Positions 1-64,000 of a stretch of 64,000 nt of DNA are shown here, piece after piece. The notes below the pieces were generated by a model, which saw only the letters and a list, made by a program, of their open reading frames with translations, did no database searches and was not told the DNA's origin. The stretch is from an uncultured virus (IMG/VR IMGVR_UViG_3300013947_000029). Taxonomy: Duplodnaviria > Heunggongvirae > Uroviricota > Caudoviricetes > Crassvirales. The position numbers and the translations under genes were made by a program. Numbering within the stretch: the first letter of the stretch is position 1; the number at the start of each line of letters is the position of its first letter. The stretch is from the IMG/VR virus record IMGVR_UViG_3300013947_000029; one strand, 5' to 3'.

Positions 1-73
1 AGCTGCTTCTACAGGTATGGTAGGTGCTGGTACTGCACCCTTCTATTTGGTATTTGCAGAGGATTATTTCGCT
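1..73 (+). CDS. MCP exon 1 (partial; frame from position 2: AASTGMVGAGTAPFYLVFAEDYFA)
   Basis: Not in the ORF track. Open frame ends in U73, which pairs with intron guide GGCG to give a U.G splice-site pair. Confidence 0.88.
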
Positions 74-3000
74 AAATACTTTGGCGCATTATAATGTAAG
101 TTATAATTGAAAATTGGGCAAAAACGGTGAAAGCTGAAATGCTAATACCGTGCTAATTTATAATGTAATAATTATAAATAGTGTAGAGAGTAGAGATTGA
201 AACTATGCGAGGGTTTATTTATATTATAAAAAATGATATTAATTCAAAAGTTTACATAGGACAGACCACAAGAGCTTTAAAAGATAGATGGAAAGAACAT
301 TTAAGGACTAAATGCTCCAAGAATGAAAACAGTATGCTTATAAAAAAGGCTATCCATAAATATGGCTCTTCTCATTTTAGGATAGAGTTATTAGAAGTTT
401 GTAATAAAGCTTCATTAAATGAAAGAGAGATGTATTACATACATCTATATAATTCATATCATCAAGGGTATAATAGAACTTTAGGAGGACAATCTGGTTC
501 TAAACCTATAAAACTTAAGAATAAACAAAATGAAATTGTTGAACTATATCAGTATGGTTTTTCAATTAAGTATTTAGCTCAAGAATATAATGTAGATAAA
601 GCTACTATTAAACATGTGTTATTAATTAATAATGTGACTATTAGAGATATTCGTTCTGTAAAATATTCTACAGAGGAGCGACAAGCTATATTAGAAGACA
701 CTAAGTTATTACCTAGAAATATAGTTATGAAAAAATGGAATATCTCAGCTAGTTATCTGTCACAACTTATAAATAACAAGCGTAGAATATAACATCTCCA
801 AGAGTGTCCAACACCCTTGATATAGGGTGAAAATGTACTCCGAACTATAGAGAATAAAATCTATAGAATTAAAGGATAAAGAGCCTTTAAGTTAACATAT
901 GAAAGGAGAGGTAATTTTTGGTAATCTAAATCAAGTATATCCTATTAGAATATTGGATGATGCAAGGCTTGAAGGAAGTAATGTGGTTTATCGGGTAGAG
1001 CTTATGGGTGGAAACCAAGCTGGTATACCTGTAGATAGACTGCAAGCTGGTGAAAGATTCTCTGTAGGATTTGCTCCTGTAGAAAGAGAGCTGTCAAGAA
1101 AAGTAGGAAGTGTAAGATTTAATACACCAGTATCTATGCGCAATGAATGGACTACTATTAGAATACATGCCAAAGTTACAGGTGCTATGCTTAATAGAAA
1201 ATTGGCTGTAGGTATTCCTATGAAGGATGAAAATACAGGTAAGACATTTATTGCTAATAAGTGGATAAACATAGTGTGTTCACTTGCAGCGTAAGTTGCA
1301 AAAAATAAATTCCTCTAATTGCTGGAAACTCCTGTTAGAGTATTTATACTACAAGTAAAAACAAAATAGTACATTAAATGTAAGGAATTATGACCAATGT
1401 AGAAATTGTAAAAAATATAAAGGGTTTTGAAGGAAGATATACAATATCTAATCTAGGTATTGTAAGAAGTTTACTTACTAATAAAGTAATGAAACTTAGC
1501 ATAACTTCTAAAGGTTATGCTAGAGTAAATCTTCGATATGCACATAGTAGAAAATTTAAGGCTTTCTTAGTACATAGATTAGTAGCAGGTAATTTTATTC
1601 CTAATCCTAATCATTATAAGGAATTAAATCATAAAGACTGTAATAGATTAAATAATAATGTCTCTAATTTAGAGTGGTGTGATAGAAGCTATAATGTGAA
1701 ATATTCATATTCAAAAGGCAAAGCTTCAAATAAAGGAGAAAAGAATCCAAATGCTAAGCTAAATTCTAAAGATGTTATGATTATAAAAGCTATGCTAAAA
1801 TCTAGAAAATATAGTCAAACTTATATAGCAAAGCTTTTTAAGGTACATCCTAATACAATTGGAATGATTAATACCAAAAATACTTGGAGTGATAATTAAA
1901 TACTAGGGACAATCAGCAGCTAAGACTTATTGTGAAATAAGTAAAGTTCAACGACTAGTAAGTCCTCTTAATGAGGCATAAGCCTAAGTAGGCTGAAATG
2001 GGGAACCCCTTTTAGGGTGAAGATATAGTCTAATCTTAATGGAAACATTAAGCTGGAAACAGGATTAATAGTAACGACATTAATTAAATAGTATAGTAAT
2101 ATACAATGGCACTATATGGATTGGGTATTGGAGCAGCAATGGGAAGACTACAAGAATCTTGCAATGGCTTGGGGTACTTCAAACCGTAATGCTAATGGCC
2201 AATACCTTAACTTTGGTGATTCAGGAGAAGCTATCAGGATGGGTAGTGGTCTTTTTGAACAAATGGAAGTTGCTGGTACTCAATATTATACAAACTTCTC
2301 ATTGAAAATGATTGAGAATGCTCTTACAGAACTTGTGGCTAATTCTAACCTCCCTATGAAGGATAGAATATTTGTACTTAGAACAGGTCTTAGAGGAGCT
2401 ACTCAATTTAGTAAAGCAGTGGGTGATACTGTGTCAGGGTGGACTCAATTTACAGTAAACGCAGATAACTTAGGCATTGTGCAGAAGACAAATAATGTAA
2501 TACATCCTAATGCTCTTGCAGCAGGTTATCAATTTACTGAATTTAGAGCACCTAATGGTATAATCATTAAAGTTGAAGTCGACAATTTTTATGACGACCC
2601 TGTAAGCAATAAGATGCAGCATCCTCTCGGAGGTCCTGCAAGTTCATATAGATATGACATTATGGAGATTGGTACTCCAGACCAGCCTAAATTATATTGG
2701 GCCTCATAGAGGTAACTCTATGATAAACTTTGAGCAAAAACGGTGAAATCTTCCAAGAATATTTGGGATAATAGCAGAAAAGTTTTGTACATTTGTACTT
2801 AAAATACAAGTACTATGTATAAAGAAATAGCAGGTTATAATGGTAGATATACCATAGATGATAAAGGTAATATTTATAGTAAAAACAGACTGATGAAACC
2901 TTTTAAAATAAACAGTGGCTATTTAGTTATTAAATTAACAAATAAGGGGAAATCCAAACATTATTTAATACACAGATTAGTTGCTGAATATTTTATAGGT

Positions 3001-4580
3001 AAACAAGAAGGTTTCGTAGTAGACCATATTGATGGTAATAGACTTAACAATAAAGTGGAGAATTTGAGGTATTGTACTCAAAAGGAAAATCTTTATTTTA
3101 AAGGCTTTGAGCATCATTCTGGAATAAATCACTATAACTCTGTTTTTACTATAGAAGATATTAAATACATTAGAGAATGTAGAGAAAAGAAAGGTATGAG
3201 AAATAGAGATATTTATTCTTTATATCCTAATGTATCACATACTGCTATAGACCAGGTATTAAACTATAAAAGTTATAGATAACACCGTGCTAACTTAATA
3301 TTTAACATTATTAAGTAGTGTAGAGAGTAGGACTTGAAACTATTAATAGAATATAATAGTCCCACGAGTGTTCAACATCTGTACAATATAGTACAGATGA
3401 AAATGTACTCCGAACTATAGTGATGGCAAAACTATAGAGTATCAAGATAAAGAGCTTGGTAGATAACATTATTTGAATATAATAAAGTGTGAGATTGAAG
3501 GACAACCTGAGTATAGAGGTATTCAAGCTGGTATGAGGAATCCTTTTACAGGAGCTATGGAAAATAACTTTATGAGTACTGACGAGGATAAACAATTAAT
3601 GTCCCTTAGTATAGAAATATACTAAAGCAAACAGGGCAAAAACGGTAAAAATCTATTTGAAATATTAAGTAATATATTCTATATACATGAGTAGTTTAGA
3701 TTATAAATATATAAAAGGTTATAATAATAAATATTATATCACTAGAGATGGTAAAGTATATATCTCTAATTATAGAAATACAGGTAAGCCTAAAGAAATG
3801 AAACCTAGAATAATAGCTGGATATTTAGCTTTAGGATTGGAAGGAAATACTGTAGAAGGTATTAGGAATCAAAAGATACATAAAATACATAGACTTATAG
3901 CAGAAGCTTTTGTTCCAAATCCAGAAAATAAGCCTTGTATTAATCATATTAATGGTAATAAATTAGATAATAGAGTTGAAAATTTAGAGTGGGTTACTAT
4001 AGAAGAAAATACTAGACATGCCTATGCTAATAAACTAGCACAATATTGGTGGACTAAAGAGCTAGGAATTGTATGTATAAACTTAATAGAAAATTACAAA
4101 TATAACTTTGCAGATGTTGCAAGATTATATAAGCTAAGTTCTAGACAAAATATCTGTTGGTTTTGGAAAAGTGGTTATAAAACTTTTAATCTAAAGCATT
4201 CTAACCCTTTTATTCCAAAACATAGTAAGAAGTTACCAATATCAGAGGAATATAAAAAATATATATTAAAGTTACTTGAAGACAATACCGTGCTAAATAA
4301 TCTTTCTAAAAGAAGATTATCAGTGTAACGAGTAGTAGCTGAACCCCTTTTAACTAAGGGAATATAATGTTACCACGAGTGTCCTGCACCTTAATTATAA
4401 ACATAAAAGGTGATAATATACTCTAAACTTATAGGATAATAAACTATAAGAGCTACAGATAAAGAGCTGTAGGATAATTACAATTTGAGTGCAACTATTC
4501 ATAAAATGGCTACATTTGGTGTAGCAGTTCTTGACCCAACAAGAACTATGTCCTTTATACCGTCTATATTACAAGGTTAA
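1..4580 (+). CDS. Major capsid protein (crAss-type), 5'-partial, split into five exons: join(<1..73,902..1266,2109..2688,3476..3589,4488..4580)
   Basis: From position 2 the exons total 1224 nt (407 codons + TAA). The junctions read LVFAEDYFA|KGEVIFG, ANKW(M)|HYMDW, GTPDQP|NIIKCEI and MSTDED|SATIHKMATFGVAVLDPTRTMSFIPSILQG*. This matches crAss-like MCP motifs as I recall them (not database-searched). Confidence 0.93.
74..901 (+). mobile_element. Group I self-splicing intron 1 (828 nt) with GIY-YIG endonuclease gene
   Basis: P1 cgcU/Ggcg; P10 cttt/aaag; P3 ttgggca/tgtccaa; P4 aacggt/ataccgt; R-like gtgtagagagtag (181-193); S-like aaaatgtactcc (830-841); terminal G901; phase-0 frame restoration. 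Confidence 0.92.
205..792 (+). CDS. Intron-encoded GIY-YIG homing endonuclease
   Basis: GFIY..KVYIGQT, DRWKEH, LNEREMYYI and GYN motifs, followed by HTH-like C-terminal segments. Confidence 0.93.
   Translation: MRGFIYIIKNDINSKVYIGQTTRALKDRWKEHLRTKCSKNENSMLIKKAIHKYGSSHFRIELLEVCNKASLNEREMYYIHLYNSYHQGYNRTLGGQSGSKPIKLKNKQNEIVELYQYGFSIKYLAQEYNVDKATIKHVLLINNVTIRDIRSVKYSTEERQAILEDTKLLPRNIVMKKWNISASYLSQLINNKRRI
902..1266 (+). CDS. MCP exon 2
   Basis: Corresponds to ORF 899..1294 without its intron-derived ends (KGEVIFGNLNQVYP...ANKW + AT). Confidence 0.9.
1267..2108 (+). mobile_element. Group I self-splicing intron 2 (842 nt; canonical IA-like core) with NUMOD4-HNH gene
   Basis: P aattgctggaaac (1317-1329), Q aatcagcagc (1911-1920), R gttcaacgactag (1946-1958), S aagatatagtct (2020-2031). 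P1 gtggaU/Gttcac; P10 atagtgt/gcactat; terminal G2108. Splicing forms the codon AT|G. Confidence 0.94.
1390..1899 (+). CDS. Intron-encoded NUMOD4/HNH homing endonuclease
   Basis: IKGFEGRYTISNLG (NUMOD4); VHRLVA..F..NHKDCNRLNNNVSNLEW (HNH_3); GEKNPNAKL + HTH. Confidence 0.93.
   Translation: MTNVEIVKNIKGFEGRYTISNLGIVRSLLTNKVMKLSITSKGYARVNLRYAHSRKFKAFLVHRLVAGNFIPNPNHYKELNHKDCNRLNNNVSNLEWCDRSYNVKYSYSKGKASNKGEKNPNAKLNSKDVMIIKAMLKSRKYSQTYIAKLFKVHPNTIGMINTKNTWSDN
2109..2688 (+). CDS. MCP exon 3
   Basis: G + HYMDWVLEQQW...AWGTSNRN...YDDPV...GTPDQP; overlaps ORF 2116..2709. Confidence 0.9.
2689..3475 (+). mobile_element. Group I self-splicing intron 3 (787 nt) with NUMOD4-HNH gene
   Basis: P1 gccU/Gggc; P10 ttatatt/aatataa; P3 ttgagca/tgttcaa; R gtgtagagagtag (3318-3330); S aaaatgtactcc (3400-3411); terminal G3475. 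Confidence 0.92.
2815..3282 (+). CDS. Intron-encoded NUMOD4/HNH homing endonuclease
   Basis: IAGYNGRYTI; IHRLVAEYF..VDHIDGNRLNNKVENLRY. Confidence 0.93.
   Translation: MYKEIAGYNGRYTIDDKGNIYSKNRLMKPFKINSGYLVIKLTNKGKSKHYLIHRLVAEYFIGKQEGFVVDHIDGNRLNNKVENLRYCTQKENLYFKGFEHHSGINHYNSVFTIEDIKYIRECREKKGMRNRDIYSLYPNVSHTAIDQVLNYKSYR
3476..3589 (+). CDS. MCP exon 4 (38 codons)
   Basis: NIIKCEIEGQPEYRGIQAGMRNPFTGAMENNFMSTDED; absent from the ORF track; bounded by G3475 and U3589. Confidence 0.9.
3590..4487 (+). mobile_element. Group I self-splicing intron 4 (898 nt) with HNH gene
   Basis: P1 ggaU/Gtcc; P3 cagggca/tgtcctg; Q aataccgtgc (4284-4293); R gtgtaacgagtag (4323-4335); S ataatatactct (4413-4424); terminal G4487. 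P10 is weak. Confidence 0.9.
3687..4328 (+). CDS. Intron-encoded NUMOD4/HNH homing endonuclease
   Basis: IKGYNNKYYI; IHRLIAEAFVPNPENKPCINHINGNKLDNRVENLEW. Confidence 0.93.
   Translation: MSSLDYKYIKGYNNKYYITRDGKVYISNYRNTGKPKEMKPRIIAGYLALGLEGNTVEGIRNQKIHKIHRLIAEAFVPNPENKPCINHINGNKLDNRVENLEWVTIEENTRHAYANKLAQYWWTKELGIVCINLIENYKYNFADVARLYKLSSRQNICWFWKSGYKTFNLKHSNPFIPKHSKKLPISEEYKKYILKLLEDNTVLNNLSKRRLSV
4488..4580 (+). CDS. MCP exon 5 (C-terminal 30 aa + TAA)
   Basis: SATIHKMATFGVAVLDPTRTMSFIPSILQG*; absent from the ORF track; followed by a terminator. Confidence 0.9.
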   Translation, partial: SATIHKMATFGVAVLDPTRTMSFIPSILQG

Positions 4581-4600
4581 TAGGACTATAAAATATAAGT

Positions 4601-4631
4601 AAAAAGGGGAGGAAGAATCCTCTCCTTTTTT
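4601..4631 (+). terminator. Intrinsic terminator after MCP
   Basis: Stem aaaaaggggagga / tcctctccttttt with U-tract. Confidence 0.8.
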
Positions 4632-4654
4632 AAATATAAAAAGATAATATAAAT

Positions 4655-5629
4655 ATGGCAAAGGAAGAGATAGAAGGAGTACTTAATAGTACTGAAAATA
4701 GTGAAACAGAAATGCCTAAAACAGGCAAAAGAGGTAGAAAAGCAACAGTTGAAGAAGAGGAACGCCCTTTAATAAACTGTCTTAGGAATGAAAGAGTAAT
4801 AGTAAGACATATTAATAAACCTAATAGCAGAATTACTAATCCAAAGCATGTGCTATATGGAGGTATGGCAGAAGGTGCAAAGAGGATTTTCTGTGTTCCT
4901 ATGTTATCTTCAGGAAGATACGTTAATGTGCTTACAGATGATGAAAAGAAGTTTCTTGAAAATATAATGGGACTTGAGCCTAATGCTCTTAGTATCTATA
5001 GAAAGGTAGACAACTTCTGGGATGATAGTAATAGTACAGGTATATCAAAAGTAGTACTTGGTAAACAAGATAATTATCTTGATTTAAGTACTCCAGAAGA
5101 TTATATCAAATATAAAATATTACTTGCTAATAAAGAGTATATAGCACCTTCCTTAGAGGAGCTTGAAAATATGCATAAAGCTACTTATCAATTTGTTATA
5201 ATCACAGAAAGTTCTGAGTCTAAGATGGCACAAGATAATATGTCTGTTACTATGAAATGTTATACTATGTATGGTAAACTTGAAGATAATATAGGAGCAT
5301 TAAGACATATTGTAGAAACTCTTACAGGTAATAGATTTTCATCTGTTACAAAAAAAGAGTTTCTTCAAACTAAGATTAATGAACTTATTCAAGCTAATCC
5401 AAAAACATTCCTCAAAGTAGCAACTGACCCAATGCTTAATACCAAAGTATTGATTAAAAAATGTGTTGAAGCAGGTCTTATAGCACAAAGAGGTAATCAG
5501 TACTATATTAGAGAAGGTAATGTGCCTATGTGTGATAATGGTGACCCTACATTAAATGTAGCTGCACAATGGCTTAATTTACCAAAGAATCAAACAATAA
5601 AACTTAGTTTAGAAGCTAAGTTACAATAA
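4655..5629 (+). CDS. Conserved crAss-like protein following MCP (function unknown)
   Basis: 324-aa ORF in the syntenic position between MCP and the ring proteins. Confidence 0.7.
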   Translation: MAKEEIEGVLNSTENSETEMPKTGKRGRKATVEEEERPLINCLRNERVIVRHINKPNSRITNPKHVLYGGMAEGAKRIFCVPMLSSGRYVNVLTDDEKKFLENIMGLEPNALSIYRKVDNFWDDSNSTGISKVVLGKQDNYLDLSTPEDYIKYKILLANKEYIAPSLEELENMHKATYQFVIITESSESKMAQDNMSVTMKCYTMYGKLEDNIGALRHIVETLTGNRFSSVTKKEFLQTKINELIQANPKTFLKVATDPMLNTKVLIKKCVEAGLIAQRGNQYYIREGNVPMCDNGDPTLNVAAQWLNLPKNQTIKLSLEAKLQ

Positions 5630-5652
5630 TATATTAATTACTTAATAAGCCC

Positions 5653-6909
5653 ATGACTAATTTAGAGTTTAGTAATGAATTTGATGTACTATATAATAGT
5701 ATAACCAGTAACCAAGCTCCTGGGCTTGATGAATATGAAAAGAGTGTCTTTTTAACTAAGGCACAATCTGAAATACTTAGAGAATATTTCAATCCTAGAA
5801 TTGATGCTGCTAATGGTGGATTTGATGGTAGTCAAAAAAGACAATATGACTTCTCTACTTTAATAAGAACAGCAAATCTTTTTAATGTAAACAGCATTAA
5901 AGAAAGAATAACTGATATAGAGAAAATAGACAGAAGAAGTCTTGTATTTCTTTTTCCTCAAGATTACTTTTTAAGTGTTAATGAGGTAGTATATGATGGT
6001 AATAAAGCTTTCTCAGTATTACCAATAAGTTATGATACTTATCAAAGACTCATGTTAAAGCCTTATACTATGCCTGTAAAAAAAGGAGTATGGAGATTAT
6101 TCACTGACAAGAAAAATTGTAACTTTGTGCAGGAATATGTAGACAATAGTCAGACAGATTATAAGATGCTTACAACATGGGCAGACCAAAAGAGAAACCT
6201 TAAAATTAAAATAAGGCATATAGGCAATGTACCAGCTGAAGAAGTAAAAGAAACATTTACTGTATCAAATAATACTATGTGGTACAAAGATACCTATAAG
6301 GGTAACGAAGAAGCTTTTATTAATACTACAAGCAAACTAACTGCTAATTGTGAATGGAATGAAGATTTTCTTACTTACAATATATATCTTAATTTTGCAA
6401 GTTCACTGGAACTTGATGATGAGGAGGTAATACAGTCTATAAGAAATGGTTTTGACCAACTAAAAGCTTATAGAGGAGATGATTGGGAAATTAGAAATGG
6501 AGATTTAGAGAAAGCAGCTAAAAGACTCGACAATCTTCACCAAGCTGAAGCTCCTAGTAAGTTTGAAAACTTTAGTACTAAAGATACATCTAATCCTGTA
6601 GAAGTAATAGGTAAAACCTTTACTACAGAAGTAATACAGCTGCCTATAGCAGAAGTAATAGGTAGAATAAGTAAAGATGCTTCTTATCAACTTAGGTATG
6701 TAAAGAAGCCTACTCCTATTATTCTTACAGACTTTACAGGAGATGAAGTGTCTATTGAAGGAATGCAAAAAGAAACTCAGTGTGAGCTTCCTACACAGCT
6801 ACATCAAGAAATCCTTGAAAGGGCTGTAACACTAGCTAAGATAGCTTATCAAGCAGGAGCTACTGCTACTATGGCAAGACAAGCTAATAACAATAATCAA
6901 CAGCAGTAA
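5653..6909 (+). CDS. Tail ring protein (crAss ring family) with internal insertion
   Basis: MTxxEFSNEFDVLxN..LDEYEKSVxLTxAQ N-terminus and KPxPIILxD..LH..ILERAV C-terminus, both shared with the next gene. Confidence 0.75.
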   Translation: MTNLEFSNEFDVLYNSITSNQAPGLDEYEKSVFLTKAQSEILREYFNPRIDAANGGFDGSQKRQYDFSTLIRTANLFNVNSIKERITDIEKIDRRSLVFLFPQDYFLSVNEVVYDGNKAFSVLPISYDTYQRLMLKPYTMPVKKGVWRLFTDKKNCNFVQEYVDNSQTDYKMLTTWADQKRNLKIKIRHIGNVPAEEVKETFTVSNNTMWYKDTYKGNEEAFINTTSKLTANCEWNEDFLTYNIYLNFASSLELDDEEVIQSIRNGFDQLKAYRGDDWEIRNGDLEKAAKRLDNLHQAEAPSKFENFSTKDTSNPVEVIGKTFTTEVIQLPIAEVIGRISKDASYQLRYVKKPTPIILTDFTGDEVSIEGMQKETQCELPTQLHQEILERAVTLAKIAYQAGATATMARQANNNNQQQ

Positions 6910-6911
6910 TT

Positions 6912-7613
6912 ATGACTATAGAGGAGTTTAGCAATGAGTTTGATGTTCTGCTTAATAGCTATATAGTAAATCTTCCTTTAGGAACTGATAAAACTATTAG
7001 AGAACTAGATGAATATGAAAAATCTGTACTACTTACAGCAGCCCAAGAAGCTGTAGTTAATGACCTTTATAATGGCAGACTTACAGGAGAAGGATTTGAA
7101 AGTACTGAAGAACAAAGAAGGTATCTTGAAAATCTTATAAAAACTGTAGAACCTGAAGTAGTAGATACTGAATTGCCACATATCTCAGAATACTCAGTGT
7201 TTTATAAAACTCCTGAGGATTTATGGTATATTACTTATGAAGTTGCTACATTAAAGGATGAAAATATTAATTGTGGTGTAGATATAGCTGTAGAAGTAGT
7301 TCCTGTAAAACAGGATGAATATCATAAAATAAAAAATAATCCTTTTAGGGGAGCTTCTGATAAAAGAGTATTGAGAGTAGATACAGGAAGCTCTATATTA
7401 GAGATTGTCTCCAAGTATAAAATAATAAGGTACTTTATAAAGTACATTAGTAAACCTAAACCAATAATTCTTGTAGATATAACCAATGATGGTTTGTCTA
7501 TAAATAATGAAACTAAACCAATGACATGTATGCTGAATACAGCATTACATAGATTAATCCTTGAGAGGGCTGTTTCCATTGCTATTAAGAGGCTTCCTCA
7601 AGGTAATGTTTAA
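6912..7613 (+). CDS. Tail ring protein (paralogue of 5653..6909)
   Basis: Same N- and C-terminal motifs; NPF motif; synteny. Confidence 0.75.
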   Translation: MTIEEFSNEFDVLLNSYIVNLPLGTDKTIRELDEYEKSVLLTAAQEAVVNDLYNGRLTGEGFESTEEQRRYLENLIKTVEPEVVDTELPHISEYSVFYKTPEDLWYITYEVATLKDENINCGVDIAVEVVPVKQDEYHKIKNNPFRGASDKRVLRVDTGSSILEIVSKYKIIRYFIKYISKPKPIILVDITNDGLSINNETKPMTCMLNTALHRLILERAVSIAIKRLPQGNV

Positions 7614-7631
7614 CTTAAATCAAAATAAACA

Positions 7632-8612
7632 ATGGCATTTTTTTCTGTAAATCAGAACAGGCAATTTTATGTTGCCACTAAGTTAGCAACTGCTACACCT
7701 GCTACAAAAGGTGAAATTAAATTAGGTAATGATGCTGACAAATCTCACATGTACTTTCAATACATGGGAGTAGATGGTCTTGAAAGAACAGACCTTATTG
7801 ATGTAAATAAAGTAATGTATGCTAAGTTTACTAAGGCTGCTGACATGGCTAAGAAACTTAAGACAGCTACTGTTACTTTGAAAGGTGATATTAATGGGGG
7901 TGCTCCTATTTCTGGTCAAGATTATATATTGAATATTAATATTCAAGGTTATGTGGGTAAATCTGATGCTAATCAGCTTACTAAGTTTGGTGCAGTACAT
8001 GCATTCAAGAGTACTGATGCTTCAACTTTCTACAAAGAGATGGCTATATCTCTTGCTAATAACTTTAGTAGAGAAATAGTACCTTTGTTTAAATTCTATA
8101 TTAAGACTGCTAAATCTCAAGTAGAAGTTAAAGCAGGAACTAAAGTAGAAGCTCTTACTGATGCTGCTACAGGGCTTATTATAGAAGAGGCTGTGCAACC
8201 TTGGAAACTTGGTTCTGCTGCCTTTACTGGGGTATTGTTTGATGTATATCCTACTACTGTACAGTATGAAGGTGATGAAGTACAGTGGGGTGAGGTAGTA
8301 AAGGGAGAATCTGCTACTACTATAGGTAATGGTAAAAAAATTGCAGAACTTGAATACTTCTGTATGGGTGAACGAGGAGACCAATATAGAGGTGTTGAAG
8401 GTCCTAAATATGCTATCCCTGTAGAATATAGTGTTGACCCATCTAAGACCTATAATCTGTTGGACATACATTATTACTTCTTAGGTTCTGGCATTGATGC
8501 TGTAAAGTCTGAGAAAGACCTTACAATAGCTTTTGAATCTTCTGTAGATGTAGCCACTTTGGTTACAGCATTGGGAGACCTGGGTATTACTGTAACAGAC
8601 CCTAACGCTTAA
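7632..8612 (+). CDS. Probable auxiliary capsid protein
   Basis: N-terminus FSVNQNRQFYVA; IAELEYFCMGERGD; Ala/Thr/Gly-rich; followed by a terminator; synteny with crAss001. Confidence 0.65.
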   Translation: MAFFSVNQNRQFYVATKLATATPATKGEIKLGNDADKSHMYFQYMGVDGLERTDLIDVNKVMYAKFTKAADMAKKLKTATVTLKGDINGGAPISGQDYILNINIQGYVGKSDANQLTKFGAVHAFKSTDASTFYKEMAISLANNFSREIVPLFKFYIKTAKSQVEVKAGTKVEALTDAATGLIIEEAVQPWKLGSAAFTGVLFDVYPTTVQYEGDEVQWGEVVKGESATTIGNGKKIAELEYFCMGERGDQYRGVEGPKYAIPVEYSVDPSKTYNLLDIHYYFLGSGIDAVKSEKDLTIAFESSVDVATLVTALGDLGITVTDPNA

Positions 8613-8631
8613 TAATAAAATATAATAATAT

Positions 8632-8662
8632 AAGGGAAGGGTAATACCTTCCCTTTATTTTT
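8632..8662 (+). terminator. Intrinsic terminator
   Basis: aagggaagg-gtaata-ccttccctt followed by tattttt. Confidence 0.8.
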
Positions 8663-8671
8663 CTATACACT

Positions 8672-9259
8672 ATGATACAATTTAGTACTTTAAAGATTAC
8701 CTCTGATGGTCAGGAATTGCTCATTAGTGCTTATGTTCCACTAGAGGAATATTATGATGATGTTCTTATAGAATCTATAGCCATAGATACTCAAGATACT
8801 TTTAATGCCAATGGTGTAAGCAGTAATCCTATCTATAGAGAATCTTTTGTATACACAGACCCTAAGACACTTAAAGAAGTTAAAGGTAGAAAAGAGATTA
8901 ACTTAGTGCTTAATAATAAGGCACTTAAAAATATCTCTCTGCAAGATAATATTTTATACATATATCTTATTGCTTCAGGAACTCCAGCTCCTAATACCCC
9001 TTGTGGCATGGATAATGCTACTTCCTTAGGAGTAGTTTGCAGCCTTAATAAAATCTATTCTACAGGTCTTAAATACTTAAAAGAAGTATCTAATAACTGT
9101 AGTATTCCTCAATCTTTTATAGATTTTATATGCCAATACAAAGCTTTGGATTTGGCTATAAGAACAAAGAATTATATCCAAGCTAATAAATATTGGAATA
9201 AATTCTTTAAGGGAACTATTGCTAACACTAAAACATCTGGATGTGGCTGTACTGGATGA
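8672..9259 (+). CDS. Probable tail hub protein A
   Basis: TPCGMD motif and C-terminal GCGCTG; synteny. Confidence 0.55.
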   Translation: MIQFSTLKITSDGQELLISAYVPLEEYYDDVLIESIAIDTQDTFNANGVSSNPIYRESFVYTDPKTLKEVKGRKEINLVLNNKALKNISLQDNILYIYLIASGTPAPNTPCGMDNATSLGVVCSLNKIYSTGLKYLKEVSNNCSIPQSFIDFICQYKALDLAIRTKNYIQANKYWNKFFKGTIANTKTSGCGCTG

Positions 9260-9593
9260 TTTAACAAAGGGAGTAGCACAGTCCTTTGATAACTATATGA
9301 GTTTATTAGGAAGTATAGGATATGCCTCTCAATGTGCTGTAAATAAATTATTGGTATATTCCTTTATAGAAGAGATATTTGAAAAATTCAGTACATATAT
9401 TACTGAGGAAGATTATAATATACTTGCAGAAGCTTTAAACTGTTTATATGGTACTTGCATGATTCCATACCCCTACTTTATTAATGATGATGCTACTTCA
9501 GATTCTACAGACTTTATTCCTGTAGAATATAGAATTACAGAAGATAAAGTGATGAGAATAACAGAGGATAATTTATTCAGAGTTAAAGCCTAA
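9243..9593 (+). CDS. Probable tail hub protein B (start uncertain: TTG 9219, GTG 9243 or CTG 9252)
   Basis: ALNCLYGTCMIPYP motif; overlaps the previous stop; synteny. Confidence 0.5.
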   Translation: MAVLDDLTKGVAQSFDNYMSLLGSIGYASQCAVNKLLVYSFIEEIFEKFSTYITEEDYNILAEALNCLYGTCMIPYPYFINDDATSDSTDFIPVEYRITEDKVMRITEDNLFRVKA

Positions 9594-9604
9594 GTAACTT
9601 ATTT

Positions 9605-9654
9605 AAACTGTTGTGAATATAACTGTAAAATGCTATATTTGCAACAGTTTTTTA
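9605..9654 (+). promoter_or_regulatory. Hairpin + U-tract overlapping a Bacteroidota -7 promoter element (TATATTTG, 9634-9641)
   Basis: aaactgttgtgaatata pairs with tatatttgcaacagttt (two G.U pairs), then tttt; matches the TAnnTTTG consensus. Confidence 0.55.
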
Positions 9655-9665
9655 TTTATACAACT

Positions 9666-10394
9666 ATGAGTACATACAGAGAAATAGTATATATGTGTTC
9701 TGACCAATTAAAAATAGCATCTGATGATAGCTATTTTACTGAAGACCATATATTATATTTAGTAAAAAAATACAGAGCTTTATTATTAACACAAAGATAT
9801 AAAGATGTTAGAAAAGAAATTCCTGAATCTAACTATCAAACTATATGTGTAGATTTAACTAAATCTCCTGCTATTGAAGGAGAAACTTGTGAAGGAGGTA
9901 CTTTACTTAAGAGTACTTCAAAGATACCATCATTACTTACTGTAGGAACTAATAAAGTGTTTCCTATGAGTTATTTCTATGGAGAAGTTTCTTTAGTTTC
10001 TAGAGAAAGAATGAAATATGTAGGATATAATAGATGGCTGAAGAATGTTATTTATTGCTCTATAGCTCCTGATGGTTATTTATATCTTAAATCCTCAAAT
10101 CCTCAATTCTTACATCTTGAGAAAGTAAAAGTCTCTGGTATATTTGAAGATGTTGATGAAGTAGAGAAATTATCCTGTGATAAGAGTACTGATACTACTT
10201 GTGATATTATGGATAGAAAATTCCCATTAGAAGAATCATTAATACCACAAGTAGTAGAAACTGTTGTAAGATTAATGACAGGAGCTCTCTATAAGCCTGA
10301 AGATGATGATAATAATGCTAAAGATGATTTGTCTGACATAATGGCTTTTATAAGAAGAAATATGAAATCTAATCTACAAAAACAAATAGAGTAA
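9666..10394 (+). CDS. Tail ring protein (likely start ATG 9666, MSTYREIVY)
   Basis: Ring-family features (YQTIC, FEDxxE, FPLEE..I); the upstream ATG 9630 lies within the promoter/hairpin. Confidence 0.6.
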   Translation: MSTYREIVYMCSDQLKIASDDSYFTEDHILYLVKKYRALLLTQRYKDVRKEIPESNYQTICVDLTKSPAIEGETCEGGTLLKSTSKIPSLLTVGTNKVFPMSYFYGEVSLVSRERMKYVGYNRWLKNVIYCSIAPDGYLYLKSSNPQFLHLEKVKVSGIFEDVDEVEKLSCDKSTDTTCDIMDRKFPLEESLIPQVVETVVRLMTGALYKPEDDDNNAKDDLSDIMAFIRRNMKSNLQKQIE

Positions 10395-10894
10395 TGCTTG
10401 AAACAATTCCTAAAAAACATATTCATAGAATAACTAATTCTTGGACTATTAAAGATGCCCGTAATTGGATGAGAAAGAATAAATGGTTTGGTGCTCAACC
10501 TCTTACAGAACATATGTTTTATCTTATTGTTAGAGAAGTAGGAAAAGCAGTTGCTGAGAAATATATTACTACAGGATATATGAAATTTCCTAGAGGTATG
10601 GGAGAATTAGTATTAGCCAAAAGAAAGATTATGGCAAGAGTAGTAGATGGTAAACTTGTAGGAGGTATAGTAGATTGGGCTGAAACTTATAAGTTGTGGA
10701 ATAGTGACCCAGAAGCTAAGAAAGATAAAATCTTTGTAAGGTATGAGAGTGACTTCTATAGGACTTATTATAAGAAAAATAAAGCTAGGTATAAAAATAG
10801 AATCTATTATTTATTCCACTTACATAAAGCATTACGCAAAAGACTTAGTAAGAATATCTCTGATGGGATTGTAGATACTTGTATAATTAGATGA
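10394..10894 (+). CDS. IHF/HU-like basic DNA-binding protein
   Basis: Basic; FPRGMGEL and VDWAETYKLW motifs typical of crAss IHF-like genes in this position. Confidence 0.55.
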   Translation: MLETIPKKHIHRITNSWTIKDARNWMRKNKWFGAQPLTEHMFYLIVREVGKAVAEKYITTGYMKFPRGMGELVLAKRKIMARVVDGKLVGGIVDWAETYKLWNSDPEAKKDKIFVRYESDFYRTYYKKNKARYKNRIYYLFHLHKALRKRLSKNISDGIVDTCIIR

Positions 10895-11772
10895 TTATGT
10901 GGAAAGATTTAAATATAACTGATAAAGCTGCTCTTATAAAAATAGGAGTAGATAATGGGATATATGATTTAAATACTATAAGGAACAGCTATAACCAATT
11001 AAGCAATGACACTGGTATATTATATAAAGATGGTGGTTTACTTAATAAAATCACTTCAAAAATAAAGTCTTGGTTTACTACAGAAGAAGAAACTCCTAAA
11101 CCAAGAGATTTTAGGACTGATAGAATAAGACATAATACCAGTCCTACAGCAAGAGTTTCTGAAGCACTTGAAAATACTATGTATAAGTATTATCCTAAGA
11201 CAAGAAGTACTACTGATATTCCTTTTATACCTGAGAAAGCTATTATGGTTAATGGTTATCTTACTAGTACTAATGCTTTAGATTCCTTAGCTAAATATGC
11301 AGGTATTCATAATAGGACTTTACAGGTTTCTGAAAAACCTATAAAAAGAAATTCTACTACTAGAAAGTTAACTAAAGAAGAATCTATAGGACTTAGTACT
11401 CATGAAACTCGTAATGGTGCTATGGGTTATATGTCTGAAAAAAATATATTAGATGCTGCTAAAAAGAGAAATCTTAATAAGGAACAAACTAAAGAGTATC
11501 TTAGAGCTTTTGCTAATGCTAATGTTTTTACAGCTTTTGGTGGTGCTCCAGCAGTAGCTATGGTAAACAATTATCACTACAATACTACTTCAAGAACTGT
11601 ACATCCTTTATTAGATGCCTTTAGATATTATGCTCAAGGAGATTATAATAGAGGAGATAAAACACATACTAAAAAAGTACAAAAAGCAGGTAAAGATGCT
11701 TTTATATCTCCTGAAGTAATGAAATGGTGGAATGAGACAGGAAGAGATTATTTTACAGGAAAAAGAAAATAA
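10891..11772 (+). CDS. Accessory protein, possibly with a lysozyme/transglycosylase-like C-terminal domain
   Basis: 293-aa ORF; HETRNG and YNRG motifs; short helical N-terminus ending in YKDGG. Confidence 0.35.
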   Translation: MIMWKDLNITDKAALIKIGVDNGIYDLNTIRNSYNQLSNDTGILYKDGGLLNKITSKIKSWFTTEEETPKPRDFRTDRIRHNTSPTARVSEALENTMYKYYPKTRSTTDIPFIPEKAIMVNGYLTSTNALDSLAKYAGIHNRTLQVSEKPIKRNSTTRKLTKEESIGLSTHETRNGAMGYMSEKNILDAAKKRNLNKEQTKEYLRAFANANVFTAFGGAPAVAMVNNYHYNTTSRTVHPLLDAFRYYAQGDYNRGDKTHTKKVQKAGKDAFISPEVMKWWNETGRDYFTGKRK

Positions 11773-12459
11773 ATGGAAAGATATATATCAATAAGAGAAG
11801 TAATGGATAATCTTCTTGATAATCCATTATTACAGGACCTTACACTTGAAAGGACTGTACACTATACTGTAGATTTTATAAGAAAGGTAGGAATGCCTAA
11901 ACTCTATACAGAAAAAACAGCAAAGCTTGATATAGAAGAGTATAGAGCAGCATTACCCTGTGACTTTCATAAAGTTATACAAATTAAAAAGATAGATGGA
12001 AATACTAGTCAGATGTTAAGAAGCAGTACTGCTACTTTTCATATGTCTGAGAATAAACAATACTCTATAGATGCTACCTATAAAATACAAGGATTAATTA
12101 TATATACTTCTTTTAAAGAGGGTTGTATAGAGCTATCTTATGAAGCTATACCAGTAGATTGCGATGGTTATCCTTTAATACCTGATAATAGCTCTTTTAG
12201 AGAAGCCTTAGAGCTATATATTACTAAAAGAAAATATAGGGTATTATTTGACACAGGAAAACTTAGAGGTGATGTATATAATAATATATGTCAAGATTAT
12301 GCTTTTGCTGTAGGGCAAGCACAAACTAGTCTTACTATGCCTACTATAGATGAACTTACATCTATTACTAATATGTGGAATACTCTATTACCTAGAACTA
12401 TGGAAGCAGAAACAGGGTTTATTAATATGGGTACTAGAGAAAACTTTAAAGTACAATGA
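11773..12459 (+). CDS. Tail ring/adaptor protein
   Basis: LPCDF and DGYPLIPD..SF..ALE.YI motifs; directly upstream of the muzzle gene. Confidence 0.65.
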   Translation: MERYISIREVMDNLLDNPLLQDLTLERTVHYTVDFIRKVGMPKLYTEKTAKLDIEEYRAALPCDFHKVIQIKKIDGNTSQMLRSSTATFHMSENKQYSIDATYKIQGLIIYTSFKEGCIELSYEAIPVDCDGYPLIPDNSSFREALELYITKRKYRVLFDTGKLRGDVYNNICQDYAFAVGQAQTSLTMPTIDELTSITNMWNTLLPRTMEAETGFINMGTRENFKVQ

Positions 12460-15400
12460 TAAAACAAGATATACATTCCTTTAGAGGAATGAGGCAAGAT
12501 ACTCATCCTATAAAACAACCTGCTGATTTTTTATGGGAAGCACATAATATAGATTTTACTACTAAAGATGATAATACCTTACTTACACTAACTAATGAAA
12601 GGGGTACTAAAGATTTACAGTTAACCTTAAATTCTATTTATATAGGACATTGCATTGTAGGAAAGTATCTTATAGTATTTGCTGGAGATGGTAATGGCAA
12701 TCAGATATACAGACTTACTAATTCTAATGGTGAATGGCTATGGAATATATTATACTCAGGAGATTTAGGAATGCTTCCTGAATATCCATTACAAACATTA
12801 GGTATTTATGAAGGACCTTTAGTACAGAAAGTATATTGGGTAGATGGTAAAAACCCACCAAGATGTATTAATATAACTGCTGATAAACTTTTTCCTAATA
12901 AAACTACTCTGAATGAATTATATCCTGAAGGTTGTTTTGATTTTACCCCAGAGTTAGCACTTAATGAAGAAGTAACAATAACAAGAGAAGAAGGTGGAGA
13001 ATTTCCTGCAGGAGTAGTACAATATGCTTTCTCTTATTATAATAAGTATGGTCAAGAGACTAATTTATTCTATACTACAGAATTACTTTATACTTCTTTT
13101 ACAGAAAGGGGGGGAAGTCCTGAAGAGAAGGTTTCTAATAGTTTTCATATTAACATTAATAATTTAGAATTTGAGAGATTTGATTATATTAGAATATACT
13201 CTATATTTAGAACCTCTCTTAATGCCACACCAATGGTAAAGATAGTAGGAGAAATTCCTATAGAACATAATAGCTATATAACCTTTGTAGATACTGGTAA
13301 TATAGGAGATAATATAGACCCTACTAAGATGCTTTATATAGGAGGAGAGTACCTTATAGCTTCTACTATAGCAGAGAAAGACAATACTCTATTTCTAGGT
13401 AACATAAGTAAAGTACAAAAAGACAGTAGTACTTATAAAGATTTTACTACTGCAGCAGCAGCTATTAGTATATATAATACGGTAAATTCCTCTACTAGGG
13501 AAGTAGGAATAGATTTAAATGTTGGAAATAACACTTTCTATAACTATGTAAATACATTATCTTCTGGTAATATTACTACCTTTAAAGTAGGAGATTATTA
13601 TAGACTTGGAGTGCAATTTCAATATAAAACTGGAGAATGGTCAGAGCCTGTATTTATAAAGGATTATCAAATCCCTACTACTAGTAGGCCTAGTATTAAG
13701 ACTACAGGGAATCCTTCTTTGATTTTACCTAAGATAGAGATGACTTTTAAAGAGAGTCCTTCTGAAAGTAGTCTTAAAGCTGGAAATAGCCTTAAAGATT
13801 TTAAGGATTTAGGTTATAAGAAAATAAGACCTGTAGTAGTATTACCATCTGTTTATGATAGGCAAATAGTAGCACAAGGAGTATTATGTCCTACAGTATT
13901 TAGTATTGGGCAAAGAAAAACTAATACCCCTTTCTCTCAATCTTCTTGGTTCTTTAGACCTATGAGCCTTGAAGACCCTAAGATAACTAATACAACAAAC
14001 TTAGATAAAGGTTCTGTAGTATCATTTAAGCATCTTGATTGCCTTTTAGCTAATGATGATAGAGGAGCAGAAATCCAAAATATGTTTTATGATACATTTG
14101 AAAATGCTAATACTGCTGCTAAATATAACTATACTTCTAGAGATAACCTTTTCTTTGTAGACCAATCTATACTTACTTTTCATTCTCCAGATATAGAGTT
14201 TGATGATAGTACAAGACAGGCTATTGAGGGCAGTCAGTTTGACTTAAAAATAGTAGGATTAATACCAATTAAATGTAATGCTGGAGATATTTCTATACAA
14301 ACTTCTTCTACAGTACCTGCCCCTGATGATGATGGTTTCTATCACAGAACATTCTTGTCTACAGATTATTCTAATAGAATACTAGCAGCAGGAATGTTTT
14401 ATAAGAGTCATATTATAGATGATGCTCAGGAAAATTCTTCTGATATATATGTATATAAGCCTAAAGAAACTAAATGGGAACTAAACTGGCTAATATATCC
14501 TTGGCATAGAAATGGCTCATTAAATAATGATTTTACTAGACCTACAGGTAGTGGTACTAGAACTGCTATGCTAAAAAGAAAGGTAATCTCTAATATAAGA
14601 ATAGCAGAAGATAATATATGGCTAGATACAATATGGGCCCCAGCAATGGGTATTACTCCTACTTCAATATTTAATAGTAATGAAGTATCTCTTGTAAAAA
14701 TACCTTCTCCTTTAAATTCTGGAATCACTACACTTAATTATTATGGTAATGTTGATACCTTACTTACTTCAGACCAAAAATATTCTTTTTATTTAATTCC
14801 TAATACAGGAGAAAATATAAACCTTAAAGATGGAGGTGGTGGAATAGTAGAAGATGCTTTTACCCACTGCCCATTACAACAAATTAGTGGAAATTTAAAT
14901 TACTCAGAGATAGGAGACTCTGCAGAATATTTAAAGGTAAGTACAGAACCTGTAAGAATGAAATATAAATCTTCTCCTCATGCAGTATTTGCTTTAAATT
15001 ACAGAGATAATAAAGCTAATGAATTTCTTCCTTACATAACAACTTCTGCTAATAATGAATTGAAGATTAACAATTATACTGGGAAAAACATTGAACCCTT
15101 TTGGTTAGGAGTTAATATCCCACAGAAAACAGCTATAAATGCTATAGCATCAGGAGTTTATACTAGAGAAGGCACAGATGCAGTAATACAAGAAGAAGTA
15201 ACTAAATGGTTAAACTATAATTATAGTGTTGTAAAAGCAGGGGATTTTGCAATCTGCACATGTGGCATTGCAGGAGATTCTTTAAATTATGCTGACCTTT
15301 ATATAACTACAGCAGAAAAAACATGGAAATATGTAGCCATTACTGAGGATATGGCAGATACCTATTATAGATATGGCAATGAGTTTTGGAAAGTAGTTAT

Positions 15401-17000
15401 TACTAAGGATGGTGTAAGAGGACATCTTGAAAGATTTACTGAGGCAATATATCAGTTTGAACAAAATGCCATAGTACAGTCTGATATAGACCTTAATAAA
15501 CCTTACCTCTTTTTAGCAGAATTAATTAAACCTAATACACCACCAAATCAATTTGGAGGTAGTGATTATACAAGTAACTTATGGATTCCTGCAGGTAAAG
15601 CTGTTAATCTTCCTAGTACTGCAGATGCTACCACAACAATAGAATATATTTATGGAGATACTTTCTATCAAAGATATGACTGTCTTAAAACTATGTCATT
15701 TACTAATGAAGATGAAAATAGTGTTATAGATATACTCTCCTTTATGTGTGAAAGTAGAGTAAATATAGATGGTAGGTATGATAAAAATAGAGGGCAACTG
15801 AGTAATCTCAACATGTCTTCTACTAATTTTAATCTCATTAATCCTGTATATTCTCAAAGAAATAATTTCTACAATTATAGAATACTTGATGAGAAGTATC
15901 ATAAGTCAAAAGAATATCCATCACAAATAGCTTGGTCTCTTGAAAAGAAGTACCTTGAAGATATAGATACTTGGACTAATATAAATCTTGCTAACTCTAT
16001 AGACCTTGATGGTTCTGCTGGTCCTATAACTTCATTAGAAACATTCAATGATTTACTTATAGCTTTTCAAGAGAAATCTCTAAGTCAAATACTATTTAAT
16101 AGTAGAGTACAAATACCTACTTCAGAAGGTGTTCCTATAGAGATAAGTAATAACTATAAAGTAGAAGGAGTAAGAACTATTAGTGATACTGTAGGATGTC
16201 AAGATAAAGCTACTATAGCAAAGTCTTTATATGGACTGTATTTCATAGATAGTACTACTGATACTTTATATCTTTACAATGGGCAATTACAAGATATTAG
16301 TACTAAAGCAGGATTTAACTTCTGGATGAAAAAATACCATACAGATGATTTATGGAATATGGAAAGTGGTTCTACAGGTATTAGAGCTAGTTATGACCCT
16401 AATAGAAGGAGATTATATTTAAGCTCTTTAAAAGACACTAGTAATGAAAATACTTTATGTTACTCAGAACAACTTGAAGCAGTAGAATCATTGATGAGCT
16501 ACAGTAATGTGGTAATGTTCCCTATGGATAATAACTTCTTTTCTCTTACAAAAATTTGTCAATTATGGCAGAATTATGAAGGAGAATATAATAAATTCTA
16601 TGGTGAATATAAGATGCCTTGGTTTACTTATATATGTAATGATAATCCCTTTGTTACTAAAGTATTTGATACTATAGAGTATCAAGCTGATGTTGATATA
16701 ATAGATACAAAAAAGTCTGCTTATGTATGGCAATATAATAAATCTTTTGATTGGATAAGAGCTTATAATGAATATCAAGACAGTGATAAAAAAATACTCA
16801 CCCAACTGAGAAAAATATCTGGTAATATCTCATTAAGAAATAAATTTAGAATGTGGAGAGGACAGATACCAAGACAAGGAAGAGAGAGAATAAGAAACCC
16901 TTGGGCTGCTATTACACTAGGATTTAATGACCCTGATGATAAAAACCCAAGTGATTTTAAGTTGAGATTACATAATATATCAACAAAATACACTATCTAA
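12456..17000 (+). CDS. Muzzle / tail stabilization protein (P22 gp10-like)
   Basis: 1514 aa; KVYWVDG.NPPR.IN, YGDTFYQRYDCLKT, ESRVNIDGRYD, KFRMWR..IPR...RIRNPW motifs. Confidence 0.8.
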   Translation: MIKQDIHSFRGMRQDTHPIKQPADFLWEAHNIDFTTKDDNTLLTLTNERGTKDLQLTLNSIYIGHCIVGKYLIVFAGDGNGNQIYRLTNSNGEWLWNILYSGDLGMLPEYPLQTLGIYEGPLVQKVYWVDGKNPPRCINITADKLFPNKTTLNELYPEGCFDFTPELALNEEVTITREEGGEFPAGVVQYAFSYYNKYGQETNLFYTTELLYTSFTERGGSPEEKVSNSFHININNLEFERFDYIRIYSIFRTSLNATPMVKIVGEIPIEHNSYITFVDTGNIGDNIDPTKMLYIGGEYLIASTIAEKDNTLFLGNISKVQKDSSTYKDFTTAAAAISIYNTVNSSTREVGIDLNVGNNTFYNYVNTLSSGNITTFKVGDYYRLGVQFQYKTGEWSEPVFIKDYQIPTTSRPSIKTTGNPSLILPKIEMTFKESPSESSLKAGNSLKDFKDLGYKKIRPVVVLPSVYDRQIVAQGVLCPTVFSIGQRKTNTPFSQSSWFFRPMSLEDPKITNTTNLDKGSVVSFKHLDCLLANDDRGAEIQNMFYDTFENANTAAKYNYTSRDNLFFVDQSILTFHSPDIEFDDSTRQAIEGSQFDLKIVGLIPIKCNAGDISIQTSSTVPAPDDDGFYHRTFLSTDYSNRILAAGMFYKSHIIDDAQENSSDIYVYKPKETKWELNWLIYPWHRNGSLNNDFTRPTGSGTRTAMLKRKVISNIRIAEDNIWLDTIWAPAMGITPTSIFNSNEVSLVKIPSPLNSGITTLNYYGNVDTLLTSDQKYSFYLIPNTGENINLKDGGGGIVEDAFTHCPLQQISGNLNYSEIGDSAEYLKVSTEPVRMKYKSSPHAVFALNYRDNKANEFLPYITTSANNELKINNYTGKNIEPFWLGVNIPQKTAINAIASGVYTREGTDAVIQEEVTKWLNYNYSVVKAGDFAICTCGIAGDSLNYADLYITTAEKTWKYVAITEDMADTYYRYGNEFWKVVITKDGVRGHLERFTEAIYQFEQNAIVQSDIDLNKPYLFLAELIKPNTPPNQFGGSDYTSNLWIPAGKAVNLPSTADATTTIEYIYGDTFYQRYDCLKTMSFTNEDENSVIDILSFMCESRVNIDGRYDKNRGQLSNLNMSSTNFNLINPVYSQRNNFYNYRILDEKYHKSKEYPSQIAWSLEKKYLEDIDTWTNINLANSIDLDGSAGPITSLETFNDLLIAFQEKSLSQILFNSRVQIPTSEGVPIEISNNYKVEGVRTISDTVGCQDKATIAKSLYGLYFIDSTTDTLYLYNGQLQDISTKAGFNFWMKKYHTDDLWNMESGSTGIRASYDPNRRRLYLSSLKDTSNENTLCYSEQLEAVESLMSYSNVVMFPMDNNFFSLTKICQLWQNYEGEYNKFYGEYKMPWFTYICNDNPFVTKVFDTIEYQADVDIIDTKKSAYVWQYNKSFDWIRAYNEYQDSDKKILTQLRKISGNISLRNKFRMWRGQIPRQGRERIRNPWAAITLGFNDPDDKNPSDFKLRLHNISTKYTI

Positions 17001-17001
17001 G

Positions 17002-17042
17002 TAATGGGGATATAAGAGAAATCTTATGTCCCTATTATTTTT
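17002..17042 (+). terminator. Intrinsic terminator
   Basis: taatggggatataaga-GAAA-tcttatgtccctatta followed by ttttt. Confidence 0.75.
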
Positions 17043-17054
17043 ATATTTATCTTA

Positions 17055-17085
17055 TTGTTTATAATATAAACTTTCTATATTTTTG
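17055..17085 (+). promoter_or_regulatory. Putative Bacteroidota sigma-A-type promoter
   Basis: TTG (17055-17057)-N20-TATTTTTG (17078-17085), 19 nt before ATG 17105. Confidence 0.55.
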
Positions 17086-17104
17086 CATGATAAATTATTA
17101 AACT

Positions 17105-19360
17105 ATGAACAAAACAATACAAGATATTATAGACTTTCTTAATAAGTCTGATAAAAATCAAGCTATTACTACTACTGCTGGTGGTGTTCTTGGTAATATG
17201 ATAGGAGGGAACTATGATAGTGGAGTAGGAAATGCCTTATCAGGATTATCTACAGTGGCACAAGCTATTCCAGGTCCTTGGGGAGCTATAGCAAGTACAG
17301 GACTTAATGTATTAGGTGGTGTAACTAACAGGTTATTTGGTTCTAGTATGAATGAGCAGAATATTGCTAAAGTAGAGAATACTATTAATAATCTTAATAG
17401 TATGCAATCTGATACAAATAGCTATGATACCCTTGCTGATACTTGGAGTAATACTGCTTTTGGTGGTAATTTCTCTAATAAATATATTGGTAAAGATGGT
17501 TTATTCTCTAATAAAGCAAAAAATAAAGCAAGAGCCTTAAGAGACCAAATGAACCTTGCTAATAGTTTTGCTTTAAATACTTTAGAAAATAATGCTGATA
17601 ATATTGCAGAAACTACTAAGAACAACTTAGAGGCTACTTATGCTGCTTTAGGGGGTCCTTTAAAACAAATTATTAAAGGATGGAAAGAAAATCTTAGTCT
17701 CTTTGGAAGTCTTCCAAAAGAATTAGGAGAGGCTGCTTATAATCTTGTAAGACATGGAGATGTAAACTATCCATACAAAGGACATTTTGGAGGAGGATTA
17801 TTTGGTAGTGGTGGGGCATCAGGGGTTATTCCAGAGTATGATACAGAAGAACCAAAAAATTTTAATGAAGCTTATGACCAAGCAGTAAATAACAATCAAG
17901 AGGTATTCACATTTCGAGGATTACTGTATAATACAGATAAAGAGGTTAATCCTATAAGGGAACTGAATAATCGTTATGTGGGAGCATCAAGGAAGGATTC
18001 CTCTGAACCTATGAAAGATTATATTCACCAAGCAGGCCCATTTAAATTAGGAGGATTGGAAGATATTCCAATAGTGCATGCTTTAGGGGGATTATTGCAT
18101 CAATATGGAAATGGTGGCTCTATTCACATCAACCCTGCTAATAAAGGCAAGTTTAATGCTACTAAGAAAAGAACTGGTAAAACTACAGAAGAACTAACAC
18201 ATAGTAAAAATCCTTTGACTAGAAAAAGAGCTATCTTTGCTCAAAATGCTGCTAAATGGAATCATGCTTTTGGTGGAGAATTAAATACTCAAGGTGGAGA
18301 CTTTAGTACAGGACTTACTTTTGTAAATGCTGGCAGTAGTCATGAAGAAAATCCTTATGGAGGTATAATGATGGGTATAGCACCCGATGGTAATCCTAAT
18401 TTAGTAGAAGAAGGAGAAGCTATATATAATAATTATGTATTTAGCAATCGATTGAAGTTACCTAAAGAAGTACTAGATAAATACAAACTTAAGGGTGAAG
18501 ATATAACATTTGCTGATGCTGTAAAACAAATATCAAAAGACTCTGAAGAAAGACCTAATGACCCTGTAAGTAAAGCTACATTAGATGATATAATGTCAGA
18601 GTTAGCAGCTGTACAGGAAGGGTTAAAAGAGGAGACACAAGGACATACCTATGCTCCAGGAGGATATTTAAGATATGCCCCTGCTATAGGCCTTGGTATA
18701 ATGAGTGCTACTGATGCTTTAGGTATTACCAATAAACCTGACTATACAGAAGCTGATGCACTAGAAGATGCTGCAAAGAAGTTATCTTATAATCCTGTAA
18801 ATTGGACTCCTATAAGTAATAAACTTACATATAGACCTTTAGATAGAGATTATTATAGTAATAAACTTAGTGCTGAAGCAGGAGCTACAAGAAGAGCTAT
18901 AGCTAATCAAAGTGGTGGAAATACTAGTAGGACTATAGCAGGATTATTAGCTGCTGATTATAATGCTCAAAATCAATTAGGAGAATTGTTTAGAAAATCT
19001 GAAGAATATAATAGAGAACAACAGCAGAGAGTTGAAGACTTTAATAGAAGTACTAACTTATCTAATGCTCAAGGTATATTACAAGCAGATTCTGCAAATC
19101 AACAAGCTGCTATGAATATACAAAATACCTATCTTAATGCATTAAGTAATGTTGGTAATATAAGGAGACAAGAAAGACAAATAATTGATGCAGCAAAAGC
19201 TAATAACTTGTCAGGGCTTCTTGATACTCTTGGTGATATAGGTAGAGAAGAAACTGATATAGAAGTTGTAAAAGCTCTTAATGATGCAGGGGTATTTAGA
19301 GCACATCCTGAATTACTTGTTAAATTCCCCCACATTGGAAAACTAAAGTTAAATATATAA
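17105..19360 (+). CDS. Virion cargo/ejection protein 1
   Basis: Gly/Ala-rich hydrophobic hairpin (AIPGPWGAIA), SHEENPYGG..G...VEEGE motif, coiled-coil C-terminus; follows the muzzle gene. Confidence 0.7.
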   Translation: MNKTIQDIIDFLNKSDKNQAITTTAGGVLGNMIGGNYDSGVGNALSGLSTVAQAIPGPWGAIASTGLNVLGGVTNRLFGSSMNEQNIAKVENTINNLNSMQSDTNSYDTLADTWSNTAFGGNFSNKYIGKDGLFSNKAKNKARALRDQMNLANSFALNTLENNADNIAETTKNNLEATYAALGGPLKQIIKGWKENLSLFGSLPKELGEAAYNLVRHGDVNYPYKGHFGGGLFGSGGASGVIPEYDTEEPKNFNEAYDQAVNNNQEVFTFRGLLYNTDKEVNPIRELNNRYVGASRKDSSEPMKDYIHQAGPFKLGGLEDIPIVHALGGLLHQYGNGGSIHINPANKGKFNATKKRTGKTTEELTHSKNPLTRKRAIFAQNAAKWNHAFGGELNTQGGDFSTGLTFVNAGSSHEENPYGGIMMGIAPDGNPNLVEEGEAIYNNYVFSNRLKLPKEVLDKYKLKGEDITFADAVKQISKDSEERPNDPVSKATLDDIMSELAAVQEGLKEETQGHTYAPGGYLRYAPAIGLGIMSATDALGITNKPDYTEADALEDAAKKLSYNPVNWTPISNKLTYRPLDRDYYSNKLSAEAGATRRAIANQSGGNTSRTIAGLLAADYNAQNQLGELFRKSEEYNREQQQRVEDFNRSTNLSNAQGILQADSANQQAAMNIQNTYLNALSNVGNIRRQERQIIDAAKANNLSGLLDTLGDIGREETDIEVVKALNDAGVFRAHPELLVKFPHIGKLKLNI

Positions 19361-19378
19361 TTAAAAGGAGAAATAATT

Positions 19379-21160
19379 ATGGCAATAACAATAACAAGCA
19401 GATTTAAGCCTTTTACATATGAAGAGCTTATAAGGCCATTACTACAATATAGAGAAGCTTATGATAAAGTAGAAGCAGACTATACTACTTTAGCTACACA
19501 AGCTGAAGCATGGAAAGATGCTGCTAATAGGGAAACTAATCCCGAAGCATATAAAGCTTATACTAAATATACAGATGACCTTAATAAAATTATAGAAGAC
19601 TTTAGTAAAGGTATGAATCTTAATAATAGCAATACTCTTAATATGAAAAGAAGATATGCTAGTGAAATTATGCCTATAGCTAAAGCTGCTACAAGACTTA
19701 AAGAGTTGGAGGATGAAAGAAGAAAAGTAGATATTCAAGACCCATCTAGATTATGGCAAAGAGAATCTCTTACTATAGATGAACTTATGAAGAATCCAAG
19801 TCTTAATTTTGGAGAAAATTATAGTAGACGAGACTTGGCTGCACAGGCTTCTACTATGGCAAAAAATATAGCACAGGGATTAACTAGCTATGGCTTAGGT
19901 AAACCTATAGATAAATATACTAATACTTTTATACAAAAACATGGTTTAACTGCTGAAGATGTTCAGAGTTATATACAAGGAAATCCTACTGCTGCTGCTA
20001 AAGTTCTACAAAGTATTCATGACACTGTATTAAATAATAGTGGTATTAAAGATTGGAAAAGTGGAAGAGCTGAGAAACTAGCTAAAGAGGCTATAAATGA
20101 AGGCATGTGGTCAGCTATTGGTCCTACTACTGTACAAGCTATGGAGAATTATAGTGCAAGACAAGCATTACAGTTAGCCAACCAAAAGAAACTCTTAGAT
20201 TATAAAGGTAATCAAAATACTCAAGAAGGTCCTGGTCTTCTTCCAATAGACCCAGAACCTATTATAGTAGCTAAAGATAAAGAGAGGCAAAAGGCTGTTA
20301 ACGATTTTGGTAAGTATTTTACTGTAGGAAAAGATGGACAAACATATTTAACTGAAGAAGGATTAAAAGAATATAGAGCAGTTGGTAAAACATATGCTAC
20401 AGGACCTGCTAGTACGGCAGTGAGTGCTAAAAATGCACATTCTAGTTTTAGAAATTTCTTAGATTCTATAGGTGCAGGTAAATATATTGGCAAGGGTAAG
20501 AATATAAGGCCTGCCACAATAGGAAGAATATGGAATAATTATATTAAGAACGGGCATACTGCAGATGCTATGAAGTATACAGAATATAATATTAAAATAC
20601 ATCCGAGTGACCAAGCTAACTTAGCAGAGGCTATTAGTCTTGGCTATAAAAATAATCCTTATAAAATAGTAACGTTTAATAAAGATGATGACCCTAATAA
20701 TCCTTATGATAAATGGAAAGTAACAGGAGAAATATCACAAGCACAGATAACTAAAGGTAAATATACTCCTATAGCTATACAAGGTAGTGCTTATGGTTTA
20801 ACTTCTACTTTACAAGGAAAAGATGGTGATATTATAAGGATAAAACTGCCAGAATCCGTTGGTAATAAGAATCAAGAAAATGCAGTATCTGCTTATAGAG
20901 CTGCTGATTATTATAGTAATAAAGCTGCAGAAGCTTCTAAAAAGCTAAAAGTAGATAAGATTAATGAAGCTAGACAAGCTTATAGGGATGGTAAATTATA
21001 TGAGAAACCTTTAACAGAAGAACAAAAAGAAACTATAAGACAATGGAATGCTGCAGATATAGGATATACAAATAGTGTTAATAATGCACAAGGATATATG
21101 TCACAGATAAATAACTCTATAAAAACAACACCTACACAATATAAAGGCAAAGGCTATTAA
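19379..21160 (+). CDS. Virion cargo protein 2
   Basis: N-terminal SRFKPFTYEEL..PL motif; helical; synteny. Confidence 0.6.
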   Translation: MAITITSRFKPFTYEELIRPLLQYREAYDKVEADYTTLATQAEAWKDAANRETNPEAYKAYTKYTDDLNKIIEDFSKGMNLNNSNTLNMKRRYASEIMPIAKAATRLKELEDERRKVDIQDPSRLWQRESLTIDELMKNPSLNFGENYSRRDLAAQASTMAKNIAQGLTSYGLGKPIDKYTNTFIQKHGLTAEDVQSYIQGNPTAAAKVLQSIHDTVLNNSGIKDWKSGRAEKLAKEAINEGMWSAIGPTTVQAMENYSARQALQLANQKKLLDYKGNQNTQEGPGLLPIDPEPIIVAKDKERQKAVNDFGKYFTVGKDGQTYLTEEGLKEYRAVGKTYATGPASTAVSAKNAHSSFRNFLDSIGAGKYIGKGKNIRPATIGRIWNNYIKNGHTADAMKYTEYNIKIHPSDQANLAEAISLGYKNNPYKIVTFNKDDDPNNPYDKWKVTGEISQAQITKGKYTPIAIQGSAYGLTSTLQGKDGDIIRIKLPESVGNKNQENAVSAYRAADYYSNKAAEASKKLKVDKINEARQAYRDGKLYEKPLTEEQKETIRQWNAADIGYTNSVNNAQGYMSQINNSIKTTPTQYKGKGY

Positions 21161-21171
21161 TATTATTAAAG

Positions 21172-24100
21172 ATGAGCGCAAAGAAACAAACTTCAAATGA
21201 TATAACTAAAACTGGCCCTCAGAATTATAGAGCCATACAAAGACAAAATAATACATTATATGGGATAGATGCTCCTACAGATAAAAATTTTTTATTGCAG
21301 AGTGCCCAAGCTGACAGTTACTTAAATAATAGTCTATATAATGCTGTAGAAGCTGCTCCTACAGAAATAGAATCACCTTTGTCAAATACTAATACTCCTT
21401 TAGGTGAGAGTACTTGGGATAAAGACTATTATAATATAGAAGAATTTAATAGTGCAGGAGATATTAGAGCTAATAATCAACCAGCCATCATACAAGCTAT
21501 TAATGGTACTGCTAAAGGAGCAGTACTTGCAGGAACTACTTTTTTAAATGGTACAATTGGTTTATTATATGGTCTTGGAAATAGTATTTATGAAGGGGAT
21601 GCTTCTAAAATATGGGATAATCCTATAACACAATTTGGTAAAGAACTTAATGAAGAATCTGAAAGAATACTTCCAAACTATTATACGGAAGCTCAGAATA
21701 ACGGTCCTTGGAATACTGATAATCTAATATCTACTAATTTTTTATTTGATAAGGTTGTAAAAAATGTAGGATTCACAGTAGGGGCTGCTTTTTCTGGTGG
21801 AGTGTATACTAATCTTATAGGAAAAGTAGCACGTGGTATAGGAGGATTATATGCTCTTGCAAAAACAGGAAAAACTTTTGAAGAAGCTGCTAAGCTTGGA
21901 GCAAGAGCTATGGATATGAGTAATAAAACTAGACTACTTAAAGCTACTACAGGTTCTGTACTAAGTGCTATGGCAGAAGGTTCTATAGAAGCTATAAATG
22001 GGGCAGAAGATTATGCTAATATTTATAAACAAAAGTATGATGCTTTATCTGCAGAAAGAAGAAATCAGGCTTTGAGAGATTTTGTAATGGATGGGGGATT
22101 TGTGGATAGTGAAGGTAATCCAATTCTTGATGATTCTCCTAAATCATTTGTATTACAAGATAAATTAAATACTATAGAAGCAGATAAAAAGAAAGCATAT
22201 CAAGAGGTAGATAACACTAAATCAAGTGTAGGAGATGCTATATTAAGAATGAATCTACCTATATTGACTTTAGGCAATTTTCTTACATTAGGCAAGGCTT
22301 TTGCAGGAGGTTATAAAGCTAATAGAAACATCAATAAAACTGTTACAAGAGCTACTAAAGAAGCTAGAATGGCTGCTGAAAAAGAAGGCAAAGAGGCAGT
22401 AGAGAGGCTTAATAGAGTTGTAGAAAAAGCTAAGAATACTGGATATCAAGGACTTACTGATGCTGAAAAAGCTTTAGTAGAAGAGGGTGCTACTCATTTA
22501 GTAGGAGCTAAAACTTTAGCTACTTTAAGTGCTATTAGAGAGCCTTTAAAAGAAGGCAATGAAGAAATGTCCCAATCAGCTGCTTCTAATATAGCACAAC
22601 AATATTATGGTTCTAAAACAGATGCTATTTATAATGCTTCTACAGACCCTGAAGCCAAGAAGCAGGTATTAAGTTGGTGGGATGCTTCTATAAAAGGCTT
22701 TAAAGAGGTTTATGGGGATATTAATAATTATGAAGAAGGTCTTATAGGAGCTATAATAGGCACTTTTGGTTCTCCTACTTTTGGGAAAGCTAATAACAGT
22801 ACTTCTGAAACATATATAGGAAGAAGTAAATGGATAGGTATGACAGGAGGTGTAGTACCTAAATGGCAACATATTATGAGAAAAAGAGGATATGAGCAAG
22901 AAGTTATAGACCATGTTAATAATTATCTTAAAAGTGGTACTTTAGAAAGAGATATAAAGCATCTTATAGCCCAAACATCTTTTGATGATATAATGAGAGT
23001 AACTTCTATGATGGATGATAAAAAAGGATTTAAAGACTCAGAACTTGCCTCTATCTTTGAAAATATAATGTACTTAAAAGAAGCTGGGAAACTTGACCTC
23101 TTAGAGAATGCTATAGCTAGCTCTAATAATTTTACAGAAGAAGATGCTGCACAAATATTAGATATGGTAAAAAAAGAAGCAGGTCTTGGAGGGTCTTATA
23201 TAGCAGGATTAAAAGAAAAAAAAGAGGCTTTATATGAACAGGCAGAAGAACTTATTGAAAAGCAAGAAGAGGAAAAGAGAGCCACTGAAGAGTGGTATCA
23301 TACAGTAGAACATACTGATGAAAATAGAGAAAAGTATATTATAGCAATGCAAAGGCTACAAGAGTATGAAAGACAATATCAAGAAATAACTTCTTCTATT
23401 AAAAAACTAAATGATAAAGAAAGACAATATACAACTACCTCTCCTTATATGAAGTTTGATGGTACTTGGATGTCTGCCACAGAAGTCTTAGATGAGTTAA
23501 ATCAAAGATATAAAAAAACTAGTGATATTATCTCTTATATCTCAGATTCTATAGATAGTATAGATAATGCTACTAATGAAGTATTAACTAATGACCAGCT
23601 TAAGACTTTATTATGGTACAAAACTATGATGAAAGATTGGAGAGACCGAGCTAATAATATGTATCCCCAATTAAATAGTTTTATACAAGATATTTTAGAA
23701 AATAAAGAACTTACAGATGCTCTTGCTGAAATAGACCAACAATTAGAAGGTAAAGACCTCGATAAACTTTCTCCGGAAGATAAAATTGTATATGGGGGAT
23801 TACTTGCTGCTAGTAAGAGCTACAAGGGCTATTTTACAGCTGTTAAGAGTATATTAGAACAATTACAATCCTTGGAAAGTAGTAAAGACGCAGGATTGCT
23901 ATTATCTAAGCTACTCAATACTGATAAGAAAGTGAAAGTAGGCAAGGATAAAAAAGAGATGACCTATGGGGATTTTCTATATAACCAACTTAAAAATATT
24001 ATAGAGAGTAATCCTACTATAGATGAAGATAATAAAAAGGCCTTTAATAAGACCCTGGAAGATATAAAGAAAATAGGTGAAGACTATGGTACTTATAATA

Positions 24101-26709
24101 AACTTCTTACAGAGTATATAACCAACCCTAAGAAAATAGATGAAAATCATTCTGCTATAGATAAAGCTAATAATAAAAAAGCAGAAAAAGAGGCCTCTGA
24201 TAAAGTTAACTCAAAGTTAAGATTTACAGGTAAAGCAGGACAGTTAGCTAATGATATTAAAGCTAATGTTGATGAAATGGAAGATATACCACTAGATGGT
24301 TGGAAAGCATCCTTAGATGATGAGAAGAAAGAAAAAGTAACTGCTGCCGAAGCATTAATAGATACTGTAGATGCAATAAAACAAAGAGCAGAGCAATCAT
24401 CCTTAGATGAAGCTACTAAAAAATCAATAGATGATTTAATAACAGAGGCATTAGAAAGTAGTGATACACCAGAAGATTTATTTGATAAGCTAGGAGCAAC
24501 ACATGAGAATGGTTTTAGAGAACTTATTGAAAAAAGATTACAAGAAGAGGGGTTAGATGATTTAGCAATAGCAGACAGAGCAGAAAAAGCAGAAGCAGAA
24601 TTTAAAAAATTCTTAAATGAGAAAGCTAAGGAGATAGGAGATGCTATGGAAGCTAAAGAAAAAGCTCGTAAAGAAGAATTAGATAAAGCTGCAGAAATTG
24701 CAGAGGCTATGCAACGTAAGGAGGATGAGCAAGAAACTCCTCCTACACCTACTGAAGAACCTAAAGAAGATACTTCTGATAATACTAATACCTTAGATGA
24801 AGATAAAAAAGCTGTACAAAATCAAGGCACTAATAAAGATATTACTGACAGAGCTAAAAGAAGAGCTAACTCAGGTTATTCTACAGTATGGGCCACCAGA
24901 CCACAGCTTAGTGAAGTATATTTCTTAGGTAAAGATATGCTTACTTATATTCAATACATTAAGGAACATCCTGAATCCATTCCTACATTTATAGAAGGCT
25001 CTTCTGTAACAAAAGAACAATATATTAAATATATTGAAGCTACATATAACTATCTTGTATCTCAAGGAGCTTTTGAATATGTAAAGCATCATCTTAAAAG
25101 TGGTGACGAACTTATATTTACTTCTGATGAAGAATTAAATAAAGAAGCAGGTGTTCCTATAGTAGTAATAAAAGCTAAAGATGCTACTGGTCAATACCAT
25201 GTTGTAGGAACTATGAAATCCTCTATAGATTTTTCATGTATTGATGCTAAGAGGCAAAAATCTGTTAGGGAATTGTATAAAGGGCAGTATGAACTATATA
25301 AATCTATTATAGAGGGATTCCAAAAAGCAGAGGATAAAAGTACATTTATAGGTGCTACTACTACTGTAGCAAGACTTATGGGAGGAAATATAGCTTTTTC
25401 TAATACAGAGAGTAGTATCAGTGATATTTTTAAAAATAATGTTGGTAAAATTAAATTTGGTGTAGTTAATAGTTCAGGTTCTATCTCTACAAGTAATGCT
25501 AAAGATGATGGTAGAGTTATGCAAGTAGATATTAATAAGGCAGTACCAGGGCAAGTATATACTTTAATAGAAACTAATAGTGGTAAGTTGCTACCTGCTT
25601 TGTGTTATAGTACTTCATTAGAATCCTTATTATCTAGAACTAATGATTGGTATATAGAGCAAATAGTTAATGCTATAAAAGAATGTGCGGACTCTACTAA
25701 TTTAGGAAGTAAAAAAGCTGCCTTAGCTAAATTATTAGGAATTGCCCCTGATAATCTACATTTAAACATAGGCCATTATGATGCTACTGAAAAGAAATTT
25801 GTAGAAGATGATAATATAGAGAATGCTGATAGAATAGCTTTAAGATATACTAATAGAGACGGTAAAGAAAGATACTTTACTATTATGTTAGAAGCAGATA
25901 AGACCATTAGTGATAAAACAGCTTCTGCTGTATTATTTAATATAATTAAAGACCCAGAAGCTACATACCCTATGACAGTAAATCTTGATACTTCAAAACT
26001 TCAAGACAATGATTATTTAGAACATATAGCAAATTATTTTAATACTAATATAGTACAAGGACAAACTCACTCTGTTAATGACTGGTTTGTATATAATCCT
26101 ACAAAAATAGAAAAACCTGATAATAAAGAAAAAAAGCCTTCTCCTGTAGTTCCAAAACCCTCAGAAACCACTCCTACAGATAAACTAAAAGATACAAAGA
26201 CTGATATAAATGGTACAACTATATCAAGTACTGGAGAAGTTACTACAAAAGATAATACTATTGTAGTTGGAGAAGAAAGAAATAAAGCAATACAAGATAC
26301 TAAAGAGGGTATTAAACCTTCTGTGCCCTCAGAAACTTCTTATAGGGATTCTTTAGATATAGGAAGTCAATTATTGGGCAGCTCTGAAAAAGAGAGTAAG
26401 AAAAAAGAAAAACCATCTTCTGTATATACTGCACCACTAGCACCTAATTCAGTATCTAGAAGGAGAAGAAGAAATAAGACAGTAGTAGAAGAAGCTATCC
26501 CTAAAACTCCAGATACTTTAGAAGATACTAATAATCCTCTGCCTATGCCTAAAGCAGAATCTTCAAATCCTTTAGATAATAATAATTTAGAATATTCTAA
26601 TCTTACTGAGGAGCAACAAGAGTTATTAAAGAAACGTGGTATTGATATGCTACATTATAATAAACTTTCTCATAAACAAAAAGAAGCACTCTTAAAATGC
26701 ACAAAATAA
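21172..26709 (+). CDS. Giant virion cargo protein (1845 aa)
   Basis: Gly/Ala-rich hydrophobic N-terminal region (EGSIEA, EGNEEMSQ), long coiled coils, low-complexity C-terminus. Confidence 0.65.
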   Translation: MSAKKQTSNDITKTGPQNYRAIQRQNNTLYGIDAPTDKNFLLQSAQADSYLNNSLYNAVEAAPTEIESPLSNTNTPLGESTWDKDYYNIEEFNSAGDIRANNQPAIIQAINGTAKGAVLAGTTFLNGTIGLLYGLGNSIYEGDASKIWDNPITQFGKELNEESERILPNYYTEAQNNGPWNTDNLISTNFLFDKVVKNVGFTVGAAFSGGVYTNLIGKVARGIGGLYALAKTGKTFEEAAKLGARAMDMSNKTRLLKATTGSVLSAMAEGSIEAINGAEDYANIYKQKYDALSAERRNQALRDFVMDGGFVDSEGNPILDDSPKSFVLQDKLNTIEADKKKAYQEVDNTKSSVGDAILRMNLPILTLGNFLTLGKAFAGGYKANRNINKTVTRATKEARMAAEKEGKEAVERLNRVVEKAKNTGYQGLTDAEKALVEEGATHLVGAKTLATLSAIREPLKEGNEEMSQSAASNIAQQYYGSKTDAIYNASTDPEAKKQVLSWWDASIKGFKEVYGDINNYEEGLIGAIIGTFGSPTFGKANNSTSETYIGRSKWIGMTGGVVPKWQHIMRKRGYEQEVIDHVNNYLKSGTLERDIKHLIAQTSFDDIMRVTSMMDDKKGFKDSELASIFENIMYLKEAGKLDLLENAIASSNNFTEEDAAQILDMVKKEAGLGGSYIAGLKEKKEALYEQAEELIEKQEEEKRATEEWYHTVEHTDENREKYIIAMQRLQEYERQYQEITSSIKKLNDKERQYTTTSPYMKFDGTWMSATEVLDELNQRYKKTSDIISYISDSIDSIDNATNEVLTNDQLKTLLWYKTMMKDWRDRANNMYPQLNSFIQDILENKELTDALAEIDQQLEGKDLDKLSPEDKIVYGGLLAASKSYKGYFTAVKSILEQLQSLESSKDAGLLLSKLLNTDKKVKVGKDKKEMTYGDFLYNQLKNIIESNPTIDEDNKKAFNKTLEDIKKIGEDYGTYNKLLTEYITNPKKIDENHSAIDKANNKKAEKEASDKVNSKLRFTGKAGQLANDIKANVDEMEDIPLDGWKASLDDEKKEKVTAAEALIDTVDAIKQRAEQSSLDEATKKSIDDLITEALESSDTPEDLFDKLGATHENGFRELIEKRLQEEGLDDLAIADRAEKAEAEFKKFLNEKAKEIGDAMEAKEKARKEELDKAAEIAEAMQRKEDEQETPPTPTEEPKEDTSDNTNTLDEDKKAVQNQGTNKDITDRAKRRANSGYSTVWATRPQLSEVYFLGKDMLTYIQYIKEHPESIPTFIEGSSVTKEQYIKYIEATYNYLVSQGAFEYVKHHLKSGDELIFTSDEELNKEAGVPIVVIKAKDATGQYHVVGTMKSSIDFSCIDAKRQKSVRELYKGQYELYKSIIEGFQKAEDKSTFIGATTTVARLMGGNIAFSNTESSISDIFKNNVGKIKFGVVNSSGSISTSNAKDDGRVMQVDINKAVPGQVYTLIETNSGKLLPALCYSTSLESLLSRTNDWYIEQIVNAIKECADSTNLGSKKAALAKLLGIAPDNLHLNIGHYDATEKKFVEDDNIENADRIALRYTNRDGKERYFTIMLEADKTISDKTASAVLFNIIKDPEATYPMTVNLDTSKLQDNDYLEHIANYFNTNIVQGQTHSVNDWFVYNPTKIEKPDNKEKKPSPVVPKPSETTPTDKLKDTKTDINGTTISSTGEVTTKDNTIVVGEERNKAIQDTKEGIKPSVPSETSYRDSLDIGSQLLGSSEKESKKKEKPSSVYTAPLAPNSVSRRRRRNKTVVEEAIPKTPDTLEDTNNPLPMPKAESSNPLDNNNLEYSNLTEEQQELLKKRGIDMLHYNKLSHKQKEALLKCTK

Positions 26710-26751
26710 AAAAAAATAGGCAAGAGAAATTAATCTCTTGCCTTTCTTTTT
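26707..26751. terminator. Bidirectional intrinsic terminator at the strand switch
   Basis: A-tract + aggcaagaga-aattaa-tctcttgcct + T-tract between convergent stops at 26709 and 26750. Confidence 0.88.
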
Positions 26752-29700
26752 ATTCATAAAATTGCTGTGCTTTTTCTGGATTATAAGTTCTTTTTAATGT
26801 TCTATACCATAATGTTAGAGGACTTCTCATAAATGCTCTATAACCACTAGAATGTCCTTTATACTCACCATTTTCTATTTCATCCATCCAATTAGGAATC
26901 CACAGGCAACTAGTGAGATTAGCTATATCAGACCATAATGATGTATTGGCTACAGGAGACTTTACTAATTTAATACCTTCAGTTAACATAAAAGGAGAGG
27001 GTATTAAAGCTGCTAATTCTGTCCTTTCTCTTAAAGCCCAGTAATTAAGAACCCTCATAGCCCATCTTCTGTCTTTATTTTTAGGTTTGCCTAGCAGAGT
27101 ACATATAGCAGCTACTACAATAAATTGAAATACTTCTGTTACTGCTCTTTTTACATTAGCTTTCTCATAATCTTCAAGGTCATTCCATACTTCTTTAAGA
27201 TTCTTTTCTCCTACAGTAAGTTCATTATAAAGTTGTTTACCAAAGTTATAAGTTGTTCTATAATAACCTTCAACAATTCCTCCTTTCATCATATTGGTAG
27301 TTTTTGCACCAAATCTTGCTCTAAATTGTGCAGGAATCCAGTCTCTATACTGCATAATAAATTTGCCCCAAATAACTCGTCTTGCTGCTATAGAATCTTC
27401 CTTATTATAGATACCAAATAAATGTTGATTTACATAAGTTATTTTATTGGTTATATCTGCAATATTTTTTTCTGTAAATTTACTACCATCAAGATTAGTT
27501 ACACCTTCTTTTATCTGCAATTTATATCCAAGCTTTAAATTATTAGGATTAATTGGAACTCTTTCTAAAGCATCTTTTAAAGATATTTGTTTTCCAGTAG
27601 TATTATCAAGTAATTTAGTCCTAATAGCAATACCTAAAGCTGTCCTATTATATAACCAATGGTCTCCTGCTTCTTGTCCTATATATTGAAACCCTGGGCC
27701 AAATATTCTTGTAAGAATAGTTTTATTAAGCCAGTTTTTATGTTTTATTTTACCACTAAAATCCTGCCTTACATCAAACATATCATCAAAAAGGGATAGC
27801 CAGCTATCAGGAATTCTTTGTCCTATATCAGAAATATAGCTTTTCAATTCCTTTATATAAGTAGCATCTGCTTTAGCTAGCTCAGAGGCATTAAAAAATT
27901 CTCCAGAGGCAGCTTCAATATTAAGCATAGCTATACCAGTACCAACATTGGCAAGATTAGCAAGAGCATTAAATCCTAATTGTACTGTAGAACCTAACTT
28001 AAGCAATAATCCTGTAGCTTTATTAATATCTATTCCATTAAACTCTCCATTATCTACAAAGTATCTCTGGTATATTTTAGAATCAAAAAAGGTATCTAAT
28101 GCTTTTTTAAAGTTAGAAGAAGCTACTTCTACAGTAATAGGGGCTTCTGATACTCTTCCTCCGGCTCTCCATCTTTCTATCAAAGGTCTGCCACCTTGTG
28201 TAGCTTGTATTGTCCTACCTTTGCCATCTATATTATAGGTAAGCCATCTTCCTATTTCTAGAGGATTTAGAACTTCATCCATAGCTTTATAATTGTAACT
28301 CATCTCAGCGTAAGCACATAAAGTACTTATAACATCAGTAGATAAATCAGAACAATCCATATTAGGATTTTCATCTACATAATAAGTAGGGAGTTTAAGA
28401 ATCTCTTCTCCATTAAAACCTTTAATACCCTTAGTGTAAGAAATGTCATCATCATAGCTTCTTATAACTTTAGACTTTATTTCTTTACCAAAAGTATCAA
28501 AATCACCTTTAAGTAAAGCATCTTTACTTCTCTCCATCATACTTTTTCTAATCTTAATAGTAGAATATAATGTAGTAGTTTTAGGTCCGAGATTAGCATC
28601 TAACTCTTCTTTTAATTCTATCCATCTATCATAAAACTCTTTTTGTGCTGGTGTAAAGGAATCATATTTAGAAGGATATTTTTTATAGCTAGGTATTAGG
28701 TGTTTATAACCATTTTCTTCAGTTATACTAATAGTATTAGCTCTAATCCAAGTTTGTAAAGCTTCTTTCTTATCATTATACTCTTTAGTTCCTAATATAG
28801 GGTGTTTTCCATACTTAGAATTAAGAGTTTCTATATGTGCTTTTTTAGCCCTCTCATAAGAAGCTTTGTCATATCCTATATTAATACCATCTCTTATGTC
28901 CTTCATTATGTAGTGTCTCTTATCTTCTTCAAACATAAAGTCATAGTTAGTAATACCTCTACTTTCAAACTCTTTTCCTAAGGCTAAAATTTTTTGGGAA
29001 GCTTCTATAACTCTAAGTCTTTTTTCTGTAATTTGTCTCTTATAGACTTTATCAAATATTTGTAATAAGACATCTGGATTATCTGCCATAGAGTTAAACC
29101 AATATTGGAACATAGAAACATCTTTATCTGCATTTTTGATAATATGTTCTATAGTAGTTTTAACCATCCTACCATCTTTATTCTTTATCATTATATCCTC
29201 TCCTATAAAGGGTTTTAAGAACTCCACAAAATCTTTAAGTGCAGCATTAGAAAAACTATTAATAAAAGAAGTATATAAAGAATCTACTGTATTTAGGGCA
29301 TCTATAGTAGTTTTTACAGCATTGCCTAATCCATTAGTATTATCTCCACTAATTTTAGAATATATAACATCTACTTCTGTTTCTTTTATAGGAATTATAT
29401 CTTCTTTTATAGGAGAAGCCCCTTTAAAGATGTTATCATTAGCATAAAGTTGATTATTGTCTTTTGCTTCATAAGATGTATCTCCTTTCTCTTGTGCTGT
29501 AGTAGCACCTTTTGGTACAGGATATGATACTTTTATAGGTATAATATTAAGGCTTGATACTTTGATACCATATTTTTCTTCTACAAACCTTTTATATAAG
29601 GATAATTGTTTAGCATACTTATGTTTAGTTTCTTCTTTTATGGAAGAACGATGAGTTTTCATATCATAAATATGCCAATTACCGTTCTTATCATACCCCA

Positions 29701-31678
29701 GCAAATCAAGTGTTCCTACTACATTTATTTTATGAAGTTTCCCTGTACCATCTATAGTATCAATAGTACCATTAACAGTAACATCTCTTGGAATAATAGT
29801 AATCCCTTTACTGTCTAAATCCTCTTTAAAACTCTTAAGCTGCTCTTTAAATGCTCCCCAAGCTTCTCCTGTGGCATTAGGATAATTTTTTTCTAAATCT
29901 TCTTTAGTCATATTGTCTAATTTACCACTAAAGAAGTCTCTTACAAAATTATCAATACCAGTACCTATATTAGTAGAAGGTGTTACCCAAGGACTTAGAG
30001 GGTCAATAGGTTTTCCATCTTCAGTAAATTGTATTACTTCTGTTACTCTTTTGCCTTTAACTCCTGTTTCAATATTAACATAGCTACTTTCATCTTCTGA
30101 TAATTTCCACTTTTTACTTTCTTCTACAATAGTATCAGCTATTTGTTTTAAGGACATTTTTGAAGTATCTACAGCATCATTTATAATACCTTCAAATTCT
30201 TGTAATTGGTTTTCTATGTCTCCTATTACAAACTTTTGATTAGCTATTTGTTCATCGGAAATATATGCATCTGTCATAAGACTTCTAAGTTCAGCGATAG
30301 TAGGAGCAAAAGCCATTGCCGTAGTTAAACAGTTTCTATATACTGTAAATTTATCTCTATTACTTAACCCTCCTATATTTTTAATACTCTTAGTAATATT
30401 TCTAAGTTCTGATATAGATAGTGATAAGATATTAGATATTGCTGCTATAGTTTCTTCAGTATTTTCTGCTTTATAAACTTCTCTGCCTATAGAGGAATAA
30501 AACTCCCAAGCTTGTGTTTTTTGAGAAGTATCTTCATTTTTCCTTAACTTAGTTAAATTATCCCTAAGAGCACTGACTTTACTAAACCTCTCAGTAATCA
30601 CTTTTAGTTTATCTACTTGTATTTTAGCTTTTTCACTAAGAGCATTAAATACTTTATTGTCTTTAGCAGCTTCAATTTGCTCAGAAGTAAGTTTTCTTTC
30701 TCCTTCCATAATACTTTTTGCAAAAGAAGATAATTCTTTATTTATATTATCTAAGTTATTCTGCAAAGTAGTAGGATTAAAGCCTTTAAAGAAAGATACT
30801 ATTCTATTTACAAGTCTTTTTAATAGAGGCTGTTTTACAGGGATATTATTTTTTAAATTTAAAAAAGTAGTTTGTAAAGCTTGTCCTAAAGCTTCTTCTG
30901 CTATCATATAAGAATCCCCATCATAAAAAGCTTGTACTTGCTGATACTCTTCTCCTAACACATTCCTTGCATTTTTTTCATCAAGAAAAAAGTTAAGAGC
31001 TCTTTGCATTAATGGCTCTTGATTAAAAGCTCTTACAAGTAGATGCGAAAATTCCTCAGATATAGCTTTAAAACCTTCCATATTATTAGCTACTCTAATA
31101 AGATTTACAAATTCTCTTCCTATAGATTTAGCATGGTTAAAATCTGTAACTCCTACTCTTCCTACACCTTGCTCTATATCCATAAGTTGTCCTATAGTTA
31201 TACCTACAGAGGATAGCATTCTTACAATAGCTTCATTAATCTCTAATATGCCTTTTTGATTAGTAGCTATAGCTTTGTTTTCTTCATTACTAGGTACTAT
31301 ATTAATAGTAAGTTTATTCTCCTTGTCATAGTTTACAATAGCTATAGTATTAATATGATGCTTATTATACTCTATAGCTTGTTTAACTAATAACTTAGTA
31401 TTATCAATAGTATCTTCTATATGAGGTTGTAGTTTATTCTCAGATTCAATAATAGTAGAATCTGTTAAATATCGTCTTACTAATTCATTATTTAATATAC
31501 TATTAAAAGTAGGAATACCTTCACTATCCAATTGAATAGAGTCTTTAAAAGCTTCTTTAAATTTACTTCTTGATACTATATTAAAGATATGGGCAGCTTT
31601 TTCATGCCCATATCTTTTTTTCAGTTCTATAAAAGTTTTACTACCATTCTTAGGTAGATATACACAACTATCCGCCAT
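26750..31678 (-). CDS. Giant virion protein (1642 aa) with degenerate zincin-like and PD-(D/E)XK nuclease domains
   Basis: EEFSH...AEEALG; GTLDLL...IYDMKT...YAKQLSLY; C-terminal MQYRDW..RF..EGYYRT. Confidence 0.65.
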   Translation of the reverse strand: MADSCVYLPKNGSKTFIELKKRYGHEKAAHIFNIVSRSKFKEAFKDSIQLDSEGIPTFNSILNNELVRRYLTDSTIIESENKLQPHIEDTIDNTKLLVKQAIEYNKHHINTIAIVNYDKENKLTINIVPSNEENKAIATNQKGILEINEAIVRMLSSVGITIGQLMDIEQGVGRVGVTDFNHAKSIGREFVNLIRVANNMEGFKAISEEFSHLLVRAFNQEPLMQRALNFFLDEKNARNVLGEEYQQVQAFYDGDSYMIAEEALGQALQTTFLNLKNNIPVKQPLLKRLVNRIVSFFKGFNPTTLQNNLDNINKELSSFAKSIMEGERKLTSEQIEAAKDNKVFNALSEKAKIQVDKLKVITERFSKVSALRDNLTKLRKNEDTSQKTQAWEFYSSIGREVYKAENTEETIAAISNILSLSISELRNITKSIKNIGGLSNRDKFTVYRNCLTTAMAFAPTIAELRSLMTDAYISDEQIANQKFVIGDIENQLQEFEGIINDAVDTSKMSLKQIADTIVEESKKWKLSEDESSYVNIETGVKGKRVTEVIQFTEDGKPIDPLSPWVTPSTNIGTGIDNFVRDFFSGKLDNMTKEDLEKNYPNATGEAWGAFKEQLKSFKEDLDSKGITIIPRDVTVNGTIDTIDGTGKLHKINVVGTLDLLGYDKNGNWHIYDMKTHRSSIKEETKHKYAKQLSLYKRFVEEKYGIKVSSLNIIPIKVSYPVPKGATTAQEKGDTSYEAKDNNQLYANDNIFKGASPIKEDIIPIKETEVDVIYSKISGDNTNGLGNAVKTTIDALNTVDSLYTSFINSFSNAALKDFVEFLKPFIGEDIMIKNKDGRMVKTTIEHIIKNADKDVSMFQYWFNSMADNPDVLLQIFDKVYKRQITEKRLRVIEASQKILALGKEFESRGITNYDFMFEEDKRHYIMKDIRDGINIGYDKASYERAKKAHIETLNSKYGKHPILGTKEYNDKKEALQTWIRANTISITEENGYKHLIPSYKKYPSKYDSFTPAQKEFYDRWIELKEELDANLGPKTTTLYSTIKIRKSMMERSKDALLKGDFDTFGKEIKSKVIRSYDDDISYTKGIKGFNGEEILKLPTYYVDENPNMDCSDLSTDVISTLCAYAEMSYNYKAMDEVLNPLEIGRWLTYNIDGKGRTIQATQGGRPLIERWRAGGRVSEAPITVEVASSNFKKALDTFFDSKIYQRYFVDNGEFNGIDINKATGLLLKLGSTVQLGFNALANLANVGTGIAMLNIEAASGEFFNASELAKADATYIKELKSYISDIGQRIPDSWLSLFDDMFDVRQDFSGKIKHKNWLNKTILTRIFGPGFQYIGQEAGDHWLYNRTALGIAIRTKLLDNTTGKQISLKDALERVPINPNNLKLGYKLQIKEGVTNLDGSKFTEKNIADITNKITYVNQHLFGIYNKEDSIAARRVIWGKFIMQYRDWIPAQFRARFGAKTTNMMKGGIVEGYYRTTYNFGKQLYNELTVGEKNLKEVWNDLEDYEKANVKRAVTEVFQFIVVAAICTLLGKPKNKDRRWAMRVLNYWALRERTELAALIPSPFMLTEGIKLVKSPVANTSLWSDIANLTSCLWIPNWMDEIENGEYKGHSSGYRAFMRSPLTLWYRTLKRTYNPEKAQQFYE

Positions 31679-31689
31679 GTTTATATATT

Positions 31690-34600
31690 TTATTTTTTAC
31701 AAATATTATTCTCTTCATCTTCTACGGGGGCTTCAAAATCATCCAAATTTTGCTTTGTATTGCTATTACTATTATCTACTTCTTCTGGAATAAATAATGA
31801 ATCATTTTCTTCTGGAATATATAGTGAATCATCTACTTCTTCGGGAACTGCTGTGATATTATCACGATTATTAGAATTTTCACTATCTTCTTCTATAGTA
31901 GAATAGTAATTATTTGTAGACCCTTCTAATTGCTCTATTTCATTAGCCTTTTTATCGCTTATAGAGTCTGTTATATTGTCAGCTTTGTCATTTGTGTTAT
32001 CATCAAATGTAAGTACTTTATCTGCTAGTTCTTCAGCATCTGTTTGAGGTACTGCTGCTTCTTCTATATTGTCTTTCCCTAAGGCTTCTCTTACTTTACT
32101 AACATTAGAGGTATCACCAAAATCTTTTAAATTAGTATAATCAATCTCAGCGATAGTTTTTGTACTATCATAAAATGGGGTCCTTAATCCATTATAAGGC
32201 TTTCTTATATACATAGGCTCACTATCTAAAGAATTACTAGCTAAAACATACATACCACTATATTTACCATTTCTTATCATGATTATAGGAATATTAGATT
32301 TATCATATTTAGTGCTAATAGCAGCCAGTCCATTGGCATCTTCTAACTGCATTATAGCATTTCCATTTTCATCTTCATAAAACTTAAAATACTTAAGAAA
32401 TTTTTTATTTAAATTCTTAACATACCTAGGATTATTCATAAGAAATTGTAATACATAATTTTTCAAGTAATCATCAATTGCTTTAGACTCTAGTAATTGT
32501 TTATTTCTAGACTTAAGTACATTCAAATATCTAGGCATATTTTCATAGAAAGCATTACTAATGAATATACCATAATTACTATGCCCAAAATTAAAACCAC
32601 AGTAGTAATAGGCATAATTAAACAAATCTTCTGCAAATTGTACTACTTCTGGGTCTTTAGATGCTAGAAGCTGAGTTAATTCTTCTGAAAAATATTTTCT
32701 ACTTTTAGGAGAAACCTTTCCTACATTATTAAATGTGATTCCAGACTTAGTATTAGTGGACATACTTTTAATAATAGTCATATTTCTTACATTTAAATGT
32801 TTATAGTTTCCCCATTTATCTTTCTCTTCTAAAAAGAGTTTGAACTTTATAGGGAAATCATGTATGTAATAGTTTCTCTTCTCCATAATATCTTTACTAT
32901 CACTACCAAAACGAGAGTCAGCTCCTGAGAGTAAATACATTGTAAGTTCACTATAGAACATTCTAAGTTCTTTTACTGCTTTTGAGGAGGTTAAAGGGTT
33001 ACCAGTAAGATTGCTAAGTAGCTGTATAGCTTGCTGAACACTTGTAGTAAATTGAGGTAATAAATTATATTTTCCTAATAGAGAGTAAGCACTTGTAAGT
33101 CCTAAAGTGTAAAAGGCCTGCATTCTTGGCACTGCCTTACTTAAAAATTTCTCTCTGATATCGTTATCTGTAGTAGCATCTAAATCAATATCTATAAATT
33201 GTTCAAACCCTTGTATAGGGCTACTAGGATTTGCAATTAATGTGTCTCCTACCTTTTTAGTTACAGTATTTATAAAAGCTTGTGCTTTCATACGTTGCTG
33301 TGTTACTTCTGCAGTACTAATAGCTAAAGCCCCATTAGGAGAATCACATCTAGAAATATCTGTAGATTGATTAAGTAATAGACTTAAATTTTGGATATTC
33401 TGCATCCATCCTAAAAACATTCCTGCTTGTGTTTTATTTATTGGTTTATGTAGCCTGAAGTTAACTATCATTTCTACTATTTCTTCTATGTTTCCTTCAA
33501 AATCTTTCCAGTGCTTATAGCCTTCTGTTATATCAGCATCTTGTACTTTTAATTCTTTTATATGAGCTATTAAATCATCACAAGTATTAAGAATTCCTAC
33601 AGTTTGAGGGTCACAGCCTATCCTAGTTAAAAAAGCCACTCTTGCTATAGTTTTACCATTGGCATTCAAATCTCCAAGTGTAGGGTCTTTACCATTATCA
33701 GGAGAAGCAGATTGAAATTCTTTAGCATCATCACCAATTCTTTTCCCTGTAAGGGGTGATATTACAGGGTCTATATTAGTAACTGTAACTATAGGTTTTC
33801 CTAATAGCTTTATATTAAATTGAGATTCTGGATGTATAGATAATCCTCTACCATTATTTATAAACTGAAATTTATAATGACTTGAAGAACTTACAGCAAA
33901 CATACCTATAAGGTCATTACCATCCATAAGATTTCTGTGATTCTTAGCATAATCTATAATACTTAATGGGTCATCTACAGTAGCTTCTTTATCATAAAAA
34001 GATTCCAAAGCATTAATTCCATCATCTATAGTAGCATCTTTATAGTCTCTTCCATATTTATCTAAAACATATAAGAAACTATGTGCAGCTATTTCTTTCT
34101 TATGAGCATCATAGAACTTTTGTAAAGCTTTAGGGTCTTTCATTATTCTTTGTTCCCTAGAAGCATGTTTTACATTTTTGTAAGAGGAAGGAAGAAGAGA
34201 TAATTGACTGCCTGCACTAGAGCTAAGTATTTCTCTTATAAAGTCTATGAGCATATTATCTCTTATTTTCTTTCTGTCCTTTGTAGAATATCCTTTTAAT
34301 AAAGAAATATCTTCTATAGACATGCCTTTAGTTATTCTAGGAGAATAAGCTCTATAATACGGCATCTTATCAGGTATAGGATTTATATCAAGATACTCTT
34401 CAAAATCTTCATATTTTTCACTATAAAAATCTATTTCTTCTTGTGTAAGCCCTGTTTTTCTTCTTAGTTTATCTATAAGACTTTTAAGAGAGCTTTTATA
34501 TTCTTCATCAGAAGATTCACTATTATATAACTTATATAAGTAATTAGTAATACCTTTAATATAATTGGCATCTACTACTTCTCTTCTGAAATTTTTTAGC

Positions 34601-37600
34601 ATTAAAAATAATTTATCAATATCAAAGTCTGTACCTGACATAGTTATAATATCACTAGGTAATATCATTGCAGTACCAGCAGAGATAGGTAAGAATCCTT
34701 CGATTCTTAAATTAAAGATAGAACATTTATTTTCTGTAGGTATTCTATAACCTATTATTCTCAATAGCTCTTCATTTCCTTTTATTCTGTTATAATCTAT
34801 AGACCACCATGTTTCTCCAGATTCAGGGTCAACATGCTCTACTAAAACATCTTGTATAATACTTCTTTTATAAGCAGGCATATAGCAAGGAATATAGTCT
34901 ATACATTTATTACCTTTAGCATCTTTCTTATATTTTATTTTTAAGTTATTACTAAAACCAAAGTTAGATACTAAAACTATATTACCTCCATTAATCTTCT
35001 GTTTTTGTATAGCATTTTTAAATGCACTAAGTAATAATTCTTCTATTTTATTAGTAAGATTAGGATTATTAAATGGTATCTTAAAAGCAGTTCTTGTTTC
35101 ATTTAGTTGCAATGCTGCTTCAACATCACTACCATATTTAGGATTATTACGCATTTGTGCTAACAAAGAAGCTTGTAATTTTTCTATATTACTATATTCA
35201 TCTTTTATTTTAGAGAAGGAGTCTAATAATTGGTCAACTATAAGAGTATTGTAATATTTTACAGCTTCTTCCCTATTTAAGGTTTTCTTTACTCCTCCAA
35301 TATTTACTGTAATAGTAAAATCTTCTGGAAGGTCTGCAGGGATAATATTTCTAAGCTGAGAGCCAAATAAAGCCATCAAATCATCTTCTGTAAGATGGTC
35401 TCCAGAAGGCTGTACTACCATATAATCTGACAGTGGTACTATATGAAGTTTATCAGGGTTAAGTACCCATTGTTCTCCATCTTTCTTTAATACATCTAAT
35501 CCTATTTGGGAATAACAATCTAAATAGCCTTTTTCAGAATTTTCAAAATCTACTAGGTTAACAGCATTATTATATTGTTCCTGTGATATTTTTCCTTCTT
35601 TTAGAAGCTTATCTAAGTCGTAGAAATAATCAGTAATACTATCAGTAGATATATTATAGCCATTTACTTGTAGCCCTTTCTTTTGTAAAGCATTGAATCT
35701 ACTCTTGCTATAGGAAATATTAGTACTTTCAGAATATCCTTCCTTTACAACAGAATGGAAGTGTACCACATCAATATCATAATCTTCCATAAATTTTTGT
35801 AAGGCTCTTAATTGTGGGGAAGTATTAAGAGCAGAGCCCACAATACCAAACATTGAAGTCAAAAGGTATTCAGAGTTTTTATGTTGAGTTACTACTTTTT
35901 CATTTCTACCTCCTACTTTAATAGATTCATGACTAAATAAAAAAGGTTTTATATTATTCCATATTGCAAAGAAATCTTTTAAATCCAGTCTATGTTCCAC
36001 AGTCATTCTATAATAAGCCTCATCCATATCTTTAGTCCACTTTCCTCCCATAGCTTCTAGTACTTTCTTCATACCTTTAGCTGTTCTAAGGGATTGACCA
36101 TCTGTAGTACAAATATCAGTATAAGCTTTTAATGTGCCAAGGATAATATCTTTAGTAAGTGGAGATGTTCCAACATTAGATTCTAATAGCTCTTTAATCT
36201 CCTCATAGGAGTTAGAAACTCTAAAAGAGTCTTCAATATAAAGGGAATGTTCCATTATTTTGCCTTTATTATGGCCCTGCTCATCCATTTCATAACCATA
36301 AACTCTGTCTCCAGCAGCATAGGCTTGCTTATTCCTTTTAATAAAGTCTCTAAAATTTTTATAGTATGCCAAATCTCCACCTAGTAACTGTATTATTTGG
36401 GACTGAGCAAAATAATCATTATAGAAAAACTCTATAAGCAGCTTTTCTATATCTTCTTTTTGCTGCTTTTTAAGTTCTTTTTTCTCTTTAGCATCTTCTT
36501 CATCCCAAATAATATCTTCTGAACTATTACTATCCTTAGATTTCCCTAAATTTGTGTAGTTCTGTAATATAGTGTTTCTACGTTTCTCATCAATACTATT
36601 AAGAAATTCCTGTAATTTACCCCCCTCTCTAAGTCCTGTAATAGGATTTATAGGGCCTTCAATTATATCAGCTAGTAGATTAATTAAATAGTTTTGACTT
36701 TTTTCTTTGAATTCTACACTATTTAAAGAAGTAAATCCTGAGTAGGTATTAATTACTTCATCAAGTTTACTATTTAATGCAGGGAAGAAATTAAACTTAG
36801 CACCATTAGTTTTTCCCTCATTATAAAATTCAATTCTTCTGATGTTTTTATTACGATTATTACGTACATCTATTATTCTTTCTATTTCTTGTCTTAAAAC
36901 TTTAGAAAGATTATATAGTATTTTTTGTTTATAATCTTTTCCTGTATATCTAACTCCTTTAAATAATACAGAAGCAGCAGTGTCAGAGAATAAAGGATTT
37001 CTATACCATCCATATGTTGTACCATGACTATCAGTATTACCTTGAAAAAAGGCCATAATGAAACCATCTATAAGGGATTCAGTATCTGTTTTACCTACAG
37101 AATGGGATTCATCTTCATCTCCTTTAAAAGATAATAGATTTAGTATTTTAAAATTCTTTCTTATACTATAATCTCCAAAGTCTCCTTCTTCATACAGTTG
37201 TTGTGCCCAAGTATTATACCACTCTCCTGTTTTTTGATTCCTAAAGAAGTCATACTGGCCGAAGTTTTCTTGTAGCCATTGTGTTCCCCTTTCTATTGCT
37301 TCTTTACTATCTACTTTTTGTAAGAGATTTGTCATTCTAGTAATATAATCATATGCAGTATAGCTATTCATAGTATTACCAGCAAATCTAAAGACATTTT
37401 GAGAATATCCTTCACTAGCAATAGTAAGTGCACTACCTATTGCTAAATAAGCATTTTGAAATTTCTTTACTAGATTATCTTTTGCTTGATACCCTAATGT
37501 AGGTCTAGTAATAATAATAGCCATTTCTAGAATATTCTTAATTCTATTTTTCATGTCTTTAGTAAATAGGCTGTTAAAGTATTCTACAGGAGTCATATTA

Positions 37601-40600
37601 TGGTCATCTGCTTCCTCTATAAAATCTACTGTAAAATCTTCAGACAACATTCCATCTTCTTGTACTTCAAAAGCTTCTATATTAGGGATTAAAGCTTCAA
37701 GATTTACATCATTAGTATCTACTCCTAGATTGTTTAATAGGCTTTCTAATGATATTTTAGGGTATTTAGGATGTTCACCTCTTAGTATTTGTAATACTAC
37801 TGCAAGATTTTGAGGAGTGCTATTTTTCCTATCTAATATACCATTTACATAGGCAAAAGGAACTTTGCTAATATCTTCTTTCTTATCTTTTTTTATAAGT
37901 AAATGATATAAACTAGCTACATTACCTGCATTTCTAGTACCATCTTCATTATATATAGAATTATTACCTATAACAAAGTGTCCTTCATAATTTTTTGTGA
38001 CCTGCTCTAGGAAAGTAGAAGATTTATTATCTCTATTTTTATAGGTAAGTCTACCATTATTTCCTATAATAGCAAAAGTAGTGAAACTCTTGCAAGACCT
38101 GAAAAACTCTTTTCTAAAATCAATATCAAAAGCTGTAGGGTTATAAGGATTGAATACTACATTATCTTTTAATTCTTGTAACCAAGGATAGTTGTTTACA
38201 GCTGTTTCAAACATATTATCTAGTTCTTCTTCTGAACTTATATTTTGAAATTCCTGCAATACTATGTAGTAAGCTACCATAGGATTAAGCTTTACTCTAA
38301 TTCCCAGAGAATTAAAGTAATACTCAATATCATTAGCTCTTTTAGTATTAGTGTTTATTTTATAAATATGTGCAAGTTTGTTTTTAAATTTCACTGAGAT
38401 AGTATCTATAGGATTTAAAAGCTTATATTTAATCATATAGCCTTCCTTATTTGGATTCTCTAGCTCATTCTGCACATCTTGTTCTTTATCAGTAATTTCC
38501 TCTTGGGATTCTGAAACATTCCCAGTAGTGTCTAATCTTAGATTTTCATTAAACTCAATATCAAAAGCAGCTTCTTTTATTAGAGCATCAAACACATTTT
38601 CATTTGTAAAATGTTTAGTAAAATATCCCTTTAAATACCGTACTCTAAAAATGGCTTTTTCCTTAATATTTTTATAGTTCCATCCCCTTTGCTGTGCTTC
38701 ATAATAAAATTCTCTTCCTAAATAAGAATCTGTATTAATAGAATCATCTTCCTTATTTAAAAAGTAATTATATACTAATTGCTCTATATCTTCAGTATTC
38801 TTAAAATCATCTATAAGAGATTTGATGTTATCAAATATTTGTAGAGGCAATGGTTTACTTCCAACATTAAGTCCTAGTAAAAATAGTCTTTGCTGTGCTT
38901 CAGTGCCTTTATTAAGTCCTGCAGAAATTCTATCATATACCTCGTCTCCTAAGCTTTCTCTATATGTTTCTTCATTATCTATAAGAGATTGTTTAAAGTC
39001 ATTTAATGTTTTGCCTAGTACAAGGCTAAAATAGTCTGACACAAAAGATACAGCAGCTATTCTTTCACTAACATTAGGAAAGGCATTACTAAGAGTATCT
39101 ATAGGAACACTATTAGGGTCAATAGCATCAAGAGGAGATACAGGCCTTTCTGCTTTAGCACTTTCAATAGCTTCTTCAAGTTTTTTCTTTGCTTCTTCCT
39201 CTCTTTGCTTTTTTAAGTCCTCTTTTCTTAAGGCTGATTTCTTAACTATATAAGAAACATAGTTTTGTTGAAAATGGTCTTTAGAAGCATCATAGTTATT
39301 TCCATATAAATCCTTAGCAGAACTTGAAAGAACAGAACCTCCAAATTTCTTTACTTCAGAAGGATTGGCTAATAAATAATTTTCAAGCAAATAATTAATA
39401 CCAATCATACTTCTAATATCTGTAGTTTTAGACTCTTTACTTAAATCCTGAAATCCAGCTCCTGGTGCTACTTGTATTCTATTACCCTTCTTGGTTACTA
39501 TAACAATTTCAGTAGGTGAATAATCTTCCATATCTTGGTCTGTAGGAGATTCAATATGGTGTATAGATATTCCTGAATCCTCTGCATATTGTTTTCTTTT
39601 ATCTTCATTAATCTTAGTAATATTAAAAGGATTAGATGTAGGGGCTTTGTCGAAGTAATCACTACTACCTGTATAATCATCAATACCTCCCCTTAAATCC
39701 TTATTAGCAGCATTAAAGTACTCTTGAGATATAGACATAATCTCTTCTAAAGCAGAGTTTTTAAGTTCTATCCCTTGTGCTTTGAATACTTTATTAAATA
39801 GATTTGTGATATAGTTTATAAACCTTTTAAAAGCATTCTCTTTCTTATCTATCTTTATTTTACTAAGCACTATTTGAAATTCTCTATTAGTTAGAGCTTC
39901 AGCTATAAATTCTTTAGCATTAGTTAAACCATACCATTCAGTTCCTTTTAATTGCTCTTTGCATTGAAGATATAAATTCCATGTATTAGTTGTAAACTCT
40001 GTTTGTGCCTCATTAAATCCTTTTATTTTAGACCAAGAAGGATGATAATTTAAGATTTCAGCAGTAACAGAATGTACCAATTCATGTGTTAATACCTTCA
40101 TTAGATTTCCTTTTATATTATTTCTATCATCAGTCATTAGATATTCTAATAATAATAAAGGATTGAATCTTATAGTAGCTGTTTTAAAACCATCTTGTTT
40201 TCTTGCTGCTATACTTTGTAATGAAGAATCTATCTCTATATTAATAGGAATATCATTATTCCTTAATATCCCAACAATTTGTTTAAATAGTTGGTGATAA
40301 GGATTGCCAGGTTTTGCTTTACTTAAAAGGTCATCTATTAAAGAGTTATCAAGAGTTATTCCCTCTTTTTTCAAGATATCTAAGGCATCTTTACCTCTCC
40401 TTTTAGTTTTTTCTTTCTCTGCAATTTTTCTTTGTCTAAGTATTTCTCTTTTAATATCTGACTCATACTTTTTACTCATTAGTTCCTCTTGAGGTAAATT
40501 CATATTGGTCATCATTAAAGTTATTGTTGAAATACATTCTGCTTCAGTAAGATTGCTTATAGTATCTTTCCCTATAATATCTTCAATTTTTTGTTTTGTA

Positions 40601-40626
40601 ATTCCAAATGAACAACTTATACCCAT
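31690..40626 (-). CDS. Virion-packaged DNA-dependent RNA polymerase (single chain, two-barrel type)
   Basis: SGTDFDIDK (DFDID at 34615-34629), YRIPTE, TDGQ, GSQLR, DNGKDP; N-terminal HELVH. ATG 40626 is preferred over TTG 40659, which overlaps the promoter. Confidence 0.9.
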   Translation of the reverse strand: MGISCSFGITKQKIEDIIGKDTISNLTEAECISTITLMMTNMNLPQEELMSKKYESDIKREILRQRKIAEKEKTKRRGKDALDILKKEGITLDNSLIDDLLSKAKPGNPYHQLFKQIVGILRNNDIPINIEIDSSLQSIAARKQDGFKTATIRFNPLLLLEYLMTDDRNNIKGNLMKVLTHELVHSVTAEILNYHPSWSKIKGFNEAQTEFTTNTWNLYLQCKEQLKGTEWYGLTNAKEFIAEALTNREFQIVLSKIKIDKKENAFKRFINYITNLFNKVFKAQGIELKNSALEEIMSISQEYFNAANKDLRGGIDDYTGSSDYFDKAPTSNPFNITKINEDKRKQYAEDSGISIHHIESPTDQDMEDYSPTEIVIVTKKGNRIQVAPGAGFQDLSKESKTTDIRSMIGINYLLENYLLANPSEVKKFGGSVLSSSAKDLYGNNYDASKDHFQQNYVSYIVKKSALRKEDLKKQREEEAKKKLEEAIESAKAERPVSPLDAIDPNSVPIDTLSNAFPNVSERIAAVSFVSDYFSLVLGKTLNDFKQSLIDNEETYRESLGDEVYDRISAGLNKGTEAQQRLFLLGLNVGSKPLPLQIFDNIKSLIDDFKNTEDIEQLVYNYFLNKEDDSINTDSYLGREFYYEAQQRGWNYKNIKEKAIFRVRYLKGYFTKHFTNENVFDALIKEAAFDIEFNENLRLDTTGNVSESQEEITDKEQDVQNELENPNKEGYMIKYKLLNPIDTISVKFKNKLAHIYKINTNTKRANDIEYYFNSLGIRVKLNPMVAYYIVLQEFQNISSEEELDNMFETAVNNYPWLQELKDNVVFNPYNPTAFDIDFRKEFFRSCKSFTTFAIIGNNGRLTYKNRDNKSSTFLEQVTKNYEGHFVIGNNSIYNEDGTRNAGNVASLYHLLIKKDKKEDISKVPFAYVNGILDRKNSTPQNLAVVLQILRGEHPKYPKISLESLLNNLGVDTNDVNLEALIPNIEAFEVQEDGMLSEDFTVDFIEEADDHNMTPVEYFNSLFTKDMKNRIKNILEMAIIITRPTLGYQAKDNLVKKFQNAYLAIGSALTIASEGYSQNVFRFAGNTMNSYTAYDYITRMTNLLQKVDSKEAIERGTQWLQENFGQYDFFRNQKTGEWYNTWAQQLYEEGDFGDYSIRKNFKILNLLSFKGDEDESHSVGKTDTESLIDGFIMAFFQGNTDSHGTTYGWYRNPLFSDTAASVLFKGVRYTGKDYKQKILYNLSKVLRQEIERIIDVRNNRNKNIRRIEFYNEGKTNGAKFNFFPALNSKLDEVINTYSGFTSLNSVEFKEKSQNYLINLLADIIEGPINPITGLREGGKLQEFLNSIDEKRRNTILQNYTNLGKSKDSNSSEDIIWDEEDAKEKKELKKQQKEDIEKLLIEFFYNDYFAQSQIIQLLGGDLAYYKNFRDFIKRNKQAYAAGDRVYGYEMDEQGHNKGKIMEHSLYIEDSFRVSNSYEEIKELLESNVGTSPLTKDIILGTLKAYTDICTTDGQSLRTAKGMKKVLEAMGGKWTKDMDEAYYRMTVEHRLDLKDFFAIWNNIKPFLFSHESIKVGGRNEKVVTQHKNSEYLLTSMFGIVGSALNTSPQLRALQKFMEDYDIDVVHFHSVVKEGYSESTNISYSKSRFNALQKKGLQVNGYNISTDSITDYFYDLDKLLKEGKISQEQYNNAVNLVDFENSEKGYLDCYSQIGLDVLKKDGEQWVLNPDKLHIVPLSDYMVVQPSGDHLTEDDLMALFGSQLRNIIPADLPEDFTITVNIGGVKKTLNREEAVKYYNTLIVDQLLDSFSKIKDEYSNIEKLQASLLAQMRNNPKYGSDVEAALQLNETRTAFKIPFNNPNLTNKIEELLLSAFKNAIQKQKINGGNIVLVSNFGFSNNLKIKYKKDAKGNKCIDYIPCYMPAYKRSIIQDVLVEHVDPESGETWWSIDYNRIKGNEELLRIIGYRIPTENKCSIFNLRIEGFLPISAGTAMILPSDIITMSGTDFDIDKLFLMLKNFRREVVDANYIKGITNYLYKLYNSESSDEEYKSSLKSLIDKLRRKTGLTQEEIDFYSEKYEDFEEYLDINPIPDKMPYYRAYSPRITKGMSIEDISLLKGYSTKDRKKIRDNMLIDFIREILSSSAGSQLSLLPSSYKNVKHASREQRIMKDPKALQKFYDAHKKEIAAHSFLYVLDKYGRDYKDATIDDGINALESFYDKEATVDDPLSIIDYAKNHRNLMDGNDLIGMFAVSSSSHYKFQFINNGRGLSIHPESQFNIKLLGKPIVTVTNIDPVISPLTGKRIGDDAKEFQSASPDNGKDPTLGDLNANGKTIARVAFLTRIGCDPQTVGILNTCDDLIAHIKELKVQDADITEGYKHWKDFEGNIEEIVEMIVNFRLHKPINKTQAGMFLGWMQNIQNLSLLLNQSTDISRCDSPNGALAISTAEVTQQRMKAQAFINTVTKKVGDTLIANPSSPIQGFEQFIDIDLDATTDNDIREKFLSKAVPRMQAFYTLGLTSAYSLLGKYNLLPQFTTSVQQAIQLLSNLTGNPLTSSKAVKELRMFYSELTMYLLSGADSRFGSDSKDIMEKRNYYIHDFPIKFKLFLEEKDKWGNYKHLNVRNMTIIKSMSTNTKSGITFNNVGKVSPKSRKYFSEELTQLLASKDPEVVQFAEDLFNYAYYYCGFNFGHSNYGIFISNAFYENMPRYLNVLKSRNKQLLESKAIDDYLKNYVLQFLMNNPRYVKNLNKKFLKYFKFYEDENGNAIMQLEDANGLAAISTKYDKSNIPIIMIRNGKYSGMYVLASNSLDSEPMYIRKPYNGLRTPFYDSTKTIAEIDYTNLKDFGDTSNVSKVREALGKDNIEEAAVPQTDAEELADKVLTFDDNTNDKADNITDSISDKKANEIEQLEGSTNNYYSTIEEDSENSNNRDNITAVPEEVDDSLYIPEENDSLFIPEEVDNSNSNTKQNLDDFEAPVEDEENNICKK

Positions 40627-40656
40627 ATTGCATAATTTTATTTTATGTAGTTTCTG

Positions 40657-40687
40657 CAAATATACAGTTTTATTCTTATTTTACAAA
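40657..40687 (-). promoter_or_regulatory. Bacteroidota sigma-A-type promoter for the RNAP gene
   Basis: Minus strand reads TTTG-N19-TATATTTG, matching the -33/-7 consensus, 30 nt upstream of ATG 40626. Confidence 0.7.
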
Positions 40688-40719
40688 ACACTTAATTATA
40701 GGTATTACAGAGAGTAAGT

Positions 40720-40757
40720 AAAAAAATAAGGGGAGAAGCGTATTGCCTCTCCCCTTT
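40720..40757 (-). terminator. Intrinsic terminator ending the replication/metabolism block
   Basis: aaggggaga..tctcccctt stem with an adjacent A-tract (U-tract on the minus strand). Confidence 0.75.
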
Positions 40758-40764
40758 ATAAATA

Positions 40765-40980
40765 TTACTCCATTTCCTTCTTTAAATCTTCAATCCTCAT
40801 ATCAAGTATCATAGAGTATTGTAGCATAATTTTGTACTGAGCCTTAAGTAATTCTCTTTGCTTATCACTTATAGTTTTGTATTCTTTCTTTATAAAATTA
40901 CCAAGCCTTAATATCTTAATATTAAGCTCTTGTTGTTCTTGCTCTACTTTTACTAAAGCAGTAGTTATATCACTTTTCAT
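40765..40980 (-). CDS. Small coiled-coil protein (crAss001_48-like)
   Basis: E..EL..KI..L..FI...QRELL..Q...M..Y..IL..RI pattern. Confidence 0.6.
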   Translation of the reverse strand: MKSDITTALVKVEQEQQELNIKILRLGNFIKKEYKTISDKQRELLKAQYKIMLQYSMILDMRIEDLKKEME

Positions 40981-41227
40981 ATTCCTTTATTTTATCATTA
41001 ATTACTTCAGATTTAATAATACCAGTCCATCTTGCTATTACATCATCATTATCATCTAATAGAATCATTGTAGGAAGATTTTTGATATTATACTTTGTAG
41101 TAGTTTCTTCATCTTCTTCTATATTAATGTTTCTATAGATGGAAACATTAATAGGATTAGTCTTAAATTCTCTATCTAGTACTTTACATTGTCCACACCA
41201 AGGGGCATAAAACTTCAATAATTTCAT
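40970..41227 (-). CDS. trxA: Thioredoxin
   Basis: FYAPWCGQCK; LPT cis-Pro motif. Confidence 0.88.
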   Translation of the reverse strand: MKLLKFYAPWCGQCKVLDREFKTNPINVSIYRNINIEEDEETTTKYNIKNLPTMILLDDNDDVIARWTGIIKSEVINDKIKEYEK

Positions 41228-41394
41228 TGTATTTCAACTTTTATATTTTCACTAAACATCCAACTGCATTCATCTGTATTATGCCCTAGCTTTTTGAGTA
41301 ATTCTTCACTATCTTCTATACTAGATAGTTCCTCATCTAATGTATATATAGTGATACTGCTATTACTATAATCTATTACTGCTAACTTCTCCAT
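41224..41394 (-). CDS. Small hypothetical protein (56 aa; not in ORF track)
   Basis: MEKLAVIDYSNSSITIY...CSWMFSENIKVEIQ*; ATGA overlap with the thioredoxin start. Confidence 0.65.
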   Translation of the reverse strand: MEKLAVIDYSNSSITIYTLDEELSSIEDSEELLKKLGHNTDECSWMFSENIKVEIQ

Positions 41395-41396
41395 AT

Positions 41397-41531
41397 TTAC
41401 TCTTTATTTTTATGTTCAAAATCTTCACATATAGGGTCATTAGGTTGTGTCTCTGTATATAAGTCTTTTATAAGACAGTAACTAAATGTCTCACTTTGCT
41501 CAAACCATTCACAATCCTTACAGTATTTCAT
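41397..41531 (-). CDS. Small Cys-rich protein (44 aa; not in ORF track)
   Basis: MKYCKDCEWF...YC...ICEDFEHKNKE*; ATGA overlap with the upstream gene. Confidence 0.65.
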   Translation of the reverse strand: MKYCKDCEWFEQSETFSYCLIKDLYTETQPNDPICEDFEHKNKE

Positions 41532-41800
41532 ACTTTATGCTCTTCATTCCATTCTTTATTCCATGGTTTATCAGGCATCAATTGCTGTATTACCTTAATA
41601 TTAGTAATATCAGCTTCTATATACCCATCATCCCAAGTTAAATCGACCCCTGTAAGAAGTCTTATAGTACCACTTTCAAGATGCACCTCATTATCTCCCA
41701 TAGGTAGCCATATATTACTATCATCTCTTAAAGGAGGTTTATCAAAAGCTCCCTCTACGTTATCTGACATTATATCATCTACTGCAAAATATACTTTCAT
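41528..41800 (-). CDS. Hypothetical protein
   Basis: Tightly packed ORF in the operon. Confidence 0.65.
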   Translation of the reverse strand: MKVYFAVDDIMSDNVEGAFDKPPLRDDSNIWLPMGDNEVHLESGTIRLLTGVDLTWDDGYIEADITNIKVIQQLMPDKPWNKEWNEEHKV

Positions 41801-41801
41801 A

Positions 41802-42050
41802 TTAAATTTCTGAATTATAGGTTTCTATGTAATCTCCACAACATTCACAAGGCTCATCAATACTTGTATATTCTCCATATTGTACAATAAACCATTGTAA
41901 TAAATAGTTTAGTTCATCAGGGTTTTGTTTTAGCCAATCAGCTATTTTATTCATAGCTTCCTGTCTTTCAGTATCTGTTAAATTAATTTCTTCTTTACCA
42001 TCTACTGTAAGACTATCACAAACACACCCTCTTACTAATTGTAAATTCAT
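41802..42050 (-). CDS. Hypothetical protein, possible Zn-binding
   Basis: CVC and CECC motifs. Confidence 0.65.
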   Translation of the reverse strand: MNLQLVRGCVCDSLTVDGKEEINLTDTERQEAMNKIADWLKQNPDELNYLLQWFIVQYGEYTSIDEPCECCGDYIETYNSEI

Positions 42051-42292
42051 TCTTCTATTACTGTAAAATCATCAACACACCAATCAAGAAATTCTTCAGA
42101 AGGAAGAGTAATTTGCTCTTTTACATAATCTTCTAAATTGTATTCTTCAGCATCTATAGGAACATCTATAGTTCTAGTAGTACTTAAAGTTTCTGATATA
42201 GTTACCTCTATTTCCTTTGTTTCAGTACCTTTATTATAAGGAGCTCTGGGGTCATATTGAGCTCCTGCTGGATAATCACCATCTTGTGTCAT
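42047..42292 (-). CDS. Hypothetical acidic protein
   Basis: YPAGAQYDPRAPYN N-terminus; ATGA overlaps at both ends. Confidence 0.65.
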   Translation of the reverse strand: MTQDGDYPAGAQYDPRAPYNKGTETKEIEVTISETLSTTRTIDVPIDAEEYNLEDYVKEQITLPSEEFLDWCVDDFTVIEE

Positions 42293-43197
42293 AACAAATG
42301 TTTTTCTTCAAATAGTTTATATAATTTATCAGCTAATTCTGCTGCTTGTGGATGAGGTTTACCTGTCTTAGCTAAGAAAGAGCATCTTTGATTAAAGAAA
42401 TCTTGCCAATCACTTACAAAACCTGTCATATATAGCTCACATTTAGTAGCTAATGGAAGTATATTTCTTGCCTGTTCAGGTTTCCATCCTTCTTCTATAA
42501 GTTTTAAATAAGAATCTTCAGCATCTAAAAGCTGTTGTATAAAAACTTCAGCATCTTTAGAGTAGAGAAAATTACTAAAAGTCTCTTTAATAACTTCATT
42601 AAAAGTCTCTTTAGTAACTGCTATTTGACCTCTTATGTCTAACCATTGTGGCATAATATAGATAAGCTCATTATTAAATTTATCCTTAGAGTAGTTGTTG
42701 AATCTAGTACTCTCCATGCAGAAACTAAATTTCCTATGCCTTGTAAGCTCTTGTGCTATGGCTCTATCACAGATAAACCTTGCTGTAACTCTAGCAGAGT
42801 GATATTCACTAGGTTCAGTTATAAACTCTAGTAAACCATGCATTTGATTTTCTAGCAATACTCTATAGTTTGTAGTAATATAGAGATATTTATCTCCATC
42901 ATGTTCATCTATATAACTTATAGAGTAAGGATTTTTATTAAAGAAATCTACTAATGCATAAAACTCCTCTCTACCAGAAGTCTTATAATCAGGAATAGTA
43001 AGATATACAGTACCATGCTCTAAAGGAGCATAGTGCCTGGATTCTATAAGTCTTCTTACAAAAGGAGTGGCAGAATCCTCTGATATACTATGAGTAGATT
43101 GATAACATACTTTACCTGCTTTTTCAATCTGCTTATATACTCCTAATAATCCTATCTCTTGTGATAATATTTCTACAGATGGTTCTATTAATTTCAT
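42289..43197 (-). CDS. thyX: Flavin-dependent thymidylate synthase
   Basis: H..PLEH, ELTRHRKFSFCMESTR, ARNILP, HPQ. Confidence 0.92.
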   Translation of the reverse strand: MKLIEPSVEILSQEIGLLGVYKQIEKAGKVCYQSTHSISEDSATPFVRRLIESRHYAPLEHGTVYLTIPDYKTSGREEFYALVDFFNKNPYSISYIDEHDGDKYLYITTNYRVLLENQMHGLLEFITEPSEYHSARVTARFICDRAIAQELTRHRKFSFCMESTRFNNYSKDKFNNELIYIMPQWLDIRGQIAVTKETFNEVIKETFSNFLYSKDAEVFIQQLLDAEDSYLKLIEEGWKPEQARNILPLATKCELYMTGFVSDWQDFFNQRCSFLAKTGKPHPQAAELADKLYKLFEEKHLL

Positions 43198-43203
43198 GAT
43201 ATT

Positions 43204-43416
43204 CTATATTTTATAAGTTTCATAATCACCACAAGGAGTGATATTTTTTACTTCATAAGAATCAATGATAAGATTACCTCCTTCCATGAGGAATTTAATT
43301 CTTTCATTATCTTCTAATTGTTGCATTCTAGCATAATCTTTTGTAGAAAGGTCACACTCTATATGACCTTTCTTTAGTGTACCATCTAAATGGACGGGTA
43401 ATAGTACTCTAAACAT
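43204..43416 (-). CDS. Hypothetical protein
   Basis: Packed ORF. Confidence 0.6.
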   Translation of the reverse strand: MFRVLLPVHLDGTLKKGHIECDLSTKDYARMQQLEDNERIKFLMEGGNLIIDSYEVKNITPCGDYETYKI

Positions 43417-43421
43417 AATAA

Positions 43422-43697
43422 TTACTGATTAATAAAATAATAATTTAAACTTTCTGTTTCTCTAGGAACATTTTCTAATGTAATAACCTCTATATAATCT
43501 GGTATAGGATATAGATAATTTCTTTGTTTATTTGTAGTTCTTGAATAACTAGTGTTATTAACTAATAACACCTTTCCACTCTGCCATTCTGCTATTGTAG
43601 TAGCATAACTTACTAACTTATCTCCAGTACTATATAGGTTACTTCCTGTGGCGGGTTCATGGTTTAAAAACTCTCTTACTACTTCTCTATTTCTCAT
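43422..43697 (-). CDS. Hypothetical phage protein
   Basis: SYATTIA...YSRTTNKQ motif. Confidence 0.6.
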   Translation of the reverse strand: MRNREVVREFLNHEPATGSNLYSTGDKLVSYATTIAEWQSGKVLLVNNTSYSRTTNKQRNYLYPIPDYIEVITLENVPRETESLNYYFINQ

Positions 43698-43872
43698 TTC
43701 TTTCTTTCCTAAGATTTTCTATATCTTCTTTTGTTATTACAGGAACATCACATGCTTCTAAACGGTATATGGGCATTCCTCTCCATTCTTTATGATACTC
43801 TATAGCTTGGTCATCAGTGTCAGCAACATACCAAATACCATTTATTTTAAATATTTTTTTAGATGCTGTCAT
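43687..43872 (-). CDS. Hypothetical protein
   Basis: Packed ORF. Confidence 0.55.
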   Translation of the reverse strand: MTASKKIFKINGIWYVADTDDQAIEYHKEWRGMPIYRLEACDVPVITKEDIENLRKERNEK

Positions 43873-43873
43873 A

Positions 43874-44152
43874 TTATATCTTGTATTTAGGATTATATTT
43901 TATATTATATAAAGGGGTTAATGTACATCTGTCACTATAATATCGCTTAGCAATATTTCTAATCTCTTCAAGATATTTTGGGGTATTATAAGTCACTATA
44001 TCTATCATATAGAAACCACCCAACTCTAATTTTCTTGTAATAATGCCCAATTGCAATTCACACAATTGTTGTATAAGGCAGTTTGCTGCTACAAAAGTGT
44101 CATCTGAATAGGCAATTTTAAGGTAGCAAAACACTAAATCAGGAGTTCTCAT
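43874..44152 (-). CDS. Hypothetical protein
   Basis: Packed ORF. Confidence 0.55.
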   Translation of the reverse strand: MRTPDLVFCYLKIAYSDDTFVAANCLIQQLCELQLGIITRKLELGGFYMIDIVTYNTPKYLEEIRNIAKRYYSDRCTLTPLYNIKYNPKYKI

Positions 44153-44630
44153 TTTCTAATCTTTTTATTTCATCATTAATATAAAACCTTGCTTTCTTAA
44201 GGTCTTCAATTTGTTTATCTTTACTAGTCATACCTTTTTCTTCTTTATGTCCAGCCCTTAGGGTATATTTTACAATATTTCCTATATTAAAATTCAAATG
44301 CCTTGTAATATCAATTACTTCTATACCACATTTATCTTTAAGCCAAGTATAATGACTTGGATGCTCTACTCTATTATATATAGATTTAGTAATATCCAGA
44401 GGGGAAACATCTACCTGCTTTTCTTTTACTTTATAATGTGTTTTAATATAATCTTCTGATATTATAAAGCTTTCAGTTTCTTTACTTACAGGAGATATAC
44501 GAAAAGTTTTATACTCATATAATCCTGCTTTAATTCTATAGTACTGATAAGCAGTATATGAAGTACCGTCATGTACTATAGCTTCTATAGTATCTCCAAT
44601 TCTTAATTGTTCTAGTTCTTCTTGTGTCAT
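44139..44630 (-). CDS. DUF3310 / T7 gp1.7-like nucleotide kinase domain protein
   Basis: VEHPSHY..IEVIDI..FNIGNIVKY..RAGHK..EDLKKARFYI; ATG 44630 preferred as start. Confidence 0.8.
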   Translation of the reverse strand: MTQEELEQLRIGDTIEAIVHDGTSYTAYQYYRIKAGLYEYKTFRISPVSKETESFIISEDYIKTHYKVKEKQVDVSPLDITKSIYNRVEHPSHYTWLKDKCGIEVIDITRHLNFNIGNIVKYTLRAGHKEEKGMTSKDKQIEDLKKARFYINDEIKRLENENS

Positions 44631-44641
44631 ATTATTAGTTT

Positions 44642-46678
44642 TTAATGTACCCAACATGTTGGTAAACTACCATCTTCATTATAGCTTATTTTAGCATCAA
44701 GTTTACATCTTGTACAGAAAAAAGAACCAGCTTTTATCATGCATTGATGTAATACTTCTGCTACCTTAGGAGCAATGTCTTTAGGAGCTTCAACATTCCA
44801 TTCATCATGTGCTGGGATGCAGAACTTCACTACATTAAATAGATTATTTTTCACTATATAATCAAAGAAATACACTGAAGCTACCTTAAATATTATAGCT
44901 CCTGTACCTTGAATTTCATAATTTGAGGAATATCTATCCCATGCAGACTTTTGTTTAAAAAAGTTCTTCACTCTTTGTACAGTAGCACATTCTGGATTAG
45001 TTTTTTTCATCTCTTTATAATATTCCCAATCTAATGTAGACATCCATTCTTTATCCTCCTTTAACTCTTTGTAATTATGAATATAGGATTTATGACCAGT
45101 AATACTACTAATCAGTATATAGCCTTTATCCCACCATTCTTTATGTTTTCTTTCCTGATAAGCTTTTAGACCATTAAATCCCTTCATATAGGCATTATAT
45201 ATCCTATTAGCTTCTTCTTCAGATAATCCAAAGTTTCTTTTTATAGTTTCAGCATTACCATTGTAATTAAAGGCAAACTCATAGCCTTTTGCAATTTTTC
45301 TAAGGTCATGATATTTATCTGTAACTACTGAGGTTGGGCAATCTTTAGGGATAATATCAGAAAATACTATTTTAGCAGTTAGAGTGTGCAAATCTTTATC
45401 TCCATGTATTAGCTCATCAAGCATAGCTTTATCATTTGCTATAGAAGCCATTAAGAAGGATTCTTCTCCTGAATAATCAATACTTATCCATGAGTTTCCT
45501 TTTTCTGCTACAAAGCAAGCCCTAGTTTCTTCATCTGAAGGAAGATTTTGCATATTAACATATTCTACATGGTTTATTTTGTCCTTACCTCCTGAATTAA
45601 GCCTTCCTGTAGAAGTAAATAACTGTCCAAAATTTGTATGTATTCTCCCACTTATAGGATTTATCTGCTTTATAAAAGTTTCTCCATAAGTAGAAGTGAT
45701 TTTCACAGCCTTTTTATACTCTAAATAAAGGGGAATAAGACTACATTTATCTTTTTGTGGTTTTAAACTTTTTACATCAATACTATCCTTTTCTCCTCCT
45801 TTTTTTCTATCTTCTATAGTTACATTTACTCCATATTTTTTGAATAATGGAATTAATTGTTTTGCACTATTCCAATTCAAAGTAACTTGAGGTTCTAGAT
45901 TGAATCCATTAAATAAATCTCCTTGTCTATCAATAAATATATAGGAGCTATTTGGTTCATTTTCTAAAATCCATTTATTACAAGCTTCTAAAGCATTATT
46001 AACTCTAATAGTATCTTTCTGGATTTTAGCTTTCCATTTTTCAATATCAAGCTTTACTCCACAATATTCACAATATGCTAAAGGTATTACAAACTTATTT
46101 TCATAAACAATAGCTTTTTGTAATCCTTTCTCCTCTAGAGCTTTTTTTTGTTTATTCATTATTTGCTCAAGGTACTTAACATCATTAGCACTATACATTA
46201 TAACATCTTCTGTTAGTCCTGCATACATTATTTTACCTCTAACACTTTTATCAAGCTCTATATTAAGATATTCTTCTCCTGCAGACTTTAAGCTCATTGA
46301 GTGATAACCTCTAGGATAACCTAGCCACATTAAACATTCTGCTAAAAATCCATCCCAAACTTGTCTTACTACTATATTATATTTAAACAAAAACTTTAAA
46401 TCAAATTTTAAGTTCCATCCTAAAAATACTCTATTAGACTCAAGATATTCTTTATATAAGGAGATATTTATAGTAGAAGTGTCTATTACTATTTGAAAAT
46501 CAAAACATCCTAATTGAAGAATCTTTAAGTCACATGTCCAAGGGTCTAATCCAGTAGTTTCAGTGTCTAATCCTACTACAGTAAGAGGTTCAAGTAGTTT
46601 TAATGAGTTTTCTACATCTATTATTTTATAGGATTCATTATTAAATAGTTCTCTATTATTAGTAACCAGATAAATCAT
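44642..46678 (-). CDS. polA: Family A DNA polymerase with 3'-5' exonuclease
   Basis: DTETTG, NLKFD, YSAND (exonuclease); TGRLNS, NMQNLP, DYSGEE, R..AK...F..NY, HDE. Confidence 0.93.
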   Translation of the reverse strand: MIYLVTNNRELFNNESYKIIDVENSLKLLEPLTVVGLDTETTGLDPWTCDLKILQLGCFDFQIVIDTSTINISLYKEYLESNRVFLGWNLKFDLKFLFKYNIVVRQVWDGFLAECLMWLGYPRGYHSMSLKSAGEEYLNIELDKSVRGKIMYAGLTEDVIMYSANDVKYLEQIMNKQKKALEEKGLQKAIVYENKFVIPLAYCEYCGVKLDIEKWKAKIQKDTIRVNNALEACNKWILENEPNSSYIFIDRQGDLFNGFNLEPQVTLNWNSAKQLIPLFKKYGVNVTIEDRKKGGEKDSIDVKSLKPQKDKCSLIPLYLEYKKAVKITSTYGETFIKQINPISGRIHTNFGQLFTSTGRLNSGGKDKINHVEYVNMQNLPSDEETRACFVAEKGNSWISIDYSGEESFLMASIANDKAMLDELIHGDKDLHTLTAKIVFSDIIPKDCPTSVVTDKYHDLRKIAKGYEFAFNYNGNAETIKRNFGLSEEEANRIYNAYMKGFNGLKAYQERKHKEWWDKGYILISSITGHKSYIHNYKELKEDKEWMSTLDWEYYKEMKKTNPECATVQRVKNFFKQKSAWDRYSSNYEIQGTGAIIFKVASVYFFDYIVKNNLFNVVKFCIPAHDEWNVEAPKDIAPKVAEVLHQCMIKAGSFFCTRCKLDAKISYNEDGSLPTCWVH

Positions 46679-47175
46679 TATTTACTAGTATATATTTCTA
46701 GAGTTTTAAAATCTACAGTATATTTATAATTCTGTAGAAAGTCAGTTCCTAAGATGCCATCTATTTTAGTTCCTGTATGAACTTCTAAAGCACCTAAGGT
46801 ACTTTCAATACCTTCTGATACAAGAAATTCTATATCATAATTATTACCCATAATATCAACAAATGGTGCTATACAACTAAGTTCTTGAGTAGCATTACCT
46901 CCAATGCCTATAGTTTCATTATTAATATTATTAGTTACACAATTTATTAGCTTCTTATAAGGTGTATGTCCAATATGACATACATTACTTCCAGTATCTA
47001 TAAGAAAATTAAAGGTATTATCCCCATTATTAAGTTCTATAATAGGCATACCACCATCCATATTTTTCTTTATAGAAATACTTTCTCTAGGATATTGTTT
47101 ATTCTTCATAAAGAGATTAACTACACTTGCTGTTGCAGCTACTCCTGTCATTACTAATATTGCTTCTAAAATCAT
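46678..47175 (-). CDS. Retropepsin-like aspartic protease with N-terminal hydrophobic anchor
   Basis: FLIDTGS and GILGTDFL. Confidence 0.82.
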   Translation of the reverse strand: MILEAILVMTGVAATASVVNLFMKNKQYPRESISIKKNMDGGMPIIELNNGDNTFNFLIDTGSNVCHIGHTPYKKLINCVTNNINNETIGIGGNATQELSCIAPFVDIMGNNYDIEFLVSEGIESTLGALEVHTGTKIDGILGTDFLQNYKYTVDFKTLEIYTSK

Positions 47176-47185
47176 ATATTATTAT

Positions 47186-47734
47186 TTATTTTACACCTGT
47201 ACTACCATGTCCTCCACGGTTTTCATTATTTAATCCCTCTACCCATTCAAAGGTAATCTTATTACTAAATAGCCATTTAATTTTCTGCCATATAGTAGCA
47301 TATTGATTAGGCACTATCATAAACTGACAAATTCTGTCTCCTTTATGTATAGAAGTAGCTTGTAATGCTATACAATAGAATCCCCATTCATCATTATTAC
47401 CATTATAACTATTATCAACATAACCACTTGTAGCCATGAGAAGCCCTAATTTCTTTGTAGTAGAACTTCTTTGTCTTATAATAGCACTAAAGCCTTTAGG
47501 TAATTGCATTGCTATACCTAATTTAATTAGTTGCTTATCAAACGATACTTCTCTATATTTTGTATTATCATGTTGTTTTAATCTTTCTGCTAAGGGGGCT
47601 TTAAATATATAATCCTCAGCAGCTCTTAGGTCTATGCAATCTCCCTTAGGATTAACAAATGGTGTTATATTACCTTGTTCATCCTTAGCCTCTGTATAAA
47701 GGCCTTTAGTCAATTCTCTTACTTTAATCTTCAT
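47186..47734 (-). CDS. dut: dUTPase (trimeric)
   Basis: IDL, RSS, GYVDNSY.G, GDRICQ, RGGHGSTG. Confidence 0.92.
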   Translation of the reverse strand: MKIKVRELTKGLYTEAKDEQGNITPFVNPKGDCIDLRAAEDYIFKAPLAERLKQHDNTKYREVSFDKQLIKLGIAMQLPKGFSAIIRQRSSTTKKLGLLMATSGYVDNSYNGNNDEWGFYCIALQATSIHKGDRICQFMIVPNQYATIWQKIKWLFSNKITFEWVEGLNNENRGGHGSTGVK

Positions 47735-47909
47735 TATTATATCCTTTTATAGTTGTTTTATTAAGTTGTTTAAACTGAGAAACTACTTCATTATTAGTAG
47801 TAGATTCTTTGTATTGGTATAGTTTAATACCAAATATTTTTATAGTTCTTATAGTTGCTGCTTCTTTATTTTTAGTATCATAGAAGCTTTTAATATCTAT
47901 ATTAATCAC
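47724..47909 (-). CDS. Hypothetical protein
   Basis: Overlapping packed ORF. Confidence 0.6.
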   Translation of the reverse strand: MINIDIKSFYDTKNKEAATIRTIKIFGIKLYQYKESTTNNEVVSQFKQLNKTTIKGYNNED

Positions 47910-48364
47910 CAGAATTTATATGTTATATCTACCCATTTATTGTCTACATTCTTATAAAATCTTTGATTAGTAGTTTTACTATTTAAAGGTCCTCTATCCT
48001 TAATGTAAGGGCCTGTTTTTACAAAATCAAATAGTCCCATATCAAATAATGATGTACTTTTTAATCCATGTAATCCTGTATACCAGCATGTTTTTAATGA
48101 AGTATTCATCTTTACCCATTGTGCTAATAGAGCTAGAGAGGTGAGGTCATTTCCCTCACCTAAAAAGCATACACAAGTAATGCCTTTATTTTGCTCTATC
48201 AGCTCCTTCAATTTATTAATGGTTAATTCCTCACCTATATCTTCTCTAAGCTGTTTAGAGTGACAATAGGCACATCTATGAGGACAATTAGTGATATTAA
48301 TACATAAAGATATTTCATCAGGAACTTCTGAAAATGTTACCTGTGTCTCTAAGTATTTAACCAT
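47906..48364 (-). CDS. nrdG: Anaerobic RNR activating enzyme (radical SAM)
   Basis: CPHRCAYCH (CxxxCxxC), WYTG, TNQR. Confidence 0.9.
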   Translation of the reverse strand: MVKYLETQVTFSEVPDEISLCINITNCPHRCAYCHSKQLREDIGEELTINKLKELIEQNKGITCVCFLGEGNDLTSLALLAQWVKMNTSLKTCWYTGLHGLKSTSLFDMGLFDFVKTGPYIKDRGPLNSKTTNQRFYKNVDNKWVDITYKFW

Positions 48365-50594
48365 CTATATCTTCAGCTTTTGTATAAACTCTTGTTTTTT
48401 GTTCTATTTGTCTCCCATTAGACCAATTACTTATCTTAGTTAAATATCCGATTATTCTATCCCACAAAGAGGTATTAGTAGAACTACACTTAGGGCATTT
48501 ATCAAATGGTTGTTTTGCTATATAATGGCACTCTTCACATTCACAGTTAGGAATATTAAAAGTAAAGTACTTGCATCCTACTTCTGCAGCATATTTTATG
48601 AGATGCTTATATTGCTCTTTAGTTAAATGAGAATCTAAATTAATATGTGCAGCACTCCCACCATCAAGCATATCTCCACAGAAGTCTTTACCATGTAGAT
48701 ATAGTTTATCTAATACAGAAATATCTTCATCATTAGGTTTATAGATATAGCTAGCATAAAGATTAGTGTCTTTAGGTACATAATAACCATCCTTTTTATC
48801 TCTATTATAGAGCTTTATAGCTGCTGATTCACAAGGAGTAAATTCAGTGTTAAACATTAATTCTTTAGTTTTGTGTAGAGCATTTTGTTCTTTTATAGTA
48901 TTAAATATAATGTTACAAAACTCTTTATAAGAAGAATTATTATTACATTGTATTCCTAAGAACTCTGCTGCTTGGTTTAGCCCATTAATGCCTATAGTAA
49001 GGTATTGTTTCTTCATATCTATAAATCCTGCTTTATATACAGTTAAAAGGTTAGCATTATATAAATCTTTGAGTATTTCATTATAAGCAGTATGATATTT
49101 ATAGATTCTTTCGAGAATACTTATTAAATATTTAGGAAAAAGTTTTATAATTTGCTCTTTATAAAGTGATATTTCTTCAAAACTTAAAGTATTAGGATTC
49201 TTTGGGAGAGGTAAATTATCTTTTAAAACTTCCCTATGCAATATAAATTGGTCTTTAATGCTATTTACAAAATCTTGAACAATTCTATTAATATTAAGTG
49301 TAATAACATTCTTAGAACCTGTCATTTCACTGAGTTGTCCATTTGTAAAATTAAATTGAGGTTTGTTAATTTTTGATGATAATCTACAACAAGAACTTAA
49401 CGAATCTGCACTATCACTAATATATGTAAAAAATGAATTACCTTGAGAGTACTCTTCACATAAATAGTTGTATAAATCTTCATCTAAAAATTTACCATTT
49501 TGATATATAAGGCATGCTGATACTACAGGAAAAGTAAGAATACATTTTAATCTTTCTTGATTTAACCAATGAAGAAAGTCTTTCTGTAACCAATTAATAG
49601 ATTCCCATTGTGCTTTAGTACTATCTGGATAATAAAAATCACTATACATAGCATCAAAGAAGGGTTTATCAAAGATACTAACATTCCAAAAGACTGCTTG
49701 ATTTCCACGAGAACCACTTGGCTGCATTAGGCTATAGCATATTTGTTGAAAATATTGATGTATTTGTTTATGTATAGTTTGCTTTCTATTAGTATATTCT
49801 GAGGAGGCACTGAGCTCAAGTTTTTCATAATATTTATCTCCCCATTCTTTTCTTAGATACCAATCCATGCCTATAAAGGTGCTAGGGATGCTTACAGCCC
49901 CTTTAAACTGTGAAGCAATAGCAAATACTAAATTTATAAACATTCCACAGAAACTATCTATATTCTTAGGAGCTACACTTAATCCCCCTATTTCTTTAAT
50001 ACCGTTAAGATAAAATGGATATAAAGTAATAGCAACACAATAAGGCATACCTATTTGTGAAGAAAGGTCATGAAGATAGCATATTGAATTAGCATCCTTT
50101 ACAAGCAATTTATAGTCAAAATCAGGGTACAATTCTTTTAGCTTTAATTCCCACATTCTAAGATTTACTTCAGCATTATCTTCTTTATGTATCTCAGAAT
50201 TAAGAACTGCAATATTATGATTACTTACATTAGCATTATCATCTATAGTAGCATTAGCAGTATTATCAGATTTCTTAAATTTTTCTATGAATCTTATTTT
50301 CTTTTGAGCAGCTTCCCTAATATCTTTTCTACGTTGTCTATAAATAATATAAGCTTTAGCTATATCATAATACTGAAAGTGCATTAAAGACTTTTCTACA
50401 GCATTCTGTATAGTTTCTACATCAAGATTTTCTTTAGGGCAATCCATTAAGGCATACTCTACAATTCTATTAATCTGTTTTAGGATTAGTTCTCCTACAT
50501 CATATCCACATTCTTTAAAAGCTTTAATTACAGCTTTTACAATCTTCTCTTTATCAAACTTTTCTAATGTTCCATCTCTTTTTATTACTTCCAT
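48357..50594 (-). CDS. nrdD: Class III anaerobic ribonucleotide reductase
   Basis: ATP cone (VIKRDG), TFPV, SSCCRL, PCES, C-terminal CxxC..CxxC and RIIGYL glycyl-radical loop. Confidence 0.94.
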   Translation of the reverse strand: MEVIKRDGTLEKFDKEKIVKAVIKAFKECGYDVGELILKQINRIVEYALMDCPKENLDVETIQNAVEKSLMHFQYYDIAKAYIIYRQRRKDIREAAQKKIRFIEKFKKSDNTANATIDDNANVSNHNIAVLNSEIHKEDNAEVNLRMWELKLKELYPDFDYKLLVKDANSICYLHDLSSQIGMPYCVAITLYPFYLNGIKEIGGLSVAPKNIDSFCGMFINLVFAIASQFKGAVSIPSTFIGMDWYLRKEWGDKYYEKLELSASSEYTNRKQTIHKQIHQYFQQICYSLMQPSGSRGNQAVFWNVSIFDKPFFDAMYSDFYYPDSTKAQWESINWLQKDFLHWLNQERLKCILTFPVVSACLIYQNGKFLDEDLYNYLCEEYSQGNSFFTYISDSADSLSSCCRLSSKINKPQFNFTNGQLSEMTGSKNVITLNINRIVQDFVNSIKDQFILHREVLKDNLPLPKNPNTLSFEEISLYKEQIIKLFPKYLISILERIYKYHTAYNEILKDLYNANLLTVYKAGFIDMKKQYLTIGINGLNQAAEFLGIQCNNNSSYKEFCNIIFNTIKEQNALHKTKELMFNTEFTPCESAAIKLYNRDKKDGYYVPKDTNLYASYIYKPNDEDISVLDKLYLHGKDFCGDMLDGGSAAHINLDSHLTKEQYKHLIKYAAEVGCKYFTFNIPNCECEECHYIAKQPFDKCPKCSSTNTSLWDRIIGYLTKISNWSNGRQIEQKTRVYTKAEDIDG

Positions 50595-50595
50595 A

Positions 50596-51648
50596 TTATA
50601 ATTTATTTAACCATTGTCTTAATGAATTAGGCTTATCAAGGAATATCCCATCAGGGACTTTAGGGCTATCCTTCAAATAATGTTGTAGTTCTTTACCTAT
50701 AACAAAAGGGTCTCTTGCTTTATACTGACTATTTTTACCATATATAAGGTCTCCAGTAGTAAAAGTATCTTCAAAGTCCCATACTAATGGAGTTAGGGAA
50801 TATCTATTTACTACAATAAATTTATAGGGTGCTATAGTATAATCTTTAAAATAATCATCCTTTGATATATTATCCCTTATTATATTAGCATATAACTTCC
50901 CTTGAATCATATAGCACCATTTATCAAAACTATGAGCAAAATCCCATTCTTTTGAGCTTGAAGTTTTTAAATCTACAGGAATTATTAATTTCTTATCATT
51001 CAATACTACAATTAAATCAGCCATACATCTATAGTCTACATCATCAAATGTAGCTTTAAACTTCAATTGATAGAACCTCTGTATTCTATCATCAAACATA
51101 TTATTAGGCTCAAAGTAAAACTTTGTAGCAGGAGAAGTTCTAAGAGCATCTACCATCTTTAAAGCATCATTATAAATATAAGTGCTTATAATAGTTCTTC
51201 CATTAGCAAGATATAACAAGCCATAATATCCTGCACCATCCTCTTTAATTTTCTTTACTCTCGTTCTAGGTAGCCAGTGATTATTCCATTGTATATCTTC
51301 TATAACACTAATAATTTCATCTTCTGATATAGCTGTAAGGCTATTATATTTATTAGAGTACACAGAGAATAATTTTTTTACTATAGTAGCTACAGTATCT
51401 GATAGTTCATTATTAAGCTCTGCTACCATAAATCTCTCATTAAACTCTTCATCAGTACCTGTTATAAGAGTATCTACAATAGAACCCAGAGTAAGAGAGG
51501 GACTCTCTACTTTAGTAAATAAGTTACCTAAGTTATTGAATCCCTCTCTTTCATATCTAGCTAATGTACTGTAAGATAATGCATGGTCTCTCCTATATTC
51601 TTCTTCTGTAACTAGCCATGAAATATCTTTTAATGTTTTATTCATCAT
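50596..51648 (-). CDS. PD-(D/E)XK exonuclease-like protein
   Basis: LSYS.L, GS.VD, MADL...DLKT, Y.IQ..LY. Confidence 0.75.
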   Translation of the reverse strand: MMNKTLKDISWLVTEEEYRRDHALSYSTLARYEREGFNNLGNLFTKVESPSLTLGSIVDTLITGTDEEFNERFMVAELNNELSDTVATIVKKLFSVYSNKYNSLTAISEDEIISVIEDIQWNNHWLPRTRVKKIKEDGAGYYGLLYLANGRTIISTYIYNDALKMVDALRTSPATKFYFEPNNMFDDRIQRFYQLKFKATFDDVDYRCMADLIVVLNDKKLIIPVDLKTSSSKEWDFAHSFDKWCYMIQGKLYANIIRDNISKDDYFKDYTIAPYKFIVVNRYSLTPLVWDFEDTFTTGDLIYGKNSQYKARDPFVIGKELQHYLKDSPKVPDGIFLDKPNSLRQWLNKL

Positions 51649-51835
51649 CTAAGTGTTTAATAGTAATTTCATAATCTATTTCCCCCTGTAAAGTATGTAG
51701 AGCACCAAGTTTTTTCTTTACTTTTCTTATGGTACTTTCTATGTTACATTTAAAGGTCAATAAATCTGTACTATAAATTAATATAGGGCATTGATTAGCT
51801 TCATCCATTAGTTTTTTCAGTATCTCCTTCTGCAT
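51638..51835 (-). CDS. Hypothetical protein
   Basis: Packed ORF. Confidence 0.5.
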   Translation of the reverse strand: MQKEILKKLMDEANQCPILIYSTDLLTFKCNIESTIRKVKKKLGALHTLQGEIDYEITIKHLDDE

Positions 51836-52316
51836 AGCTCTTTATTATTTCTACCATCTGTAATAGCTGATGTTTAGTATGTACTTCAAAATACATGGAT
51901 TTCTGCCCTGTTTTTTCATATAAATCATCTAAGTATTTAAGAAACATCTTCTTTTTAATATAAAAGACATCGTTCTCAATAGATTTAAGTTCTACCCAAA
52001 TATCAATATTTTGATATTTAAAGTATATATCACATGTATATCTAATACCAATAATCTTATCTTTCTTACAGATTAATTTCTTAGGTCCTGTGATACCTTC
52101 TTCTATTCTTCTTGTATAAGCATACTTAGATTCTTCATCATAGAAAGGTGTTATAGGTTTAAACCCTTCCCATAGAGTTAATTGCTTAGGTTCATACTGA
52201 GGATTAAGCCCTAACTCTTTTAAAGTTATATAAGCAGATTTTTCAAGTTTACTTTTAAAAGTTATCTTACCTTCTTTACAGACAGTAGCATTACGTATCT
52301 TTTTATTACTGCTCAT
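51801..52316 (-). CDS. Endonuclease (T7 endonuclease I / DUF1064-like resolvase)
   Basis: FKSKLE...YEP...YTCD...VELK. Confidence 0.7.
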   Translation of the reverse strand: MSSNKKIRNATVCKEGKITFKSKLEKSAYITLKELGLNPQYEPKQLTLWEGFKPITPFYDEESKYAYTRRIEEGITGPKKLICKKDKIIGIRYTCDIYFKYQNIDIWVELKSIENDVFYIKKKMFLKYLDDLYEKTGQKSMYFEVHTKHQLLQMVEIIKSYAEGDTEKTNG

Positions 52317-52692
52317 TGTTAAGTAGCTCAGTAAGACACTTTTTATATAGCCAATAAGTCTCTCTACTATTTGTTGCTACTTCCTCAATAGCTCGACTTA
52401 TAAGTAATTTAGAAGCTTGCTCAGAGGCATAATTAACGGCTCTTAACATCTTTGGTACTACAGATTTCTTTACTTGCATAATACTTGCAAGTTTTCCTAA
52501 TACATCATCTACAGTAGGAACTTTACTTTCTTTAATCACTCCGTACTTTTGCAATAACTCTGCCAATTCTTGGTTAAACCCTTCAGTATCTTTATTTTTA
52601 AAGATACTATAATTTATACCACTATAGAATCCTGCAAATAAATCTTCCATGCATATTTTCTCTCCTGTACTTAAAATTTTAAATTCTTTCAT
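52306..52692 (-). CDS. Hypothetical protein
   Basis: Packed ORF. Confidence 0.6.
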   Translation of the reverse strand: MKEFKILSTGEKICMEDLFAGFYSGINYSIFKNKDTEGFNQELAELLQKYGVIKESKVPTVDDVLGKLASIMQVKKSVVPKMLRAVNYASEQASKLLISRAIEEVATNSRETYWLYKKCLTELLNNEQ

Positions 52693-52694
52693 AT

Positions 52695-52877
52695 CTATGT
52701 ATAGTTTAATAATATATCTTGTCTAACATCTTTTGGTATAGAATCTAAGCAAAACCTAATAAATTCTTCTTGTTCACTAATACTCAAAGAATCAAAAATT
52801 TCTGTAGGGTCTACATCAATTATAATGTTTTTTGTAGTTTCAATCTGAACAGTCATACCATTTAATTTTTTCATCAA
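52695..52877 (-). CDS. Hypothetical protein (start uncertain)
   Basis: Packed ORF. Confidence 0.5.
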   Translation of the reverse strand: MMKKLNGMTVQIETTKNIIIDVDPTEIFDSLSISEQEEFIRFCLDSIPKDVRQDILLNYT

Positions 52878-53514
52878 ATCTTTTATAACATTCTTTGTTT
52901 ATATCTTTCCATATTGAAGAAGGCATAGGTTCTTTAATTCTTGCATAGTGAGAAGGATGAGCTACAGTAATAATGCTGTTATTTTTACCTATAAAGGGCT
53001 TTAGCATCTCAGCTTGTTTACCAAACAGAACATAGATGAGGCCAGGATTTATCTCTGAAATGTGGTTTAATAAGGCAATTGTAAATTTTCTCCATTTCAA
53101 AGAATGTACTCCTGTCTCACCTACCTCTGTTGTTAATGCTGAGTTAAGCATTAATATGCCTTGCTTACTCCAACTCTCTAATGTGGGGTCAAAGTTAATC
53201 AAATTATGTGGAATCTCCAAATCAATAACAGAATCTCTTATTACTTTTAGAGATGGTGATAATTGTTCTTCTGGAGTATTACTTTTATTACCAAATAAAA
53301 TGCCTGTAGCAACTCCTTTCTGAGGGTAAGGGTCATATCCTATAAATATCATCTTACACTCTTTATAAGGACATAATCTAAAAGCCTTAAAAACATTCTC
53401 TATAGAAGGACATAGCTTATCTTTTTTAAAGGAAGAAAGCCATGATAGTAACTTTAGTAATTCCGTCCTATCAATGACTTTCATCCAATCACCAAAATAT
53501 TCCTCTACTGTCAT
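52840..53514 (-). CDS. ung: Uracil-DNA glycosylase (family 1-like)
   Basis: GYDPY, ATGILF, PSL, QGILMLN, HPS. Confidence 0.88.
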   Translation of the reverse strand: MTVEEYFGDWMKVIDRTELLKLLSWLSSFKKDKLCPSIENVFKAFRLCPYKECKMIFIGYDPYPQKGVATGILFGNKSNTPEEQLSPSLKVIRDSVIDLEIPHNLINFDPTLESWSKQGILMLNSALTTEVGETGVHSLKWRKFTIALLNHISEINPGLIYVLFGKQAEMLKPFIGKNNSIITVAHPSHYARIKEPMPSSIWKDINKECYKRFDEKIKWYDCSD

Positions 53515-54450
53515 TTATTTTCTCTCAGTAATACATTTCATAGCTATTTCTAATAAAGAATCTTGAATACTTTCTTTCTTAAAGTCTTTGGGAATAATAA
53601 TCCTATAAGGAGAATCTTCCTCAGTACCCATAAGACCTTCATAAATAACTTTAGATACATAGCTACAATCAAATCCATTTTCTACATTTAAAGGTATCAC
53701 ATTGCCACTCTTATTAAAGTCTATTTTATCTATTGGAAGATAAGCGCAAGTCCTTAACTTACCAAATTCACTACATCCAATAGGTACTGCAACTACATCA
53801 GCAGGATTAACAAGACAAGCTACTCCAATATTACCAAAGTAATTTTTAGAAAGCCATTGTGCAGAGGCTACATGCAATCCAGGGGCACATTCTACATTAC
53901 TATCACAATTACACTTCTTTCTGTCAAGTATTACCATTTCTCCCATTTTAATAACAGTAGAATGACTATAATGGTCTGTATATACTTCTTTTTTACTAGT
54001 AGCTTCTACATTTCTATAAGCTACAAAGAATCCACACTTGGCAAGTTTTATACCAAAGTTATTTAGAAATTTATAAAGATTCTCTCTACATTGTCTATTA
54101 GTATTAAGAGACATAAGAGTCCAGAAGTTTTTATAAGTCTCTAATAATAGCTTATTTTTAGCTTTCTCTGCTTCTATAATAGACGATACTAAATCTGCTG
54201 GTAATGAAAGTGGTGACACATTCTTCCAATATATACAGCCATTCTTTACAGTAAGTATTTGAGAGCTTTTTATAGTTCTCTCAGTATTTAATATCTCCTT
54301 ATAATTAGGGTCAAGTAATGCTTTAATTTCTTCATCACTCTTAAGAGTAACAAGTTCTTTAAATTGCTCTTCTGTAAGTTGCTGCTCAATAATTTCTCCT
54401 GAATCTAGGAAGATGCATGCCTTACTTCCTACTTTAATTATTTTTTGCAT
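53515..54450 (-). CDS. rIIB-like protein
   Basis: GFFVAYRNV, CAPGLHVA, VNPADVVAVP, KLRTCAY; adjacent to the rIIA-like gene. Confidence 0.8.
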   Translation of the reverse strand: MQKIIKVGSKACIFLDSGEIIEQQLTEEQFKELVTLKSDEEIKALLDPNYKEILNTERTIKSSQILTVKNGCIYWKNVSPLSLPADLVSSIIEAEKAKNKLLLETYKNFWTLMSLNTNRQCRENLYKFLNNFGIKLAKCGFFVAYRNVEATSKKEVYTDHYSHSTVIKMGEMVILDRKKCNCDSNVECAPGLHVASAQWLSKNYFGNIGVACLVNPADVVAVPIGCSEFGKLRTCAYLPIDKIDFNKSGNVIPLNVENGFDCSYVSKVIYEGLMGTEEDSPYRIIIPKDFKKESIQDSLLEIAMKCITERK

Positions 54451-56654
54451 AATAGTTTTATTAAATCATTATTTATCATTGTATTATAAGCTTCTGCTCC
54501 AACTCTAAAAGCTTTAGTTTTAATTATTGCTTTTGTAAGAAAAATATTAGAACTACCTACATTTAATTGTGTAGACTGTAGTAGGGCTGTTGGTAATAGT
54601 TTTTCTACTTTCTGTATGGCTTCTTCATATTTTACTAATTTAGTAATTAAGGAGTCATACATACTCTTCTTATTAATAGTTGATATGTTCTCTATGCCTA
54701 AATACTTACCCCAGAAAAGACTAAATTTTTGTAGTATTTTTATTAGTAGTATAGTCTCCTGCTTTATAGATTCTGGCAAATAGGGGAGTAGCTTTCTTAT
54801 TTTAAAATAAGATACAGGTATATCATATGAAGATAATTCACATTTTATTCGTCCCAATAGCTTAAATTCAATAAGTTCTCTATCTTTAAATATATCTTCT
54901 AAAGTAACAAATCTATTAGGAATTTCTTGTAATATCTTAGGTATCAATGTCTTGGGTGCTTGACACAAATTAAATCCTTTAAAGTCTGCTAAGTTTTTAT
55001 ACACTTCAAGATTTCTACTATCAGTTAATAATATTCCTCCCCTAATTTCAGTCTTTATACTATGTTTTAATAGCTTTATACTATTATAAATACTAGCATT
55101 ATGAATATTGGTCTTGTAATGTACATTACTATACATTACAATTTTAATATCTTTTTGTGTACTAGTCTTAGTTTTCTTTTTCTTGAATTTTAGGTATTCT
55201 CTATCTGTTTTTACATCTAATACTATAGCATTTTTTACAAATTCTTTGGTTATCTTAGTTCTAATATCATTAAAGGCTTTAAAGTCTGAATTAATAATGG
55301 TAGTGAATACTCTATCTAGTACACCAATATCTCCAGTAAGTATAGAATCATCACATATAACATAATAGCCTTGAAAGTTTTCAATAAGATATTTTCTTAA
55401 GGTTGGAGAGATAGTTTTAGTTCCAGAAATAACCAAATATTTTTTATTTATTTCTAGGAATTGGTAATAAGTCTTATAGTCTTGTGTTATTATTCTGTTA
55501 TTATTAATTAATCTAATAGTATTATCTGATAATCCATTTGCATGTGTTACACTACAATATAATACATTTTTAATGATGTCAATTTGTGATGTATTAAGAG
55601 TATATCCATATAATTGTATATTACCTGAAGAAATGCAACAAGGGTAACCAAAGCTTGAACAAGCTATTTCTTTATCAGATAATAGATTAAATACACATTT
55701 TTTATTTGCAACATGTAAATATTCTAAGACATTATTATAGTTTTTATGAAATTCTTGAGTTACAATATCATCCAGCTCTTTTTTAGCCTCTTTTAGTCTT
55801 TTCTCTATTATTTCTATACTTCTATTAGTATAGATAATATCTTCTCTATTTGGAGTTACATCAAGTTCTCCTATATTAAACTTAATAAATATTCCTTTAT
55901 TTACAATAGATGCTAGAAAATCCTTAGCTTCTTTGGATAAACTATCACATGTGCAAGGATATAATACATTACCTAAAAGAAATATATTTTCTGTACGATA
56001 ATTAGCAGCTTTAAAAGCATGATAATCTACTATTTTCCAATAAGTATTATAATCAAAGTCTGATATAGTATTATCAATATAAATATTAGGAAAGAATAGT
56101 AACTTTCTTAATGGTAATGAAAATCTATAAAGGTCAGTTCCTTTAATAGTTACTTCAAGACCATTTTTTTCATCAGTATTAATAGTACTAACTAAGTTAA
56201 TAGTAATATTACCAGTATCTTTAGTCATTACATAACTATCCTGTTTACCATTATAATAAGAAGTTATATAACCTATTGAAGTACAAGCCATTATACTAAA
56301 TCTGCCTATACCAAAGCATCCTATAAAGTTATTACTTTCTCTTTTAGTACTACTTCCTATATTACAATATATTTCTTTAAATCTTTCAGGACTTAATCCT
56401 GTACCAAAATCTCTAATACTAATAGAGTTTTCAGTAACCTTAATAATAATAGGAATATCAGTAGTTCTTGCTTCTACATGACTATCCCAAGCATTACTTA
56501 CTATTTCTCTTATAAAGGAATCTTCCGGCTTTGAATATAAATTAGATGATAACAATGTAGTTATAATATCTAAATTCTTGGGGTCAATACTTGTCTTATA
56601 CTCTTGAATATCTCCTATTAATTGTATATCACTTTGTTGATTTTGTAGTATCAT
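54438..56654 (-). CDS. rIIA-like protein (GHKL/HSP90-like ATPase N-domain)
   Basis: LYS...IREIVSNAWDSH, DFGTGL, STK...IGCFGIG, PNRE. Confidence 0.85.
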   Translation of the reverse strand: MILQNQQSDIQLIGDIQEYKTSIDPKNLDIITTLLSSNLYSKPEDSFIREIVSNAWDSHVEARTTDIPIIIKVTENSISIRDFGTGLSPERFKEIYCNIGSSTKRESNNFIGCFGIGRFSIMACTSIGYITSYYNGKQDSYVMTKDTGNITINLVSTINTDEKNGLEVTIKGTDLYRFSLPLRKLLFFPNIYIDNTISDFDYNTYWKIVDYHAFKAANYRTENIFLLGNVLYPCTCDSLSKEAKDFLASIVNKGIFIKFNIGELDVTPNREDIIYTNRSIEIIEKRLKEAKKELDDIVTQEFHKNYNNVLEYLHVANKKCVFNLLSDKEIACSSFGYPCCISSGNIQLYGYTLNTSQIDIIKNVLYCSVTHANGLSDNTIRLINNNRIITQDYKTYYQFLEINKKYLVISGTKTISPTLRKYLIENFQGYYVICDDSILTGDIGVLDRVFTTIINSDFKAFNDIRTKITKEFVKNAIVLDVKTDREYLKFKKKKTKTSTQKDIKIVMYSNVHYKTNIHNASIYNSIKLLKHSIKTEIRGGILLTDSRNLEVYKNLADFKGFNLCQAPKTLIPKILQEIPNRFVTLEDIFKDRELIEFKLLGRIKCELSSYDIPVSYFKIRKLLPYLPESIKQETILLIKILQKFSLFWGKYLGIENISTINKKSMYDSLITKLVKYEEAIQKVEKLLPTALLQSTQLNVGSSNIFLTKAIIKTKAFRVGAEAYNTMINNDLIKLLCKK

Positions 56655-56667
56655 CTTTTTTAAATTT

Positions 56668-56699
56668 AAAAGGGGAAATAGTAATATACTACTTCCCCT
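56668..56699 (-). terminator. Putative intrinsic terminator
   Basis: aggggaa.tagta / tacta.ttcccct stem with a short A-tract. Confidence 0.55.
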
Positions 56700-56726
56700 A
56701 CATCATAACTATTAATCACACAAAAA

Positions 56727-56969
56727 CTAAGAATTAATATACTTTACTTCAGAATCAAGTAAAATATGTTTCTTCTTCAATATTTCTATAAGCTTATCAC
56801 ATTTACAAGTGTTTTTAGCTTTAGGAGCTTTAAGTTTAGCATTATGCTTCTTCAAGAACTCCTCTAAATTTGCACTACTTACATTGGTAAAATTCTTACC
56901 AAAAGTTCTGTTTACTTCTTCTTTTAAATTCTTTGCAGTAATCTCTGCATACATTTCTTTTCTATCCAT
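56727..56969 (-). CDS. Hypothetical protein
   Basis: FGKNFTN motif; packed ORF. Confidence 0.6.
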   Translation of the reverse strand: MDRKEMYAEITAKNLKEEVNRTFGKNFTNVSSANLEEFLKKHNAKLKAPKAKNTCKCDKLIEILKKKHILLDSEVKYINS

Positions 56970-56971
56970 AC

Positions 56972-57934
56972 TTATTTAAATAAAGGTGTTATATATTCTT
57001 TGAATTTTTCCTCTCCCATAATTTTTCTTGCATCACTTATATCTTTTCCTCCTTCAAATTTAGGTAATACTACATTAGTGAATCCTGTAGATTCAGCGAG
57101 CTTTATAGCATCTTTTAATCCTACATCATCATTATCAAGACATATAAATATTTTATTATATCTTGATTTAAGATTATTGATAGCAGTTTTACTCATACTA
57201 TATCCCTCTCCTTGTATAGCTATTGCAGGTATATTAGTATGTATTGTAAGACATAAAGCATCTTTTAGAGAGGAGCATATACACAGTTTTTCTCCATGTT
57301 TAGGGATTTTAGTCCATAAAGAGATTACTGATTTATCATGACCATTAGACCATTTAAATCCTTTAGTATTGAGAGGCTGATATATTTTTATAGAAGCATT
57401 ATTCTCTTTAAATTCTACATAAGCATAAGCTAATTTATCAGCTCCAAAGATATATGTCTTCCCATCTTTAATAACTATTTTATGAGATATAGGATATACA
57501 TCAGCATATTTAAGCCATTCAAGAGTAATACCATAAGATTCCCAATAGTCTATATCATATTTTCTCCACTCTCTAACTTTACATTTTATCTTTATATTCT
57601 TACTTACACTACAGATAACCCGATGCTTTGGGGTATTAATAGTAATATCAGTAGATTTGAACTCTTTTTGTACCCTATCATACACTTCTCTAAAGCTACA
57701 ATGCCACAGTTTACCTAATAAATCCCATAAATTACCGGATTCTCCTGTACTAAAGTCGGTATACCTAATATCAGTACCTTTAGGGCAATATAAGCCAAAA
57801 GAAGGCCTATTATCTTGCCTTAAAGGACTGTTTATTAGTATTGGTATCTTTGATATACCTAAGTAAAAAGCAGCAATTTCTGCCTGATTAAAGGATTCTA
57901 TTGGATATAGAGCTTTGCTGCCTTTACTTATCAT
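56972..57934 (-). CDS. DNA primase (DnaG/TOPRIM type)
   Basis: SPLRQDNRPSF, YTDF, SSLKD, QGEG, LDNDDVG, KDISD. Confidence 0.82.
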   Translation of the reverse strand: MISKGSKALYPIESFNQAEIAAFYLGISKIPILINSPLRQDNRPSFGLYCPKGTDIRYTDFSTGESGNLWDLLGKLWHCSFREVYDRVQKEFKSTDITINTPKHRVICSVSKNIKIKCKVREWRKYDIDYWESYGITLEWLKYADVYPISHKIVIKDGKTYIFGADKLAYAYVEFKENNASIKIYQPLNTKGFKWSNGHDKSVISLWTKIPKHGEKLCICSSLKDALCLTIHTNIPAIAIQGEGYSMSKTAINNLKSRYNKIFICLDNDDVGLKDAIKLAESTGFTNVVLPKFEGGKDISDARKIMGEEKFKEYITPLFK

Positions 57935-58840
57935 TTATGCCCAAGGGTCTGAGTTATTAGTATCAAAAGGCATATCTCCTGTAGTATTTTGTTGGAATGT
58001 AGTAGGAGTTACTACATATTCTCTTACAGGAGTTATTGCATATTCAGTATCTATACTTCTACCATTATCCATAGCATATTTAATATCTGAATTAATAGCT
58101 TTCTCTATCTTATTAAAGTTCTTAGATTTAATAGAAGCAAACTCCTTAGTATAAACAGTTTGATATTGTTTACCATCTTCTCCTGTTCTTACACCTAAAC
58201 ATACTCTAATAGGATTGTTAGGCTGATACCCTATAATGTCTCTAATATCACTAAAATCTCCTTTAGCAAGTTTAGGGAAAGTAGAAATATCTAATCTACA
58301 TTCGCATAAAGAGGGGTCTATTTCAGTATTAAGAACATAAGAACCTGTAGCTTCATCCCGTTTTTCTATAGAAGGAATGCCAAGAAATATCTTAATAAAC
58401 TTAGTAAGATTTTCTTCTCCTTCATAAGCTATCCTATAGTCTTTATCTATTTTAGCTTGGCTACCATTACTAAATGTAGGAATTATTCCATTTCTAATTT
58501 CATCTTCTGTAGCCCAAGTAGTTCTACCATATTTATCTATTATTTGATATTTACCAGACTTAGTACCCTGTACCTTGTTACTGGTAATAAAGAAAGACAT
58601 AGTAAAAAGAGGCATATCTTTATGAGTAGGCTTCAATACTAAACTAATTCTAATATTCTTAAATTTCTTACCATCTCTTTCTACATCTTCTACATAGGAA
58701 GGTTCTTTTTCAAGTGTATAATTAAACAATTTCTCCAGTTCTTCTTTATTAGGATTAACTGCTACTACACATACTGGACATACACCAATATATCTTTTAT
58801 ACTCTTTTTGTTCTAATGATTGACCTTTTGCTATTGCCAT
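57935..58840 (-). CDS. Conserved replication-module protein (possible ssDNA-binding protein)
   Basis: VNP..EEL, IDKYG...W, GEE.L..F motifs; acidic/aromatic tail (DMPF..DPW). Confidence 0.5.
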   Translation of the reverse strand: MAIAKGQSLEQKEYKRYIGVCPVCVVAVNPNKEELEKLFNYTLEKEPSYVEDVERDGKKFKNIRISLVLKPTHKDMPLFTMSFFITSNKVQGTKSGKYQIIDKYGRTTWATEDEIRNGIIPTFSNGSQAKIDKDYRIAYEGEENLTKFIKIFLGIPSIEKRDEATGSYVLNTEIDPSLCECRLDISTFPKLAKGDFSDIRDIIGYQPNNPIRVCLGVRTGEDGKQYQTVYTKEFASIKSKNFNKIEKAINSDIKYAMDNGRSIDTEYAITPVREYVVTPTTFQQNTTGDMPFDTNNSDPWA

Positions 58841-58868
58841 TTTTTCTAGTTTTTAAATGATTAATGAA

Positions 58869-59237
58869 TTAAAATGTTATTGTATTATTAAATGAATCTT
58901 CGTTATTTGCTTCTTCTTTACGTGGTTCTTCTATATCAACAGGAGGTACTATAGTATCTGGATAAATAAACTCATAAGTAGTTTTCTTGATAATCTTGCC
59001 ATTTTTATCAACTTTATCAGTAGGAGTAATTACTTTCCTAATAATATCTTCAGTATGATACCCTGTTAGTGCTACAGTAGGAGCATCAGTAACTTCAATA
59101 AGTTTATTAAGTTCTTCTACTTCTTTTGTAAGCTCTGCAATCTGTTCTTGATACTTGTTTCTTTGCTTAATAAAAGCTTCTACATTTTGAGCTGTTCTTT
59201 TAATTCTAGCCAACTCAAAGCTACTAAATTTCTTCAT
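58869..59237 (-). CDS. Hypothetical coiled-coil protein
   Basis: FELARIKRTAQNV; packed ORF. Confidence 0.6.
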   Translation of the reverse strand: MKKFSSFELARIKRTAQNVEAFIKQRNKYQEQIAELTKEVEELNKLIEVTDAPTVALTGYHTEDIIRKVITPTDKVDKNGKIIKKTTYEFIYPDTIVPPVDIEEPRKEEANNEDSFNNTITF

Positions 59238-59258
59238 TTGTCTTTGTGTTTTTAGTTA

Positions 59259-60059
59259 TTAAATAAATATTCCATTACAATTAAATTTTACATTTCCCTT
59301 ATCATCAGACTCTCCTATAAGAAATTTCTTTCCTCTTAAATGAGGACTTCTTGCTTCTCTTATAGTGCCTTCTCCTCCTATGAAAGAAAGATATGTTTTA
59401 TTACTACTTCTATAGATTACTCCGACAGCATCAGCTTCTCCACAAAGAATGTCTGATGTCTTCCCTGCTAAATCAATACTCATCTCTGAAATTTCTTCAC
59501 TATCTTTTAGTACAGTCTTATCTTTTACATGAGTAATTAATATAAGAGTATCACATAAAGGTCTAAACATATCTATAAGTTTTCTAAGAGCCTTTCTCAT
59601 ATAAGTATAACCACTACCATTTGGTAGCTGTCTTACATCAGCTTTAGGGTCTAAAACAGGTTGTCCTGTCTTAGGATTTATTACTGTCATACCATTAGCA
59701 TCTTTAAGATAGCCATATTTAGCACCCATAGGAGTTTCTCTATATAGTTGATTAGCTACAGCAACACTTAGTTCTTCAAGCCTTGTAGCATTATCTATAG
59801 TAATTCTTTTAAAGGGGGCTTTATGAAGCTCTTTGCCCTTAGCTATAATAGCATCTCTAATTTCTTCAAGGTCTTTAGCTGTTCTAGCTTGTACTTTCAT
59901 TACAGATAGTGCTCTATAGCCATTCTCAAGGTCTATAACAAGATTATCTTCTATAGAAGATATAAAGGAACTCTTGCCACATTTGGGCCTCCCGCCAATT
60001 ATTAATAAACTAGGGTTATAATTTTCTACTTTACTTTTTTCTGTAGGTAATTCTATCAT
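59259..60059 (-). CDS. AAA_24 / Sak4-like ATPase
   Basis: GRPKCGKS, IDLENG, TIDN, LITH. Confidence 0.8.
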   Translation of the reverse strand: MIELPTEKSKVENYNPSLLIIGGRPKCGKSSFISSIEDNLVIDLENGYRALSVMKVQARTAKDLEEIRDAIIAKGKELHKAPFKRITIDNATRLEELSVAVANQLYRETPMGAKYGYLKDANGMTVINPKTGQPVLDPKADVRQLPNGSGYTYMRKALRKLIDMFRPLCDTLILITHVKDKTVLKDSEEISEMSIDLAGKTSDILCGEADAVGVIYRSSNKTYLSFIGGEGTIREARSPHLRGKKFLIGESDDKGNVKFNCNGIFI

Positions 60060-61236
60060 GCTTTAATAATTTAAATAGTTTGTTTTTTGTATAATTTAAT
60101 AGTGTAATTTTTGTTTCTTTAGATTCCTCTGCTTTTCCTCTAAGTTCCCTCATTACTTTAGTGTAAACATCATTTATTCCTGCAGTATCATTAGGTTTAG
60201 GAAGTTCTTTGTAATAATTAATAGCACCATCAAAATATAATGGACATATAACATTAGATTCTCCATGCCTATTTAATACTATCTCTAAACATCTAAAGTT
60301 ACCTTTTAATAGTTTAATATTATACCCTAAATAATCACTCATTTCATAATTAAAAGGATTAGTAATACCAAACATTACATCTGCTGCTTTACCAGTGTCT
60401 TTGCTATCAGCCAAACCAGCTTGCGTAGGACGTATTTTATTAGCTTTAAAAGCATCAAGGCCTATTGATTCAATGTTTTGCTGTTGAATTACTATGGGAA
60501 TATAATTATAATGATTCCTAGCTATCACAAAATATTCACATAGCTTATCTATAGTTTGTTTCAAGGTAAAACCTCTCTCAGAATCTAATAAACTTACATG
60601 GTCTACTATAAACATTACATACTCATTAGGTCTAGTAGGTTCATAATAGTCAAAAGCTTGCTTAGTTATAGGAGTACCATCTATATCTTTAGTTTGATAC
60701 TCTTTACTATATATAGTACCATTATTCTTAGCATAATCTACAATATCTCTCCATATACCTGTAGGATTCCTTGAAGATGCAAAGGTAATGCATTCTTCAT
60801 AAAAATCCAATATCTTACTAATCTTTTCAGATTTTACAAGATTAATTATAGCAGGGTCTATAGGATGAGCTTTATATGTAGATGTAAGTTCTAATGGACT
60901 TACTCTAATATTATATAGAGTATATAGTAGATAGCATATAAACCTCAAAGTAATATTCTCTTTGGTTTCCTCTAAGGGGTAATAGAATATTTTTGGTATA
61001 ATGATATTAGGATGATAATAAGCATACAATATAGTATTATAAATTATCATATAATTCATTATTTGTGTCTTTGAAGATTTTGATGCTCCACTAAAGAGAT
61101 ACATTTTACCTTGTTCTATACCAGGAAATACCTCTGAGAATCTTCTAAAAGAAGTAGGAATACAATTAACTTCTCCTTTTAAAATCTTCTCTCTTCTTTG
61201 CTCAATATATTGAGTAATTCTTTCTCTTAGTATCAT
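60031..61236 (-). CDS. dnaB: Replicative DnaB-like helicase (start 61236 or 61254)
   Basis: GASKSSKT, LEE, IVDH, QQ, LADS, NRHG. Confidence 0.82.
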   Translation of the reverse strand: MILRERITQYIEQRREKILKGEVNCIPTSFRRFSEVFPGIEQGKMYLFSGASKSSKTQIMNYMIIYNTILYAYYHPNIIIPKIFYYPLEETKENITLRFICYLLYTLYNIRVSPLELTSTYKAHPIDPAIINLVKSEKISKILDFYEECITFASSRNPTGIWRDIVDYAKNNGTIYSKEYQTKDIDGTPITKQAFDYYEPTRPNEYVMFIVDHVSLLDSERGFTLKQTIDKLCEYFVIARNHYNYIPIVIQQQNIESIGLDAFKANKIRPTQAGLADSKDTGKAADVMFGITNPFNYEMSDYLGYNIKLLKGNFRCLEIVLNRHGESNVICPLYFDGAINYYKELPKPNDTAGINDVYTKVMRELRGKAEESKETKITLLNYTKNKLFKLLKHDRITYRKK

Positions 61237-61829
61237 GTTAGTGTTCCTATCCAATCTTCTCTTTCTTGTTCTAATTGTCCTTTGTTTTCAATAAGAGACA
61301 TTAAAGGGGATATCACCTCAGTATTACCATCAGCATCAGTTTTAGCCTTTAATATAAAATATTTTAACAAGGGCATATATCTATAGTTACCATTAAAAGA
61401 AGCAACATACTCTTTAGTGACATTAAGTATTTCTTCTTTATTAAGTTTATATCCATACTTTACTACAAGGGTTTTTAATTTCTTAGCTATTTCTACTGTA
61501 GTTCCTCTCCACATATAATTAGTTCCTGCTTTTCTTCCTCTAGGATAGAGTTCTTTAAGTTGCTTAGCTAAATCTATATAAAACTCTTCAGAAATATCTT
61601 TAGTATCTGTAGAATCTATTATAATATCTTCTAATAGCTTTTTTACTTCATTACTTAGAATAAGCTTATTATCATAGAACAGGTCTTTATTAGCAAAACC
61701 TTTAGCTATTACGGATTGTTGTATTTTACCAATATCCATATCTTTAGCAGCTATATAGAGCACAAAATATTCTTCAATAGTCATATTATGTTGCTCTAGT
61801 ATAGCTTCATTAATTACTAAATTCATCAC
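61233..61829 (-). CDS. Hypothetical protein, possible replication initiator/helicase loader
   Basis: LYP..K motif; directly upstream of dnaB. Confidence 0.5.
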   Translation of the reverse strand: MMNLVINEAILEQHNMTIEEYFVLYIAAKDMDIGKIQQSVIAKGFANKDLFYDNKLILSNEVKKLLEDIIIDSTDTKDISEEFYIDLAKQLKELYPRGRKAGTNYMWRGTTVEIAKKLKTLVVKYGYKLNKEEILNVTKEYVASFNGNYRYMPLLKYFILKAKTDADGNTEVISPLMSLIENKGQLEQEREDWIGTLT

Positions 61830-63003
61830 TATTCATTAAATCATTAATATTAAATATAGTAGTTATCAAAGAAGGATTATAGTTTTCTGACATCTTCTTT
61901 ATTAATTCTGCTTCTCTAGTACCTTTAAAATAAGGTATTATTATTACAGGTTTATTATGTCTAAGAGTTCTGCCTTGTCTTTGCTTAATAATAACATCAG
62001 AACTATTAAGATTATTATATATACCTACTTTACAATCTACTAAATTAGCAGATTCATTAAGCATATTACAAGCTGTTATATGATTTATCTGTTTATCATT
62101 AAACATATTATAATATTCCATAGAATGTTCTTCTTTACTATTAATACAGTATTTACCAAGAATCTTAGTTTGCTCTATATTATTACAGAAAGTAATAGTT
62201 CTATAGTTATCCAGTAATTTTAAAATCTCTTGTGTATAAGGAATTTTTTGGTCACTAAGAAATTTAAGTCTATCACCACAAAGCTTTAACCATTTAAACT
62301 TAAATACATCATTTCTTGTTCTCATATATTTCTCTTTAAACCACTCTATCTGTCTATCAAGTTCTGAGATATACTGAAATGGTGTACATTTAATAGCTAT
62401 CTTTCTATTCTTTATAGCACTTACAGTAAATCTATTGTTATAAAATACTGTAACAGGATTTCCTTTCTTAGGATTCTTTACTATTTCCTCTGTATATAAA
62501 CTATTATTAAGTTGCAATGGTATTAAGAATACTTTAGGGTCAGGAAGTATAGCACTATCTATAGCATTTCTAAGGGTTTTTTTATAAGTATATATATTAC
62601 TAAAAGTGTTACAAAGAATTTCTTTTGCTTCTTTAGGTAAGGTAGCTGTAAGAAATATATTATACTTAGATGAATATCCTGTATTTACAATCTCTGCACA
62701 TCTTTCAGTAAAATGATGTACTTCATCCCATATAATAGCATCATAATTACCTGCATATTTATGTAGTGACACATAAGTAGTCATAGTTATATTAATGCTA
62801 TTATTTTTCCACCATTTATCTATTTCCTCTTGCCATACAGTTTTATGTACTACTCTATTAACTACTATAAGTAATGTCTTAATATTCAAAGACTTTACTT
62901 TCTCTATAGATAACCTTGTCTTACCAAATCCTGTTGGGAGTTCTAAGATAATATTATGAGATGGTATCTTCAGTATTTCTTTTAATATTTTTTCTCTTGT
63001 CAT
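61810..63003 (-). CDS. SF2 (DExH) helicase
   Basis: PTGFGKT, DEVH, TAT, QRQGRTLR. Confidence 0.88.
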   Translation of the reverse strand: MTREKILKEILKIPSHNIILELPTGFGKTRLSIEKVKSLNIKTLLIVVNRVVHKTVWQEEIDKWWKNNSINITMTTYVSLHKYAGNYDAIIWDEVHHFTERCAEIVNTGYSSKYNIFLTATLPKEAKEILCNTFSNIYTYKKTLRNAIDSAILPDPKVFLIPLQLNNSLYTEEIVKNPKKGNPVTVFYNNRFTVSAIKNRKIAIKCTPFQYISELDRQIEWFKEKYMRTRNDVFKFKWLKLCGDRLKFLSDQKIPYTQEILKLLDNYRTITFCNNIEQTKILGKYCINSKEEHSMEYYNMFNDKQINHITACNMLNESANLVDCKVGIYNNLNSSDVIIKQRQGRTLRHNKPVIIIPYFKGTREAELIKKMSENYNPSLITTIFNINDLMNSDEFSN

Positions 63004-63484
63004 TGACTATTTTCTTTAAATTCTTAGTATAATTCTTATCTTCTGCATAATTAATTCTTTTAAGAAATACATAATAATCTATAGGAGGTTTATGCTTACT
63101 TTGTATATTTCTTTTATAGAAATCAACAGAGTGTGACCAATGGTCAAATTTATAATAGTCTTTCTTCTTACTGTTATATAAGCCAAAAAGATTATTATAT
63201 TTAAGGCATACTTTAGACTTAAAATTCCCTGTTTCAAGTATAGCTTGTGCTAAAACAATGTCTTTATGAGATATATTGTAGTAATGCAGAGCTTCTTCAA
63301 GTCCTTCTTTAGGGCTTTTTGATAAAAACTCTGGTTTTACTACAATAGTATCTCTTTTTAATTCTATCTTTATTATTTCTTTCTTTACTTCTTGCATCTC
63401 TACAGTAATATGCAGTAATACTGTTATTATGATTAGTAAAACTACAAAATTAATAAGAGATGTAACATCTTTAAATCCTCTCAT
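62954..63484 (-). CDS. GH73 glucosaminidase-like cell-wall hydrolase with N-terminal TM helix
   Basis: AQAILETG, NNLFG, YAED..Y. Confidence 0.85.
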   Translation of the reverse strand: MRGFKDVTSLINFVVLLIIITVLLHITVEMQEVKKEIIKIELKRDTIVVKPEFLSKSPKEGLEEALHYYNISHKDIVLAQAILETGNFKSKVCLKYNNLFGLYNSKKKDYYKFDHWSHSVDFYKRNIQSKHKPPIDYYVFLKRINYAEDKNYTKNLKKIVNDKRKNIKRNTEDTIS

Positions 63485-63783
63485 TTTTTAAATTTACAAC
63501 GTATGTAGCCATAATGCTCTTCATCTGTAGATTCTTTTGGGTTTCTATAGAGTGAGAGATATGAATACCAAAATATCATTGCCTCTATAATATTCACTAT
63601 AGGTATCATACTAGTACCTATAATAAGACCTATAGTAGTTTTATCTACTATTAGAGGTGTTTTAATACACTCTTTCTTAGAGATAATTACTGATTCTGTA
63701 TGTTTTAGTATCAATAATTGCAGTATAGCAGATAATATACCTATAGGTATGAGTAACATAGTAACAAATAAAAATTCTATCAT
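63481..63783 (-). CDS. Small membrane protein
   Basis: Two hydrophobic segments. Confidence 0.55.
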   Translation of the reverse strand: MIEFLFVTMLLIPIGILSAILQLLILKHTESVIISKKECIKTPLIVDKTTIGLIIGTSMIPIVNIIEAMIFWYSYLSLYRNPKESTDEEHYGYIRCKFKK

Positions 63784-63986
63784 AGTGTTATAAGATGAAT
63801 ATATTTTCTCTTAACTATCATAGTTTCTTCTTGGTTATCCCATTTTCTCTTGTTATACCAGAGTATTATTTTATACCTATTGTTACTTAATACAACATCT
63901 ATAGTAGGTCTATAATAAATCAATAGAGCTACTATAATTATAATATTCAGTAGTAACAGCTTAATAATCATAGCATTTTTAACCAA
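63780..63986 (-). CDS. Small membrane protein
   Basis: N-terminal hydrophobic helix; ILWYN motif. Confidence 0.55.
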   Translation of the reverse strand: MVKNAMIIKLLLLNIIIIVALLIYYRPTIDVVLSNNRYKIILWYNKRKWDNQEETMIVKRKYIHLITL

Positions 63987-64000
63987 TTAAAATGTTTTCT

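Follow-up and report, generated by a model that had tools for sequence, protein, structure and literature searches.

When the gene for the most conspicuous protein of a phage shows up in the sequence as a string of short pieces alternating with endonuclease genes, an obvious question is: does the phage still encode a complete capsid protein and, if so, how is this protein assembled from the pieces? This question is posed by the first 4,580 nucleotides of a 64-kb stretch of DNA (64,000 nucleotides, hereinafter the window) from an uncultured crAss-like phage. The answer that, in our judgment, very probably holds is that a Steigviridae-like crAss phage here carries its major capsid gene with four mobile group I introns inserted in the window portion and, in near-identical contigs, a fifth intron located upstream, the entire gene consisting of six exons.

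The identity of the gene is clear. Positions 2-4580 of the plus strand comprise all but the first fifth of the major capsid gene of a Crassvirales phage (Pfam PF23898): exons 2 and 3 match the Crass_capsid profile with 141.7 and 229.4 bits, respectively, against a cut-off of 27, and annotated capsid proteins of Steigviridae show 60-69% identity to the window protein. The original prediction, made from the letters of the sequence, described 3355 nt of intron within 1224 nt of coding sequence, and the same sums follow from the exon and intron coordinates (Table 1); translation of the spliced exons likewise reproduces the claimed frame of 407 codons, which is followed by a stop codon and contains no internal stops. 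Alignment of the spliced protein to uninterrupted crAss capsid proteins, which had been proposed as a check, bears out all four junctions: the protein runs colinear with its counterparts from IAS virus and cr85_1, and no gap falls on a junction. In the IAS virus numbering, exon 1 aligns to residues 102-119, and the window insertion sites fall at 119/120, about 244, 436/437 and 474/475. Three of the five exons had been said to be missing from the ORF track, as could be traced to their size: exons 1, 4 and 5 are ORFs of 30, 50 and 31 aa, below the 60-aa threshold. A 41-nt exact pattern of exon 1 had no matches in the viral contigs. Read-through from exons 2, 3 and 4 gives tails unlike the next exons, and the idea that an intron duplicates the capsid residues encoded downstream of it was rejected.

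Table 1. Coordinates of the exons, introns and endonuclease genes of the interrupted capsid gene
Feature	Position	Strand	Remarks
Exon 1 (3' part; exon start upstream of the window)	2..73	+	Open frame from the window start; ends in U73
Intron 1, 828 nt, group I, IA-like family common to introns 1, 3 and 4	74..901	+	Ends in G901
GIY-YIG homing endonuclease ORF, 195 aa, intron 1	205..792	+	PF01541, E 4.2e-10, plus HTH_7
Exon 2, 365 nt	902..1266	+	Crass_capsid profile 121-240, E 3e-41
Intron 2, 842 nt, group I, family distinct from introns 1, 3 and 4	1267..2108	+	RF00028 match
NUMOD4/HNH_3 homing endonuclease ORF, 169 aa, intron 2	1390..1899	+	PF07463, E 6e-11; PF13392, E 3e-6
Exon 3, 580 nt	2109..2688	+	Crass_capsid profile 242-429, E 8.5e-68
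Intron 3, 787 nt, group I, family of introns 1 and 4	2689..3475	+	Family profile and kept pairs
NUMOD4/HNH_3 homing endonuclease ORF, 155 aa, intron 3	2815..3282	+	PF13392, E 1.2e-15; PF07463, E 1.8e-6
Exon 4, 114 nt	3476..3589	+	Aligns to IAS virus residues 437-474
Intron 4, 898 nt, group I, family of introns 1 and 3	3590..4487	+	Family profile and kept pairs
HNH_3 homing endonuclease ORF, 213 aa, intron 4	3687..4328	+	PF13392, E 8e-12
Last exon, 30 codons + TAA	4488..4580	+	90% identity to IAS virus residues 475-504
Terminator-like GC hairpin and T run, 3' of the capsid stop	4603..4631	+	Read in the sequence

The splice sites have the sequence features of group I introns that had been predicted for them. 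The last base of the 5' exon is T at all four sites, the last base of the intron is G at all four (901, 2108, 3475 and 4487), and in short minimum free energy (MFE) folds of the 5' splice regions the exon-final U pairs with a G of the internal guide in each case (U73-G83, U1266-G1278, U2688-G2699 and U3589-G3601). The P1 helix of intron 2 comprises at least 8 bp. The z-scores of the P1 folds of introns 1 to 4 are -2.7, -2.75, -1.4 and -1.2, respectively, so that P1 of introns 3 and 4 is not better folded than many shuffles.

With respect to the ribozyme core, the introns fall into two families. The check with the Rfam group I model RF00028 came out in favor of intron 2 alone, introns 1, 3 and 4 giving no match: scanned by itself, this intron reaches 55.1 bits (E 1.1e-13), above the cut-off of 50, at 1895-2052, over model positions 74-253. 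DNA with 72-79% similarity to its core occurs in 340 phage records, including those of Staphylococcus, Bacillus and Vibrio phages. The MFE fold of intron 2 with the ORF deleted did not reproduce the group I architecture; such a fold is uninformative because the core is pseudoknotted and, therefore, the 5' strands of P3 and P4 (the complementary strands at 1310-1315 and 1319-1324) were assigned by eye. The endonuclease ORF separates the 5' strands of P4/P5 from the 3' strands, and the Rfam alignment begins at the 3' strands of P5 and P4, just past the ORF.

For introns 1, 3 and 4, the Rfam searches were unrewarding. Rfam at the gathering thresholds yielded zero matches in the whole 64-kb window; with E up to 10 on positions 1-5000, RF00028 was absent and the matches were weak ones to sRNA and snoRNA families, three of them on the terminator hairpin; and RF00028 did not match the contiguous 3' part of intron 3 (3278-3480). 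Therefore, the group I assignment of these introns rests on our own structure model and on covariation. A 15-nt motif from the window retrieved at least 119 stretches from viral contigs, mostly by chance, of which 23 were judged intron-like by eye; six (L015, L026, L044, L046, L047 and L121) were left out as containing ORFs or being incomplete, and the remaining 17 ORF-less relatives were aligned. When ORF-less relatives were scanned with RF00028, one of the eight (L087) passed, at full length and with 53.2 bits, and the upstream intron of contig L149 scored 15.5 bits, under the cut-off. In the 17-relative alignment, in which part of P3, J3/4 and P4 is fixed by construction since the relatives were found via the window motif, 86.2% of the cells are paired under the group I structure, against 32-44% in slid controls; 41 of the 68 pairs change on both sides, and none of 500 shuffles reaches the observed covariation score. 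The covarying helices are P3, P6, P7.1 and P8, with one covarying pair in P7, and RNAalifold on its own recovers P3, P4, P6, P7.1, P8 and P9.1 from the relatives.

The window introns fit this structure: introns 1, 3 and 4 retain 54, 62 and 53, respectively, of the 68 pairs in the model, with P3, P4, P6, P7 and P7.1 kept entire in introns 1 and 4, and one P7 pair that is C-G in all 17 relatives is A-U in the window introns. A family profile run with nhmmer on the 64 kb found intron 1 at 109-201 (E 2e-13) and 785-899 (E 5e-17), intron 3 at 3276-3469 (E 3.6e-24) and intron 4 at 4279-4477 (E 4e-24) and 3593-3655 (E 6e-4), and gave no match elsewhere in the window. Thus modeled, introns 1, 3 and 4 form a family with a group I core of helices P3-P9, including the P3/P7 pseudoknot and P7.1, along with the 5' U-G pair and the terminal G. 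The label "IA-like" for this family is presumptive, being our reading of the P7.1 insertion in the light of known phage introns.

Each of the four introns carries an endonuclease gene. The GIY-YIG domain of intron 1 scores 40.2 bits with PF01541 (cut-off 22.6), the HNH domains score 27.1, 57.3 and 45.0 bits with PF13392 (cut-off 24.8), and the NUMOD4 matches to PF07463 reach 42.9 and 28.5 bits (cut-off 23.4). The HNH ORF of intron 4 shows 30-41% identity to those of introns 2 and 3. As in intron 2, the ORFs are accommodated in the loops of the predicted RNA: that of intron 1 sits in the P7.1 loop, where the flanking GAGAU and AUCUC align to the family P7.1, that of intron 3 in the P5 loop, with the P4 strands on either side (about 2741-2746 and 3284-3289), and that of intron 4 also in the P5 loop, its 3' end overlapping the 3' strand of P4 as well as P6. 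Hence the claim of four endonuclease-bearing group I introns in a crAss major capsid gene, with the junctions given in Table 1, withstood the analysis, and at the second and third junctions it could be compared with natural alleles that are empty.

The comparison involves three contigs, L124, L149 and L150, that are 99.6-99.9% identical to the window. The first of these (99.6%) lacks introns 2 and 3, with window position 1266 joined to 2109 and 2688 joined to 3476; L149 lacks intron 3, with the same joining of 2688 to 3476; and L150 retains intron 3 without window positions 2767-3156, that is, about 390 nt of the endonuclease gene are gone and the ribozyme parts remain. Intron 4 is present in all four near-identical sequences. 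The suspicion that further introns might lie upstream of the window proved justified for the sister contigs and was confirmed only there: two contigs 99.7-99.8% identical to the window, one of them L149, in which the full-length exon 1 comprises 306 nt, have after codon 18 an ORF-less intron of the family of introns 1, 3 and 4, so that the full capsid gene of the sister contigs has five introns. The tally across the near-identical strains is, accordingly, five, four, and three or fewer. Substitutions in the flanking exons follow the introns: SNPs at 2368, 2595 and 3481 are split exactly by the status of intron 3, and SNPs at 1261 and 2112 are private to L124, the sole allele without intron 2. 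As judged from these sequences, such linkage is what would be expected from co-conversion during homing.

Could the number of introns as such be of consequence for the phage? The original prediction suggested that serial splicing might serve as a regulatory gate for assembly, and, more broadly, the introns could act as a timer or gate on the capsid protein, or else the endonucleases could be weapons against co-infecting intron-less strains. We consider this unlikely. It would be in line with the confinement of every endonuclease gene and every member of the intron family in the 64 kb to one gene, with the intron-linked flanking SNPs as signs of past homing between co-circulating strains, and with the interference of an intron endonuclease with a competing phage that has been reported for PhiPA3 (PMC11620839). 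However, strains 99.6-99.9% identical to the window manage with fewer introns, so that none of the introns is individually required; of 30 related capsid loci, 23 are uninterrupted in the part covered; and, with three, four or five introns among the sisters and one endonuclease gene in decay, the pattern is one of selfish gain and loss rather than that of a fixed regulatory device. The proposed gate thus finds no support in these sequences.

Much less probable still is that there is no splicing at all and free-standing endonuclease genes simply break the capsid gene into a pseudogene or separate fragments, as might be gathered from GenBank entries for the relatives, where the pieces are annotated as separate "major head protein" CDSs. 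Exon 2 ends two bases into a codon, making one junction intracodon; the exon pieces of 30-38 codons keep conserved capsid motifs and have accumulated no stops; the empty sites in the sister strains match the boundaries to the base; a conserved ribozyme core surrounds each endonuclease ORF; and no second capsid gene was seen among the remaining ORFs of the 64-kb window. An assembly artefact, in which the introns would stem from the chimeric joining of sequences of mixed strains or of other phages of the metagenome, is, if anything, harder to credit. Introns 2 and 3 are indeed polymorphic among strains, a situation in which assemblers can create mosaics, but the boundaries of introns 1 and 4 are identical in all independent contigs that cover them, intron 2 is common to the window and two contigs, intron 3 (in a shortened form) is shared with L150, and the insertions are precise, their removal restoring the frame. 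Finally, there is hardly any chance that the insertions are inteins, such as those that crAss-like phages carry, for example, in TerL (according to the intein passages of PMC7886860), or group II introns: the capsid frame meets stops at 94, 1294, 2709 and 3625, shortly into each insertion, so protein splicing is excluded, and no reverse transcriptase or maturase domain was found with Pfam and no group II family matched in Rfam.

Returning to the mobile group I introns, the expression of the gene can be envisaged as follows. The late capsid transcript would be a single precursor from which each intron excises itself by guanosine-initiated, two-step transesterification, and five such splicings would yield one mRNA for an HK97-type capsid protein of roughly 500 aa. 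The product of each intron ORF would be a site-specific DNA endonuclease targeting the intron-less capsid alleles of co-infecting relatives, and repair of the cut allele would copy into it the intron and some of the flanking exon sequence. The introns would then be selfish passengers lodged in conserved capsid motifs, with no role as a regulatory device. A bolder, and rather doubtful, proposition is that the stack of endonuclease-bearing introns functions as a battery in the competition among near-identical crAss strains that share a host. Should this be the case, the endonucleases would cut the intron-less capsid gene of a rival and thereby cripple or convert a late gene, dragging flanking capsid sequence along; the polymorphic strains would be snapshots of an ongoing contest, and homing would, in part, drive the evolution of the capsid gene in abundant gut phages.

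Among phages in general, group I introns of the classical type, namely those in the td, nrdB and sunY genes of T4, in the DNA polymerase gene of SPO1, and the three in orf142 of Twort, are compact IA-type ribozymes whose peripheral helices accommodate a looped-out GIY-YIG or HNH ORF; they are inserted in conserved parts of essential genes and are subject to co-conversion of the flanking exons. The window introns differ in having a capsid gene as the target, a Bacteroidota phage as the carrier, and a larger number of introns per gene. By its nearest named relatives, the window phage belongs to the Steigviridae, which we take to be the Beta group of crAss-like phages.

Capsid genes with introns are by themselves on record. 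In mycobacteriophages of Cluster J, which are unrelated to the window phage, an intron in the capsid gene and its splicing have been reported by Pope et al. 2013 (PMC3706429). The jumbo gut (Jug) phages of Bacteroides and Phocaeicola, in the portions of PMC12880540 that deal with introns, have essential genes that contain many group I introns along with endonucleases of the HNH, GIY-YIG and LAGLIDADG types, and metatranscriptome reads bear out the splicing of 37 of the 76 introns predicted; these phages, however, are a separate lineage for which the split genes named there are terL, nrdD and DNA polymerase and in which the introns average about 206 nt. The closest precedent is the work of Yutin et al. 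2021, Nat Commun 12:1044 (PMC7886860), whose passages on the capsid gene describe a crAss-like capsid gene in five fragments with segments encoding group I intron endonucleases and regard such introns as typical of the Delta group; the review PMC10136315 restates these findings. The view that the intron class was not new in crAss-like phages is, accordingly, in agreement with the literature, whereas the notion that the arrangement is unusual is not supported.

The window gene is, then, a dense new example of the published crAss capsid introns and involves no new mechanism. What it adds is resolution: in the passages of PMC7886860 that describe them, introns are identified by protein domains only, whereas here the ribozyme cores, the exact junctions and strain-level gain and loss come into view, and the groups that those passages name as intron-rich are Delta and Zeta, not the Steigviridae. 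For annotation, the value is practical, given that gene callers report the sole capsid gene as fragments and endonucleases, and the exact junctions allow the real protein to be rebuilt. The four almost identical sequences also constitute a natural series, differing in whether a given intron is present, absent or decaying, with flanking SNPs that track intron status, and this series documents recent homing and the onset of endonuclease loss in an abundant and mostly uncultured family of gut phages.

Some named relatives display the same arrangement on a smaller scale. In cr111_1 (Lahndsivirus) and cr116_1 (Pamirivirus), both Steigviridae, the GenBank annotation divides the capsid gene into two or three pieces separated by a homing or HNH endonuclease. 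These genomes have one and two interruptions, respectively, after IAS virus residues 148, 61 and 456, whereas the window has four, at other codons, and the intron of cr111_1 is 83.9% identical to parts of intron 1 of the window.

Between positions 1 and 4580, on the plus strand, five short or medium open frames alternate with four ORFs of 155-213 aa. Two of the frames match the Pfam family of the Crassvirus major capsid protein (PF23898): 899-1294 covers profile positions 121-240, and 2116-2709 covers 242-429. Pfam also identifies all four intervening ORFs as homing endonucleases. Joining the exons as originally predicted yields 1224 nt and 407 codons, uninterrupted by a stop. The last base is T in each of the four 5' exons and G in each intron, and the intron lengths of 828, 842, 787 and 898 nt do sum to the predicted 3355 nt. 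The closest named capsid proteins are those of Steigviridae, cr116_1 (69%) and IAS virus (68%). Directly after the capsid stop codon (4578-4580) lies a terminator-like GC-rich hairpin with a run of T on its 3' side (4603-4631), with which the weak Rfam matches to the sRNAs SpF25, sraA and STnc40 all coincide.

Features of the interrupted capsid gene
Feature	Position	Strand	Basis
Capsid exons	2-73, 902-1266, 2109-2688, 3476-3589, 4488-4580	+	original prediction
Introns 1, 2, 3, 4	74-901, 1267-2108, 2689-3475, 3590-4487	+	
GIY-YIG homing endonuclease ORF	205-792	+	Pfam
HNH_3 homing endonuclease ORFs, two with NUMOD4	1390-1899, 2815-3282, 3687-4328	+	Pfam
Interrupted capsid positions in this and related loci (IAS virus residues)	18/19, 61, 119/120, 148/149, 189/190, ~244, 288, 436/437, 456/457, 474/475		

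Against the IAS virus and cr85_1 capsid proteins, both uninterrupted, the spliced product aligns colinearly, with conserved motifs flanking the four junctions and a gap at none of them. Stronger evidence than this alignment comes from natural empty sites. Specifically, in L124, an IMG/VR contig with 99.6-99.9% identity to the window, 1266 abuts 2109 and 2688 abuts 3476, so that introns 2 and 3 are missing with single-base precision. In L149, from a metagenome contig of 101 kb (identity 99.7-99.8%), the missing stretch is exactly 2689-3475. A third contig, L150 (99 kb, 99.8% identical), retains intron 3 minus about 390 nt (2767-3156), a deletion that eliminates the bulk of the HNH ORF but spares the ribozyme parts. 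Introns 1 and 4 are found in each of the three contigs that covers them, and the placement of their junctions relies on the protein alignment together with the U/G rules; because A or AAA repeats at both ends of these introns, a slide of 1-3 bases would give the same mRNA. Every coordinate originally reported is correct.

The group I nature of intron 2 is well supported by a curated model. The whole window gave no Rfam matches at gathering thresholds, and positions 1-5000 gave nothing relevant at E up to 10, probably because the long ORFs break up the intron cores. The 3' part of intron 2 alone (1895-2052) matches the Rfam group I model RF00028 with 55.1 bits (cut-off 50, E 1.1e-13, model positions 74-253), whereas introns 1, 3 and 4 give no match. 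The alignment begins at P5 and P4, with their 3' strands, and the complementary 5' strands of P3 and P4, as judged by eye, precede the ORF (1310-1315 and 1319-1324); hence, the ORF resides in the P5 region. The DNA of 340 phage records, mostly of Staphylococcus, Vibrio and Bacillus phages, resembles this core, which represents another ribozyme family than introns 1, 3 and 4.

The latter three introns have sequence blocks in common, and many IMG/VR loci were among the matches listed for a 15-nt block used as query. In an alignment of 17 ORF-less relatives of roughly 250-300 nt each, RNAalifold alone recovered P3, P4, P6, P7.1, P8 and P9.1, with compensatory change in 22 of 38 pairs. With P1, P2, P5, P9 and the P7 pseudoknot added, the full model pairs 86.2% of cells in these relatives, as compared to 32-44% in slid controls, and 41 of its 68 pairs show both-sided change; none of 500 shuffles reached the observed covariation score. 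With the ORFs looped out by script, intron 1 keeps 54 of the 68 pairs, intron 3 keeps 62 and intron 4 keeps 53, each of them including every pair of P3, P4, P7 and P7.1; the missing pairs belong mostly to P1 and P2, at which the alignment slips, and to the variable P5 and P9. The three introns show compensatory differences in P3, and they carry A-U at a P7 pair that is C-G in all 17 relatives. A profile HMM of the relatives matches the three introns (E 2e-13 to 4e-24), with no other hit across the 64 kb. Among eight relatives scanned, the one most like intron 4 gives a full-length RF00028 match (53.2 bits) and the other seven fail. The group I assignment of introns 1, 3 and 4 is well supported by covariation and homology. 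With its additional helix between P7 and the 3' strand of P3, this family is presumably IA-like. The ORF of intron 1 lies inside the P7.1 loop and those of introns 3 and 4 in P5, the last one extending into the P4 3' strand and P6. Short folds place a U-G pair at each of the four 5' splice sites; in introns 3 and 4 the hairpin does not outperform many shuffles.

The three HNH proteins share just 30-41% identity with one another, and the introns are therefore not recent duplicates. SNPs at 2368, 2595 and 3481 sort the window and the three near-identical contigs exactly by presence or absence of intron 3, and SNPs at 1261 and 2112, which flank the intron 2 site at distances of five bases upstream and four downstream, occur solely in the one allele that lacks intron 2. 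The junction-adjacent SNPs (1261, 2112 and 3481) are synonymous on our reading of the codons, and G1261 falls within P1 of intron 2. This pattern is what co-conversion during homing would leave. The suggestion that a need for four splicing events is unusual and might act as a regulatory gate finds no support. The existence of near-identical strains carrying fewer introns speaks for selfish turnover. L124 alone has one extra A opposite 729/730, which frameshifts the last ~20 codons of the GIY-YIG ORF of intron 1 and may be early endonuclease decay or else a sequencing error.

The conjecture that further introns lie upstream is borne out in L149 and L150, whose capsid gene begins 587 nt ahead of window position 1, with an 18-codon first exon, a 300-nt ORF-less intron and a 306-nt exon ending as window 2-73. 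This intron belongs to the intron 1/3/4 family (profile E 3e-38; only 15.5 bits on RF00028 in L149). In this lineage, the full gene therefore comprises six exons, separated by up to five introns.

Across relatives, ten capsid positions are interrupted. In the covered part of 30 related loci, which were drawn from BLAST hits (4), a motif scan (1) and a related-locus search (25) and are not a random sample, 23 show no interruption and seven show one or two; of all 31 capsid loci compared, the window contains the most introns. The capsid intron of cr111_1 (L001, 6001-6839) is 83.9% identical to parts of intron 1, follows residue 148 as opposed to 119, and encodes an endonuclease that matches the GIY-YIG protein over only 54 aa; similar ribozymes thus occupy different capsid sites with different ORFs. 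In L047 (1-3015), from a 65.6-kb IMG/VR contig, another crAss-type capsid gene is interrupted after residues 148 and 288, the latter by an intron 1/3/4-family member with a GIY-YIG-like ORF.

Split crAss-like capsid genes are already known. Yutin et al. (2021, PMC7886860) describe group I introns as typical of capsid, PolB and primase genes in Delta-group phages and a Zeta-group capsid gene in five fragments, findings restated in a 2023 review (PMC10136315), and in the GenBank records of two Steigviridae (cr111_1 and cr116_1) the capsid gene is already annotated as split, together with endonucleases. Gut Jug phages, according to PMC12880540, average 18.5 group I introns per genome, with splicing confirmed by metatranscriptomes. 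Our literature search on Crassvirales introns and homing and on crAss-like capsid group I introns found, within the library covered, no report of strain-level intron polymorphism in these genes. What is added here is a Steigviridae case with exact junctions and a natural series of intron gain, loss and endonuclease decay.

Within the 64 kb, introns occur only in the capsid gene: in 4581-64000, none of the 39 other ORFs of at least 90 aa has a homing-endonuclease domain, and the family profile finds no further match. The remainder is an ordinary PhiCrAss001-type gene set, including ring proteins, auxiliary capsid protein, tail hub, muzzle, cargo, giant ORFs, PolA and NrdD. The stretch 40660-42288, between a 2989-aa minus-strand ORF (31690-40659) and a minus-strand ThyX-like ORF (42289-43197), has a single ORF of at least 90 aa (41496-41813), without a Pfam match. 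Outside capsid genes, short matches to the intron 1/3/4 core fall in unannotated stretches of the crAss-like phages cr116_1 (NC_055882.1, 35187-35235) and cr6_1 (NC_055894.1, 60388-60462). In seven unrelated IMG/VR contigs (L037, L052, L061, L082, L090, L101 and L112), ORF-less members of this family split one and the same coding sequence, the downstream exon of which is conserved among them.

Follow-up and report, generated by a model that had tools for sequence, protein, structure and literature searches.

Three of four predicted group I introns in a Crassvirales major capsid protein gene form one ribozyme family with an ordinary, covarying P7

Introduction

Group I introns have been described in the major capsid protein (MCP) gene of crAss-like phages of the Delta and Zeta groups, where they were found via endonuclease domains and where one MCP was in five fragments (Yutin et al. 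2021, PMC7886860, in excerpts); ribozyme structure, family assignment and splice junctions, which are given here, were not seen in those excerpts. A ribozyme-level description of crAss-like phage introns was not found in our literature search, which covered its sources in part. Excerpts of a study of IA introns in Bastillevirinae (Bacillus phages; PMC11878797) describe phage IA2 introns as heterogeneous, state that phage variants may escape the Rfam and GISSD models, and report endonuclease type as decoupled from ribozyme clade. Subgroup IA2 is characterized, in excerpts of PMC4227781, by two domain 7 hairpins, P7.1 and P7.2, and by an extended domain 9 with P9.0, P9.1 and P9.2.

Here we analyzed a stretch of 64,000 nucleotides from an uncultured Crassvirales virus (IMG/VR record IMGVR_UViG_3300013947_000029; hereafter the window, with all features below on the + strand). 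It most likely carries, with a probability of about 0.87, the last four fifths of a Crassvirales MCP gene, split by four group I introns that each hold a homing-endonuclease gene and are predicted to be spliced out.

Results

Capsid exons and predicted splice junctions

Five exons of the MCP gene were located. Exon 1 (2..73) is partial, its start lying upstream of the window, and was placed by tblastn against crAss001 MCP aa 96-119 and by blastn to cr116_1. Homology and the spliced frame support exon 2 (902..1266) and exon 3 (2109..2688), together with Pfam Crass_capsid matches (E 3.1e-41 for 899-1294 and E 8.5e-68 for 2116-2709). The short exon 4 (3476..3589, 38 codons) was recovered by tblastn with crAss001 MCP aa 437-478 and by the spliced frame, and exon 5 (4488..4580), which has the stop codon at its end, by blastn to cr116_1 and tblastn with crAss001 MCP aa 475-504. 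The junctions, set by blastn alignment with cr116_1 plus an open spliced frame, are predicted at 73|902, 1266|2109, 2688|3476 and 3589|4488. The joined exons (1224 nt) contain no internal stop, and the product aligns collinearly to crAss001 MCP aa 106-504 at 65% identity, with 4 gap positions. Each of the four 5' exons ends in T and each intron in G (G901, G2108, G3475, G4487), and the P1 pairs between exon and guide are complete in 4/4 introns (CGCU/GGCG, GUGGAU/GUUCAC, GCCU/GGGC and GGAU/GUCC for introns 1-4). The outer limits of 74 and 4487 proposed by the first-pass annotation coincide with the start of intron 1 and the end of intron 4 as placed by homology.

Structures of introns 1, 3 and 4

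Introns 1, 3 and 4 were delimited by homology junctions, helix pairing and matches to R1, a covariance model of the 3' two thirds of the family core. Intron 1 (74..901, 828 nt) interrupts the MCP at about aa 120. Its 5' helices are P1 (70-73/83-86), P10 (79-82/902-905), P2 (88-94/101-107) and P3 (114-120/805-811); the core comprises P4 (124-129/146-151), P5 (132-134/141-143), P6 (157-164/171-178), P7 (186 plus 188-192 with 836-841, A187 bulged), P7.1 (193-197/794-798) and P8 (814-817/824-827), and is followed by P9 (845-850/861-866) and P9.1 (869-875/884-890, loop 876-883). All of these helices are fully paired. Intron 3 (2689..3475, 787 nt; about aa 437) has P1 (2685-2688/2699-2702), P10 (2693-2698/3476-3481), P2 with a GUAA loop (2704-2711/2716-2723), P3 (2730-2736/3369-3375), P4 (2740-2745/3283-3288), P6 (3294-3301/3308-3315), P7 (3323 plus 3325-3329 with 3406-3411), P7.1 (3330-3334/3358-3362), P8 (3378-3384/3391-3397), P9 (3415-3420/3432-3437) and P9.1 (3440-3446/3455-3461), complete except for P6 with 7/8 pairs. 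Intron 4 (3590..4487, 898 nt; about aa 474) has P1 (3586-3589/3601-3604), P2 with a GAAA loop (3606-3613/3618-3625), P3 (3632-3638/4380-4386), P4 (3642-3647/4286-4291), P6 (4297-4304/4313-4320), P7 (4328 plus 4330-4334 with 4419-4424), P7.1 (4335-4339/4369-4373) with an inner hairpin (4345-4349/4356-4360), P8 (4389-4392/4407-4410), P9 (4428-4434/4444-4450) and P9.1 (4453-4458/4467-4472). P10 is paired 4/4 in intron 1 and 6/6 in intron 3, and is weak by eye in intron 4.

Four motifs recur in these three introns: CAAAAACGGT at 119, 2735 and 3637, AYACCGTGCTAA at 145, 3282 and 4285, CCAMGAGTGT at 798, 3362 and 4373, and GATAAAGAGC at 875-884, 3446-3455 and 4458-4467. The claim that introns 1, 3 and 4 have them in common was borne out. 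With both strands of the 64 kb counted, each motif has exactly three occurrences, all in these introns, where 0.00-0.27 would be expected, and 0/100 shuffles reached that count. Covariation of P3, also claimed, was found with 7/7 pairs in each intron. The fourth motif had been described as a loop closed by different but paired stems; the stems do differ and do pair, but they are longer than stated (7 bp in introns 1 and 3, 6 bp in intron 4), and because the end G and C of the 10-mer pair together, the loop proper is AUAAAGAG.

Homing-endonuclease genes

Each intron contains one open endonuclease frame. The P7.1 loop of intron 1 holds a GIY-YIG frame of 195 aa (205..792; Pfam GIY-YIG E 4.2e-10, PHROG homing endonuclease E 1.4e-24), whose final codons overlap a conserved AAUAUAA element (786-792). 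HNH frames occupy intron 2 between the two P4 strands (1390..1899, 169 aa; Pfam NUMOD4 and HNH_3, PHROG 59 E 2.8e-46) and the P5 region of intron 3 (2815..3282, 155 aa; Pfam HNH_3 E 1.2e-15, PHROG 59), the stop codon of the latter adjoining the P4 3' strand. The HNH frame of intron 4 (3687..4328, 213 aa; Pfam HNH_3 E 8.1e-12) begins in the P5 region, extends across the P4 3' strand and P6, and stops in J6/7.

Two intron lineages and their detection

Introns 1, 3 and 4 had been proposed to be one lineage and intron 2 another, and the model scores agree. R1 gave 92.8, 151.6 and 131.8 bits for introns 1, 3 and 4, consistent with one ribozyme family, versus 28.2 bits for intron 2, and the Rfam group I model RF00028 showed the reverse for introns 2 and 3. 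The R1 matches lie at 738-901 (with a further 25.9 bits at 143-267) in intron 1, at 3280-3472 in intron 3 and at 4283-4483 in intron 4.

Intron 2 (1267..2108, 842 nt) was supported by RF00028 at 54.3 bits on 1900-2052. P1 (1261-1266/1278-1283) and P2 (1284-1290/1295-1301, GUAA loop) were checked by script; P3 (1310-1315/2000-2005), P4 (1320-1325/1913-1918), P6 (1925-1931/1936-1942), P7 (1953-1957/2026-2030), P7.1 (1964-1967/1973-1976), P7.2 (1981-1984/1991-1994) and P9 (2035-2041/2046-2052) were paired by eye, the basis of the core fold being the RF00028 alignment only. Its P7 has the GACTA first noted, at 1953-1957 and TAGTC at 2026-2030, and two domain 7 hairpins (1964-1976 and 1981-1994) are seen by eye. 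An ORF-less relative in cr116_1 scores 72.9 bits with RF00028. By its predicted fold, intron 2 is a different lineage from introns 1, 3 and 4, one that resembles the T4 nrdB intron and IA2 and has both P7.1 and P7.2.

RF00028 applied to the window at its gathering score, and to positions 1-5000 at E<=10, returned no group I match for any of the four introns; the whole-window miss arises because the ORFs split the cores. Searched separately, the 3' part of intron 2 reached 54.3 bits (gathering 50), and the 3' part of intron 3 (3270-3480) gave no match at E<=10. Among 24 R1 matches in 20 loci, five were overlapped by RF00028 and only one reached 50 bits. The suspicion that standard models score the family of introns 1, 3 and 4 poorly was thus upheld, with the RF00028 gathering score attained in 1/24 matches and not for intron 3.

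Covariation and architecture of the family

A search of IMG/VR for the core pattern yielded 18 stretches with a strict pattern and at least 118 with a relaxed one. In 37 non-redundant ORF-less cores, 47 pairs in 8 helices were 96.6% paired, compared with 70.8% in shuffles and at most 43.8% with slid partners; 35 of the 47 pairs changed on both sides, and 0/500 shuffles reached any of five measures. RNAalifold alone recovered P6, P7, P7.1, P8, P9 and P9.1 (40 pairs, 30 with compensating changes). The search patterns themselves fixed the outer three P7 pairs, the G-C pair and several motifs, hence the invariance of the outer three pairs and those motifs in this sample.

Domain 7 is a single hairpin in introns 1, 3 and 4 as well as in the 37 aligned relatives: a P7.1 of 5 bp, in some of them with an inner hairpin, followed by CAMGAG leading straight to P3. 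The P7.1 loop (UGAAM...AAUAUAA) and the P9.1 loop (GAUAAARAGC) are conserved. P9 and P9.1 are present and covary across the 37 cores, and P9.2 was not found in introns 1, 3 and 4. The two domain 7 hairpins of IA2 are not seen in these introns. A single extended P7.1 was reportedly linked to IA1 in the 1990 classification, and the family may already lie within IA1 or IA3.

Position 7 of the P9.1 loop is G with A-U, and A with C-G, at the pair beside the P7 G-C pair in 90/91 rows. Mutual information between the two is 0.76 of a possible 0.865 bits, the next column having 0.31 and the rest at most 0.18. Four independent pairs on supported branches agree with this pattern (4/4, p 0.125), which can also be explained by shared descent. 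It seems unlikely that the family is an unclassified IA architecture, in which a single P7.1 with a structured loop would replace P7.1 plus P7.2 and the conserved eight-base P9.1 loop would contact the pair beside the guanosine-binding G-C of P7. Such a contact, if real, would be tertiary and would tune the pocket for guanosine.

P7 is an ordinary covarying helix

The P7 strands GAGTA and TACTC are present in introns 1, 3 and 4 as first proposed, with 5/5 pairs each (188-192/836-840, 3325-3329/3406-3410 and 4330-4334/4419-4423). P7 does not differ among these three, and its covariation shows only when they are compared with intron 2 and with relatives on other contigs. Among 130 matches, the 5' strand read GCATA in 62, GCGTA in 24, GAGTA in 23, GACTA in 19 and GAATA in 2. 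An exactly complementary 3' partner was found within 260 nt in 44/44, 15/15, 6/7 and 6/6 cases, and the GAATA complement in 2/2 cases beyond 260 nt; the one exception, in L015, has UACCC facing GAGUA with an A.C mismatch. The helix consists of an outer pair, a bulged base, the G-C pair and four further pairs, and its forms vary at the second and third pairs. The base N1 pairs with the base after the P7 3' strand, N2 is bulged, and the G-C pair, where guanosine would bind, is invariant, as fixed by the search pattern; the outer pair and bulge read AC/U in 18/27 and GA/C in 9/27 sequences. The usual GACUA occurs inside the family because the two middle P7 pairs covary among five forms. The idea that GAGUA/UACUC is non-canonical or defines a lineage was therefore abandoned, given five compensating forms in the family, including GACUA/UAGUC, with the bulge and G-C pair kept.

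The GAGUG before P3 was considered as the P7 5' strand and rejected: in one L015 intron (430-687) the upstream element becomes GCAUA with UAUGC, with GAGUG unchanged. Its UG belongs to P3, since UG becomes UA together with a change of the P3 CA to UA in the other L015 intron.

Insertion sites and distribution

R1 matches kept at E<=1e-10 numbered 111 (58-198 bits), 38 of them with a capsid-gene exon downstream. The capsid sites are at aa 19, 120-122, 148, 154, 186-190, 291-292, 337, 408, 436-437 and 474. The nearest relative of intron 1 (L003, 84.5%) and that of intron 4 (L009, 82.8%) are at the same sites on other contigs; for intron 3, L014 at the same site (71.8%) and the best rows from site 120 (73.8% and 72.8%) are about equally close. 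Mutual identity of introns 1, 3 and 4 is 60-71% over 103 columns. In a tree on these columns, which lacks support at 57 of 99 inner branches, introns 1 and 3 share a clade of 14 rows (SH-aLRT 95) and intron 4 belongs to another supported clade, and a constraint test of the AGAG-loop rows as a single clade (p 0.488) neither rejected nor showed it. The proposed spread of one family by re-adapted guides stands in that GGCG, GGGC and GUCC match their own 5' exon ends; its limitation to three sites in one gene does not, as about ten capsid sites on many contigs are occupied.

The first-pass annotation had proposed a search of Crassvirales genomes. With the search extended beyond them, the family was also found in phages of Staphylococcus (VB-SauS-SA2 terminase gene, 161 bits), Arcanobacterium (TPWB06; 145, 141 and 132 bits) and Clostridioides (pCD1602_4; 146, 140 and 114 bits). 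In the Staphylococcus and Arcanobacterium phages, which are cultured, the family is found in terminase genes.

Discussion

The reading of this locus as a capsid gene with four spliced introns has to be weighed against decay, in which only remnants of introns would be left and the capsid gene would be either a pseudogene or the product of misassembly. The window does hold only part of the gene, and splicing is predicted here from sequence. Nonetheless, almost all helices are fully paired in the four introns, 4/4 endonuclease frames are open, and the joined exons form an open frame that is collinear with crAss001 MCP; the sequence of intron 4 recurs on a separate contig (L006), where R1 again gives 131.8 bits; and a phage cannot do without its capsid gene. 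Decay is thus extremely improbable. An origin of introns 1, 3 and 4 by recent transposition in this genome, one copy seeding two sites, is also very unlikely. In its favor, all three have the core of the family along with GAGUA and the AGAG loop, and introns 1 and 3 fall in a single supported clade. The three introns, however, are only 60-71% alike, compared with 84.5% and 82.8% for the same-site relatives of introns 1 and 4 elsewhere, so the local spread within this genome that had been envisaged did not hold. Their endonucleases differ as well, GIY-YIG in P7.1 as opposed to HNH in P5, and the HNH proteins are 30-41% identical.

It is similarly hard to credit that GAGUA/UACUC is a non-canonical P7 marking a new subgroup restricted to the capsid gene and to Crassvirales. 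The 23 GAGTA matches with examined context are in crAss-like capsid genes, with the exception of L019, GAGTA accompanies the AGAG variant of the P9.1 loop, and Rfam misses these introns. Yet the same helices and motifs occur with GCAUA, GCGUA, GACUA and GAAUA, each with a matching 3' strand, and neighboring GACUA and GAGUA members share a capsid gene in L004, L007 and L018. P7 geometry is unchanged in bulge and G-C pair, and GAGUA differs from GACUA by a flipped third pair only.

Under the favored reading, four spliced introns of which three belong to one widespread family, the family would have colonized about ten sites in crAss-like capsid genes by changing its guide sequence, with separate acquisition of the endonuclease genes, those of GIY-YIG type in the P7.1 loop and those of HNH type in the P5 region; endonuclease-driven homing would then hold each intron at its own site across phages. 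From group I chemistry, the guide would pair with the last 4-6 exon bases and place a U.G wobble at the 5' splice site, which would be attacked by a guanosine bound at the P7 G-C pair; the last G of the intron would then enter the same pocket as the exons are joined. One family at about ten sites of one essential gene, with varied guides and unrelated endonucleases, offers a compact natural data set on how introns move between sites. The Rfam model misses the family almost entirely, and carrier genes have therefore been deposited as fragments, as for the capsid and terminase genes with family introns of cr116_1, bajarodcaudo virus 1, VB-SauS-SA2 and TPWB06. A model of the R1 type finds the ribozymes directly and permits exact splice junctions.

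None of seven well-studied phages (T4, Twort, LL-H, DT1, SPO1, SPbeta and K) is a member of the tight family: R1 gave 25.9 bits for T4, 48.4 for Twort, 31.3 for LL-H and 21.8 for DT1, and no match in the SPO1, SPbeta and K genomes. In T4, td had no match at E<=0.01, the only match (45603-45792) lying away from td and nrdB. In predicted sequence elements, the family nevertheless resembles the Twort and T4 td IA2 introns in P4, P6, J6/7, P7, J8/7, P9, P9.1 and the 3' tail. The Twort ribozyme has a solved structure. The R1 alignment to Twort (17063-17232) has the same order of elements, the P4 3' strand followed by GCUAA, P6, AGUGNAACG and a bulged P7, then J8/7 with UAGUCUGAAC, P9, a P9.1 hairpin and a GUAACAUAAU tail, as in the family. 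Its score of 48.4 bits compares with 58-198 for the 111 kept matches, the 33 nt from P7 to P3 are unalignable, whereas the family has one P7.1 with the UGAAM...AAUAUAA loop, and the P9.1 loop sequence differs. The td intron shares AAACGG...CCGUGCUAAAU at P4 and the junction, has UAACGACUA at J6/7 and P7, one base off the UAACGAGUA of intron 4, and, like intron 1, carries a GIY-YIG endonuclease gene (I-TevI) in a loop; unlike the family, it has both P7.1 and P7.2, and its ORF follows P6. For intron 2, the likeness is to the T4 nrdB intron (IA2): both contain AAUUGCUGGAAA...CAGCAGCYAAG...CAACGACUAG...GAAAUGGGGA...GAUAUAGUCU, two small hairpins after P7 and an HNH ORF, and they differ in host gene and peripheral helices, the comparison being one of shared strings and not of a model score.

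The statements on Bastillevirinae IA introns in the excerpts of PMC11878797 fit the crAss-like introns described here, as a likeness of description. Alongside the published evidence, the family is a further sign of heterogeneity within phage IA2. The P7 with which the analysis began is ordinary, and the known picture of group I introns is not overturned.

Four introns interrupt the capsid gene

Two open reading frames (ORFs) with Pfam Crass_capsid matches (899-1294, E = 3.1e-41; 2116-2709, E = 8.5e-68) lie among ORFs for a GIY-YIG endonuclease in intron 1 (205-792) and for HNH endonucleases in introns 2, 3 and 4 (1390-1899, 2815-3282 and 3687-4328, respectively); the start of the window thus falls within a gene for the Crassvirales major capsid protein (MCP). 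Residues 96-504 of the crAss001 MCP were placed in the window by tblastn as five pieces. Junctions were set by alignment with the capsid gene of the uncultured phage cr116_1, which put intron 1 at 74-901, intron 2 at 1267-2108, intron 3 at 2689-3475 and intron 4 at 3590-4487; the outer limits proposed in the first-pass annotation, 74 and 4487, were exact. The last base is T in all 5' exons and G in all introns. Joining the five exons by script gave 1224 nt with no internal stop, and the spliced product was collinear with residues 106-504 of the crAss001 MCP (65% identity, four gap positions). About 20 nt past the capsid stop codon, a G+C-rich hairpin followed by a T run (4600-4635) looks like a candidate intrinsic terminator, and this terminator-like hairpin accounts for the weak sRNA-family matches in the window.

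Introns 1, 3 and 4 belong to one ribozyme lineage, intron 2 to another

Four motifs reported from the sequence of introns 1, 3 and 4 occur three times each in the 64 kb, exactly at the places reported (0.00-0.27 copies expected by chance; three copies reached in 0/100 shuffles). P3 pairs at 7/7 positions and GAGTA/TACTC at 5/5 in each of the three, and the GATAAAGAGC motif is closed by stems of 7, 7 and 6 bp in introns 1, 3 and 4, so that the shared motifs, P3, loop stems and P7 strings were all confirmed. The loop proper of the P9.1 hairpin is AUAAAGAG.

The common plan begins with a P1 of 4 bp; the guides GGCG, GGGC and GUCC (introns 1, 3 and 4) each complement their own exon end, with a U.G wobble. 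The P2 loop is a GNRA loop in introns 3 (GUAA) and 4 (GAAA) and, as drawn, UGUAAG in intron 1. P3, AAAA and P4 (ACGGUR/YACCGU) are followed 3' of P4 by GCUAA, P6 and AGUGUA. A 5-bp P7.1 directly abuts P7, and its loop, with or without an inner hairpin, starts with UGAAM and ends with AAUAUAA. CAMGAG, the P3 3' strand, CA and P8 come next, UGAWAAUR stands 5' of the P7 3' strand, and the 3' end consists of P9, P9.1 with its conserved loop, a short tail and the final G. A possible P10 has 4 bp in intron 1 and 6 bp in intron 3; that of intron 4 appears weak by eye.

A covariance model of this ribozyme family (R1; 181 positions and 34 pairs, built on 27 cores trimmed to their 3' two thirds) scored 151.6 bits on intron 3, 131.8 bits on intron 4 and 92.8 + 25.9 bits on the two halves of intron 1, as against 28.2 bits on intron 2; the next match anywhere in the window had 9.4 bits. 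With RF00028, the Rfam Intron_gpI model (gathering score 50 bits), the order was reversed: the 3' part of intron 2 scored 54.3 bits, and the corresponding part of intron 3 gave no match at E ≤ 10. The proposed split of introns 1, 3 and 4 from intron 2 thus holds. In 20 loci with 24 R1 matches, RF00028 overlapped five and reached 50 bits at only one, a member in locus L102 with a GACUA P7, bearing out, for the Rfam model, the suspicion that standard models score these introns poorly; the R1 family is nearly invisible to Rfam.

Introns of the second kind were also seen elsewhere. In cr116_1 (MT774389.1; L001), where the deposited capsid CDS ends early (locus 628-1674), RF00028 matches two regions (283-468 and 1604-1914). 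At the early CDS end stands an ORF-less intron that the record does not annotate; it is of the same type as intron 2 (72.9 bits), and none of the window introns shares its site. The second match (48.3 bits) is just upstream of the annotated capsid CDS and overlaps the end of the preceding CDS. RF00028 matches also lie beside an R1 family member in the capsid gene of L027 (24-357, 81.5 bits) and beside another member in L094 (1690-1956, 33.3 bits), so that the two kinds of intron occur together within single loci.

Covariation supports the R1 structure

A search of IMG/VR with a strict pattern (P4 3' strand, P6, AGUGUA NN GAGUAG) yielded 18 stretches. Relaxing the P7 letters raised this to at least 118 stretches, with 130 distinct matches among those listed, on contigs of 4 to 305 kb. 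From 57 parsed cores, 37 non-redundant ORF-less cores entered the structure alignment (19 were left out because the alignment anchors did not hold at one end, and one because it was a near-duplicate). Invariance of the outer P7 pairs and of several motifs proves nothing, since the search patterns fixed them. In the 37 cores, the 47 named pairs were 96.6% paired, compared with 70.8% in shuffles and at most 43.8% with slid partners, and 35/47 had both-sided changes. None of five covariation measures was reached by any of 500 shuffles, and RNAalifold recovered P6, P7, P7.1, P8, P9 and P9.1 unaided from a 27-sequence alignment.

Intron 1 carries its endonuclease ORF within the P7.1 loop, and introns 3 and 4 carry theirs in the P5 region. 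The GIY-YIG ORF runs at its end into the conserved AAUAUAA element (786-792); the HNH ORF of intron 4 shares 4286-4328 with the ribozyme core (P4 3' strand and P6), its stop codon being the UAA of J6/7. In some R1 family members (L019, L073, L098, L099 and L115) the ORF is inside P9, not P5 or P7.1, making three places in this ribozyme where coding sequence has been inserted. Among introns 2, 3 and 4 the HNH proteins have 30-41% identity, and their similarity does not track ribozyme lineage. The endonuclease genes, we conclude, were separate acquisitions.

P7 covaries and has the usual build

Introns 1, 3 and 4 each hold two GAGU strings that could pair with UACUC. Relatives in L015 ruled out the downstream GAGUG as the P7 5' strand: at L015 430-687 the upstream string reads GCAUA with a 3' strand UAUGC and the downstream GAGUG is unchanged, and the other intron of L015 has UA in place of the UG of GAGUG, along with a CA to UA change in the P3 5' strand. 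The upstream string is therefore P7, as originally drawn, and the downstream UG is part of P3.

The P7 5' strand of the 130 distinct matches among those listed is GCATA in 62, GCGTA in 24, GAGTA in 23, GACTA in 19 and GAATA in 2. When the 3' strand was taken as the first J8/7-like TA..C within 260 nt, partners were exact complements in 44/44, 15/15, 6/7 and 6/6 of the matches listed, the sole exception being UACCC in L015; for the two GAATA cases TATTC was found farther away. No partner lay within 260 nt in 58/130 listed matches: 37 had none at all, mostly with an ORF between or at a locus end, and in 21 the first candidate was farther off (16 exact complements; the other five were taken to belong to the next intron). 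The P7 G is preceded by AC or GA, of which the first base pairs with the nucleotide following the P7 3' strand (AC/U 18, GA/C 9, n = 27) and the second is bulged. The R1 family P7 thus has the usual build of one pair, a bulge and then a G-C pair. A single flipped pair separates GAGUA from GACUA, and the usual GACUA form occurs within the family, even in the same capsid genes as GAGUA (L004, L007, L018). Of the "covarying, non-canonical P7" claimed in the first-pass annotation, the covariation stands, since the complement is kept across forms, and the non-canonical character does not. In intron 2 the P7 strands are GACTA (1953-1957) and TAGTC (2026-2030). Judged from sequence, the four window introns appear to be genuine group I introns, ordinary in kind and in their P7.

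In 90/91 rows of the family alignment A4, the base at position 7 of the P9.1 loop motif follows the second P7 pair, G going with A-U and A with C-G (881 with 189/839 in intron 1, 3452 with 3326/3409 in intron 3, 4464 with 4331/4422 in intron 4). The coupling may reflect a contact with the guanosine pocket, or it may be plain shared descent. The loop position and the second P7 pair share 0.76 of 0.865 bits of mutual information; the next-best column, the third P7 pair, has 0.31 bits and the remaining columns at most 0.18. Only four independent pairs lie on supported branches, and all four agree (p = 0.125).

Distribution and history of the R1 family

R1 had 111 matches at E ≤ 1e-10 in 100 sources. 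Capsid-gene sequence lies downstream of 38 of these (a few on near-duplicate contigs), at crAss001 residues 19, 120-122, 148, 154, 186-190, 291-292, 337, 408, 436-437 and 474; the other 73, with no capsid match, are in other genes. The proposal that one ribozyme had spread to three sites in this gene by re-adapting its guide is sustained as to the guides, which match their own exons, and too narrow as to the sites, about ten of which are occupied in the MCP gene. The useful result is the family itself, which is large, well supported by covariation and present at many sites in one gene. In bajarodcaudo virus 1 (PQ006092.1; L002), the capsid gene at 2402-7008 is entered in the record as five separate 'major capsid protein' fragments with endonuclease genes between them, and R1 has seven matches there, of 31 to 162 bits.

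Over 103 aligned columns of the 3' half, window introns 1, 3 and 4 are 60-71% identical to one another; intron 1 matches L003 (site 120) at 84.5% identity, intron 4 matches L009 (site 474) at 82.8%, and intron 3 matches L012 (site 120) at 73.8% and L014 (site 437) at 71.8%. A further contig (L006) has an R1 score equal to that of window intron 4. In a quick tree, in which 57/99 inner branches lacked support, introns 1 and 3 fell in a 14-row clade (SH-aLRT 95) of capsid-gene introns with an AGAG loop in every row, and intron 4 paired with L009 (98) within a separate 6-row clade (97). Constraining all 24 AGAG-loop rows together, a group defined after the tree was seen, cost 2.67 log-likelihood units, and one origin for these rows is not rejected (AU p = 0.488). 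We conclude that the R1 family was at these sites before these phages diverged, or moved between phages by homing. For its step to new sites, reverse splicing and off-target cleavage are both possible routes.

Comparison with known introns

Group I introns in crAss-like MCP genes have been detected via their endonuclease domains (Yutin et al., 2021; PMC7886860). The listings and passages searched contained no ribozyme-level account of crAss-like phage introns. A 2025 Bastillevirinae study describes phage IA2 introns as heterogeneous and current models as liable to miss phage variants (PMC11878797).

Cultured-phage members of the R1 family (114-161 bits, whole-record scans) come from phages of Gram-positive hosts: Staphylococcus phage VB-SauS-SA2 (L139; 161 bits, split terminase gene), Arcanobacterium phage TPWB06 (L141; 145, 141 and 132 bits, two in the terminase gene) and Clostridioides phage pCD1602_4 (L140; 146, 140 and 114 bits). 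In two of the three the terminase large-subunit gene is annotated in pieces. The well-studied introns of Twort (48.4 bits), LL-H (31.3), T4 (25.9) and DT1 (21.8) are outside the family, and R1 scans of the SPO1, SPbeta and K genomes gave no match.

Intron 2 has P4, P7 and P3 strings in common with T4 nrdB and, in that comparison, two small hairpins 3' of P7. Twort, aligned to R1, shares P4 to P7, J8/7, P9, P9.1 and the tail, but not the P7.1-P7.2 region. Domain 7 of IA2 introns is described as two hairpins (PMC4227781); the R1 family has one, and is therefore not filed under IA2. By its predicted structure, the R1 family would be a variant of the Twort and td type.
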